Translations under genes and position numbers: made by a program | The notes under the pieces: generated by a model | What the model saw: only the letters and a program-made list of their open reading frames with translations | The model's database searches: none | What the model was told of the DNA's origin: nothing | NCBI GenBank assembly: GCA_032718475.1 | Contig: JAUCBJ010007760.1 | Coordinates: 43,504 to 107,503 of the forward strand | DNA: 64,000 nucleotides | Direction of reading: 5' to 3' | DNA from: Nemertoderma westbladi | Taxonomy: Eukaryota; Animalia; Xenacoelomorpha | Part shown: positions 1 through 64,000 of the stretch, in pieces | Layout: each line of letters begins with the position of its first letter | How positions within the stretch are numbered: the first letter of the stretch is position 1

Positions 1-341
1 GTGTGGTGTTTTAGAATGGAGTTTGTGTATGTCTTGTTGCGCATATATCCTTTGCAGTTAAACGTTATTATCGATAGGGGAAGTGGGTTGTGTAGGGGCT
101 TGTCGGAATTATATATTGTTGTACATATCTTTGCAGCTTTGTTTTCGTTTTGGTTATGTATGTCATTTGTGATTTTGTGAAATGTTGATGTGTTTGGGGA
201 TTTAGAATTAATAAGTAAAGATGTAGTGAGATTTTGTGATTTGGTGATTTGGTCAGATTGTAGAGGTTGTTTAAAAACGATTTTTGCGCTGGTTGTTGTA
301 TTGTCTGCTGTAATAGTAGGCTTCACCCCTTCGTTCTTTAG
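1..341 (-). CDS. LINE ORF2 N-terminus (AP endonuclease start), partial
   Basis: Hand translation: the frame is open from 341 to the window edge and reads ...NPLPLSIITFNCKGYMRNKTYTNSILKHH, matching APE motif I. Confidence 0.7.
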
Positions 342-3300
342 TCAGGTGCTTTTCTATTTCCTGTTGGTAATCTTTGTGTTCTTGCCTGTGGTAATGGTTG
401 TACTCATTTCTCGGATGCCATCTGTTATAGTCAGTGCCCGAGAAATGATTATACCTATGTTGGTGATGGTGGTATTGTTGTGGCTTATATTGTCGGTGAT
501 GTTTGATTGGTTCGTACTGTTGTCTGAAATTATAGTTTACATTGTTTCTTATAGTCCTATAGTTATCATCTTCGTAGAATCGTTTTCCCCTCAACCTTTC
601 CGCGTTGCTTATACTGTCTCTGCATGGGAAGTGGTTAATTTTCGTAGCTGTTTTCCTTTCTGTTGTGTTGAAGGGTTTGTCCCACGTTTTGTATTTTAAA
701 TCATTTTCTTTATGGGAGTTGCGTTTCCTTTCTTGTTGTGGGTGTTCTTGTCGATATGATTGGTTCATTGTAACCTCTTGATGTCTAGATACTCCTTGCA
801 TTTTGGAGTTTTGTGTATTCTCTCGTGGTTTATCATTGCCATTTGGCTTATTTTCTTGATCACGGTAGCTATATCCTTTGGGACTGGGCATATCTAATTT
901 TACATATTCAGTAACAAATGGGTTTTATCCAGGCCACATTTTCGGGTTCATGAAAGTGTTGAAATCCTTCTTCTCCACAGTGATTCTTGCGTCTTTATAT
1001 TCATGCTGTTGTCCTTGGACTCCTATGTGAACTGGGTAGGTCCCAGTTTGCTTGAAGCAAAGACAAGATAGATTGATTGCATCACATGTGATTGGGAGTC
1101 CTCTTACTAATATTGTTTTTAGTTTGGTTGCATTTGAGTTTCTGTTATGATTTTTATCATTCGTTGCATCCCTGTTTTCTTTGTGTATTGTCATTCTTTG
1201 TTCCTTGCCTGATGAATTATTTTCTCCTTCAATATTATGTTTAAGGATTTCCAGAATGGTCTTCTGGTTTTCCATCAGGTTTGCTATTTTTTCATCTTGA
1301 TCCAGTTCCTGGAAGTGGTTACTGGTTTCAATTTTTCCCTGTTCAGTACTCATCTTTGTGTTGCATGCCTTTATGTTATGTTTTGTACAAGTTGTCCAGG
1401 TATTTTTGTCGTTTAGCACTTCGTTGATAGTTGCTGGTTGGATTATACTAGGCATTGCTAATTCGTCAGATTCCACTCTCCATTCATCTATTGTTTCATA
1501 TTGTGAGACTTGTGATTCAACATTTGAGATTCCTGTTGAGTCTGTGTCATTTTCTTCATGAAGAAGGCAGCCCTTATTGTTGTGGGGCTTAGGTTTTGTT
1601 TTCCTTTTAATGTTTCTTCTGGTTGTCTTTGAAGCAGTATTGATAGGCTTTTTCCGAGGTGCGCTCATTTTCATCGTGTCATTAGTTAGGTTATGATTGT
1701 CAGAGATATTGGATGTACTCACAAGATCCTCTATTGTTTCTAGTTTTTGTTGCGTCGCTGCTAATTGACAACTAATTGATTTTATTTCAATATGTAGATT
1801 TGCTACTAGATCTACCAATTGGAAGATGCTAAACGAATCAATGGTTCCAACATGTACACGTTTTTTGAAGGTATGTGATACAGATCCACTTTCCAGGGTT
1901 AAGGCAAACTCTGCTACGTCTGCTGCTAATTCATCAATTGATCTTCTATTTATGACGTTTATGCTTAGGTTGGGCATGTTGTGGAGTTTTGTTGTTAGTA
2001 TTTCGTCAAAGAGTGTTTTCTGAATGTAACTCAGTAAGTCATTTCCTAGCGGTATTAGGGATCTTATGAAATGATCTTTGGGGTTTCTTATCATATTGGA
2101 GGATTTAAGTGTGTCTATGATTGTTTGTGCCGACATAGATGTATTCAGAAGTTTTCCATTTAGTAATTTCCAATTTTTGGTTTGTGTGTAATAATTGGGT
2201 GTGTTCTGATTTACTGGTATGGCTTCATTCTCATTAGAGTTGTATCCATCAGGAACAGTTATTGGTGGACCATTTGGTTTAATTATTGTAGGCAGTCTTG
2301 GTTGTTGGATACTTCCATGAAGGTGATTAGTCTTCACATCTTGGACATTTGTTTCTTTCCTGTATTTCCACGTGCCATCATCCATTAAGTCTTCAATAGT
2401 TGGTTTTAGTGTATACGGAAGTGTTGGAAGAGTGGGTGCAGTTTCATATGGATTTTTGTATTTCACATTTTCCAGGATATCACGCACCCATTGTCGCGAG
2501 GTTGCGGAGTCAATCATGGCGTGGTGTATAAAGGATTCTTCATGTGCTAGGGCGGCTGCATATAGGCAAACGTATACTCCACAATCGTGTCCATTTTGCT
2601 GCTTCTGTAGATGGGATGATGTATGTTTCGAGTCGATTGATTTCCAAGGCTTATTTGTTGAATATGTTGAGGAAATTAGATTGTATTGCTCGTCCATTTT
2701 ATTAAACACTGCACATATCCTGTTTGTGACGTCATTGGGCTTAGTGATCCCAAGTGGACATAGTTTATATATTGTTCTATTTCTAACATTAACCACGTGA
2801 AGCATATGGTGCGAATTAGAACATTCTGGAATTATAATATAGTTAGTTGAGGCCGCTCCACTGTTTGTCATTGTTGTTAGAAAGTAGGCCCTCGCAATAT
2901 ACTTGGCTGCCTCAACTTTGTTGTAGTGTTTAAAATTCAATTTCTGTGACAATTCATCGGTAATCCAGGCAACGTTTGGCATACTTCTTTCTAGCATCCA
3001 ACAAAATGCATTTACAGCACCATTGGTGAGCAGATTGTCATTTTCTAAAGATTGTTTGTCAGCTAAAGCCGGTTGTGAAATCCCATAGTAAAAGTCTGCA
3101 GTATCTGCTACGTGAATTTTTCTAGCGATTTCAAGTATTTGCTTGTTAATGTCTGAGTTTGAGAGCTTCTTGTTCTTTGAACTGGTTGGATTGTGGTTCT
3201 CTAGTATCGTCACTGAGTTATTATTTAGGTCTTCTGACCAAAGATCGTGATCTTGTAGTGGTACTTGTGGTAGTAGCTGGTTTGACTGAGTTTGTGGTAT

Positions 3301-3629
3301 ATAGGGTTTTGCATTTACATTTACTGTTTGTGGTTCAACCACTGTTGTATTTAATTCGGTTGTTAACTGTTTTGGAGTTAATTTCGGGTTCACAGTAGAG
3401 ATAGAATCATGTATAATAGTATGTTTAATAAGCGGTATGTCTATTGTTTCCAGCTGTGTACAGGCAGAATGTTCTTTTTTGCAATCTGTTACCGGTACTT
3501 GAACTTTAAAGTAATCAGTAATTTTCTGATGTTTTGAATTCCTTAGCTGCTCTTGTAATCCTACAGGACTTAAAACAACATCGGATGAGTTACTGTTGTA
3601 CATATTGCATTGAGTCTCTAAGCCAGGAG

Positions 3630-4167
3630 AGACCGAACGCGTTGGAGGCGGGGGCTCCACATCTGAACTCGTTGGAGACGGGGGATCCACTTCTGAACGT
3701 ATTGGAGACGGGGGATTCACTACTGAACACGTTGGAGGAGGGGGATCCATTTCTGAACGCGTTGGGGACGGGGGATTCACATCAGAACGCGTTGGTGATG
3801 GGGGATCCACTTCTGAACGCGTTGGAGACGGGGGATCGCCTTCTGATCGCGTTGGAGACACGGGATCCACTTCTGAACGCGTTGGAGACAGGGGATCAAT
3901 TTCTGAGCGCGTTGGAGACGGGGGATTCACATCAGAACGCGTTGGTGATGGGGGATCAACATCTGAACGCGTTGGAGACGGGGGATCCCCTTCAGATCGC
4001 GTTGGAGACGGGAGATCCACTTCTGAACGCGTTGAAGACGGGGGATCCAATTCTGAGTGTGTTGGAGACGGGGAATCTACATCTGAACGCACTTGAGACG
4101 GGGGATCCTCTTCTGAACGTATTGGGGACGGGGAATCCACTACTGAACTCGTTGGCGACGGGGGATC
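3630..4167. repeat. 30-bp coding minisatellite, older and more diverged half
   Basis: Unit ~TCTGAACGCGTTGGAGACGGGGGATCCACT, about 18 copies. Confidence 0.95.
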
Positions 4168-5381
4168 TGTAAAAGCTTTTGTGGGATAACTGATTCGTTT
4201 GCCTTGTTGGCCAGTTCCCCCCCAGTCGCTAAGAATACTCTCAAAGTGATCTACAGCTAAAAATAGTGCAAGTTACCAGCTTATTGGCTGATTTGCTGTA
4301 CGCAGGCATCTGGGCTCTGTTTAATCGGCCAACAAGCCTAGGGAGGTTGCGTCATAGCCTTGTTTTTGTATCTCCCAATAGAATTTGAGTTAGCCTTGAT
4401 TTTGACCTATCACAGGCTACTGAACTGAAAATTTCCTATCTCACTGCTCTTTCTCTGTGTTGAACGGGAGCTTCGTGGAATAAGGGAGTTGGTATCCTCG
4501 TATAGAGCAGTAGTCACGAGTTTTTCAAAGCCACGAAAGAACGGCTTTTTAGTGTTTTGTGCTTTCTGCTTTTTAGCTCAACACTAGTACGTTTAATTAT
4601 AAGGACATATATCCTTTAACTCATGGAATCACTGCAATTACGCATTCAAACAACAAACTGACTTTAACTCTGTAAATATCAAAACAAACTGGCACGATTG
4701 ATCTGTGAATACTGCATACTGCTATTTGTTGTCGGTTATTCATTATATTTGTTGATGAATTATTATATTGGAATAACGAGAAATAACCCCGACACCCAAT
4801 ATTCTTGATATACCGAAGGTAAGAGAGAAAGGTTACCAATAACGATTGTGACTTATGTTAAAGTGGTTTGAAGTGAATCTAATGTTATTTGATAGACCCT
4901 ACATGAGTCAGTCTGTGTTCTTTTTATATGTGATTAAAATCAGTGAAGATTGGCAGATTAGTGTGCAGTATTGTGCAGCATTGCGTATGAGTGAGTCTGT
5001 TAAAGAAGCAATTCCTAAAGAATGCGCCATATATGTGAATTATAATTAAGCCATATCGTTGTGAGTAGTTTAAGTCATAACTCTGTTTATATAGATAAAG
5101 CGCCACGTCCTAAAGGAACTGTTAATATTCCCGAAGGTGAATAATATTGTCAGAGATTATATAATACTGTCAGTCGAATAATACATTAGGCTTACATAGC
5201 AATAAAATTAAACCGTCGAACCCAATCTCCCGGGAATATCCAGCGGGTGAATGGTCGCGCACGGATTGGTTTCGACTAGTGTAGTGAATCAAATACTTGT
5301 CATAGGCTAAAAAGCGATTTAATATCTAGAATACATCTTAATTTGGCGGGTTAAACTGCCAAAGGTCTGAAAGCGCGAACA
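4168..5381 (+). mobile_element. Solo LTR S1 (1214 bp) of the BEL/Pao family
   Basis: TGT...ACA termini, TSD GGATC (4163-4167 and 5382-5386), reverse-complement homology to the LTRs at 23859 and 39904. Confidence 0.95.
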
Positions 5382-5862
5382 GGATCCATTTCTGAACGCG
5401 TTGGAGACGGGGGATCCACATCTGAACGCGTTGGAGACGGAGGATCCACATCAGAACGCGCTGGAGACGTGCGATCCACTTCTGAACGCGTTGGAGACGG
5501 GGGATCCACTTCTGAACGCGTTGGAGACGGAGGATCCACTTCTGAACGCGTTGGAGGCGGGGGATCCACTTCTGAACGCGTTGGAGACGGGGGATCCACT
5601 TCTGAACGCGTTGGAGACGGAGGATCCACTTCTGAACGCGTTGGAGACGGGGGATCCACTTCTGAACACGTTGGAGACGGGGGATCCACTTCTGAACGCG
5701 TTGGAGACGGGGGATCCACTTCTGAACGCGTTGGAGACGGAGGATCCACTTCTGAACGCGTTGGAGACGCGCGATCCACTTCTGAACGCATTGGAGACCG
5801 GGGATCCCCTTCTGAACGCGTTGGAGACGGGGGATCCACTTCTGAACGCGTTGGAGACAGGA
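5382..5862. repeat. 30-bp coding minisatellite, more homogeneous half
   Basis: Same unit, about 16 copies. Confidence 0.95.
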
Positions 5863-6375
5863 GACTTTTGCCGTTGGTCGGGATTTTTATGGGTTTAAAC
5901 GAGTTATTGCACTTTCCTAGTTTCGCTGGGATACAGCCTTGGCATCCAACGCCACGCTTCGCGCACACACAGGATTTACATATCCCGGCGCGATTACATC
6001 TGCAGCATTGTATCGTCCGAGCGTTTTTTGGCTCCGAGTTGGTTTTATGTTTATCCCCGGTATCCGCAATGCTAAACTTCATCGTCGGAGCGACTATCGA
6101 GTCGATTTTCTTCGTTGCCTTCCGGCCCACAGTGGTATGCCGTTTATTAATATTGACGACCATTAGCGAATTGTAGTTTCGCTGCCTTTAACCTTAATCG
6201 ATTGTGAAAAAGAGAAACGCTGATGTCTCCGTTATTGATCGACTTTAGAGGTGTAATTTCCGATTGTTGAGATAGCGGCGCCGAGCAGTCTGGCAGTCAG
6301 TAAGCAGTGTACTGTAAGCAGTAGGCAATAGCAGTAAGCAGTACTATTACGGTGCACTAATGTGTAAAGTGACAC

Positions 6376-6815
6376 ATTGCGTAACTCCGAATTAAACTCC
6401 ACACAGCACACTCCACACCCAACCCATTGCGTAACTCCGAATTAAACTCCACACAGCACACTCCACACCCAACCCATTGCGTAACTCCGAATTAAACTCC
6501 ACACAGCACACTCCACACTCCACACTCCACACTCCACACTCCACACTCCACACTCCACACTCCACACTCCACACTCCACACTCCACACTCCACACTCCAC
6601 ACTCCACACTCCACACTCCACACTCCACACTCCACACTCCACACTCCACACTCCACACTCCACACTCCACACTCCACACTCCACACTCCACACTCCACAC
6701 TCCACACTCCACACTCCACACTCCACACTCCACACTCCACACTCCACACTCCACACTCCACACTCCACACTCCACACTCCACACTCCACACTCCACACTC
6801 CACACTCCACACTCC
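6376..6815. repeat. 50-bp tandem repeat (~2.7 copies) running into a (CACACTC)n 7-bp microsatellite
   Basis: CATTGCGTAACTCCGAATTAAACTCCACACAGCACACTCCACAC is repeated, then a perfect 7-mer array follows at ~6508-6815. Confidence 0.95.
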
Positions 6816-7276
6816 ATATACCTGCCATTGCTTTCCTTACGCCACATGTATATAGATAAGAAATAATTGAAAGGAATTTTACATTAACTGGTAAATATAA
6901 TTATTCGTAAGGAAGAAATCATATGATATTAAATAAATGATTTTTAAGACGGGATTGGAACAGCGATTTCGATTTTTTGCACCGGAGTTCATCAGGTAGA
7001 AAGTTCCAGACACGAGGACCTCGAAATGCTTTACAGTTAACCCTATTTGGTCCGTAGGAGGGGTCATTTTAATAATGGAAAACAGAGATTTCGTGACTTT
7101 TCCTAAAATTTAATGGGATCTCCTACAGAGATAACGCCATTTATACGGCTATGTTAGTTTTCGTGCTGTAGTCCCTTTCTGGCATCTCCAGTATTTTGCG
7201 ATAAACAAGTGTTGCAAATATGATAATGATTAATCACCACACAATCTAATTGATTTTATTACCATTTTATATGGGT

Positions 7277-7353
7277 TATTGGGACACTGATCCCTATTAT
7301 TGGGACGCTGATCCCTATTATAGGGACGCTGATCCCTATTATTGGGACACTGA
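7277..7353. repeat. 21-bp tandem repeat (~3.5 copies)
   Basis: TATTGGGACRCTGATCCCTAT repeated. Confidence 0.9.
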
Positions 7354-8250
7354 TTACGAATATGACACTGAAAAATATCGTATTATCCAACCAAATTATA
7401 TTTTTGCCGTTTGAAATTTTATGCTACTTGTTTTTTTTATCCTACCAGACCAGACCAGCACCAATGAATGTTTCTTCACGAGATGTAGCGTGGTCAGCGG
7501 CATTGAAATCCAGTATATCTTCAGACCAAACCAAATGCAAAATTTATCAGTTTGAAATTTTTGCTACATGTTCTTTTCGTCTTTGGCACCTAAATGGCAC
7601 CTAAAATGATGTTGGGTGCTTTACTATAAATATTTTTAGGTAGATTCGGAAACCCTTATACTATAATACCTCTAATATTCCTTTTTTTTTTTAGCAAAGA
7701 GAACAAAAAAAATTGTAAAATGGGTTGCTGTAGGTGTTTAATGTTTTCGGTCTGTAAAAAATTGAATAAAATATTCAACAATTTAATTCGAATGTATTCA
7801 TGCAAATGATATGCTATCTCTTTGAACAAATTTACATAAATTCGTAAAATTATTTTGATACAAAATAATCTGACGATTTCTACTTTTTCAGATTGCGAAC
7901 CGGGGAATAATGAAACACTAAACGAGGAATGTTTCATTGTTTCATATATGAAAAAGAATTACATAGATGCAATGGGAAGGTGTGATCACGGAAAACGTAA
8001 ACCCATCGACATATCAGATGCCGAGAATATATATTCTATGAATATTAATGGGTCAAATATTACAACGTTAAACATTAGTAAAATTTGGGTTTTTAACAAA
8101 GAAATTTCAGATGTAAGTATAAATATGTGTCGTGTGATACTGAAATAATGTTACTATTATAAAATTTTTAGATTTTTGAAACTTTTTTTAAAACTCTGTA
8201 TATTTTATTGTTTATTTTAACCCCGTTTGTTCCCAAGAATATTTAGAGCG

Positions 8251-8306
8251 AGTTACCACCGTTACCACGGTTACCACCGTTACCACGGTTACCACCGTTA
8301 TCACCG
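8251..8306. repeat. 9-bp tandem repeat GTTACCAC(C/G)
   Basis: Seen directly. Confidence 0.85.
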
Positions 8307-8359
8307 TATTAGTAAGGAATGGGACCTCGGTGAATATCACGTAATCGCGTAATTTTGTC

Positions 8360-8502
8360 ACTTTTCTTAAAAATCTATGGTCTTCCTAATAGTAAAAACG
8401 GTTTTTAAAAATATTGGGTACTTTTCGAGTTATAGCACCATTTTGTAAACCCTACTTTGGCACTCTTTTTAGATGTTTTTTCAAAATTACATTTCATAAA
8501 AT
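8360..8502 (-). mobile_element. Fragment related to the subterminal region of the MITE at 11798-13303
   Basis: Reverse-complement similarity to ~13065-13205 (AAAATCTAT..CTTCCTAATAGT.AAAAC.GTTTT.AAAAATATTGGGTA). Confidence 0.65.
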
Positions 8503-8756
8503 GAAATAAGGACTTTCATTAAACCACCATGGGTTGAGGTTTCTATTGTACTATTACTGTGAATGTAGCGACGCCGACGCCCGTCTAATGCGTAACTAAC
8601 TGTGCTATTCGACGATATAGTATAATTATTGTATATATTGTTTGTTTATTGTGTTATTGTATATAATGATTGGTTTTTCCTTGTTTCTAATTTTCTTATT
8701 TTTTTTTAACTATTTATTATCTACTATTATACTATTAATTATTAGCTATTTATTGA

Positions 8757-9015
8757 TTTGCTTTCGCCGAGAGGACCAGCCAGTGCATGATCTTGTACTT
8801 TGGCAGCCTCATGGAGTGAATAAGCATGGTGGACAGCCCATGACTTTCTTGAGACGCATCTTAAAGGACACTGGCCTTGAAGATGCGGTTGAGCTAGCAA
8901 ATGTCATGGGTGATAGGAAGTTGTGGCGGTGCAAATTTGTCGATATACCGGCACAGCATGCTTAAAAATGCAGCTGCAATGCAGCATGCCGATCCTAGTA
9001 GTAGTAGTAGTAGTA
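8757..9015 (+). mobile_element. RTE family B, 3' fragment with (TAG)n tail
   Basis: Encodes CFRREDQPVHDLVLWQPHGVNKHGG and is nearly identical to the ends at 18220 and 19513. Confidence 0.9.
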
Positions 9016-9025
9016 TTTTTTTTAA

Positions 9026-11514
9026 ATGGCTAATTTGAATATTATATCTTATAATTGTAATTCGGTTAGGACGCTAGATTCAATGAACACCATTAGGCAG
9101 TTGTGCAATCAATCGAAGGATATAATTATTTTACAGGAGCACATGCTCCCAGTCCAGGATCTCAGTTTTTTGGGGAGCATTGATAACCGCTACTTAGCCG
9201 TAGGTATTTCGCCTGTGGATTATAGCGCTGGACTACTGAGAGGGCGACCTTTTGTTGGTCTCGCGATACTGTATAAGCGCAGTAATGCAGCTGCCATAGA
9301 GTGTGTGAAGTATGATGATAATATAATTTTGGGGGTGAAAATTAAATTACACAATGATCAGAACATTTTGCTTCTCAATATATACTTACCCTATCAGTGT
9401 AAAGATAATGAGGCTGAATTTCTAGATTATCTTGGCCGTATTAGTGCAATCACTGACTGTGCTAATACACTATATTGTTTAGTTTTTGGGGATTTTAACG
9501 CGGATATTAACACTGGATTTTTTACATACGTATCTGATTGGTGCAGTGATAGTAACTTGCGTTTATGTGATGTAATGAATATGCCAGTAGGTACTGATAC
9601 TTACGTTAGTGCCGCCCATCGTATGTACCGGTTCCTTATTACCGTGTATCAATAATTTTTATGTTCATCATGAATTATCTGTAGATGATCATTCCCATGC
9701 AATATAACTGTTCCGGCTACTCTTTTCCAGACAACCGGTACCACGTCGCATGTTGCGAGTAGCCCGAATGTTCGTGTTTTTGATTGGAGTAAAGCAACAC
9801 CGCTTCAATGTCAACAATATGAGTTGACATTATCTAAATTGTTGTCAGAGATTGTGGGGCCATTAGCGGCCTTACAATGTCACAATAGCAAGTGTACATA
9901 CATACATACATACATACAAGGTACATAAATGTTTAGTAGATAATTATCATAACAATATCACCAAAGCTATGCTAGATGCTGCAGCGCAATGCATTCCAAT
10001 TAGACGCGGTGGTGTTGGTATAGATAATAGTAAGAACATTCCCGGTTGGAATGAGTATTTGAAAGATAGATATAATTATTCAAAGCTAATGTTTCGTGTG
10101 TGGCGCTCGAATGGGTGTCCCAGGCAAGGTAATATATTTGATGAGTATATGCAAACCAAACTTGAATTTAAAAGGAGTATGCGGAACGCTAGGCGAAATG
10201 TAGCTAAGATAAAAAGTGACAAGCTGGCTGAGTCGGTTTACTCAACCAATCAGAAAGAGTTTTGGTCGAATGTCCGAAAGCTCAGCGGTTCCAGTACTCC
10301 TTTATCAAATAAAGTGGGTGACGCCGTAGGTAAACGTGTGAAACCTTTTGGCAACCTTTTTAAGAATAAATTTAAAAATTTATATAACTCAAAGCAGACA
10401 GATGTTCACAAAGAGTTTGTAGAAGGTGCTTTTTCAGATATTTAATTTAGTGTAGAAATGATTGTGAAACCTATAAAAATTGTTTTAAGAAAGGCTCAGG
10501 GACTGATTTGTGTATTTTTACACTTAAAGAAATGGTACAGTATTACCTGGATAATGATAGTGCTGTGTATGTTTGTTTTATTGACAGTTCGAAATCCTAC
10601 GATTTAGTTAATCACTACACGTTATTTCGGAAACTGATAAATAGTTTAGTTGTTATTTTATATTAGGGTATTATGTATGTGGCATAGATCACAGGTTCTT
10701 TTTGTAAATTGGGGGGGAGTGCATATCAGAGAATTTTCAGGTTTCAAATGGTACGAAACAGGGTGGGATATTATCGCCGTACCTGTATAGTGTTTATATA
10801 GACGACCTAAGTAAGGAACTTTCTAATTCGGGGATAGGGTGTCAAATGTCAGGGGTCCGTATTAATAATCTATTGTACGCGGATGACTTAGCAATATGTT
10901 CGAATTCGATTAATGGGTTACAAAAGTTACTTCCTATTTTTGAATCGTACGCATTAGAACATTGTATAAAAGTAAATTGTAAGAAAACCAAGTGCTTATT
11001 TTATTTTCCAAAATGTGCAAAGAATACAGATGTCGGTCAGGTGACAATTAATGGTCTTAATATTGAAGTAGTGTCAGAGGTAAAGTACTTAGGGCACATC
11101 CTGTGTAGCTCTACCGATCATGATTTTGATATTTACAATCAACTTCGTAGTTTTTATAGGCGTGCGAATATTATAATTAGGAGATTCGGGGGGTGCTCGG
11201 TTACGGTAAAAATTAAATTATTTAGTAGTTTTTGTGCCCAGATATACTGTAATTATCTGTGGGCCAGGTCAAATTATTCTAGTATGGTGCATAATAAGTT
11301 TAGGGTAGCGTATAATAATACAGCAAGGAGGTTATTCAAATTTCCATGGGGGTGCAGTGCTTCGTATATGTTTGGTAGCCTGGGGTTACCAAAGTTTATT
11401 CATATTAGATCGGGGGCTATAACGTCTTTTTTAGGCCGTGCCTATAGTTGCCCGAATAGCCTCGTACAGGCAACTATTATGACCACTTGCTGCCATAGTA
11501 GAATCATGGGCTGA
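9026..11514 (+). pseudogene. Degenerate LINE ORF2 (APE + RT), clade unresolved (RTEX/L2-like)
   Basis: Motifs IISYNCNS, LQEH, GDFNA, GTKQGGILSPYLY, LLYADDL and KYLG, with several frameshifts and deletions. Confidence 0.9.
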
Positions 11515-11797
11515 ATTTGGGCTGAATAATGGTCTTATTAATTTATTACGTGTACATACAAAGGTGTTTCCTTACTACATTACTTTACTCTACTTTTTGT
11601 TTGTGCTAGAACTATAATTAGTAGTAGTTAATTAGTAATTAATTAGGATAAGATAAATACAATTAATAAAGAGTTTAAAGGAGTGAAGAAGCAATGTGAA
11701 TGAGGCTCTATTCCAAATTTTATACTAGTAATTTCAATAGTAAAGTCTCCCTAGTAAATGGTAATTGTTTTAACTAGAAAACTAAAAGGGCTATTAA

Positions 11798-13303
11798 CCT
11801 GTATAGTACCAGGCTATAAAATGTTGTACAAATACCGGGGGGTGGGGGGTCATCTTGACCCCCCCCCCCCTCTAAAATCTGCAAATTTCAACGAAAACGT
11901 CTGATTTTTGTTTGTACGTAGGTATCACTAGTCCGTATCCGACCGAAAAAAAAATTCGAAAAAAATCCTGGGTTGGTTATTTTGCTGCACAAAAATTACA
12001 AGTTGTGCACCATTTCCACAAAATTTTAAAGTTACATTTTTCGGCTAATTGTTTTTCAATAAAGGTTTTCTGGGGCGCAAAATACATTGGAAAATATTTT
12101 AACATGATATGATTACTATAAATGGCTGTTTAGTTCTGTCTGCGTAGGAAAAAAATGAAAAAAACCAATAACCATAACTTTTCAGTTAGAACACAAAATA
12201 TTTAATTCATGCCATGCTATAAATTCTCATTTTCAGGTTTTCTAGGGCGCTGATTCTATTGGAATACATTCTAAGATGCCAGATTATTTTTCGGCGTAAT
12301 TTGGGAAATTTTGGTGCTAGCACCAAATTTCGTAACCATCACCAAAAAGTACAAGTTTGGGATGTCCAGTGCTGTTTTTATTGATTCCGTCGGAATCAGG
12401 ACCCTCATAAACCCGTATAACGCAAGAAACAAGATGATACTATTTATTAATGAATTTTCTTATTTTCAAAAATATGGTGCTGGTACAACAATTTTCACCA
12501 ACCGGCGAAAAATACAAGTTTGAAAACTCTTATGAAATTTTTACTGATCCAAATGAATTCAGAACACTCACAAACCCGTATAACGCAAGAAACAAGGTGA
12601 CACAATTAATGGATATATTTGATGGTTTTCAAAATTTGGTGCTAGCACCACATTTTCCACCCACTTCCGAAAAGTACAAGTTTGAGATGTCTAGTTCGAT
12701 AATTATACATTCCATGAATGCAAAACAGCCATAAACCTCTAAAATGCAAGATATAAATTGTCACAAGCAATTGAATAGATTTTCAAAATTTCGTGCTAGC
12801 ACCAAAATTTGCACACATCACCGAAAAAAAAGTTTGATACGCTTGGTGCAACTCGTAGATATTCCATCGAAACCAGAACCCGAAAAAACCCCTATTGCGT
12901 AAAAAACAAGTTCAAAAATTAATTTACAAAATTTGCATATTTCAAAATTTTGTGCTGGCACCAAAATTTGGCACCCGCCGCAAAATTTTTTTATATGAAT
13001 TCCATATAATTGCTAACACCAAAAACCCGGTGTAAATAAAAAATAGAGATGCTAACAATCATATTTCATGAAGTGTAATTTTCAAAAAACGTCTCTAAAA
13101 AGTGACAAAATTAGGGTTAAGAAATGGTGATATAACTTGAAAACTACCCAATATTTTTGAAAACAGTTTTCACTATTAGGAAGGCAATAGATTTTTAGGA
13201 AAAGTCATTCCATTTAAGATTTCCAAATGCGTTTGTTTCAGAATTATAACAAAAAACCACGTGGGGTCGTTTTGACCCCCCCCCCCCCCCCGAGTTTATA
13301 GGG
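11798..13303. mobile_element. piggyBac-like non-autonomous DNA element with internal ~130-bp tandem repeats
   Basis: TTAA-CC...GGG-TTAA ends (imperfect TIR), subterminal GGGGTC-N5-GACCCC palindromes at both ends, repeats at ~12240-12980. Confidence 0.6.
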
Positions 13304-13307
13304 TTAA

Positions 13308-13550
13308 AAGCAAAAGCAAAAAGCAAACAGTCGGCCAAAGCCGGAGGCGACCCGAAGGCTCCTCTTTCGATAGCTGCTACCCGAGGGTAGGGGTGGGCGC
13401 TACTCCTATCCCAAGATTTGCTCCCAGTTATTTAACTGGTACTCATTTCATCGACCCCAGTGGATGAAAGGCTGAGTGGACCCTGGCGGGGCTGAACCTA
13501 CAACCAATAGATTGCAGGCCCGGCGCTCAACCAACTGAGCTACCCCGCCC
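13308..13550 (-). mobile_element. tRNA-derived SINE with a Nin/Deu-like core and RTE-type 3' region
   Basis: Head GGCGGGGTAGCTCAGTTGGTTGAGCG (A box) with degenerate B box GGTTCAGCC; core CCACTCAGCCTTTCATCC..GGGGTCGATGAAATGAGTACC; (GCTTTT)n tail; TTATAGGGTTAAA on both flanks is a likely TSD. Confidence 0.85.
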
Positions 13551-13661
13551 TTTTTATTATAGGGTTAAACAACATTTAAACATGAAGTATAATCGATCAT
13601 AAAAATAATTTTGTAATAACACCCCCACACCCCCCCCCCCCCCCCCCCCCCGCCCCCTTAA

Positions 13662-15091
13662 CCCTATTACCACTGGGGGGGGGGGGGGGGGGGGGGCGAA
13701 TCGGCCCCTTCCTAGTTTTTAGTTGCTGTAACTATGCAACCACATTACATACCGGCCCAATTTTTATTGAGAATTAGCCAAATTTAATGCCGCATCATTT
13801 GCAAAAAACGACATTGCATTTGGATTTCTACTTTTCGATGTGGGTGCCACCTCAAAATTTGGTCTCCAGCACCAAATTTTTTGAAATTTTCGAATTTTTC
13901 AAATTCATTCGTGATTTAGTAATTATTTATGTTTGGGCTATTTCTATTTATTTTTATTGGTTTGGATCACTCTAATGCTCTATACAAGTATGTAAGTGTA
14001 GTGGTACGTCATTTTTGGAGCACCAAAATTAGGGCGTGGCACATTAAAATTTTAAAATTACTTTATTCGGAAAATTTACTAAAGTTTTGATTTCGAAGCA
14101 TTTTTATTGGTTTTCTGGAGCGCTGAATCGATTGAAAGTAATATAGAAGCCTGAAGACTTAGTGGTTCGCCATTTTTGGTGCACCAAAATTAGGGCGTGG
14201 CACTTTAAATTTTGAAAAATACGAGATTCGGAAAATACACTAAAGTTTTGATTTCAAATCATTCTTATAGGTTTTCTGGAGCGCTGACTCGATTGAAAGT
14301 AATATAGAAGCCTCAAATCCTTGGTGTACGTAATTTTCGGTGCACCAAAATTAGGGCGTGGCACTTCAAATTTTCAAAATTACTTTATTCGGAAAAAAAC
14401 ACGTTTTGATTTCAAAAAATGGCTAACCTCTAAGTCTTCAGGCTTCTATATTACTTTCAATCGATTCAGCGGTCTAGAAAACCTAGATAAATGCGTTAAA
14501 ATTTCAATTTTGGTTTATTTACCGAATCTTGTATTTTTCAAAATTTGAAGTGCCTCGCCCTAATTTTGGTGCACCAAAAATGGCAAACCACTAAGTCTTC
14601 GGGCTTCTATATTACTTTCGATCGATTCAGCGGCCCAGAAAACCTATAAAGATGCGTTGAAATAAAAAATTAGGGTCATTTTCTGAATATCTAATTTTTC
14701 AAAATTTGAAGTGCCACGCCCACTTCTTAGATGCACGTAAAGTAGCATTCACTTCAATTTTTGGAAGTGGAATATAATCACATTCGATTCAGCGCCTTGA
14801 AAAACCTACTAAATCTAGCCAACACTGCCGCACTCTTAGTTTTTAGAAAACGAAAAATTTTGTAATTTTGTCCTGGGACTACTTTTATTTTTCATCAAAA
14901 TTATAAGTCCCTGCTTATGAAATTTTAACTTTTTAAGGTTTGGTAGTGTTCATCTATAGCTGTTTCACCAACAGCCCAAATTTTGTAGGATTTCATTGGA
15001 CGATTACAAAAATATAGTGGGTGGGCCGAATCGCCGAATCGGCGGACCCCCCAGTGGTGCTAATGGTAAAAACACCCCAGTGGTGATAGGG
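13662..15091. mobile_element. piggyBac-like MITE
   Basis: TTAA TSD, TIRs CCCTATTACCACTGGGG and CCCCAGTGGTGATAGGG, internal ~130-bp repeats arranged direct then inverted. Confidence 0.85.
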
Positions 15092-15095
15092 TTAA

Positions 15096-15210
15096 GAAAC
15101 GGGCAAGTATTAGGTCCAGAACTGTACTTTTTGATGCTGAAAGGCTAAGTAGACTTTTATAAACCAAATCCTCAGAAACGGGTTTTAAAAATTTTTTTCT
15201 GAATTTTGTA
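15096..15210 (-). pseudogene. Small CR1/L2-like pre-RT fragment
   Basis: LKPVSEDLVYKSLLSLSASKSTVLDLILARFL resembles the K.xG.D.I.xRFL region. Confidence 0.5.
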
Positions 15211-15385
15211 ACATTTTGAATTCTTTTCTGAATTGTGTGCCATTCTGTCAACGCCAGCAGCCAAAAACGGACACCACATTAGGGCAAACGATAGTTTTGG
15301 TAGCTGGCAAGTGGTGGTTAAACTTACTCAATGCTTCTAACAGTCGTTTCCAGTATGATGGCAATTCAATTATACTGTTTCATCC

Positions 15386-17807
15386 CCTGTTTGGCCCAGA
15401 AGACATCAAGGGTTACACCTATAACACCAGTTCTAACAGAAATGGGTACTTACTCTTAGACCTAATGGAAGAATGTGAATTGATACCAACAAACAACACA
15501 TTCGAAAAGAGTAAGGGGAAGCTATGGACCTTTCAATACCCTAATGGAACCAAAGCACAACTGGATTACATCCTTATAAACAAAAAGTGGAGAAATAGCA
15601 TGATCAACTGCGAAGCATATAGCTCGTTCAACCTAATTGGTTCGGACCACAGAATTGTGACTGCAGAGATCAGACTCAGTTTGAGAGCCAGCAAACCCAG
15701 GACAAGCAAGCAAATCATGACTGGGAGAAACTCAGAACTGGCAATGCTGTAAAGGATGCTTATACAGTAGAAGTTCAAAACCGCTTTGAAGCACTTCAGT
15801 CAATGGATGAAGACCAATCCACCGATTCAATATACCAGAATATAATAACAGCACACAAGGAATCAGCTAAGAGGCATATCCCCCAGAAACCTAAACGAAA
15901 ACAGTATGTGCCATGGCAAAACTCTGAGGTTACTTGTAAGAGAGAAGTTCTTAAGATAGCCTACAAAGTTAAAACCGAACAACCAACAACCGAAAACATT
16001 AACAAGGTTGAGAAAGCTAAGGACGATCTTAAATTGGCCTACAACATCAGCCAGGAAAAGTACATACAGGATAAAACTGAAGCAATTACAACTGCTCACA
16101 TACAGCAACAATCAAGACTTACCTGGCAAACTGTAAATGAGGTATCTGGTCGGAAAAGTTGTGCAAAGGGGCGCCTCAAAGCCGATAGTCCTGAAGAACG
16201 TGTTGGGAAGTGGAAAAATCACTTCAGCAACTTGCTTGGGCAGCCACCAAACATCGAGGTCAGCCCTACAAGGAAAATATATGACAAGACACTACCTATA
16301 GAAACAGGGGACTTCACACCTGCCGAAGCATTAAAAGCATGTCCAATAATAAAGCGAGTGGATTAGATGAAATCCCAGCGGAGGTATGGAAAACCGGAGT
16401 GCTAAATAGACCATTATTGAATGTTTGCAACCGGATGTTAAAAGGGGAAAAGCCACCACCAATTTGAACTAAAGGTCAACTAAAGCCTCTCCCCAAGAAA
16501 GGATACCTTGGCATACCAACAAACTATCGTGGGATCTGTCTGCTTGTGGTAGCTGCCAAAATATACAATAAAATGATTCTATATAGGATTAGGCCTCACA
16601 TAGAGAAACTACTGCGTAAGAGCCAAAACGGATTTCAACCAAGTAGATCAACAATAGCTCAGATACTTGCACTACGGAGACTGATTGAAGGAATTAAGTC
16701 AAAGAATCTCCCCGCAGTCATGACTTTTGTGGACTTCAAGAAGGCATTCGACTCCATCCATAGAGGTAAAATGCTTGAAATCCTAAAAGCTTATGGAATA
16801 CCAGAAGTAATTGTTGCTGGCATTGGATTGTTATATTGTGACACAGAAGCGCAGGTACTCTCACCAGATGGTGAAACTGAGTTTTTCTCAATCCTGGCTG
16901 GCGTACTGCAAGGTGACACATTAGCACCATTACTATTTGTAATTGTGCTGGATTACGCAATGAGGACGGCCACAAAGAGTGAAGATCTGGGATTCACACT
17001 TCAAGAATGCAGAAGTAGTAGATATCCGGCAACTACAGTCACAGACACCGACTTTGCGGATGACATCGCCCTGCTCTCTAATACGCTAGCAAATGCACAG
17101 CTTCTACTAAATAAAGGGGAGAGGGCTGCTAAGGAGGTTGGATTGCATATAAATGCTACCAAGACCGAATTCATGACCTTTAATGTTGATGGAAACTTGA
17201 CAACCATTGATAATAATCAACTAAGGAAGGTCGATGACTTCCAGTACCTTGGATCATGGATAGAGAGTAGCAAAAAGGACATAGAAGTTAGGAAAGCAAA
17301 GGCTTGGGTAGCTCTATCAAAAATGGATACCACCTGGAAATCAGATCTCTCCAGGCACCTGAAGACCAAGTTCTTTCGAGCCACAGTGGAAAGTGTATTT
17401 TTATACGGGGGTGAGACCTGGACACTGACTAAATCACTTGAACAACGAATTGATGGTTGCTACACAAGACTACTAAGGGCAGCCCTAAACATCAGCTGGA
17501 GACAACACATGACAAACGCCGAGCTTTATGGTACAATACCACCTGCATCAACCACCCTCCGTGAACGCAGATTAAGATTCAGTGGGCACTGCTGGCGAAG
17601 TAAAGACGAGGTCATACCAGATCTACTTCTCTGGCAACCAACTCATGGAAAGCGTAGTCGTGGACGACCTGCCATAACATATATAGGTCAACTTGAAAGG
17701 GATACTGAACTTGGGAGAAACGAAATTACGACAACTATGGAGAATCGGGAAGCCTGGAAGGATCTCATTTCCACTGTCCGAGTTCGCTCGACCTAGTTGT
17801 AGTAGTA
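15386..17807 (+). mobile_element. RTE family A LINE, 5'-truncated and frameshifted
   Basis: APE end (QLDYIL, SDH), RT motifs (FVDFKKAFDS, GVLQGDTLAP, FADD), (TAG)n tail, TSD GTTTCATCC (15377-15385 and 17808-17816). Confidence 0.95.
16546..17796 (+). pseudogene. RTE reverse transcriptase domain (open 416-aa segment)
   Basis: ORF track and RT motifs. Confidence 0.9.
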
Positions 17808-18219
17808 GTTTCATCCACAGTATAATGTCTTCAGCCAGTTTTTAACAAAGCCATCCATAATAAGATCTCCAAGATCAACGGCTCATCAATTCTTCTAGAA
17901 CTGTCTCGCTGCCGTGAATCCCCATGGCTGAATGGCAGTAAACACCGTTAATTAAATAGGGAGGCATGCGGCAATTCTTACGAGAACCCTTGTTAGTATT
18001 GTGGTGTGACCTCAGAAAAAGGTGTTACAAAATGAAAACCACCTTTTGGCTTTAATATCGAAAAGTATGGATTAAGGTACTCCACAATAGTACCAGCACA
18101 TTCAGGAGTGCGAGTGGCAAAGACACCCAATCACAAATTGTGTTTGTGAGTAGCTGTGACGGGATCCGATTTGGCTGTGATCCCGACCAGTGTTTGTGTC
18201 CTGTTTCTTTACGCGTCGC

Positions 18220-18757
18220 TACTACTACTACTACTAGGATCGGCATGCTGCATTGCAGCTGCATTTTTAAGAATGCTGTGCCGGCTTGTCAACAAAATTG
18301 CACTGCCACAACTCCCTATCACCCATGACATTTGCTAGATCATCCGCATCTTTAAGGCCAGTGTCCTTTAAGATGCGTCTCAAGAAAGTCATGGGCTGTC
18401 TACCATGCTTGTTCACTCCATGAGGCTGCCAAAGTACAAGATTATGCACTGGCTGGTCCTCACGGCAAAAGCAATGTCCTGCAAAGCAGAGGCGATTTTG
18501 TTCTAGTGTCAAGCTTGGGGGAACCAATGAGACACCTCCAATGTTATATAGTGTCTGGTTGGAGATGTGTGCATTGTACTTGACACAATGAACCCGGCGT
18601 AGCATTCTTGTGAATGTGCCATCCAGAGATTTGGTGTCCTCAGCAGTTAGAGCCCAGCATGGACTCCCGTAGAGGAGTACTGGAACTACTGCTTCTCTAA
18701 ATAATCGGACCTTAAGTTTACGATTAATTCTCGGTGACTTCCAAATCCTGGAAAGCC
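18220..18757 (-). mobile_element. RTE family B, 5'-truncated insertion
   Basis: RT C-terminus, (TAG)n tail, TSD TTACGCGTCGC (18209-18219 and 18758-18768). Confidence 0.93.
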
Positions 18758-19512
18758 TTACGCGTCGCAGCATCCGCCGAGGCGTACGGCGCGTAAATGA
18801 CATACGGCTTAAAGGCCGAAGGCTGGTATAATAATAACTTAGTTTTGGTTTATCGTTGTTGATAATGTCAGATATATAAGTACTGGAAATACAGCTCAAT
18901 CAGTATAGTACAATAATAGCAGAAACGATGACGACGGTTTAAACCGTTCGACTTCTACACTGAACAATAGCCAAGTGAATCACAATTAACAGAGTAACGG
19001 TTACATATTGCATGGAAGATTGCACACATTCCTACCTATGTTTTGGCCTACCAATAAATTCGCGCTAATTGATGATAAGCTGCCCCACCATTGGTTGGTT
19101 TACCCTTTGGCCACTCCCTGTAATACCTGGCCTTATGCTAGCCTCTCCCTAAGATGTATTGGTATCATCTCCAAGCTGGCATTATTGCCCTGTTCCCTTC
19201 TGGTATGCAATGAAATTGGGTAATATTGCATAATTGCTTGTGATTCATAAATCACAGTTCCCCATTTTCTTACTGGGTGGTGTGCAGCGAATGGATACGC
19301 TAACAGTAGCCTATTTAATACCGGTATCTTTAACTAATAAAAGGCAATAAATAATTAGTTTAATTATTTTATCAATACACAGATATTAAAGGATACAGGT
19401 AAAATGAAAGTAAATTGAGGGGGATGGTACCCCAGGCTATCCCCAACATCAAGACACATCTGGAACCTAAAAAAATTAGAAATTTATTTTTGTGTCTATG
19501 TTCGAGGGTCAC

Positions 19513-22500
19513 TTACTACTACTACTAGTATCGGGATGCTGCATTGCAGTTGCATTTTTAAGAATGCTGTGCCGGCTTGTCGACAAAATTGTGCCGCCAA
19601 AACTCCCCATCACCCATGACATTTGCTACCATCACGACATCACCATCACGACATATGATCATCCGCATCTTCAAAGCCAGTGTTCTTTAAGATGCGTCTC
19701 AAGAAAGCCATGGTCTGTCCACCATGCTTATTCACTCCATGAGGCTGCCAAAGTACAAGATTATGCACTGGCTGGTCCTTACAGCGAAAGCAATGTCCTG
19801 CAAAGCGGAGGCGATTTTGTTCTAGTGTCAAGCTTGGGGTAACCAATGAGACACCTCCAATGTTATATAGTGTCTGGTTGGAGATGTGTGCATTGTACTT
19901 GACACAATTGTTCGCGCTTTTAGACCTTTAGCAGTTTAACCTGCCAATTTTAATTGTCTTTTTGTATATCAATTATTTAATGTACTGAAGTTACATCAGC
20001 CGAAGCCAGCCTGTGCGCGACCATTCACCCACAGTTAAGGGAGACTGGATTCGGATGCTTTGATAGTGATTGCAGTGTAGACCTACTGTATTATTTGATT
20101 GATCGTTAATATATAATCTCTGACAATATATTTACTTTCGGGGAAATATTAACAGTTCCTTTAGGACGTGGCGCTTTAAGTATAAAAACAGAGTTATGAC
20201 TTATACTAATCACAACTGGATGGCTACTGAGTTTCGTAAAAAGCGCATTCTTTAGGAGATGTTTTATTAACCTTCACACTACTTCACACGACTTAACACT
20301 ACTGCGCACTGATCTGCCGACCGTCACTGAATTTGATCATATATAAGGAGGATCGCAACTGACACATGTAGGGATCATGAAATAGCATTTAATTCACACA
20401 AAACCACTATAATGTAAGTCGCAGTTGCTACCGGTAAACCTGTTCCTCTAACCTTCAGTAATCAAGAAGATTGGGGGTTTTATGATTATTCATCGGTATT
20501 CTCCAAATATATCAGCAATATACACCAATTAACAATAATTAATAACAGAAGTAAAATAATGCGGTGAACAGTCAGTATGTGTTACTTATGCAGTGTTCCA
20601 TGTGCAGCAATGTTGACTTGCGGTGTGATGCGGTGTGCTGCGTTAATAGTTTTACGTTCTTGTAATCAAAGCCATCTGATGTTTCTGATGTTTAGGTCAA
20701 AGTCTGAAACTTCCAACACAGAAGTACAGAAGAATTTCCAAGCAGTTCTCTCGCTCAGAAAGGTAAACAAAGACCGTAATGCATTGCGCGGTTTTCCATT
20801 GGCCTCTGTACGAAATAAAATGAAAATCGCTCTGATTGGCTGAGCAGAACAAAGAGATGTTCCACGTTTACAGTAAATCAGCTGACAGATTTCGTCATCT
20901 GAGTTCCAGTCTTTTATAGTATTAAGCGCATTGCGGCAGAAAATGGCTTGTTATGTCCGCTAAAGCACCTACACGGTACATTGCGGAGAAAATGGCTTGT
21001 TATGTCCGCTAAAGCACCTACACGGTATATTGCGGAGAAAAATGACTTGTTATGTCCGCAAAAGCTTTTACAACAATGAACCCGGCGTAGCATTCTTGTG
21101 AATGTGCCATCCAGAGATTTGGTGTCCTCAGCAGTAAGAGCCCAGCATCGACTCCCATAGAGGAGTACTGGAACTACTGCTGCTCTAAATAATCGGACCT
21201 TAAGTTTCCGATTAATTCTCAGTGACTTCCAAATCCTGGAAAGCCTATTCAAGGCTGCCCATGCCTTCCCCTTACGTATTCGAAGGTCCTCACCTGACTT
21301 CCAGATTCATGATCCCAGGTAACAGAAGTCGTCCACATGCTCAAGCATACCTTCCTTTGAGCTTATGCTCATCCGATCAGAGACTTGCTGAGAACTTTCA
21401 AAGTTAACTGTCAAAATTTTGGTCTTTCTGGAGTTAATAAAAAGACCAACACTAGAAGCAGCATGTTCTAATGAGCTGAGGAGCCGTTGCGCTCCCTCTA
21501 GTGATTCTGAGAGTACTCCTAAGTCATCAGCAAAGTCTAGATCAGTTATGTACTTGGCAGGATTTCCTCGACTTCTGGAGCCAGTAGGTGGAGTTATCAT
21601 CACTCCATCATCATTATGATGATCTAAGGACATGCGTAGAACATAGTCAACCACAATTATGAACAAGAATGGTGCAAGTGTGTCTCCATGGAGGACGCCC
21701 CATAACACTTCAAATGGTTCTGTGTCACCATCAACAGTAGACACAACTGTTGTCGAACCATCGCATACTGATCTGATTGCTGCAATAATTTCATCAGGAA
21801 TCCCATATAATGAAAGTATGCTGAACATACCTGAGCGAGAGACTGAATCAAAGGCCTTGAAGAAGTCAACAAAGATAACAGTCAGATGCCTGTCTTTCTT
21901 TTTTGATAACTCTTCAATAATCCTTCTAAGTGCCAAAATGGGCTCCATGGTCCCACGACCTTTACGGAACCCATTCTGATTTCCACGGAGCAGTCTCTCA
22001 ATGGGATCCCTGATGCGATTTAATAGAATCCTATTGTATAGCTTTGCAGCAATCGAGATCAATGAGATTCCCCGAAAAGAACCATAGAGTGTTAGGTTGC
22101 CCTTCTTGGGAACTGGCACCAACTTATTTGTTTTCATTTCTTGTGGGACTCTTGTTGTTCGGTACATGTCTACTATGATGGGATAGATGAGCTTTAAACA
22201 CTCAGGTATTTTAAAGACCTCAGGGGGAACACCATCTACTCCACTGGCACGATTGGTCTTAATGCTCTTTGCAGCAGCCTTCACTTCTGCAAAGGAGATA
22301 TCGCCAATGGGAATATCTGGGAGTACAGACTCAGACACTTTTACTTCTATAAAGTTATCAGGCAATACCCTGTCATTATTGAGGAGCTTTTCAAAGTGGG
22401 CTTTCCAACCATTGAGGCGATCGGCTGGTGATTCAGCCTTAACCTTGGTGGTTGGTTGGCTTTTCCGCCCAGTAAGCAGATTGATCGATTTCCATGCCTG

Positions 22501-22887
22501 GGATGATTGCCTGCTGTCGTCAGCATCATTGATGGCAGCAACCTGTTGGTTTATTAGCTCCTGTAGATTAGCAGAGTACTGCCTGTTCAGGGACCTAGAT
22601 GCAGCCTTAACTGCATTCTTGGCCGCTGTAGTCTGTTTGAGTCGGGACTCTTTCTGCGCCTTATGAAGGTCATTTCGGCACTTCTGAATTTTGTTGTCAG
22701 TCCAGGGGGCCCTTTTCATGTTTCGAGGGTATACAGGAACTGTTTCTGCAGCTGCTAACTTAACTGCTTCTGTAAAGGCAGTATAGCCCTCACAGTGATC
22801 TGCCGTCTCAGAGGCAAGAGCCTCATACCTGTTGCTCAGCTGTAGTGTGAAGCGAGATCTCACACTTGGGTCACTTAATTGCACCAA
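19513..22887 (-). mobile_element. RTE family B LINE, truncated and split by solo LTR S2
   Basis: RT ORF 21307..22887 (FVDFFKAFDS, GVLHGDTLAP, FADD). The sequence resumes across the LTR and matches the 18220-18757 copy. Confidence 0.93.
19909..21072 (-). mobile_element. Solo LTR S2 (1164 bp) of the BEL/Pao family
   Basis: TGT...ACA termini, TSD ACAAT (19904-19908 and 21073-21077), ~50-bp tandem repeats at ~20929-21060. Confidence 0.95.
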
Positions 22888-23169
22888 AATCCAAAAAATG
22901 ACACATTTTCGAAGTTCATATTAGAAATACATTTGAAAGTTGTTTTAAACACAGCAAACCTGCTGCGAAAATTTCACCCAATTCATGAAGCCGTTGTCGA
23001 GAAAAAGGTACATTTATCTCTAAATTTCACAAAAAAGTAAATGCTGAGAAAAACGCTTTTAAAGTTTTCAAACCTTCCCGCTAATTTTATGTAAATCGCA
23101 GGAAATTTCAAAATAAGCCAAATAAAATAAACTACTCCAGCGAATAAAATTAACGATTAACACTGAGTT

Positions 23170-23810
23170 CATTGCTGATATCTGTTTTAATGTTTGATGA
23201 CATCTGGACTGTCTGTTTGTCTGTCTTTCTGTCTGTCTGTCTGACTGTCAATCTCACAGACAATAAATAAGTAAGCCCACCTTATGATTAGGGGGTTTTC
23301 CTAGTCGCTGATTCCATTTCCGATGTCAATTTCAATATTTGACTGAACCTAGAATATCTGTTGTTATGTCTGTCAAAATATAAGGAGGCATATCACCTGA
23401 ACAGAAATTCTGATATGGGGGTTTTCCTAGTAGCTGATTTGATTTCTAATACCCGTTTAAATATTTGATGACATCTGGACTGTCTTTCTGTCTCTCTGTC
23501 TGACTGTCGGTCTCACAGACAAAATATAAGTAAACACATCACTTTACCATAATTTATGATATGGGGGTTTTCCTAGTCGCTGATTTCATTTCGATGTCAT
23601 TTTTAATAACCGAATGAACCTAGACTGTTTGTTTAAGTCTGTCTGTATGTCTTCCTTGACAGACAGATCGACTGACAGACAAATATACAGGCTCCTCCAA
23701 ACACGAAAGATAACACCAGAAATGAAATCACCGACCTTAAAAACTCCCACAGTGAAAATTTTAGTTACGTAGTGTGCTTCGTTATGGTTTTGACAGACAG
23801 ACTGACAGCA
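23170..23810. mobile_element. Helentron/DINE-like non-autonomous repeat
   Basis: Three copies of GGGGGTTTTCCTAGTMGCTGATT interleaved with (TCTG)n microsatellites. Confidence 0.5.
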
Positions 23811-23858
23811 CTTTTATGAGACCGTATATGAGACTTTTTAATACCTTTTTAAGACCTG

Positions 23859-25078
23859 TGTACGCGCTTTTGAAGACCTTTAGCAGTTTAACCTGCCAAA
23901 ATTTATATGTCTTTTGGTTTATAAATAGACTTTAGAAATTGACAAATATTTAATACCAATAAACACAACATTAGCCGAAGCCAGCCTAGTGCGCGTCCAT
24001 TCACCCGCTGGATATTCCCGGGAGACTGGGTTCGGATGTGGCTTAAATTTTATTATTGCAGTGAAGCCTACTGTATTATTCGATTGATCGTTAATAAGTA
24101 ATTTCTGACAAATATTATTCACTTTCGGGAAATATTAACAGTTCCTTTAGGACGTGGCGCTCTACCTAAGTAAACAGAGCTATGACTTATACTACATGCA
24201 ACGGTAAGGCTTATGATTCACGTATAAGGCGCATTCTTTAGGAAATGCTTTGTTATCAGTCACAATCATGCACACTACCGGTATCGCACAATACTGCACA
24301 CTAATCTGCCGACCGTCAATGAATTTGATCACACATAAAGAGAACAGCAATTGACCTATGTAGTGTCTATCAAATAGCATTAGGTTCACTAAAAACCACG
24401 ATAACATAAGTCGCAATTGTTATATATAGCCTGTCTCTCTAACCTGTAGTGTATCAAGAAAATTGGGAAATTTGGGTTCTTTATAGATGTTCTCCAAATA
24501 ATAATATTCAACCAACTGATAAACACAACAGTAAATAACATTAAGACGGTAGGTTAAGATAATGTAACACGCTGACAATGCAGCAAACACAACCGATCGG
24601 GCAGATCGGGCCTATAACAGTTATACATTCTATAATTTAAGCCTACTAATGTTTTACTAAAAGTCTGAAACGAGTCATTCCAAAAGCCGATGTTCTGGCG
24701 TAGGAGGAATAACAACACACACTGTCCTCTGTCCCTGTTGCAGGTATCTTTTACACAGAGAGGAATAGCTCTCATTGGCAGAACACCAGATTCCACAGGT
24801 TCCACGAATATCTAAATGCCGAACTATCAGGATTTTTGCATCCCTTGGCCAGCACACAAAATGAGTCACTCCGCTCGGTTGTCCTGGTTGCATACTCTGC
24901 TGCTATAGCTCTGGTTGGCCGATAGAACATAGCAAAGAACCCCTCGTACAGCAAATCAGCCAATCAGCCGGTCGCTTGTATCATTCGAGTTAGTGAGCCT
25001 TTTAGAGTATTCCAGCGCCTGGGGGGAAACTGGATTGCAAAGCAAAAGGGCCAGTTATATCCCACAGAAGCTTTTACA
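23859..25078 (-). repeat. E1 3' LTR
   Basis: Direct repeat of 38554-39773. Confidence 0.97.
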
Positions 25079-25086
25079 CCGCTCCC
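25079..25086 (-). other. Polypurine-tract-like site GGGAGCGG abutting the 3' LTR (also 41151-41158 in E2)
   Basis: Position, and identical sequence in both elements. Confidence 0.7.
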
Positions 25087-25156
25087 AGAAAATGGGATTT
25101 AAGTCTATAAAATATACAAAATCACAGTTTCTAATATACGTAAATACTCTAAACAG

Positions 25157-26606
25157 TTAGTCTTTCTTACGCGGACGGCGTTTACGCAGTTTTTTAAAGC
25201 TAGCCAGAGTCTTTTTCTCTTTGGGGCGAGCCACTTTACAAGGAGGGCTATAACTCCTGGGTGAAGGGTGCAATATGATTGCATCAGAGGGTGTAGGATT
25301 ATGGTCGGTGTATCCGCCAGTCGAAGTGCCGGGTTGATTGACATCAACGTCGGGGGAGAGGGGTCTAACGGCCTTGAGAGCGCGTTTTAGGATGGCCGCT
25401 CGTACGGGTCCTTTACGAGTGGTCTGAACGAGAGCCGTGGGTGGACCATAGGCAGTCAGAAACTTCCTGGGTTTAATGGTTCTTTCCAACTCGCGTTCGC
25501 GGGCTCGGTATTCGTAAGGCCATCGATATACTTCCTGTAACTCGGGGTGTGAGTTAACAAATAAGTCTCCATAGTCCGGGTCCTGACGGATATAATTGAT
25601 TAAGCTATAGGAATGAAGGTCGCTAGGATTAACACTCCTAAGAAATTTGCGTACGAACTTGGTTGAAATACATTCTCCAACGCGCTTCAGTAGTTCGTAA
25701 CTCGATATGCGTGATTTCTATTCGACAGAAGCGAATAGATAAGGATGGAACGCATAAACTCCTTCGTAAGCGCGTCCAGGATAATAACGATGGCGCGAAT
25801 CACAATGTAAATCAGCGCTCGCTTCCCAAGCTCTGATGTAACGTAGTGTGATCATTTCATCTACGCTTTCCAAATCGTGATTAAAAGGGCAATCGAAACT
25901 GGCGTGTCCCTTTAGTTGACAATGTTGCCATTGAGTCATAAATTGAGGGCAAACTGCAAAAATGTGCAAGTTATTGAGTCTGCAATACGCGCAATAAATT
26001 TCCATCGCTGGTTGTTCGTGGAAATAGGAACAGCGGACGTTTGTGTCCATGGGCGTAACATGGTCTCTCGATGCGCATAACCAACAACGTTGCCGAGAAA
26101 CATAGTTGGCATGGCGATAATCGTACGCAGTGAGACACTGTGGACCTTGATACCATTCTAGGAGGTAATCGTTGTCGCTGTTCCGGGCGCGATAGGCTGA
26201 ATCTCCTCAGATTCTAGGCATATTGGTTCGTCTTCCCAGTCTGTTACGAATATAATTTTCGTGATCTATTCTCGGTTTATCGTTACGACTCCGCTGGGTA
26301 TGATATTTAAATAGAACCATTTCCCTTTTCGGTGTTTACATCGTCTGTATCATGTAAATCGATAGGATGGCCGGTAGTTAGGAAGTCCATATACGTACCA
26401 TTACGATGCGTATAGCGAGCGGTGAATTTTCGATAGTCCAATTCACGCGTAAGTTGCTCTTGGGACATCGGCGGTTTGATATAACGACCATCGTCCTCCG
26501 TAATGGTGGGATCGGCTTCACCGCGTATCAAGCTATCCACAAATGCTTGTAAAGGTAGAGTATATCGCTCCCTGATACCAAGATCATCTTCTATCAACTC
26601 CGTCAT
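25157..26606 (-). pseudogene. E1 accessory 3' ORF(s) encoding a zinc-knuckle protein; disrupted
   Basis: Homologous to E2 41229-42667. There is a premature TAG at 25718 and a 1-nt indel near 26325 relative to E2. Confidence 0.75.
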
Positions 26607-28227
26607 ATCTGCTATCTGAGTTTATTAATATTGTAATGAGTTTATATTTAGGCGAGCGGGCGTCGCTGCCTACCTCTCTTTGCCCCCGGACAGTGGGATT
26701 CTCAGCGCCGATGTATCGTCATCGCGGTGTTTACGCCAACATGTAGCAACAGCACGACAACGACAACCGGCATAAGTCACTCCACTGTCCGTCCCAAGGC
26801 TTGAATCCACTTTAGGTTCTTTCTATAGGAGAGTTGGGCTACTTTCACAATTGCGACTAGCTACTGTAAACACACCTTAGCAGTAACATTCACCTACAAA
26901 CGCACAAATTCCACACAACTGTCACCAATTGTACACATACAGGCCATTTGTCCGTTAGTCAGTGCCTTCCAGAATGTCACGTTATTACTGTGTATCCTTG
27001 GATACTAACAGTGTGCTATGTATTCTCTATGCTATGCAATGGGACAAGCTTTCTGTTGTTCTTTTAACTTGCTTCTAATTCTAGCGTGGGTGTTGCTATG
27101 GTGACATTATGGAAAGCTAGCAGAAGAATTAGGGTAATTCTCATGCATACAGATCTGGGATGCTATTTAATAGTAATTCTTTAACTGTCAATATCCTCTT
27201 TATGCATGATTTTATTAATTTTATCGGCTATTGACTATATGTTGGAGATTCTCACACTCTAATACACTCAATAATATGAATCTCCGCTCCCATGATCTAT
27301 TAATTAATGGAATTTTGGGAATGTTATAAATTGCACAAAATGACAATTTATGAAATTCATTTAAGATATGAATTTAAATTTATTCCCGTGAATTTTATTA
27401 TTTGATGGTAAAATTGACACAATTTTATTCCAGAGCATGTCTGGGGACATAGGATCCTTAATTCTATAAAATTGTCTTTTAAGAGTATCGGTAAGTGCTG
27501 CGATATCTTAATTGACTAGAAATTTTAAAGGATCTGAATTTTACAGATTTTAATAAATATTAAATTAATATTTAAGATGGGCACCGATTTATTCCAGAGC
27601 TTGTCTGGGGACGTTAACCACTGATTCTAGAATTTGTCTTTCAAGTATATCGGTGGGTGCCGCGATATCTTAATCGACTAGAATTACAGATGGTCAAAAG
27701 GTTTAACAGATTTATTTGCGTTTTACGCTACTGTTAGAGGGACATCACGCTACTATGTATTATTTAATATAAGGTAGAAGAGCAATATCGCACGAAGCAA
27801 TGTCAGTGTGAAGAGGCAAGTCGTTTCCAAGGTCTACCCAGAGCTTGGTTTAGCCGAGACACGAGGATCTGAACTTTGCATTCCTAATACTCTGCCTACC
27901 AATAATACTTGAATATAGTAGTGGCTTTATTGTACTTTAAGAAGTACGGACATTTCATCTTACTATAGCCACGTATTTATAATATGATACGGACAGTAAG
28001 GAAAGAGAAAAATTATTTCTCGCCGTCGCACTAAATATATATTATAAGTAATTACGTACGTAATAAACACTAATATATTGCACTAATCTACTAAATAATC
28101 ACTAAAATAACATTCTACTAAATAAAATTGAATAAAAACGATTATAATAAAATACATAATAAAGTTCGCATATAAAAATATAATAAAATAGATAAAACAA
28201 TATAGTCATACACCCACTCCAGACGTA

Positions 28228-31200
28228 TCACGTTAGGGAGTCCCTAGATGTTTGAGGAATTAGGGAGGTGGTCGTGGGAAGAGTGTCTTGCCTTCCATAG
28301 TTTCCAGAGAGTTCTCTGTCTCTTTCCAGTAAACATAAACGACCAACTGGGCGATTGAGTTGTTGCGTCTCAAAGATTATGCCTGGCTTCTTGAAGTTAC
28401 GCCGCATGACGACAAGTTCTACTGAGCGCACTAAACCATCATCTGAGATGTGGGTCTCGATGATACGACCTGTCTGCCACCGTTTACGTGGGAGGTCTGG
28501 ATCTACAATAAGCACCATATCTCCGGCGCTGACGTTTTCTTGCTGCGCAAACCACTTAGTTCGAAGTTGTAGCGTGGGCAGATAATGTTTCTCGAAATGG
28601 TCAGCGAAACGACGGGATAGCAACTGCATAAGTTGCCAAGTTCGACGGCAGTATTCGTCTCCGTCGGCAATCTCCGATCGTGGGAGCATGGCTACAGGTT
28701 TCTTCAGTAGGAAGTGCGCGGGTGTTAGCGCTTCCAGGGAATCGGGACTCGATGAGACTGGCATAAGCGGTCTCTCGTTGAGATAGGCAGCGATTTCCTC
28801 CATTAATGTCCGCAAAAGTTCGTTGGTGAGATACGCGCGGCATGGCACTATAAAGTGAAATGCGGTTTTGACACTTCGAATTAATCTCTCCCAACTTCCT
28901 CCCCACCAAGGGGCGTCGGCGGCGTTGAAGGTCCAGCTAGACGCTGTTATCCTTAGCTGGTCGTCCACCTGTCTTTGGTTCCAGTCCTTCACGTAAGCCT
29001 GTATTTCGTTGTTGGCACCAATGAAGTTCGTTCCCTTATCCGATCTCATGGTATTACTCGTCCCGAAGCAAGCGATCTGTCGTCGTAAACTTAAGACGAA
29101 GCTGTTGGTAGATAGATCGTTCACCATATCGAGATGGATGGCTCTACAAGTCATGCACACGAAGATGACACACCATCTCTTGACTATAGTCCTAGCACGA
29201 TATACTTCAATAGGGCCAAATAAATCTACACCAGTATTAGTAAAAGGTGGTTCATAGAAGCTTACTCGTTCCCTAGGTAATTCTGCCTCTCGCTGTGTTA
29301 AAGGCCTACTGAATGCTTTCCTGCAGGGTATGCAGTTTCTAAGAACTTGGTTCAGAGCTCTACGGGGTTTATCAAAATAATAGCGAGTTCGAATTTCGAG
29401 AAAAATTAGAATTCGAGAATTCAAGAATTCGTTCTCTACCAGCATGATAAAGTTTACTGTGAACATCTACAATCATCTTGATTTGTACTTCAAGATTTCT
29501 AATAAGTATGGGGAATTTGGTGTCAAAGGATAAGGGCGCATTGGTGAGTCTTCCTCCAACACGTATTAGCCCATCTATCATTGTGCTTGAGAATCGATCC
29601 CTTAAGCGCATCTGCGGATTTCTAAACAACAGGAAATACTTTTCGGAATCCTCATAGCATTGCAGGAGTCTCAGTATCTGCTTATTTGTTTCTTCATGCT
29701 CCTGGTAACTAATTTTCTCCTTTAGAAAACGGTCAGATGTCTTATATTTGGGTAAATTTTTAATAACATGAACTTGTGCAGATGTCAATGTAGCGGTATC
29801 ACTAGTGGTCTTCGTCCTGGAGTAGTGATGATGAAAACATCGTCTTAAATATGTGACGGCTTTACAGAGCCGATTCCAGGAACTGTAATGATGCATTGCT
29901 CTCTGCAGCATGGGTGAGATTCCTTGCGAGACGTCTGGTATTCCAGATTTCCAATCTCTATCTCTAATTTCCACAACAGACTTATTTGTGCTGAGGGATT
30001 GGGGATCCGAAGCATCATTCCCAGAAGTATGTAATACAGATAGATCGATAGTCGGTTTAAATAACTTCGATTTACTCGCCCGGGTTTTAGGTTTGACTGT
30101 CTCCGCTCCCTTGGCTTGTCTAATTTCCGCCGTAGTAAGGTGAGGAGGCCATTCATCCTCTTCCTTGCTCAGGAAGTCGGGTCCACCCAACCAATCTGGA
30201 GTATCTATCAGTTCCTGTGGAGTTGCTCCCCTGGAGGCGATATCGGCTGGATTAATCGTACCAGGGCAATGTCTCCATTGATCTATCTTTGTGCGACTAA
30301 GAATAATAGCTACTCTGTTAGTAACAAAAACGCTGAACTGACAGACTTCATTGGTTAGATACTCCAACACGAGTAAAGCGTCGGTCCAATAAACCGTTTT
30401 CTCCAGTGGATAGTCGATTTGTTCCGTTACGTTCCGGCCGATGGCTGTAGCGTATAAAGCCGCCTTTAACTCCGCTCGAGGAACCTTTAACTTGTTGTTA
30501 ATCAATGCCTTAGATGTAACCAAGGCGACTTTGATTCCATCCGGAGTTTCGACTCACAGATATGCTACTATACCTATTCCCATGTCGCTAGCGTCTCCAA
30601 ACACATGGAGTTGATAGGAATACGTAGGAAGAACATGGCCAAAATATGCACGGGAAATTATAAAGTTCTCGATGGCAGGTAGAGAATCTTCCCATTTCAT
30701 CCATTTAACAATTCTCCCTTAAGCGGATCGTCCCATGAGTGGTTTTCAAGCCACATTTGTTGTACTAAACTCCGAGCAATCAATATAACTGGGCTAATAA
30801 ATCCCAATGGGTCGAAATAAGTGCTCAGGATACTTAAACAAATCCGTTTGGTCCGAACTGGATTATCTCGCTGTTTTAACTGAAAAAACAGGATGTCTCT
30901 TTCAGTGTCCCACTTCAAGCCGAGCGTCTTGGTTTCAGGAAGATCGTCCTTTATTAAGTCTAGGTCTTTCGTTCCTCGGTCTTCTACCGGTATGGCTTCC
31001 AGAAACTCACGGGAGTTGCTAGTGAATTTCGTCAGTCGAAATCCACCTCTTTTCAAACACTCTACCGTTCCTTTCACGACAGCTATGGCTTCTTCTACTG
31101 ATGGAAGGGACCTTAAATTGTCGTCCATGTATATATTTCGTTTTATGTTGTCTATCACTTCTTTTGAGAAGGAGTCTCGGTTGTCATTCGCAGTGGTTCG

Positions 31201-34200
31201 CACCACGGAGCAGGCGTTGGAAGGGCTTGATATGATTTCAAAAGCCTGGATGGTCATCCAATACTCTACCGGTTTCTGATTGAGGTCTCCTTCAGGCCAC
31301 CACAGAAATCTCAGGCTGTCTCTATCTCTATCCAGCGCCTTGACTTGTAAGAACATTCCTTCTATATCGGAAGCGAACGCGATGGAATATTGTCTTAATC
31401 TCAAAAGTATTCCCAACAAAGATTGGAGTAAGTTGGGTCCTGGTAACAACTCGGAATTGAGGGATTGGCCCATATATAGGGCGGAGCCATCGAATACGAC
31501 TCGTACTTCGTGGGGTTTACCGGGTTTGGGAACGTAATGATGTGTTAAGTAATACGTTCTCTCAGTCACTGGTGTTCCTTCCGGTACTCGCTCCGCGTAT
31601 CCCTTTGTTATAAATTTCTTCAGCTGAGTTTGGTACATTTCTTTCGCTGAAGCATTAGCTGTAAGGCGTCGATGTAATTGAGCGATTCTTTTCTCTGCCA
31701 AGGGTCTGTTATTTATAAATCTAGGTTCTCGTTTTCGAAATGGTAGGCCGATTTCATATCTACCTTGGTCTTTTAAAAAACGTGTAGTTGTTTCCTGGAT
31801 TTGCTTGGCTCTTTCTTCTTCTATCGATAGAGCCTTATCATATGAATTGGGCTCTACCAGTTCCTGAGTAAAGAATCGTACGGCTAGTTCGTCCCGAGTT
31901 CTAGCGTTGTAGCGCTCTATCTCATCGTTTAGTTCGTCATTGTAAGCAATGGGTTCCGATGGGCGAATTAGTTGACATAGGTTCACCTGATTTTTCCAAG
32001 TTTGGTTTTCTGTAAGTAGGTCGATTGTGTTCTCTTCATCGAAGAGTTGGTAGATGTCGTCATTATCTGAGGAGTATGGTGTTCCCTCAGTTAGTTCGTC
32101 CACCTCACTGCTCTCCACTTCCCAATCGTTTACTTGGTGTATTTGTTCTTGTGGCATTCTCTCTTCGAGAGTCCTGCGGGAAGGGCCAGTAAAGTACCAA
32201 CCTACTCTAGTTCTTACCGCATAGGTTTGCAGTGGCTGTGGTTGAGCAGGCCGTTTCTCCAATGTTTCGAGCGCCTCATGCGCGTTTTGGCCGATGAGTA
32301 TTTGCACTCCAGGATAATCTGTCTGAAATCGAGGTATTTTAAGATGTTGGATGCTCTCATCCTCGTCCCAATTATAAAGGTCTGCTTGAGTAGTAGCGAA
32401 GTTCTTTATAGCCACCATTTTTACCGACCTTATACCTTGTGCTCCTAACTTATCCTGGGGGGTGGACAACACACCTACATAGTAATCTGCCGTTAAGGTA
32501 GATTTCCAAACCTGCATAATTCCTGACATATTCAATTTAGTCCGGAACTTGGGTTGTCCAGCAAAGATATCTTCGGCTAGTTCTTGATCGATGAATGTTC
32601 CTGTGCTGCCGGAGTCAAGGAGTGCGTTCACTATGTAACTTTTGTTAAGACCGTGAACTCTTACCTGCACTACAAGAAATTCTCTGATTCCTACGTTGGA
32701 AGTTGGAGCTTTCCAAGATGATTGTTTGGCAAAAGTAGTTGGGGGAAACTCATTGTTGGTGTCCTTTTCATAAGTAAGTGCTCGATACACTGCGGTATTG
32801 ATTAGATAACAGGATTCGTTGGCGTCGGAGAATTCGTCAGTATAGAATCCTTCCATCTCAGATTCTTGATCAGTGTCGTTTACATCACTGAATTGGACAT
32901 GTAGTTCGGGCTCACTTACCTGACTCAGTTTGTCTCGTTCGAACTCACTGTGTAACAAGATGTGATGTTTCGCGCTACACTTTGCACACTTTATGTCGGA
33001 GTAACAGGTTCGCCGTTGGTGTCCTGGTCTGAGACAATTATAGCATAACCGCTTATCCCACACAACTGCACGTCTGTCTACAAGGGATTTCTTTAGAAAT
33101 TCAGCACACGCACTCAAACGGTGGGTCCCGTCGCACAGCGCACAGTTAGGTTTTATGTTACTCACTTTACCTTGGGTAACTTGATGCACTCTCGTTTTTT
33201 CTTCGGGTTTTCTTCGGTGCATTCTGTTAGGAGACTGAGGAGGGGTCTTGGCAACCTGTTCTCTCCTATCGTTGTTTCGAGCCTTGTATTTACTTACGTC
33301 TTTTGAGGTTTTGTCAACATAGTAAGATCGATCTGTGTCTTTCCCGCTGTCCTCTTCTTGAGAGGCTTGGCTTTCGCCGTCGTCAGTGTAACACACCGGT
33401 GTTACTCTTCTCCTAGAAGTGGGTTTCTCACTTACCTTATTTTCCGATGTTTTCTCTCTGGACTGCTTGATGAGTTGTAGTTTTACTTCACCATCTAAGA
33501 AGGACATGAGATCAGCCATGGTAGGACTTCATCGTTGTTGTTCATTCATGTACAACACTTTCTTGTCCCAGCGTGTACATACTCCACCCTTTGGTAAAGT
33601 AGAGACTACGGCTCCAATAACCATGGAACTCTGATATTCATGCGACTTACCTAACCAGTCCAATTGTCTACAGATCTCTTGAATCTCATCGGAAAACTCT
33701 ATAATCCCGCTACTAAGGAAGTGTCGGGGGGCTACTAATTTTGCATACAAATACTTAGCTATGTTATCCTTGTTACCATACCTGATGTTTAATGTATCCC
33801 AAACTTGTCTTAATCCTTCTGGATGTCCAATAAACTTTAACGCCATTAACTTGGGAGGTCCTTCCAAGCACTTGATGAGGAACCTAAGTTTCTCTCCGTT
33901 AGATAGCACAGAATTCTGTATGCTGTCTTTGTAATATTCATTGAAAGGTAACCACTTCATCTCATCTCCATTGAATTTGACGATCTCTCCCACTTTGACC
34001 GCTTGGCGGGCTTCTGTTCTAGCCATCTGACGCGTAAAGCTTTCTTGGGCCATCGTGTTATTTAATATCGAATTATCGGTATATAAATTTCCTGGATTAT
34101 TATCAGGTCTATAGGGAATATCATTAACAACAGGTTTATAATCACCCTTAATAGGGTTTGCTATAGGAGTTTCTACTTCACTAGCAGTATAGATGCGTGT

Positions 34201-36320
34201 AGGCTCCACACCTTACGCATGTAATCCTTCAGACCTAACAGGTTGACACAATGTTACAGGGGGTATTGGTATACCCTTTTGTATATTGACTAATTTGTCG
34301 CGTTCCAGCGCGATACTTTGCTGCACTTCTTGCAATTCTGCCCTACCTTCCCTTACGGTTCCCTTAAGTTGGTGGACAGTCTCCTGCATCTGTCCGAGCA
34401 GGAGATTCATCCCCCGTCGTCCCTCCTCTACCCACTCGACCGCCGAAGCGGGAGTCGCCAACATTGTAGCGGGCTGACGTGGGACGACGGGAGACAAATC
34501 TTGGATTTCTCTCTCAGCTTCCAGGACAGGGATATTCTCATGGACTGTTCTACCGGGTACAGGCAGTGTAGTACTGTGTAAAGGGAATTTAGAGTTAAGC
34601 TCTGGAAGTACAGGGGTCTCTAGCACAGTAGTGGCTTTGGGAACGACAGGCCCAATTATTTCAGGCTCATCAACTATAGTAGGGAGTCTTTTGACCTTAA
34701 TAATTTGGTCTGTGGGTTCGGTACTACCTAAGTCTGTACTAGTTAGTTGTCTTCTAACAGCCGGGGGCAAATCAGGCAATTTGTGACGGTGAGATGTTTT
34801 TCTACGCCTGCTTAGATGAGATCTATTTCCTCCGCCTTCAGGATCGGTGGTTTCGCTTTCCTCCGATGATGTGTATCCTTGGCGCTTGGGAGTAGATCGA
34901 CTCCTTATCTGCATTTGACTAGCAGTGAACTGTTTATTTCTGCAATCTTGCGTCTCTTGAAGATTTTCCAACTCCAGTTGTGTGGTCTCTTCAGACGCCC
35001 TCTGTTCTGCTTCTGCCAATGCTATTGCTGCTGCTGCTTTGGCTGCTTCCACTGCCGCTGCCGCTTTTGCTTCTGCCTCTTCCACTGCCGCTGCCGCTTT
35101 TGCCTCTTCCACTGACGCTGCCGCTTTTGCCGCTGCTACTGCCTTTCTGTCCTCTATCCGTTTTTCTTTACTTGTTCTTCTTGGACTCTAGCGAGACGGA
35201 GTTTTTCATCAAATTCAGCCCGGTTTGCAGCTAACATTTCCGCATCGATCGAGTCCAACACAAGCCTGGTTCCTTCACTATTAGGGGAAAGTCCAGACAG
35301 CCGTCTCCTCAACTCTTCATCCCCTAGGAATCGCTGATAGTCGGACAGATAAATGTCGATGGCGTCTCTCGTTCGTGGTCTCTCTGCGGTCTCTTCGCCT
35401 TCCACTTGAGAAAGGGTGACATCGGTTGGTTCGTCATAGGTTAGTCTCTCAGACAACTGGGATTTCCACTGGTCTGTTTCTTGTACTTTGAGACCTACCC
35501 GCTGGAACCAAGTTTTGACAGCAACCTGCAGCGACGTGTCCTGTCTTCTTTTGGAAGTTTCTTCAAAAGCTGATAGGATTAGTCGAATGCGTAGGGTTCT
35601 TTCGCGTACTTGATATAGCAGTTCTTCCTGCTCTTGAGGTCCTTGGGGTTGTCGAAACAGTTGTTCTTCTAATCGCTCTAAGGAGCCGAAAAATCCCTGC
35701 ACATATCCTGCTGCCGACCTCTTCCAAACAGCTGGATCCATCGTATCTTTAGCCACTCCCATCCTGTGTATATCTTCCCAAGTAGCCTCGGACAGATCTA
35801 ACGGGAGTCCGGGTCCGGGAAAGTTCCATTGTGACTCGACAATAGACATCAATTCTTCCCTGGCGTATCCCGCATAATTATCTTGGGTCGCTCGCTTATT
35901 TCTCGCCCAATCGGCTTGATGTTCCTCCACCGCAATCAATATAGTAGTTAGCACTGCGGCGGGAAGGGTGAGAAGGGGGTCCGAGTAGGCTTTAGCCGCC
36001 ATCTGCAATCCGCGTTCGGGGGTCAGCTCGACAGTATCCGAATTACTGGAGCTATCGGATCGCTGGGAACAAGTTTCTTGACTAGGCTGTTGCTGCTGTG
36101 AGACAACTGCTTCCTGGTTCCGTTTGACTTGGGCCCGAGTGCCGATGATAGACCTGCGGTGTTGGATTAGCTTAGGGTCTGATACTACTACTGGAGGGAT
36201 GACCTTTCTTTCAGTAGGAGGTGAGCTGAACTCCTTTCTTAATCGCTCCACACTCCTATCTGTGTCACAGATGGTTGTATCGATTAGACTGTCTGACAGG
36301 TTTTGCTGGGTGTCAGACAT
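28228..36320 (-). pseudogene. BEL/Pao gag-pol polyprotein with 2 nonsense codons and 3 frameshifts
   Basis: Three Gag Zn knuckles (CALCDGTH..C, CYNCLRPGH..C, CAKCSAKHH..H); PR ALLDSGS; RT YMDD; RNase H LHVFGDAS; IN H..HAG/CIPC, GVDLFGP, SDKGTNF, GSWERLIRSVK. Confidence 0.95.
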
Positions 36321-37669
36321 GTTTAGCTATACAGTCGAATGCTTACTGCTATAGTCACAGTTAAAGCAAGTCCAGTAATTCAGTATGACCGTTGGCCTAG
36401 TACCGGTAATTTATTGCAGTATATGAGAATACCGGTATACACTTATAGTATATATAAGTATTGTAAACTAGGTTTGTCACAGAGTACCGGTATATAAATT
36501 TAGCACAAATATATAAATATATAATAGGCCTATCGTGAATACCGGTATACAGCTTACACTTATAGTATGTATAAGTATAATTATGGACTAGAATTAATTA
36601 CAGAGTACCGGTATGATTTCAGCTCAAATTTATAGAAATAAATATAATAAGCCTATGGTAAATACCGGTATGTCAATTATTTTAGAATAATTGAATTTCT
36701 GAATATTTTAGGGTTACTTGGTTACTTTAACTTACTTTGTTACCGTTATTTAAGCAGTAGTCCAACTGATTTTGAGACCTAGTTGTTGTATGGCAGGCCT
36801 ACTATTTATAAATCGTTTGAGTTGATTTATAATATTTATATACCCGTTTAAAATGGGTTTTGTCAATACTTGAAATAAATGTTATTATTTCTGGGGAAAG
36901 TCACTATACAGAAGCGGTGCGCTCTCAGTGAAGTGCTATTTATTGGACACTAAAAACTGATAATTCTAATTTACCTAAGTTACTTAATACTACAAATTAC
37001 TTACGATACGGGTGAGATTAATTCTCTAATTAAAACACAACAAAAATATTACGTACGAATTTTTAGGGTAATTTTACAGGAAGTCTACAAACCAGTCTAA
37101 CAAAGGGTTAGGATTCTGATTATTACAATGGACAGGGTACTACGGTATTTGAAAATAATAAGTAGTAGTAAATATATTGCACTGTCCAGATAGGAAAATA
37201 CCACCACCTGACGACCTATAGCTGTATCGCTATAGGTACTACGTTATGTATCACGGAGTGTCCCTACCTAGAAGTTAATTACCGCGGACTACCAGATCCA
37301 GCGTGCCTATTAACCACTTTACAACACAAATATACTGCCTACACACTAATTACTTCGGAAAGCACTGTACACTAAACCCTAAATTAGGTACAAGTACTGG
37401 TACAACAAATAATCAGTAGTTAAATATACTTGAACAGTTAAAAGAACCACGGCATCTGCTGGAGTGACCGAAGCACAAAGTCACCAGTCTTTCCCTACGC
37501 CAAGCAGCCCGTGTAGTACCGGGGTTAATTTAACTATAACGGTATGTGTAACAAACACAATTACTGTAGGAATAAACTTGGGGACATGAATGTTGCGAAT
37601 AATCGCATAAACTCTGAATAATAAATATTACGCTACCCGTACAGAATACTCAAACAAAATACAAACCAA

Positions 37670-38200
37670 ACGCTGGCAGACTACCACCAAGCCTAAATAA
37701 ACTACCGTATGTGCAGATTCCGAAATGGTTAGTTAGTATGCGTTCTAACACGGTAGTACGACTTATTCTTTAAGAGGGGATTGACCTTACAGCTATGGCT
37801 GCCCCAACTTACTAACGGCACTTTATCAGACAAACTCTACACACGCAGCAATCTCTTCAGACCTAATAATAGCTAGACAACAATCAAGCCTACAAAATAT
37901 CTGAGTAATAACTATTACGGTACCTGAACAGACCACACAAACAAACACAGACTAAAAAGCTGGCAGACTACTATCAAGCCTAAATAAACTACAGTATGTG
38001 CAGATTCCAAAACGGTTAGTTAGTATGCGTTCTAACACGGTAGTACGACTTATTCTTTAAGAGGGGATTGACCTTACAGCTATGGCTGCCCCAACTTACT
38101 AACGGCACTTTATTGGACAAACTCTACACACGCCGTAATCTCTCCAAACCCAACAACAATCCGACAACAGTCCGGCCTACAGTTATCTGAACAATCTGAG
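37670..38200. repeat. ~290-bp tandem duplication in the 5' leader (also ~49670-50200 in E2)
   Basis: GCTGGCAGACTAC...TATGGCTGCCCCAACTTACTAACGGCACTT occurs twice in each element. Confidence 0.9.
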
Positions 38201-38542
38201 CAGACTTACACGTCTTCAGCTCAATATTAACTTACTAGGAAATAAAACTGACAGAAATAAGTAAGCTCCAAAAGAAACAAGGGGTGTACAGTCCCTAATC
38301 TCTTAAACAGCCTACCGGTATGCAATAATCAAAATCGAATAATACTAATGTACTTATACTGGAAGTACCGGTTAGGACAGTTGGGCCTACAGACCTACAG
38401 AAGTACCGGTTCTGGCAGTTGGACCTACGGACCTACAGCAGTACTGGTTCTGGCAGTTGGGCCTACTGACCTATAGATGTACCGGTTCAGGTTTACCGGT
38501 TGACCGGTACTTTCAACTTTATTGTTTACTGCAATAAAGTCA

Positions 38543-38553
38543 ATAACTGTTAT
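38543..38553 (-). promoter_or_regulatory. E1 non-tRNA primer-binding site ATAACAGTTAT, complementary to LTR 39309-39319
   Basis: Abuts the 5' LTR, lacks TGG, and forms a perfect 11-nt inverted match within the LTR. Confidence 0.75.
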
Positions 38554-39773
38554 TGTACGCGCTTTTGAAGACCTTTAGCAGTTTAACCTGCCAAAATTTA
38601 TATGTCTTTTGGTTTATAAATAGACTTTAGAAATTGACAAATATTTAATACCAATAAACACAACATTAGCCGAAGCCAGCCTAGTGCGCGTCCATTCACC
38701 CGCTGGATATTCCCGGGAGACTGGGTTCGGATGTGGCTTAAATTTTATTATTGCAGTGAAGCCTACTGTATTATTCGATTGATCGTTAATAAGTAATTTC
38801 TGACAAATATTATTCACTTTCGGGAAATATTAACAGTTCCTTTAGGACGTGGTGCTCTACCTAAGTAAACAGAGCTATGACTTATACTACACGCAACGGT
38901 AAGGCTTATGATTCACGTATAAGGCGCATTCTTTAGGAAATGCTTTGTTATCAGTCACAATCATGCACACTACCGGTATCGCACAATACTGCACACTAAT
39001 CTGCCGACCGTCAATGAATTTGATCACACATAAAGAGAACAGCAATTGACCTATGTAGTGTCTATCAAATAGCATTAGGTTCACTAAAAACCACGATAAC
39101 ATAAGTCGCAATTGTTATATATAGCCTGTCTCTCTAACCTGTAGTGTATCAAGAAAATTGGGAAATTTGGGTTCTTTATAGATGTTCTCCAAATAATAAT
39201 ATTCAACCAACTGATAAACACAACAGTAAATAACATTAAGACGGTAGGTTAAGATAATGTAACACGCTGACAATGCAGCAAACACAACCGATCGGGCAGA
39301 TCGGGCCGATAACAGTTATACGTTCTATAATTTAAGCCTACTAATGTTTTACTAAAAGTCTGAAACGAGTCATTCCAAAAGCCGATGTTCTGGCGTAGGA
39401 GGAATAACAACACACACTGTCCTCTGTCCCTGTTGCAGGTATCTTTTACACAGAGAGGAATAGCTCTCATTGGCAGAACACCAGATTCCACAGGTTCCAC
39501 GAATATCTAAATGCCGAACTATCAGGATTTTTGCATCCCTTGGCCAGCACACAAAATGGGTCACTCCGCTCGGTTGTCCTGGTTGCATACTCTGCTGCTA
39601 TAGCTCTGGTTGGCCGATAGAACATAGCAAAGAACCCCTCGTACAGCAAATCAGCCAATCAGCCGGTCGCTTGTATCATTCGAGTTAGTGAGCCTTTTAG
39701 AGTATTCCAGCGCCTGGGGGGAAACTGGATTGCAAAGCAAAAGGGCCAGTTATATCCCACAGAAGCTTTTACA
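38554..39773 (-). repeat. E1 5' LTR
   Basis: Direct repeat of 23859-25078, upstream of gag. Confidence 0.97.
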
Positions 39774-39903
39774 ACCTGGACACTGACGAAATCACTTGAA
39801 CACCGAATTGACGGTTGCTACACAAGACTACTAAGGGCAGCCCTACACAGATTAAGATTCAGTGGGCACAGCCAGAGAAGTAAAGACGAGGTCATAATTC
39901 AAG
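39774..39903 (+). mobile_element. Piece of a degenerate RTE family A copy that both E1 and E2 inserted into
   Basis: Matches ~17416-17615 with deletions, and continues after E2 at 51734. Confidence 0.85.
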
Positions 39904-41150
39904 TGTTCACGCTTTTGAAGACCTTTAGCAGTTTAACCTACCAAAATTTATATGTCTTTTAGTCAATTAAAACCACTTTAGCATACGACAATATTTTATG
40001 CTAATACGCAAAACACTAGCCGAAATCAGCCCATGCGCGATCATTCACCCGATGGATCTACACCCGGGAGACTGAATTCGGATGCTTAAATTTTATTATT
40101 GCAGTGTAAGGTTGCAGTGTAAACTTACTGTATTATTCGATAGATCGTTAATAATTAATTCCTGACAGATATTATTGGCTTTCGGGAAATATTAACAGTT
40201 CCTTTAGGACGTGGCGCTCTATCTATTTAAACAGAACTAAGACTTATACTAAAACGCAACGATACTGCTTATGATTGAAGTATAAAGCGTATTCTTTAGG
40301 AAATACTTTGTTACCAATCACAATCATACACACTGTTCTGCCGACCGTCAGTATATTTGATCACACATAAAGAGAGCAGCAATTGACTCACGTAGGGTCT
40401 GCTAAATAACATTGGATTCAATACACACCACATTAATATAAATCGCAATTGTTATGTATAGCCGGTCTCTCTAACCTGTAGTGTATCAAGAAAATTGGGA
40501 ATTTGGGTGATTTATCCGTATTATCCAAAGAGCAATATTTCCATCAACAAATAGGTACAATTAATAACTGACGGTAAAATAACAGTACAAACAATATGAT
40601 TAATGCAATTAAATTAAGTGAGCATGTTAATTAGTGAGTTATTGAGATTAGTTAGGGTAACAGTTTATACTTTCGATAATTTAAGCAGTTTACTAGAGTT
40701 CTTCCCAAAAAGCCGGTGTTTCTGGCTTAGACAGCAATAACAACAAAGTATCAAGTAAGAGCAGTAAGACTGAACACTCTCCTTATGATCGGCTGAAAAG
40801 CTACACGTCGACAGGAAAAATCGCTCTGATTGGCTCAAGCCAAACAAAGAACTATGCGTCCAATGGATGTTTCCATGTCAGCAACCAGCTGTTAGATGTC
40901 GTAATATGAATCATCACGGCTAAGCTGTGAAAGGTAGTTGGTGCATTACAGGTTTTTTGCCTTACCATGTCCGCCAAAACACGTATATAGCAGAATGACT
41001 TTTATGTCCGTTAAAACACCTGTAACGGTACCTTGCGGGCGAGGGGAATATATATACAGTTAGAGAACCTTTTTAGAGTATTCCAGCGCCTGGGGGGAAA
41101 CTGGATTGCGAAGCAAAAGGGGCCAGTTAGATCCCACAGAAGCTTTTACA
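39904..41150 (-). repeat. E2 3' LTR
   Basis: Direct repeat of 50488-51733. Confidence 0.97.
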
Positions 41151-41228
41151 CCGCTCCCAGAAAATGGGATTTAAGTCTATAAAATATACAAAATCACAGT
41201 TTCTAAAATATAAAAATACTCTAAACAG

Positions 41229-42122
41229 TTAGTCTTTCTTGCGCGGACGGCGTTTACGCAGTTTTTTAAAGCTAGCAAGAGTCCTTTTCTCTTTGGGGCG
41301 AGCCACTTTACGAGGAGGGCTATAACTCCTGGGTGAAGGGTGCAATATGATTGCATCAGAAGGTATGGGATTGCGATCGGTATATCCGCCGGTCGAAGTA
41401 CCGGGTTGATTGACATCAACGTCCGGGGAGAGGGGTCTAACGGCTTTGAGAGCTCGTTTCAAGACAGCCGCTCTTACGGGTCCTTTACGAGTGGTCTGAA
41501 CGAGGGCCGTGGGTGGACCATAGGCAGTTAGAAACTTCCTTGGTTTAATGGTTCTTTCCAACTCGCGTTCGCGGGCTCTGTACTCGTAAGGCCGTCGATA
41601 TACTTCCTGTAACTCAGGGTGTGAGTTGACAAATAAGTCTCCATAGGCCGGATCTTGACGGATAAAGTTTATTAAGTTATACGAATTGATGTCACTCGGA
41701 TTAATGCTCCTGAGGAATTTGCGTACATATTTGGTTGAAATACATTCTCCAACGCGCTTCAATAGTTCATAACTTGATAGGCGCGATTTCTGCTCGACGG
41801 AGGCAAACAAATATGGATGGAACGCATAAACTCCTTCGTAGGCGCGTCCAGGATAATAGCGATGGCGTGAATCACAATATAAATCAGTGTTCGCTTCCCA
41901 AGCTCTGATGTAACGTAGTGTGATCATTTCATCTACGCTTTCCAAATCGTGATTAAAAGGGCAATCGAAACTGGCATGTCCCTTTAGTTGACAATGGTGA
42001 CATTGAGTCATAAATTGAGGGCAAACGGCAAAAATGTGCAAATTATTAAATCTGCAATACGCGCAATAAATTTCCATCGCCGGTTGTTCGTGGAAATAGG
42101 AACAGCGGACGTTTGTGTCCAT
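41229..42122 (-). CDS. Accessory zinc-knuckle protein with basic C-terminus (297 aa; frame extends upstream)
   Basis: CAYC..H..C and CHHC..H..C motifs, upstream in-frame CRLC..H..C, C-terminal KKLRKRRPRKKD; conserved in E1 with many third-position changes. Confidence 0.75.
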   Translation of the reverse strand: MDTNVRCSYFHEQPAMEIYCAYCRFNNLHIFAVCPQFMTQCHHCQLKGHASFDCPFNHDLESVDEMITLRYIRAWEANTDLYCDSRHRYYPGRAYEGVYAFHPYLFASVEQKSRLSSYELLKRVGECISTKYVRKFLRSINPSDINSYNLINFIRQDPAYGDLFVNSHPELQEVYRRPYEYRARERELERTIKPRKFLTAYGPPTALVQTTRKGPVRAAVLKRALKAVRPLSPDVDVNQPGTSTGGYTDRNPIPSDAIILHPSPRSYSPPRKVARPKEKRTLASFKKLRKRRPRKKD

Positions 42123-42268
42123 GGGCGTAACATGGTCTCTCGATGCGCATAACCGACAACGTTGCCGAGAAACATAGTTGGCATGGCGATAATCGTACGC
42201 AGTGAGACACTGTGGACCTTGATACCATAATCGTTGTCGCTGTTCCGAGCGCGATAGGCTGAATCTCC

Positions 42269-42667
42269 TCAGATTCTAGACATATTGGTTCGTCTTCCCA
42301 GTCTGTTACGAATAGAATTTTCGTGATCTATTCTCGGTTTATCGTTACGACGCCGCTGGGTATGATATTTAAATAGAACCATTTCCCTTTCGGTGTCTAC
42401 ATCGTCCGTATCATGTAAATCGATAGGATGGCCGGTAGTTAAGAAGTCCATATACGTACCATTACGATGCGTATAGCGAGCGGTTAATTTTCGATAGTCC
42501 AATTCACGCGTAAGTTGTTCCTGGGACATCAGCGGTTCGATATAACGACCATCGTCCTCCGTAATAGTCGGATCGGCTTCACCGCGTATCAAGCTATCCA
42601 CAAACGCTTGTAAAGGTAGAGTATATCGCTCTCTAATATCAAGGTCATCTTCTATCAATTCCGTCAT
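42269..42667 (-). CDS. Accessory ORF A (132 aa, unknown), possibly the N-terminal part of the zinc-knuckle protein
   Basis: Conserved with E1 26307..26606; several of the differences are synonymous. Confidence 0.6.
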   Translation of the reverse strand: MTELIEDDLDIRERYTLPLQAFVDSLIRGEADPTITEDDGRYIEPLMSQEQLTRELDYRKLTARYTHRNGTYMDFLTTGHPIDLHDTDDVDTEREMVLFKYHTQRRRNDKPRIDHENSIRNRLGRRTNMSRI

Positions 42668-44288
42668 ATCTGCTATCTGAGTTTATTAATATCAATATGA
42701 GTTAATATTTTAGGCAAGCGGGCGTCGCTGCCTACTAGACTTTTGCCCCCGGACAGTGGGTTTCTCAGCGCCGATGTACCGCTGTCGCAGTGTTTACGCC
42801 AACATGTAGCAACAGCACGACAACGATAACCGGCACAAGTCCCACCACTGTCCGTCCCAAAGGCTTGAATCCACTTGAGGTTATCTCGGTAGAGTTAGGG
42901 CTATTTTACAATTGCGATTAGCTACTGTAAACACACTTTAGTAGTAACATTCACCTATAAACGCACAAATTCCATATAATCATTACTTATTGCACACATG
43001 CATGCCATTTGTCCGTTAGTCAGTGTCTTCCAGAATGTCACGTTATTACTATGTATCCTTGGATACTAATAGTGCGTCTATGTATACTCTTATGCTACGC
43101 AATGGGTTAAACTTTTTATTGTTCCTTTAACTTGCTTCTAATTCTAGCGTGGGTGTTGCCATGGTGACATTATGGAAAACTAGCGGTAGAATTAGGGCAA
43201 TTCTCATGTATACAGATCTGGGATGTTATTTAATAGTAATTCTTTAATTGTCAATCTTCTCTTTATGCCTGATTTTATAAATTTTATCGGCTATTGACTA
43301 TATGTTGGAGATTCTCACACTCTAGTACACTCAATATGAATCTCCGCTCCCATGATCTATTAATTACTGGAATTTTGGGAATGTTATAAATTGTACAAAA
43401 TGACAATTTATGAAATTCATTTGAATATGAATTTAAATTTATTCCCGTGAATTTTATTATTTGATATTAAATTGACATAAATTTTATTCCAGAGCATATC
43501 TGGGGACTTAGGATCCTTAATTCTATAAAATAGTCCTTCTAAGAATATCGGTAAATACTGCGATATCTTAATTGACTAGAAATTTTGAAGGATCGGGATT
43601 TTACAGATTTTAATAAATATTAAATTAATATTTAGGATGGGCACCAATTTATTCCAGAACTTGTCTGGGGACGTTAACCACTGATTCTAGAATTTGTCTT
43701 TCAAGTATATCGGTGGGTGCCACGATATCTTAATCGACTAGAATTACAGATGGTCAAAAGTTTAACAGATTTATTTGCGATTTACGCTACTGTTAGAGGG
43801 ACATCACGCTACTATATGTATTATTTGTTATAAGGTAGAAGAGCAATATCGCACGAAGCAATGTCAGTGTGAAGAGGCAAGTCGTTTCCAAGGTCTACCC
43901 AGAGCTTGGTTTAGCCGAGACACGAGGATCTGAACTTTGCATTCCTAATACTCTGCCTACCAATAATACTTAAATATAGTAGTGGCTTTATTGTACTTTA
44001 AGAAGTACGGACATTTCATCTTACTGTAGTCACGTATTTATAATATGATACGGACAGTAAGGGAAGAGAAAATAATTATTTCTCGCCGTCGCACTAAATA
44101 TATTATAAATAATTATGTACGTAATAAACACTAATATATTGCACTAATTTACTAAATTTTCTAAAATAACATTTTACTAAATAAAATTAAAGAAAACGAT
44201 TATAATAAAATTACATAATAATACATACATAAATATAAAATAAAAACAAATATAAAATGATATAGCCACACGCCCACTCCATATGTTA

Positions 44289-47200
44289 TTACGTTATAGA
44301 GTCCCTAGATATTTGTCGGATTAGGGAAGTGGTCGTAGGAAGAGTATCTTGCCTTCCATAGTTTCCGGACAGTTTTCGGTCTCTTTCCAGTAAACATAAA
44401 CGACCAGCTGGGCGATTGAGTTGTTGTGTTAGTTTCTCCGCTCCCTTGGCCTGTCTACTCTCTGCCGTGGTAAGATGAGGAGGCCATTCTTCTTCTTCTT
44501 TACTTAAGGAGTCGGATCCACCTAACCAGCCTGGAGTATCTATCAGTTCTTGAGGAGTTGCTCCTCTGGAAGCGATGTCGGCTGGATTAATCGTCCCAAG
44601 GCAATGTCTCCATTGATCTACATTGGAGTTAATATCATCATTATCTGAGGAGTATGGTGTTACCTCAGTGGGTTCGTCCACTTCACTGCTCCCCTCTTCC
44701 CAATCCTTTACTTGAAGTAGCCGGTCTTGTGGCAATCTTTCTTCAAGAGTTCTGCGGGAAGGGCCAGTAAAGTACCAACCTACTCTAGTTCTTACCGCAT
44801 AAGTTTGTAATGGCTGCGGTTGAGCAGGCCGTTTCTCCAATGTCTCGAGCGCTTCATGCGCGTTTTGGCCGATGAGGATTTGCACTCCAGGATAATCGGT
44901 TTGGAATCGAGGTATCTCAAGATGTTGGATGCACTCGTCCTCGTCCCAGTTATAAAGGTCTGCTTGGGTAGTAGCGAAGTTCTTTATAGCCACCATTTTT
45001 ACTGACCTTATACTTTGTGCTCCTAATTTATCCTGGGGGGTGGACAACTCACCTACATAGTAATCTGCCGTTAGGGTAGATTTCCAAACCTGCATAATTC
45101 CTGACATATTCAATTTAGTCCGGAACTTGGGTTGTCCAGCAAAGATATCTTCGGCTAGTTCTTGATCGATGAATGTTCCTGTGCTGCCGGAGTCAAGTAG
45201 GGCGTTCACTATGTAACTCTTGTTGAGACCATGAACTCTCACTTGCACTACAGGAAATTCTCTTATTCCTATGTTGGAAGTTGGAACTTTCCAAGATGGT
45301 TGTTTGTCAAAAGGAGTTGGAGTAAACTCGTCAGTGTCCTTTTCATCCGTAAGTGCTCGATACACTGTGGTATTTATTAGATAACAGGATTCGTTGGCAT
45401 CGGAGAATTCGTCTGTATAGAATCCTTCCCACTCAGAACCTTGGTCAGTGTCGTTCACATCACTGAATTGGACATGTAGTTCGGGCTCACTTACCTGACT
45501 CGGGTTGTCTCGTTCGAACTCACTGTGTAACAAGATGTGATGTTTCGCGCCACACTTTGCACACTTTACGTCGGAGTAACAGGTTCGCCGTTGGTGTCCT
45601 GATCTGAGGCAATTATAGCATAACCGCTTATTCCACAGGACTGTACGTCTGTCTACAGGGGATTTCTTTAGAAATTCAGCACACGCACTCAAACGGTGGG
45701 GCCCGTCGCACAGCGCACATTTTGGTTTGATGTCACTCACCTTACCTTGGGTAACGTTATGCACTCTCGTTCTTTCTTCGGGCTTTCTTCCGTGAATTCT
45801 CTTAGGAGACGTAGGAGGAGTTGTTGTTACCTGTTCTCTCCTGTCACTGATTCGAGACTTGTATTTACTTACGTCTTTATAGGTCTTGTTGTCATAGTAA
45901 GATTTTGCTGTGTCTTTCCTGCTGTCCTCTTCTTGAGAAGCTTGGCTTTCGCCGTCGTCAGTATAACACACTGGTATTATCCTTCTCCTAGAAACGGGTT
46001 TCTCACTTACCTTATTTTCCGATGTTTTCTCTCTGGACTGCCTTATGAGTTGTAATTTTACTTCACTATCTAAGAAGGACATGAGGTCAGCCATGGTAGG
46101 ACTTCGTCGTTGTTGTTCATTCATGTACAACACTTTCTTGTCCCAGCGTGTACATACTCCACCCTTTGGTAAAGTAGAGACTACGGCTCCAAGGACCATG
46201 GAACTCCGATATTCATGCGACTTACCTAACCAGTCCAGTTGTCTACAGATCTCTTGAATCTCATCGGCAAACTCTATAATCTCGCTACTAAGGAAGTGTC
46301 GGGGGGCTACTAATTTTGCATACAAATACTTAGCTATGTTATCCTTGTTACCATACCTGATGTTTAATGTATCCCAAACTTGTCTTAATCCATCTGGATG
46401 TCCAATAAACTTTAACGCCATTAACTTGGGAGGTCCTTCCAAGCACTTGATGAGGAATCTAAGTTTCTCTCCGTTAGATAGTACAGAGTTCTGTATGCTA
46501 TCTTTGTAATATTCGTTGAAAGGTAACCATTTCATCTCATCTCCATTGAATTTGACGATCTCTCCCACTTTGACCGCTTGGCGGGCTTCTGTTCTAGCCA
46601 TCTGACGCGTAAAGCTTTCTTGGGCCATCGTGTTATTTAATATCGAATTATCGGTATACAAATTTCTCGGATCATTATCAGGTCTATAGGGAATATCATT
46701 AATAACAGGTCTATAATCACCCTTAATAGGGTTTGCTATAGGAGTTTCAACTTCACTAGCAGTATAGATGCGTGTAGGCTCCACACCTTGCGCATGCAAT
46801 ACTTCAGACCTAACAGGTTGACACAATGTTACAGGGGGTATTGGTATGCCCTTTTGTATATTGACTAATTTGTCGCATTCTAGCGCGATACTTTGCTGCA
46901 CTTCCTGCAACTCTGCTCTACTTTCCCTCACTGTTCCCTTAAGTTGGTGGACAGTCTCCTGCATCTGTCCTAGCAGGAGATTCATCCCCCGCCGTCCCTC
47001 TTCCACCCACTCAACCGCCGAAGCGGGAGTCGCCAACATAGTAGCGGGCTGACGCGGGACGACGGGAGACAAATTATTGATTTCTCTCTCTGCTATCTGG
47101 ACAGGGATATTCTCTTGGACTGTTCCACCGGGTACAGGCAGTGTAGTACTATGTAAAGGGAATTTAGAGTTAAGCTCTGGAAGTACAGGGGTCTCTAACA

Positions 47201-48308
47201 CAGAAGTGACTTTGGGAACGACAGGCCTAATTATTTCAGGCTCATCAACTATTGTAGGAAGTCTTTCTATTTTAACCACCTGGTCTATGGGTTCTGTACT
47301 ACCTAAGTTGGTGTTATTTAGTTGCCTTCTAACAGCTGGAGGCAAATCAGGCAATTTATGACGGTGGGATGTTCTTCCACGTCTGCTTAGACGAGATCTA
47401 TTTCCTTTGCCTTCAGTATCTGTTGTATCTCCTTCATCAGAGGATGTAAATCCCTGTCTCTTGTAAGTAGTCCGACTTATCAGCTGCATATCACTAGCCG
47501 TTATCTGTTTATTTAAGTAATCGCGCTTCTCTTGAAGATTCTCCAACTCTAGTTGGACCTTTTCTTTAGATGCCCTCCGTTCCGCTTCGGCCACTGCTAT
47601 TGCCGCTGTCTTTCTGTCCTCTATCTGTTTTTTCTTCAACTGTTGTTCCCATTCTCTAACGATGCGGATTCTTTCATCAATTTCCGCTCTATTCGCTGCC
47701 AACATTTCCACATCTATTGCGTCCAACACAAACTTGGCTCCTTCACTATTGGGGGAAAGTCCAGACAGTCGTCTCCTCAACTCTTCGTCTCCTAAGAATC
47801 GCTGATAGTCGGATAGGTAGATGTCAATGGCGTCTCTAGTTCGCGGCTTCTCTGCTGCTGTTAATTCGCTTTCCACTTCGCTTTCCACTTGAGAAGAAGT
47901 GGCGTCGGTTGATTCTTCATAGGTTGGCCGCTCATCATAAACCGTATCCGCCATCTCCGCTCTGCGTTCGGGCGTCCGCTCAACAGTATCCGAACTACTG
48001 GAGCTATCGGGCCGCTGAGAACTAGGTTCTTGGCTAGGATGTTGCTGCTGCTTGACAGCTGCTTCTTGATCCCGCTTGACTTGGGCCCGAGTGCCGATGA
48101 TAGACCTACGTTGTTCTACTAGCCTAGGGTCTGACACTACTACTGTAGGGATGGCCTTTCTTACAATAGTAGGTGACTTAGACTTGGATCTAGGATGTTC
48201 TATACTTGGATCTTGGTCACGGATCCTTTTAATACGCTGTCTAAGTCTAATACTCATTCTAACACTTTCTAAGAGACTATCTGACAGTGATTTGGTTGAA
48301 TCTGACAT
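44289..48308 (-). CDS. Uninterrupted Gag-protease ORF (1339 aa) with in-frame remnants of pol
   Basis: Gag Zn knuckles and ALLDSGS present; junctions SSDNDDI|NSNVDQWRH and AKGAE|KLTQQLNRP. Confidence 0.9.
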   Translation of the reverse strand: MSDSTKSLSDSLLESVRMSIRLRQRIKRIRDQDPSIEHPRSKSKSPTIVRKAIPTVVVSDPRLVEQRRSIIGTRAQVKRDQEAAVKQQQHPSQEPSSQRPDSSSSSDTVERTPERRAEMADTVYDERPTYEESTDATSSQVESEVESELTAAEKPRTRDAIDIYLSDYQRFLGDEELRRRLSGLSPNSEGAKFVLDAIDVEMLAANRAEIDERIRIVREWEQQLKKKQIEDRKTAAIAVAEAERRASKEKVQLELENLQEKRDYLNKQITASDMQLISRTTYKRQGFTSSDEGDTTDTEGKGNRSRLSRRGRTSHRHKLPDLPPAVRRQLNNTNLGSTEPIDQVVKIERLPTIVDEPEIIRPVVPKVTSVLETPVLPELNSKFPLHSTTLPVPGGTVQENIPVQIAEREINNLSPVVPRQPATMLATPASAVEWVEEGRRGMNLLLGQMQETVHQLKGTVRESRAELQEVQQSIALECDKLVNIQKGIPIPPVTLCQPVRSEVLHAQGVEPTRIYTASEVETPIANPIKGDYRPVINDIPYRPDNDPRNLYTDNSILNNTMAQESFTRQMARTEARQAVKVGEIVKFNGDEMKWLPFNEYYKDSIQNSVLSNGEKLRFLIKCLEGPPKLMALKFIGHPDGLRQVWDTLNIRYGNKDNIAKYLYAKLVAPRHFLSSEIIEFADEIQEICRQLDWLGKSHEYRSSMVLGAVVSTLPKGGVCTRWDKKVLYMNEQQRRSPTMADLMSFLDSEVKLQLIRQSREKTSENKVSEKPVSRRRIIPVCYTDDGESQASQEEDSRKDTAKSYYDNKTYKDVSKYKSRISDRREQVTTTPPTSPKRIHGRKPEERTRVHNVTQGKVSDIKPKCALCDGPHRLSACAEFLKKSPVDRRTVLWNKRLCYNCLRSGHQRRTCYSDVKCAKCGAKHHILLHSEFERDNPSQVSEPELHVQFSDVNDTDQGSEWEGFYTDEFSDANESCYLINTTVYRALTDEKDTDEFTPTPFDKQPSWKVPTSNIGIREFPVVQVRVHGLNKSYIVNALLDSGSTGTFIDQELAEDIFAGQPKFRTKLNMSGIMQVWKSTLTADYYVGELSTPQDKLGAQSIRSVKMVAIKNFATTQADLYNWDEDECIQHLEIPRFQTDYPGVQILIGQNAHEALETLEKRPAQPQPLQTYAVRTRVGWYFTGPSRRTLEERLPQDRLLQVKDWEEGSSEVDEPTEVTPYSSDNDDINSNVDQWRHCLGTINPADIASRGATPQELIDTPGWLGGSDSLSKEEEEWPPHLTTAESRQAKGAEKLTQQLNRPAGRLCLLERDRKLSGNYGRQDTLPTTTSLIRQISRDSIT

Positions 48309-50474
48309 GTTTGTTTACACAGTTGAATGCCTACGGCTATAAATACAGTTAAAGTAAGTCTAGTAATTCCGTATCACTGTTAGCCTAATAATTAATTACC
48401 GATACTGCTACTCAGTGTAGCGTGATATATATATAATATATTAGAATACCGGTATGCTTATAATATATATATAAGTATTATTACAGACTAGATTTGTCAC
48501 AGAGTACCGGTATATAATTTTTAGCACAAATATATATAAATATATAATAGGCCTATCGTGAATACCGGTAGACAGCTTACACCTATATTATATATAAGTA
48601 TAATTATGAACTAGAATTAATTACAGAGTACCGGTATGATTTCAGCTCAAATTTATAGAGATAAATATAATAAGCCTATGGTAAATACCGGTATGTCAAT
48701 TATTTTTAGAATAATTGAATTTCTGAATATTTTTAGGGTTACTTGGTTACTTTAACTTACTCTATTACCGTTATTTAAGCAGTAGTCCAACTGATATTGA
48801 GACCTAGTTGTTGTATGGCAGGCCTACTATTTTATTTATAGATTTAGTGGATTTATATGTACCCTTATGAGGGGTTTTATTACAATATTGAAATAGATGT
48901 TACTATTTCTGGGGGGAGTCACTACACAGAAGCTGTGCGCTCTCAGTGGAGTGCTACCTATGGGACACTAAAACAGATAATTCTAATTTACCTAAGTTAC
49001 TTAATTACTACAAATTACTTACGATACGGGTGAGATTAATTCTCTAGTTAAACACAACAAAAATATTACGTACGAAATTTTTAGGGTAATTTTACAGGAA
49101 GTCTACAAACCAGCCTAACAAAGGGTTAGAATTCTGGTTATTACAACGGACAGGGTACTACGGTATTTGAAATAATAGGTAGTAAATATATTGTACTGTC
49201 CAGATAGGAAAATACCACCGCCTGACGACCTATAACCGTATCGCTATAGGTACTACGTTATGTATCACGGATTGTTCCTACCCAGAAGCTAATAGAGCTA
49301 ACGAATGTGCCTATCAACCACTTTACAACACAAATATACCGCCTACACTAATTACTTCGGAAAGCACTGTACACTAAACCCTAAATTAGGTACAAGTACC
49401 GGTATAACAAATAATCAGTAGTTAAATATACTTGAACAGTTAAAAGAACCACGGCATCTGCTGGAATGACCGAAGCACAAAGTCACCAGTCTTTACCTAC
49501 GCCAAGCAGCCCGTGTAGTACCGGGGTTAATTTAACTATAACGGTATGTGTAACAAACACAATTACTGTAGGAATAAACTTGGGGACATGAATGTTGCGA
49601 ATAATCGCATAAACTCTGAATAATAAATATTACGCTACCCGTACAGAATACTCAAACAAATACCAACCAAACGCTGGCAGACTACTATTAAGCCTAAACA
49701 AACTACAGTATGTGCAGATTCTGAAACTGTTAGTTAGTATGCGTTCTAACACGGTAGTACGACTTACTCTTTAAGAGGGGATTGACCTTACCGCTTATGG
49801 CTGCCCCAACTTACTAACGGCACTTGATCAGACCAACTCTACACACGCAGCAATCCCTTCAGACCCAAAAATAGCTAGACAACAATCCAGCCTACAAATA
49901 TTTGAGTAATAACTATTACGGTACCTGAACAGACCACACAAACAAACTCAGGCTAAAACACTGGCAGACTACGATCAAGCCTAGATAAACTACAGTATAT
50001 GCAGACTCTGAAACTGTTAGTTAGTATGCGTTCTAACACGGTAGTACGACTTATTCTTTAAGAGGGGATTGACCTTACCGCATATGGCTGCCCCAACTTA
50101 CTAACGGCACTTTATCAGACAAACTCTACACACGCCGTAATCTCTCCAAACTCAACAACAGTCAGACAGCAGCTCAGCCTACAATTATTTGAACAATCTG
50201 AGCAGACTTACACGTCTTCAGCTCAATATTAACTTACTAGGAAATAAAACCGACAGAAATAAGTAAGCTCCAAAAGAAACAAGGGGTGTACAGTCCCTAA
50301 TCTCTTAAACAGCCTACCGGTATACAATAATCAAAATCGAATAATACTAAATGTACTTGTACAGCAGTACCGGTACCGGTGATGACAGTTAGGCCTACTG
50401 ACCTACAGAAGTACCGGTTCAGTTTTACCAGTCACTACGGTATTTTGCAACCCTATTGCCTACTGCAATAAGAT

Positions 50475-50487
50475 TATAAACTGTTAC
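50475..50487 (-). promoter_or_regulatory. E2 non-tRNA primer-binding site GTAACAGTTTATA, complementary to LTR 51240-51252
   Basis: Abuts the 5' LTR and forms a perfect 13-nt inverted match within the LTR. Confidence 0.78.
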
Positions 50488-51733
50488 TGTTCACGCTTTT
50501 GAAGACCTTTAGCAGTTTAACCTACCAAAATTTATATGTCTTTTAGTCAATTAAAACCACTTTAGCATACGACAATATTTTATGCTAATACGCAAAACAC
50601 TAGCCGAAATCAGCCCATGGCGATCATTCACCCGATGGATCTACACCCGGGAGACTGAATTCGGATGCTTAAATTTTATTATTGCAGTGTAAGGTTGCAG
50701 TGTAAACTTACTGTATTATTCGATAGATCGTTAATAATTAATTCCTGACAGATATTATTGGCTTTCGGGAAATATTAACAGTTCCTTTAGGACGTGGCGC
50801 TCTATCTATTTAAACAGAACTAAGACTTATACTAAAACGCAACGATACTGCTTATGATTGAAGTATAAAGCGTATTCTTTAGGAAATACTTTGTTACCAA
50901 TCACAATCATACACACTGTTCTGCCGACCGTCAGTATATTTGATCACACATAAAGAGAGCAGCAATTGACTCACGTAGGGTCTGCTAAATAACATTGGAT
51001 TCAATACACACCACATTAATATAAATCGCAATTGTTATGTATAGCCGGTCTCTCTAACCTGTAGTGTATCAAGAAAATTGGGAATTTGGGTGATTTATCC
51101 GTATTATCCAAAGAGCAATATTTCCATCAACAAATAGGTACAATTAATAACTGACGGTAAAATAACAGTACAAACAATATGATTAATGCAATTAAATTAA
51201 GTGAGCATGTTAATTAGTGAGTTATTGAGATTAGTTAGGGTAACAGTTTATACTTTCGATAATTTAAGCAGTTTACTAGAGTTCTTCCCAAAAAGCCGGT
51301 GTTTCTGGCTTAGACAGCAATAACAACAAAGTATCAAGTAAGAGCAGTAAGACTGAACACTCTCCTTATGATCGGCTGAAAAGCTACACGTCGACAGGAA
51401 AAATCGCTCTGATTGGCTCAAGCCAAACAAAGAACTATGCGTCCAATGGATGTTTCCATGTCAGCAACCAGCTGTTAGATGTCGTAATATGAATCATCAC
51501 GGCTAAGCTGTGAAAGGTAGTTGGTGCATTACAGGTTTTTTGCCTTACCATGTCCGCCAAAACACGTATATAGCAGAATGACTTTTATGTCCGTTAAAAC
51601 ACCTGTAACGGTACCTTGCGGGCGAGGGGAATATATATACAGTTAGAGAACCTTTTTAGAGTATTCCAGCGCCTGGGGGGAAACTGGATTGCGAAGCAAA
51701 AGGGGCCAGTTAGATCCCACAGAAGCTTTTACA
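50488..51733 (-). repeat. E2 5' LTR
   Basis: Direct repeat of 39904-41150. Confidence 0.97.
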
Positions 51734-53168
51734 TCAAGGGAAGCGTTTTGATGGACGACTGGCTATAACATATACAGACAAACTTGAAAGAGATACTGAA
51801 CTTGGGAAAAATGAACAACATGGAGAATCGGGAAGCCTGGAAGGATCTCATTTCCACTGTCCGAGTTCGCTCGACCTAGTAGTAGTAGTAGAATCGGGAA
51901 GCCTGGAAGGATCTCATTTCCACTGTCGGTCGACCTAGTAGTAGTAGTAGAATCGGGAAGCCTGGAAGGATCTCATTTCCACTGTCCGAGTTCGCTCGAC
52001 CTAGTAGTAGTAGTAGAATCGGGAAGCCTGGAAGGATCTCATTTCCACTGTCGCTCGACCTAGTAGTAGTTGGAGAATCGGGAAGCCTGGAAGGATCTCA
52101 TTTCCACTGTCCGAGTTCGCTCGACCTAGTAGTAGTAGTAGAATCGGGAAGCCTGGAAGGATCTCATTGCCACTGTCGCTCGACCTAGTAGTAGTAGTAG
52201 AATCGGGAAGCCTGGAAGGATCTCATTTCCACTGTCCGAGTTCGCTCGACCTAGTAGTAGTAGTAGAATGCTAGAATCGGGAAGCCTGGAAGGATCTCAT
52301 TTCCACTGTCGCTCGACCTAGTAGTAGTAGTAGAATCGGGAAGCCTGGAAGGATCTCATTTTCACTGTTCGAGTTCGCTCGACCTAGTAGTAGTAGTAGA
52401 ATGCTAGAATCGGGAAGCCTGGAAGGATCTCATTTCCACTGTCGCTCGACCTAGTAGTAGTAGTAGAATCGGGAAGCCTGGAAGGATCTCATTTCCACTG
52501 TCGCTCGACCTAGTAGTAGTTGGAGAATCGGGAAGCCTGGAAGGATCTCATTTCCACTGTCGCTCGACCTAGTAGTAGTAGTAGAATCGGGAAGCCTGGA
52601 AGGATCTCATTTCCACTGTCCGAGTTCGCTCGACCTAGTAGTAGTAGTAGAATGCTAGAATCGGGAAGCCTGGAAGGATCTCATTTCCACTGTCGCTCGA
52701 CCTAGTAGTAGTAGTAGAATCGGGAAGCCTGGAAGGATCTCATTTTCACTGTTCGAGTTCGCTCGACCTAGTAGTAGTAGTAGAATGCTAGAATCGGGAA
52801 GCCTGGAAGGATCTCATTTCCACTGTCGCTCGACCTATTAGTAGTAGTAGAATCGGGATGCCTGGAAGGATCTCATTTCCACTGTCGCTCGACCTAGTAG
52901 TAGTTGGAGAATCGGGAAGCCTGGAAGGATCTCATTTCCACTGTCCGAGTTCGCTCGACCTAGTAGTAGTAGTAGAATCGGGAAGCCTGGAAGGATCTCA
53001 TTTCCACTGTCCGAGTTCGCTCGACCTAGTAGTAGTAGTAGAATCGGGAAGCCTGGAAGGATCTCATTTCCACTGTCCGAGTTCGCCCGACCTAGTAGTA
53101 GTTGGAGAATCGGGAAGCCTGGAAGGAAAACATTTCCACTGTCCGAGCTCGCTCGACCTAGTAGTAGT
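51734..53168 (+). repeat. RTE family A 3' end followed by ~21 tandem copies of its last ~50 nt plus (TAG)n tail
   Basis: Unit GAATCGGGAAGCCTGGAAGGATCTCATTTCCACTGTC[CGAGTTC]GCTCGACC(TAG)n corresponds to 17742-17808. Confidence 0.93.
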
Positions 53169-53529
53169 ATTCAATAAACAAGCCTTGCAAAGGTGGGGTT
53201 TACTCAGTTCAACTCCTGGGTTGCTTTGACAAAACAGCCTCCTTACAGGTTGTTTCCAAAACATAGAGATCCTTTGGGATTTGCCAATTACTTATCCTTT
53301 TATATTTTAACACAATATAGTCATATAATTACCTAAAGTATCTATAATACCGTTACTATTTAATTGCAGATTCAAAACATCTCGTACAAGTGTGCCGTGT
53401 GGAATGGTACAGCAAATAAAATTGTGTTTGATGTTAACTGCAGCGATGAGAAATCTTATATATGCCACATGAACGGTTAGATAATTTTTATTGGAACATA
53501 TTATATTATTATATATCTATATTGTCAGT

Positions 53530-56500
53530 TTTACTTCATTTGTGTCACACAATTATTCATGTTGCCGCCATTTACTTCACTTGTGTACACACAATTATTC
53601 ATGTTGCCGCCATTTACTTCACTTGTGTCACACAATTATTCATGTTGCCGCCATTTACTTCACTTGTGTACACACAATTATTCATGTTGCCGCCATTTAC
53701 TTCACTTGTGTCACACAATTATTCATGTTGCCGCCATTTACTTCACTTGTATACACACAATTATTCATGTTGCCGCCATTTACTTCACTTGTGTCACACA
53801 ATTATTCATGTTGCCGCCATTTACTTCACATGTGTACACACAATTATTCATGTTGCCGCCATTTACTTCACTTGTGTACACACAATTATTCATGTTGCCG
53901 CCATTTACTTCACTTGTGTCACACAATTATTCATGTTGCCGCCATTTACTTCACTTGTGTACACACAATTATTCATGTTGCCGCCATTTACTTCACTTGT
54001 GTACACACAATTATTCATGTTGCCGCCATTTACTTCACTTGTGTCACACAATTATTCATGTTGCCGCCATTTACTTCACTTGTGTACACACAATTATTCA
54101 TGTTGCCGCCATTTACTTCACATGTGTACACACAATTATTCATGTTGCCGCCATTTACTTCACTTGTGTACACACAATTATTCATGTTGCCGCCATTTAC
54201 TTCACTTGTGTCACACAATTATTCATGTTGCCGCCATTTACTTCACATGTGTACACACAATTATTCATGTTGCCGCCATTTACTTCACTTGTGTACACAC
54301 AATTATTCATGTTGCCGCCATTTACTTCACTTGTGTTACACAATTATTCATGTTGCTGCCATTTACTTCATTTGTGTCACACAATTATTCATGTTGCCGC
54401 CATTTACTTCACTTGTGTCACACAATTATTCATGTTGCCGCCATTTACTTCACTTGTGTCACACAATTATTCATGTTGCCGCCATTTACTTCATTTGTGT
54501 CACACAATTATTCATGTTGCCGCCATTTACTTCACTTGTGTCACACAATTATTCATGTTGCCGCCATTTACTTCACTTGTGTCACACAATTATTCATGTT
54601 GCCGCCATTTACTTCACTTGTGTCACACAATTATTCATGTTGCCGCCATTTACTTCACATGTGTACACACAATTATTCATGTTGCCGCCATTTACTTCAC
54701 TTGTGTACACACAATTATTCATGTTGCCGCCATTTACTTCACTTGTGTTACACAATTATTCATGTTGCTGCCATTTACTTCATTTGTGTCACACAATTAT
54801 TCATGTTGCCGCCATTTACTTCACTTGTGTCACACAATTATTCATGTTGCCGCCATTTACTTCACTTGTGTCACACAATTATTCATGTTGCCGCCATTTA
54901 CTTCACTTGTTAACACACAATTATTCATGTTGCCGCCATTTACTTCACTTGTGTCACACAATTATTCATGTTGCCGCCATTTACTTCACTTGTGTCACAC
55001 AATTATTCATGTTGCCGCCATTTACTTCACATGTGTCACACAATTATTCATGTTGCCGCCATTTACTTCACATGTGTCACACAATTATTCATGTTGCCGC
55101 CATTTACTTCACTTGTGTACACACAATTATTCATGTTGCCGCCATTTACTTCACTTGTGTACACACAATTATTCATGTTGCCGCCATTTACTTCACTTGT
55201 GTACACACAATTATTCATGTTGCCGCCATTTACTTCACATGTGTCACACAATTATTCATGTTGCCGCCATTTACTTCACATGTGTCACACAATTATTCAT
55301 GTTGCCGCCATTTACTTCACATGTGTCACACAATTATTCATGTTGCCGCCATTTACTTCACTTGTGTACACACAATTATTCATGTTGCCGCCATTTACTT
55401 CACTTGTGTACACACAATTATTCATGTTGCCGCCATTTACTTCACTTGTGTACACACAATTATTCATGTTGCCGCCATTTACTTCACATGTGTCACACAA
55501 TTATTCATGTTGCCGCCATTTACTTCACATGTGTCACACAATTATTCATGTTGCCACCATTTACTTCACATGTGTCACACAATTATTCATGTTGCCGCCA
55601 TTTACTTCACTTGTGTTACACAATTATTCATGTTGCCGCCATTTACTTCACATGTGTACACACAATTATTCATGTTGCCGCCATTTACTTCACTTGTGTA
55701 CACACAATTATTCATGTTGCCGCCATTTACTTCACTTGTGTACACACAATTATTCATGTTGCCGCCATTTACTTCACTTGTGTACACACAATTATTCATG
55801 TTGCCGCCATTTACTTCACTTGTGTACACACAATTATTCATGTTGCCGCCATTTACTTCACTTGTGTCACACAATTATTCATGTTGCCGCCATTTACTTC
55901 ACTTGTGTTACACAATTATTCATGTTGCCGCCATTTACTTCACTTGTGTCACACAATTATTCATGTTGCCTCCATTTACTTCACTTGTGTACACACAATT
56001 ATTCATGTTGCCGCCATTTACTTCACTTGTGTCACACAATTATTCATGTTGCCGCCATTTACTTCACTTGTGTACACACAATTATTCATGTTGCCGCCAT
56101 TTACTTCACTTGTGTACACACAATTATTCATGTTGCCGCCATTTACTTCACTTATGTACACACAATTATTCATGTTGCCGCCATTTACTTCACTTGTGTC
56201 ACACAATTATTCATGTTGCCGCCATTTACTTCACTTGTGTCACACAATTATTCATGTTGCCGCCATTTACTTCACTTGTGTACACACAATTATTCATTTT
56301 GCCGCCATTTACTTCACTTGTGTCACACAATTATTCATGTTGCCGCCATTTACTTCACTTATGTACACACAATTATTCATGTTGCCGCTATTTACTTCAC
56401 TTGTGTCACACAATTATTCATGTTGCCGCCATTTACTTCACTTATGTACACACAATTATTCATGTTGCCGCCATTTACTTCACTTGTGTCACACAATTAT

Positions 56501-59500
56501 TCATGTTGCCGCCATTTACTTCACTTGTGTCACACAATTATTCATGTTGCCGCCATTTACTTCACTTGTGTGACACAATTATTCATGTTGCCGCCATTTA
56601 CTTCACTTGTGTACACACAATTATTCATGTTGCCGCCATTTACTTCACTTGTGTACACACAATTATTCATGTTGCCGCCATTTACTTCACTTGTGTACAC
56701 GCAATTATTCATGTTGCCGCCATTTACTTCACTTGTGTCACACAATTATTCATGTTGCCGCCATTTACTTCACTTGTGTCACACAATTATTCATGTTGCC
56801 GCCATTTACTTCACTTGTGTACACACAATTATTCATGTTGCCGCCATTTACTTCACTTGTGTCACACAATTATTCATGTTGCCGCCATTTACTTCACATG
56901 TGTACACACAATTATTCATGTTGCCGCCATTTACTTCACTTGTGTACACACAATTATTCATGTTGCCGCCATTTACTTCACTTGTGTTACACAATTATTC
57001 ATGTTGCTGCCATTTACTTCACTTGTGTCACACAATTATTCATGTTGCCGCCATTTACTTCACTTGTGTACACACAATTATTCATGTTGCCGCCATTTAC
57101 TTCACTTGTGTCACACAATTATTCATGTTGCCGCCATTTACTTCACTTGTGTACACACAATTATTCATGTTGCCGCCATTTACTTCACATGTGTACACAC
57201 AATTATTCATGTTGCCGCCATTTAATTCACTTGTGTTACACAATTATTCATGTTGCCGCCATTTACTTCACTTGTGTACACACAATTATTCATGTTGCCG
57301 CCATTTACTTCACTTGTGTACACACAATTATTCATGTTGCCGCCATTTACTTCACTTGTGTCACACAATTATTCATGTTGCCGCCATTTACTTCACTTGT
57401 GTACACACAATTATTCATGTTGCCGCCATTTACTTCACATGTGTACACACAATTATTCATGTTGCCGCCATTTAATTCACTTGTGTTACACAATTATTCA
57501 TGTTGCCGCCATTTACTTCACTTGTGTACACACAATTATTCATGTTGCCGCCATTTACTTCACTTGTGTCACACAATTATTCATGTTGCCGCCATTTACT
57601 TCACTTGTGTACACACAATTATTCATGTTGCCGCCATTTACTTCACATGTGTACACACAATTATTCATGTTGCCGCCATTTAATTCACTTGTGTTACACA
57701 ATTATTCATGTTGCCGCCATTTACTTCACTTGTGTACACACAATTATTCATGTTGCCGCCATTTACTTCACTTGTGTACACACAATTATTCATGTTGCCG
57801 CCATTTACTTCACTTGTGTCACACAATTATTCATGTTGCCGCCATTTACTTCACTTGTGTACACACAATTATTCATGTTGCCGCCATTTACTTCACTTGT
57901 GTCACACAATTATTCATGTTGCCGCCATTTACTTCACATGTGTCACACAATTATTCATGTTGCCGCCATTTACTTCACTTATGTACACACAATTATTCAT
58001 GTTGCCGCCATTTACTTCACTTGTGTCACACAATTATTCATGTTGCCGCCATTTACTTCACTTGTGTACACACAATTATTCATGTTGCCGCCATTTACTT
58101 CACATGTGTCACACAATTATTCATGTTGCCGCCATTTACTTCACTTATGTACACACAATTATTCATGTTGCCGCCATTTACTTCACTTGTGTACACACAA
58201 TTATTCATGTTGCCGCCATTTACTTCACTTGTGTCACACAATTATTCATGTTGCCGCCATTTACTTCACTTGTGTCACACAATTATTCATGTTGCCGCCA
58301 TTTACTTCACTTGTGTACACACAATTATTCATGTTGCCGCCATTTACTTCACTTATGTACACACAATTATTCATGTTGCCGCCATTTACTTCACTTATGT
58401 ACACACAATTATTCATGTTGCCGCCATTTACTTCACTTGTGTCACACAATTATTCATGTTGCCGCCATTTACTTCACTTGTGTCACACAATTATTCATGT
58501 TGCCGCCATTTACTTCACTTGTGTACACACAATTATTCATGTTGCCGCCATTTACTTCACTTGTGTACACACAATTATTCATGTTGCCGCCATTTACTTC
58601 ACTTGTGTCACACAATTATTCATGTTGCCGCCATTTACTTCACTTGTGTCACACAATTATTCATGTTGCCGCCATTTACTTCACTTATGTACACACAATT
58701 ATTCATGTTGCCGCCATTTACTTCACTTGTGTCACACAATTATTCATGTTGCCGCCATTTACTTCACTTATGTACACACAATTATTCATGTTGCCGCCAT
58801 TTACTTCACTTGTGTCACACAATTATTCATGTTGCCGCCATTTACTTCACTTATGTACACACAATTATTCATGTTGCCGCCATTTACTTCACTTGTGTCA
58901 CACAATTATTCATGTTGCCGCCATTTACTTCACTTATGTACACACAATTATTCATGTTGCCGCCATTTACTTCACTTGTGTCACACAATTATTCATGTTG
59001 CCGCCATTTACTTCACTTATGTACACACAATTATTCATGTTGCCGCCATTTACTTCACTTGTGTCACACAATTATTCATGTTGCCGCCATTTACTTCACT
59101 TATGTACACACAATTATTCATGTTGCCGCCATTTACTTCACTTGTGTCACACAATTATTCATGTTGCCGCCATTTACTTCACTTGTGTCACACAATTATT
59201 CATGTTGCCGCCATTTACTTCACTTGTGTCACACAATTATTCATGTTGCCGCCATTTACTTCACTTGTGTACACACAATTATTCATGTTGCCGCCATTTA
59301 CTTCACTTGTGTCACACAATTATTCATGTTGCCGCCATTTACTTCACATGTGTCACACAATTATTCATGTTGCCGCCATTTACTTCACTTATGTACACAC
59401 AATTATTCATGTTGCCGCCATTTACTTCACTTGTGTCACACAATTATTCATGTTGCCGCCATTTACTTCACTTGTGTACACACAATTATTCATGTTGCCG

Positions 59501-62500
59501 CCATTTACTTCACATGTGTCACACAATTATTCATGTTGCCGCCATTTACTTCACTTATGTACACACAATTATTCATGTTGCCGCCATTTACTTCACTTGT
59601 GTCACACAATTATTCATGTTGCCGCCATTTACTTCACTTGTGTCACACAATTATTCATGTTGCCGCCATTTACTTCACTTGTGTCACACAATTATTCATG
59701 TTGCCGCCATTTACTTCACTTGTGTCACACAATTATTCATGTTGCCGCCATTTACTTCACTTGTGTACACACAATTATTCATGTTGCCGCCATTTACTTC
59801 ACTTGTGTACACACAATTATTCATGTTGCCGCCATTTACTTCACTTGTGTACACACAATTATTCATGTTGCCGCCATTTACTTCACTTGTGTCACACAAT
59901 TATTCATGTTGCCGCCATTTACTTCACTTGTGTCACACAATTATTCATGTTGCCGCCATTTACTTCACTTGTGTCACACAATTATTCATGTTGCCGCCAT
60001 TTACTTCACTTGTGTACACACAATTATTCATGTTGCCGCCATTTACTTCACTTGTGTCACACAATTATTCATGTTGCCGCCATTTACTTCACTTGTGTAC
60101 ACACAATTATTCATGTTGCCGCCATTTACTTCACATGTGTCACACAATTATTCATGTTGCCGCCATTTACTTCACTTGTGTCACACAATTATTCATGTTG
60201 CCGCCATTTACTTCACATGTGTCACACAATTATTCATGTTGCCGCCATTTACTTCACTTGTGTTACACAATTATTCATGTTGCCGCCATTTACTTCACAT
60301 GTGTACACACAATTATTCATGTTGCCGCCATTTACTTCACTTGTGTACACACAATTATTCATGTTGCCGCCATTTACTTCACTTGTGTACACACAATTAT
60401 TCATGTTGCCGCCATTTACTTCACTTGTGTACACACAATTATTCATGTTGCCGCCATTTACTTCACTTGTGTACACACAATTATTCATGTTGCCGCCATT
60501 TACTTCACTTGTGTCACACAATTATTCATGTTGCCGCCATTTACTTCACTTGTGTCACACAATTATTCATGTTGCCGCCATTTACTTCACTTGTGTCACA
60601 CAATTATTCATGTTGCCGCCATTTACTTCACTTGTGTACACACAATTATTCATGTTGCCGCCATTTACTTCACTTGTGTCACACAATTATTCATGTTGCC
60701 GCCATTTACTTCACTTGTGTACACACAATTATTCATGTTGCCGCCATTTACTTCACTTGTGTACACACAATTATTCATGTTGCCGCCATTTACTTCACTT
60801 ATGTACACACAATTATTCATGTTGCCGCCATTTACTTCACTTGTGTCACACAATTATTCATGTTGCCGCCATTTACTTCACTTGTGTCACACAATTATTC
60901 ATGTTGCCGCCATTTACTTCACTTGTGTACACACAATTATTCATGTTGCCGCCATTTACTTCACTTGTGTCACACAATTATTCATGTTGCCGCCATTTAC
61001 TTCACTTATGTACACACAATTATTCATGTTGCCGCCATTTACTTCACTTGTGTCACACAATTATTCATGTTGCCGCCATTTACTTCACTTATGTACACAC
61101 AATTATTCATGTTGCCGCCATTTACTTCACTTGTGTCACACAATTATTCATGTTGCCGCCATTTACTTCACTTGTGTCACACAATTATTCATGTTGCCGC
61201 CATTTACTTCACTTGTGTCACACAATTATTCATGTTGCCGCCATTTACTTCACTTGTGTACACACAATTATTCATGTTGCCGCCATTTACTTCACTTGTG
61301 TACACACAATTATTCATGTTGCCGCCATTTACTTCACTTGTGTACACACAATTATTCATGTTGCCGCCATTTACTTCACTTGTGTCACACAATTATTCAT
61401 GTTGCCGCCATTTACTTCACTTGTGTCACACAATTATTCATGTTGCCGCCATTTACTTCACTTGTGTACACACAATTATTCATGTTGCCGCCATTTACTT
61501 CACTTGTGTCACACAATTATTCATGTTGCCGCCATTTACTTCACTTGTGTACACACAATTATTCATGTTGCCGCCATTTACTTCACTTGTGTACACACAA
61601 TTATTCATGTTGCCGCCATTTACTTCACTTGTGTCACACAATTATTCATGTTGCCGCCATTTACTTCACTTGTGTCACACAATTATTCATGTTGCCGCCA
61701 TTTACTTCACTTGTGTACACACAATTATTCATGTTGCCGCCATTTACTTCACTTGTGTCACACAATTATTCATGTTGCCGCCATTTACTTCACTTGTGTA
61801 CACACAATTATTCATGTTGCCGCCATTTACTTCACTTGTGTACACACAATTATTCATGTTGCCGCCATTTACTTCACTTGTGTCACACAATTATTCATGT
61901 TGCCGCCATTTACTTCACTTGTGTACACACAATTATTCATGTTGCCGCCATTTACTTCACTTGTGTACACACAATTATTCATGTTGCCGCCATTTACTTC
62001 ACTTGTGTCACACAATTATTCATGTTGCCGCCATTTACTTCACTTGTGTACACACAATTATTCATGTTGCCGCCATTTACTTCACTTGTGTACACACAAT
62101 TATTCATGTTGCCGCCATTTACTTCACTTGTGTCACACAATTATTCATGTTGCCGCCATTTACTTCACTTGTGTACACACAATTATTCATGTTGCCGCCA
62201 TTTACTTCACTTGTGTCACACAATTATTCATGTTGCCGCCATTTACTTCACTTGTGTACACACAATTATTCATGTTGCCGCCATTTACTTCACTTGTGTA
62301 CACACAATTATTCATGTTGCCGCCATTTACTTCACTTGTGTCACACAATTATTCATGTTGCCGCCATTTACTTCACTTGTGTACACACAATTATTCATGT
62401 TGCCGCCATTTACTTCACTTGTGTACACACAATTATTCATGTTGCCGCCATTTACTTCACTTGTGTCACACAATTATTCATGTTGCCGCCATTTACTTCA

Positions 62501-64000
62501 CTTGTGTACACACAATTATTCATGTTGCCGCCATTTACTTCACTTGTGTCACACAATTATTCATGTTGCCGCCATTTACTTCACTTGTGTCACACAATTA
62601 TTCATGTTGCCGCCATTTACTTCACTTATGTACACACAATTATTCATGTTGCCGCCATTTACTTCACTTGTGTCACACAATTATTCATGTTGCCGCCATT
62701 TACTTCACTTGTGTACACACAATTATTCATGTTGCCGCCATTTACTTCACATGTGTCACACAATTATTCATGTTGCCGCCATTTACTTCACTTATGTACA
62801 CACAATTATTCATGTTGCCGCCATTTACTTCACTTATGTACACACAATTATTCATGTTGCCGCCATTTACTTCACTTGTGTCACACAATTATTCATGTTG
62901 CCGCCATTTACTTCACTTGTGTCACACAATTATTCATGTTGCCGCCATTTACTTCACTTGTGTACACACAATTATTCATGTTGCCGCCATTTACTTCACT
63001 TGTGTACACACAATTATTCATGTTGCCGCCATTTACTTCACTTATGTACACACAATTATTCATGTTGCCGCCATTTACTTCACTTGTGTCACACAATTAT
63101 TCATGTTGCCGCCATTTACTTCACTTGTGTCACACAATTATTCATGTTGCCGCCATTTACTTCACTTGTGTACACACAATTATTCATGTTGCCGCCATTT
63201 ACTTCACTTGTGTACACACAATTATTCATGTTGCCGCCATTTACTTCACTTGTGTCACACAATTATTCATGTTGCCGCCATTTACTTCACTTGTGTCACA
63301 CAATTATTCATGTTGCCGCCATTTACTTCACTTATGTACACACAATTATTCATGTTGCCGCCATTTACTTCACTTGTGTCACACAATTATTCATGTTGCC
63401 GCCATTTACTTCACTTATGTACACACAATTATTCATGTTGCCGCCATTTACTTCACTTGTGTCACACAATTATTCATGTTGCCGCCATTTACTTCACTTA
63501 TGTACACACAATTATTCATGTTGCCGCCATTTACTTCACTTGTGTCACACAATTATTCATGTTGCCGCCATTTACTTCACTTATGTACACACAATTATTC
63601 ATGTTGCCGCCATTTACTTCACTTGTGTCACACAATTATTCATGTTGCCGCCATTTACTTCACTTATGTACACACAATTATTCATGTTGCCGCCATTTAC
63701 TTCACTTGTGTCACACAATTATTCATGTTGCCGCCATTTACTTCACTTATGTACACACAATTATTCATGTTGCCGCCATTTACTTCACTTGTGTCACACA
63801 ATTATTCATGTTGCCGCCATTTACTTCACTTGTGTCACACAATTATTCATGTTGCCGCCATTTACTTCACTTGTGTCACACAATTATTCATGTTGCCGCC
63901 ATTTACTTCACTTGTGTACACACAATTATTCATGTTGCCGCCATTTACTTCACTTGTGTCACACAATTATTCATGTTGCCGCCATTTACTTCACATGTGT
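53530..64000. repeat. 41/42-bp satellite array extending past the window end
   Basis: Unit CACAATTATTCATGTTGCCGCCATTTACTTCACTTGTGT(C|AC)A, roughly 250 copies. Confidence 0.98.

Follow-up and report, generated by a model that had tools for sequence, protein, structure and literature searches.

Two LTR retrotransposons of the BEL/Pao type, E1 and E2, pair the position of their primer-binding site (PBS) with a site in their own LTR, and they probably prime reverse transcription with this segment of their own RNA and not with a host tRNA. We also lean towards a broader reading, according to which a large group of animal BEL/Pao elements dropped tRNA priming. In this group the spliceosome would join an exon 1 of 4-10 nt to an exon 2 of 3-8 nt in the 5' LTR, at the sole joint that fits the PBS, and splicing would license reverse transcription and set the 5' LTR apart from the 3' LTR, which stays unspliced. 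E1 and E2 would be derived forms that arose by intron loss, as on several branches.

Both elements lie in the 64-kb window, by which we mean the whole stretch of DNA that was analysed (Table 1). A third variant of the family, the solo LTR E3, was read directly in the window and adds to the preliminary description, which had covered E1 and E2.

Table 1. Features of E1, E2 and E3, in window coordinates.
Feature	Position	Strand	Remarks
E1, whole element	39773-23859	-	15.9 kb; target duplication CAGGT on both sides
E1 5' LTR	38554..39773	-	1220 nt, TGT..ACA; 5 differences from 3' LTR
E1 3' LTR	23859..25078	-	
E1 primer-binding-site position	38543..38553	-	11 nt, ATAACAGTTAT
E1 partner, predicted self-primer	39309..39319	-	exact complement of 38553-38543; duplex -10.1 kcal/mol
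E1 CCAAT box	39469..39473	-	kept in all three LTR variants
E1 AATAAA, candidate poly(A) signal	38744..38749	-	570 nt after partner start
E1 gag-pol	28228..36326	-	six stop-to-stop pieces, due to stops and frame changes
E1 extra ORF 3' of pol	25157-26206	-	split by a stop
E1 short purine-rich tract 5' of 3' LTR	25079..25086	-	
E2, whole element	51733-39904	-	11.8 kb; target duplication CTTGA
E2 5' LTR	50488..51733	-	1246 nt; single indel relative to 3' LTR
E2 3' LTR	39904..41150	-	
E2 primer-binding-site position	50475..50487	-	13 nt, GTAACAGTTTATA
E2 partner, predicted self-primer	51240..51252	-	exact complement of 50487-50475; duplex -13.9 kcal/mol
E2 CCAAT box	51412-51416	-	conserved in E1, E2 and E3
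E2 AATAAA, candidate poly(A) signal	50675-50680	-	570 nt after partner start
E2 gag-protease ORF	44289..48314	-	
E2 extra ORF 3' of pol	41229..42275	-	348 aa; intact despite internal deletion of E2
E2 short purine-rich tract 5' of 3' LTR	41151-41158	-	
E3, solo LTR, third family variant	19909..21072	-	target duplication ATTGT
E3, sequence at partner position	20642..20654	-	unlike E1 and E2; A-C end before G as in the others; no PBS of E3 within the window

E1 and E2 are BEL/Pao elements by their polyprotein domains. The Pfam domains DUF1759, Peptidase_A17 and DUF5641 were found in BEL/Pao order, in agreement with the family assignment in the preliminary description, and both elements have TG..CA LTR ends and 5-bp target duplications. 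The gag-pol region of E1 additionally contains a protease motif and an RT region, with the RNase H region represented by Peptidase_A17. The RT region is 40-47% identical to the listed proteins that share the same domains (best 47%). E2 is non-autonomous, having lost RT and the greater part of both the RNase H region and the integrase by deletion; its LTRs are still near-identical. The extra ORF encodes three Cys/His knuckle-like motifs. It gave no match in a Pfam search, and Atlas pointed to zf-CCHC clusters and AIR2-like proteins at 0.84 or less, which serves as a lead only. Its product could serve the long loop described below as an RNA chaperone.

The last 650 nt of the LTR (38554-39200 in E1) are 68-79% identical among E1, E2 and E3 and include invariant blocks of up to ~30 nt; mid-U3 can scarcely be aligned among the three variants. 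Since an Rfam search of the LTRs returned no family (best E 3.1), they hold no known ribozyme or tRNA-like element. A consensus fold of the loop in the three variants showed little covariation, in 7 of 151 pairs.

The observations on which the preliminary description based self-priming were recovered. TGG is absent from the first 10 nt after the 5' LTR of E1 and E2, and direct reading showed that the 11 nt (E1) and 13 nt (E2) at this place are exact complements of sites in the element's own LTR. Pairing begins at the first base past ..ACA, which is the LTR boundary, and the partner lies 755 nt (E1) or 752 nt (E2) from the LTR end, at the same position of the aligned LTRs. PBS and partner have changed together, as claimed: when the pairs were swapped between E1 and E2 the match fell to 8 and 6 bp. 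Markov simulations of the LTRs produced the E1 11-mer in 6-25 of 4000 cases and the E2 13-mer in 1-2 of 4000, and matches as long were found at 9 of 13381 internal positions for E1 and at 0 of 9181 for E2. ARAGORN found no tRNA in the 64-kb window. Of the five positions at which the E1 LTRs differ, two lie on either side of the partner, at 39322 (3 nt before it) and 39308 (1 nt after it); as both fall in CpG dinucleotides, they may have arisen by decay.

The CCAAT box that had been noted upstream of the partner was located 154 nt from it in E1, 164 nt in E2 and 148 nt in E3. The AATAAA at the E1/E2 position is not retained in E3. The start of the RNA was approached by folding 850-950 nt. For E1, the long-range helix had a mean pair probability of 0.65-0.89 if the RNA started at most 30 nt from the partner, and for E2 the values were 0.92-0.94 for starts at most 10 nt away. 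With starts at least 45 nt from the partner the predicted probability was 0.03 or less in both elements. These predictions are weak evidence for an RNA start near the partner, as the preliminary description proposed. No strong donor was found upstream of the partner in E1 or E2. A donor-like AGGTTAG occurs downstream of it in all three LTR variants (E1 39140-39134, minus strand), and acceptor-like sites are present in E1 and E2 near the LTR end (38596-38588) and just 3' of the PBS (38537-38529), both on the minus strand. A spliced mRNA of E1 and E2 that lacks U5 or the PBS is possible. A single sequencing run, examined as assembled contigs, yielded neither an RNA start nor an intron joint and does not count for or against self-priming.

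Distant relatives were collected by a metagenome scan with the RT alignment, which gave 548 confirmed stretches, of which 80 with 39-45% RT identity were analysed. From these 80 loci an anchored set of 14 families was picked by eye, with the LTR end fixed where the 3' copy meets the flank. A search of metagenome contigs with the LTR-end motif gave no match, and no relative was found in viral contigs. A self-match of 10-15 bp was present in 12 of the 14 anchored families. In ten of the 14 a match of 11-15 bp depended on removal of a predicted GT-AG intron from the LTR and was 6-9 bp long without splicing; two (L045 and L053) had a contiguous match of 10-11 bp like that of E1 and E2. The sole TGG-type, and thus tRNA-type, site of the set was that of L043, and TGG was absent in 15 of 16 anchored elements. 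L069 gave no match under the chosen boundary; in the scan without fixed boundaries described below, it had a contiguous 12-bp match that begins 3 nt past a nearby ATA. The boundary of L022 was shifted to the divergence point of its two copies after an initial miss. An early 'contiguous' match of L021 was false and was dropped.

Without splicing, the non-TGG anchored families match their LTR over 6-11 nt, mostly directly behind a pyrimidine tract and AG, and joining this site to an upstream GT donor lengthens the match without a gap. The predicted donors are GTAAGT (6), GTAAGC (3) and GTACGT (1), the predicted introns measure 76-186 nt with 44-53% T, and in the ten relatives exon 2 starts 77-223 nt from the LTR end. 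We had considered the C/T-AG 5' of the partner as an initiator, a reading that was dropped since joining the upstream donor prolongs the match exactly. The anchored cores were perfect without G-U pairs in 12 of 14 families. In folding predictions, spliced RNAs reached a helix probability of at least 0.6 in eight of ten relatives at the shortest start and in six of ten with 100 nt upstream, and unspliced RNAs reached at most 0.56 and 0.30, respectively. The preliminary description had proposed that self-priming, with a loop of ~750 nt, evolved independently in Belpaoviridae. The long loop is specific to the family of E1 and E2; self-priming appears as a trait shared by a wide BEL/Pao group and not as this family's own invention. 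Covariation between PBS and LTR extends to many further BEL/Pao families.

In the relatives, pairing continues upstream past a bulge, with a mean of -7.5 kcal/mol against -5.9 kcal/mol expected (17 of 20000 permutations). E1 and E2 are without this second upstream helix, which is found on average in relatives. An exon 1 of just 4-10 nt would be unusual. This length and the continued pairing suggest that the RNA of the relatives probably starts further up, and the junction-spanning partner together with the upstream pairing makes it improbable that the primer is just the first 11 nt. It is doubtful that the partner forms the RNA 5' end in the relatives. TATA mapping is too weak for placing RNA starts because only three of the ten LTRs have a match, 140-188 nt 5' of the donor. 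In nine of the ten relatives AATAAA or ATTAAA follows the primer end at a distance of 6-97 nt; the cut would then fall within R, a requirement of strand transfer. A primer formed by the poly(A) end was rejected in view of these distances and of the 570 nt that separate the signal from the partner start in E1 and E2. The L033/L034 locus consists of three identical head-to-tail units of 6138 bp that share single LTRs, and may be a tandem array or an assembled circle.

The specificity of the self-match was examined with several controls. When the PBS of one family was compared with the LTR of another, matches of at least 10 bp occurred in 9 of 240 pairs, or in 3 of 234 when the related L006/L017/L067 trio was left out. 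Shuffled PBS regions reached the observed length in 0-2 of 300 cases for the 13 positives. When the donor or acceptor was shifted by 1-2 nt, 79 of 80 trials left a match of 4-9 bp. A blind scan, for which LTR boundaries were not fixed beforehand, gave a match in 33 of 51 evaluable loci and 25 of 38 families, compared to 60 of 500 cross pairs; because this background amounts to 12%, unanchored single matches are unsure. In L006, L027 and L059 the top match of the blind scan was a chance site.

The 3' end of the partner was compared in 30 hand-curated families, namely 28 relatives (anchored or not), E1 and E2. Their self-match cores measure 10-15 bp with a median of 11. The partner ends in A-pyrimidine in 29 of 30 families (AC 23, AT 6), including E1 and E2; this end was not imposed by the match search, and kinship among the families inflates the count. 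The next base is C or G in 28 of 30 families, a pattern to which E1, E2 and the aligned E3 site conform. The conserved end suggests a common cut site. In an RT tree built from 27 of 98 alignment rows, E1 and 17 self-matching families fell on one side of a 92/93 branch, values below the star threshold with E1 as a long branch, and the tRNA-type L043 fell outside. The contiguous forms (L045 and L053, L069, E1) occupy separate branches among spliced forms. This scatter fits repeated intron loss, a direction of change that we infer.

The proposed priming reaction would start with genomic RNA, from which the relatives would have spliced the 5'-LTR intron, folding back on the PBS. E1 and E2 have no intron at the partner position and would carry the primer as one piece. 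A cut just 3' of the duplex, after A-pyrimidine and before C or G, would probably be made by the RNase H of the element, as adopted from Tf1, and RT would extend the new 3' end into U5, with TGT as the first bases in E1 and E2. The resulting strong-stop DNA of ~755 nt would transfer to the 3' R, and the 3' LTR, in unspliced form, would serve as template for the region upstream of the cut together with the intron. The intron would persist only if the 3' LTR escaped splicing; one splicing event there would fix the junction in both LTRs, which is the state of E1 and E2. The copying of the primer into the PBS during plus-strand synthesis is part of LTR replication. Here it would generate the new PBS from the self-primer, and PBS and partner would stay complementary and free of G-U pairs. 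A point against self-priming is that closing 755 nt with a duplex of -10 kcal/mol is demanding.

This difficulty would not arise with an element-made primer acting in trans. Such a primer would be a short LTR RNA of separate origin (a solo LTR, a 3' LTR or the second packaged genome) that binds the PBS once it has been trimmed back to A-pyrimidine. A trans-acting primer is compatible with all sequence matches, a solo LTR exists in the form of E3, and the nematode element Cer7 provides a case of an element-encoded primer. Furthermore, a 6-nt palindrome occurs in 6 of 15 PBS cores (L006, L017, L053, L059, L067 and L080) against 1.7 expected, an excess reached in 9 of 5000 shuffles with three of the six cores being kin, and it may indicate pairing between two RNAs. 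We nevertheless consider a trans-acting primer unlikely, since folding in cis is predicted to be workable for E1 and E2 with a near start and for most spliced relatives, and the precedent of Tf1 acts in cis according to the accessible part of its description (PMC7175516). Less probable still is that the pairing is a regulatory RNA structure, such as a splicing guide, a switch for translation or packaging or a dimer contact, and that another primer is used. Like a splicing guide, the pairing spans the ends of both exons, it reaches past the core in the relatives, and an acceptor-like TTATTGCAG is found 3' of the PBS in E1 and E2. However, pairing is retained in the intron-less forms L045, L053, E1 and E2, and its start invariably lies 0-5 nt away from the LTR edge, with no alternative primer site. 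The perfect cores of 12 of the 14 anchored families are unlike ordinary helices, and the conserved end context resembles a cut site.

Priming by a host tRNA fragment or another host small RNA, with the LTR match as a by-product, appears very improbable. The ICTV profile does assign a host tRNA to the family (PMC8742986), and half-tRNA priming is known in some copia lineages (PMC6317226, in the portion available), but the PBS is family-specific and each matches its own LTR and not those of others, and TGG is missing in all but one of the anchored elements. Two features overlooked in the preliminary description could point to a chance match of AT-rich palindromic sequence beside a TATA-like box: the E1 site is a near-palindrome around one central base, and the E2 partner starts with TATAAA. 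Yet TATAAA is missing at this position in E1 and E3, the chance rate is 0.6% or less per element, and the self-match recurs in most anchored families, which makes coincidence hardly credible.

Belpaoviridae are described as elements of 4.2-10 kb with an 18-nt PBS for tRNA-Arg or tRNA-Gly and a poorly understood replication (ICTV, PMC8742986). E1 and E2 resemble this family (BEL/Pao, Semotivirus) in their LTRs, the BEL/Pao domains of gag-pol, the purine tract and the 5-bp duplications, and the relative L043 carries a TGG-type site. In contrast, E1 has no 18-nt PBS for either tRNA, is 15.9 kb long and possesses the extra ORF. Tf1 primes with the first 11 nt of its transcript, according to the accessible sections of PMC7175516 and PMC4600332. 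The elements described here share with Tf1/Tf2 of S. pombe, Tj1 of S. japonicus and Tf1/sushi elements a median core of 11, and as in Tf1-type elements the PBS of E1 and E2 complements the own LTR with no tRNA site. They differ in the polyprotein, which is that of a Ty3/gypsy chromovirus in Tf1/sushi and has BEL/Pao domains in E1 and E2, in the predicted splice junction that the primer of the relatives spans, and in the ~755-nt loop closed by E1 and E2. E1 and E2 are no Tf1/sushi members, though they likely work alike. Self-priming has also been predicted from an LTR match for the plant TAR copia elements (Houba, Osr-1) and for the gypsy element Tcn1 (PMC6317226, available portion). The criterion used there was an LTR match of at least 10 nt lying 0-5 nt after the LTR, and E1 and E2 show such a match; TAR and Tcn1 belong to other superfamilies and hosts, and the same portion of that paper mentions no splice junction. 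The accessible text of PMC3118150, PMC554778, PMC6238403 and PMC8556966 contains no passage on a PBS, tRNA or self-priming, and that of PMC3601003, PMC5443660 and PMC6934838 names self-priming solely for other groups. Our literature search yielded no report of BEL/Pao self-priming or of a splice-junction primer, and subscription papers, Repbase reports or supplements could hold one.

If E1 and E2 indeed prime themselves, they would represent another independent origin of tRNA-free priming, in animals and outside Ty3/gypsy and copia. If splicing assembles the primer, there would be a direct link between the spliceosome and the initiation of reverse transcription. The self-match explains why tRNA-based PBS searches fail on BEL/Pao elements of the E1/E2 kind, and self-priming would free the elements from control by tRNA fragments. 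The predictions are exact to the base, both for the cuts, which would follow 39309 and 51240, and for the PBS that E3-type copies should carry.

E1 and E2 are arranged head to tail, 130 bp apart (39774-39903), and the fragment that holds them also matches an RT-bearing repeat at 17416-17616. E3 has inserted into a small repeat, in the copy at 19514-21246. Fragments of other retroelements with endonuclease and RVT_1 sequences are present at 9026-11514, 16468-17796 and 21307-22920. An ORF of 1114 aa on the minus strand (925-4272) with an Ulp1-type protease domain (Peptidase_C48) is probably a DNA-transposon gene; its 30-nt tandem repeat is found again at 5382-5858. From 53450 to the window end at 64000 the sequence is a satellite of 41-42 nt units, 5' of which a 59/66-nt array (51824-53169) originates from the same RT-repeat end as 17718-17804.
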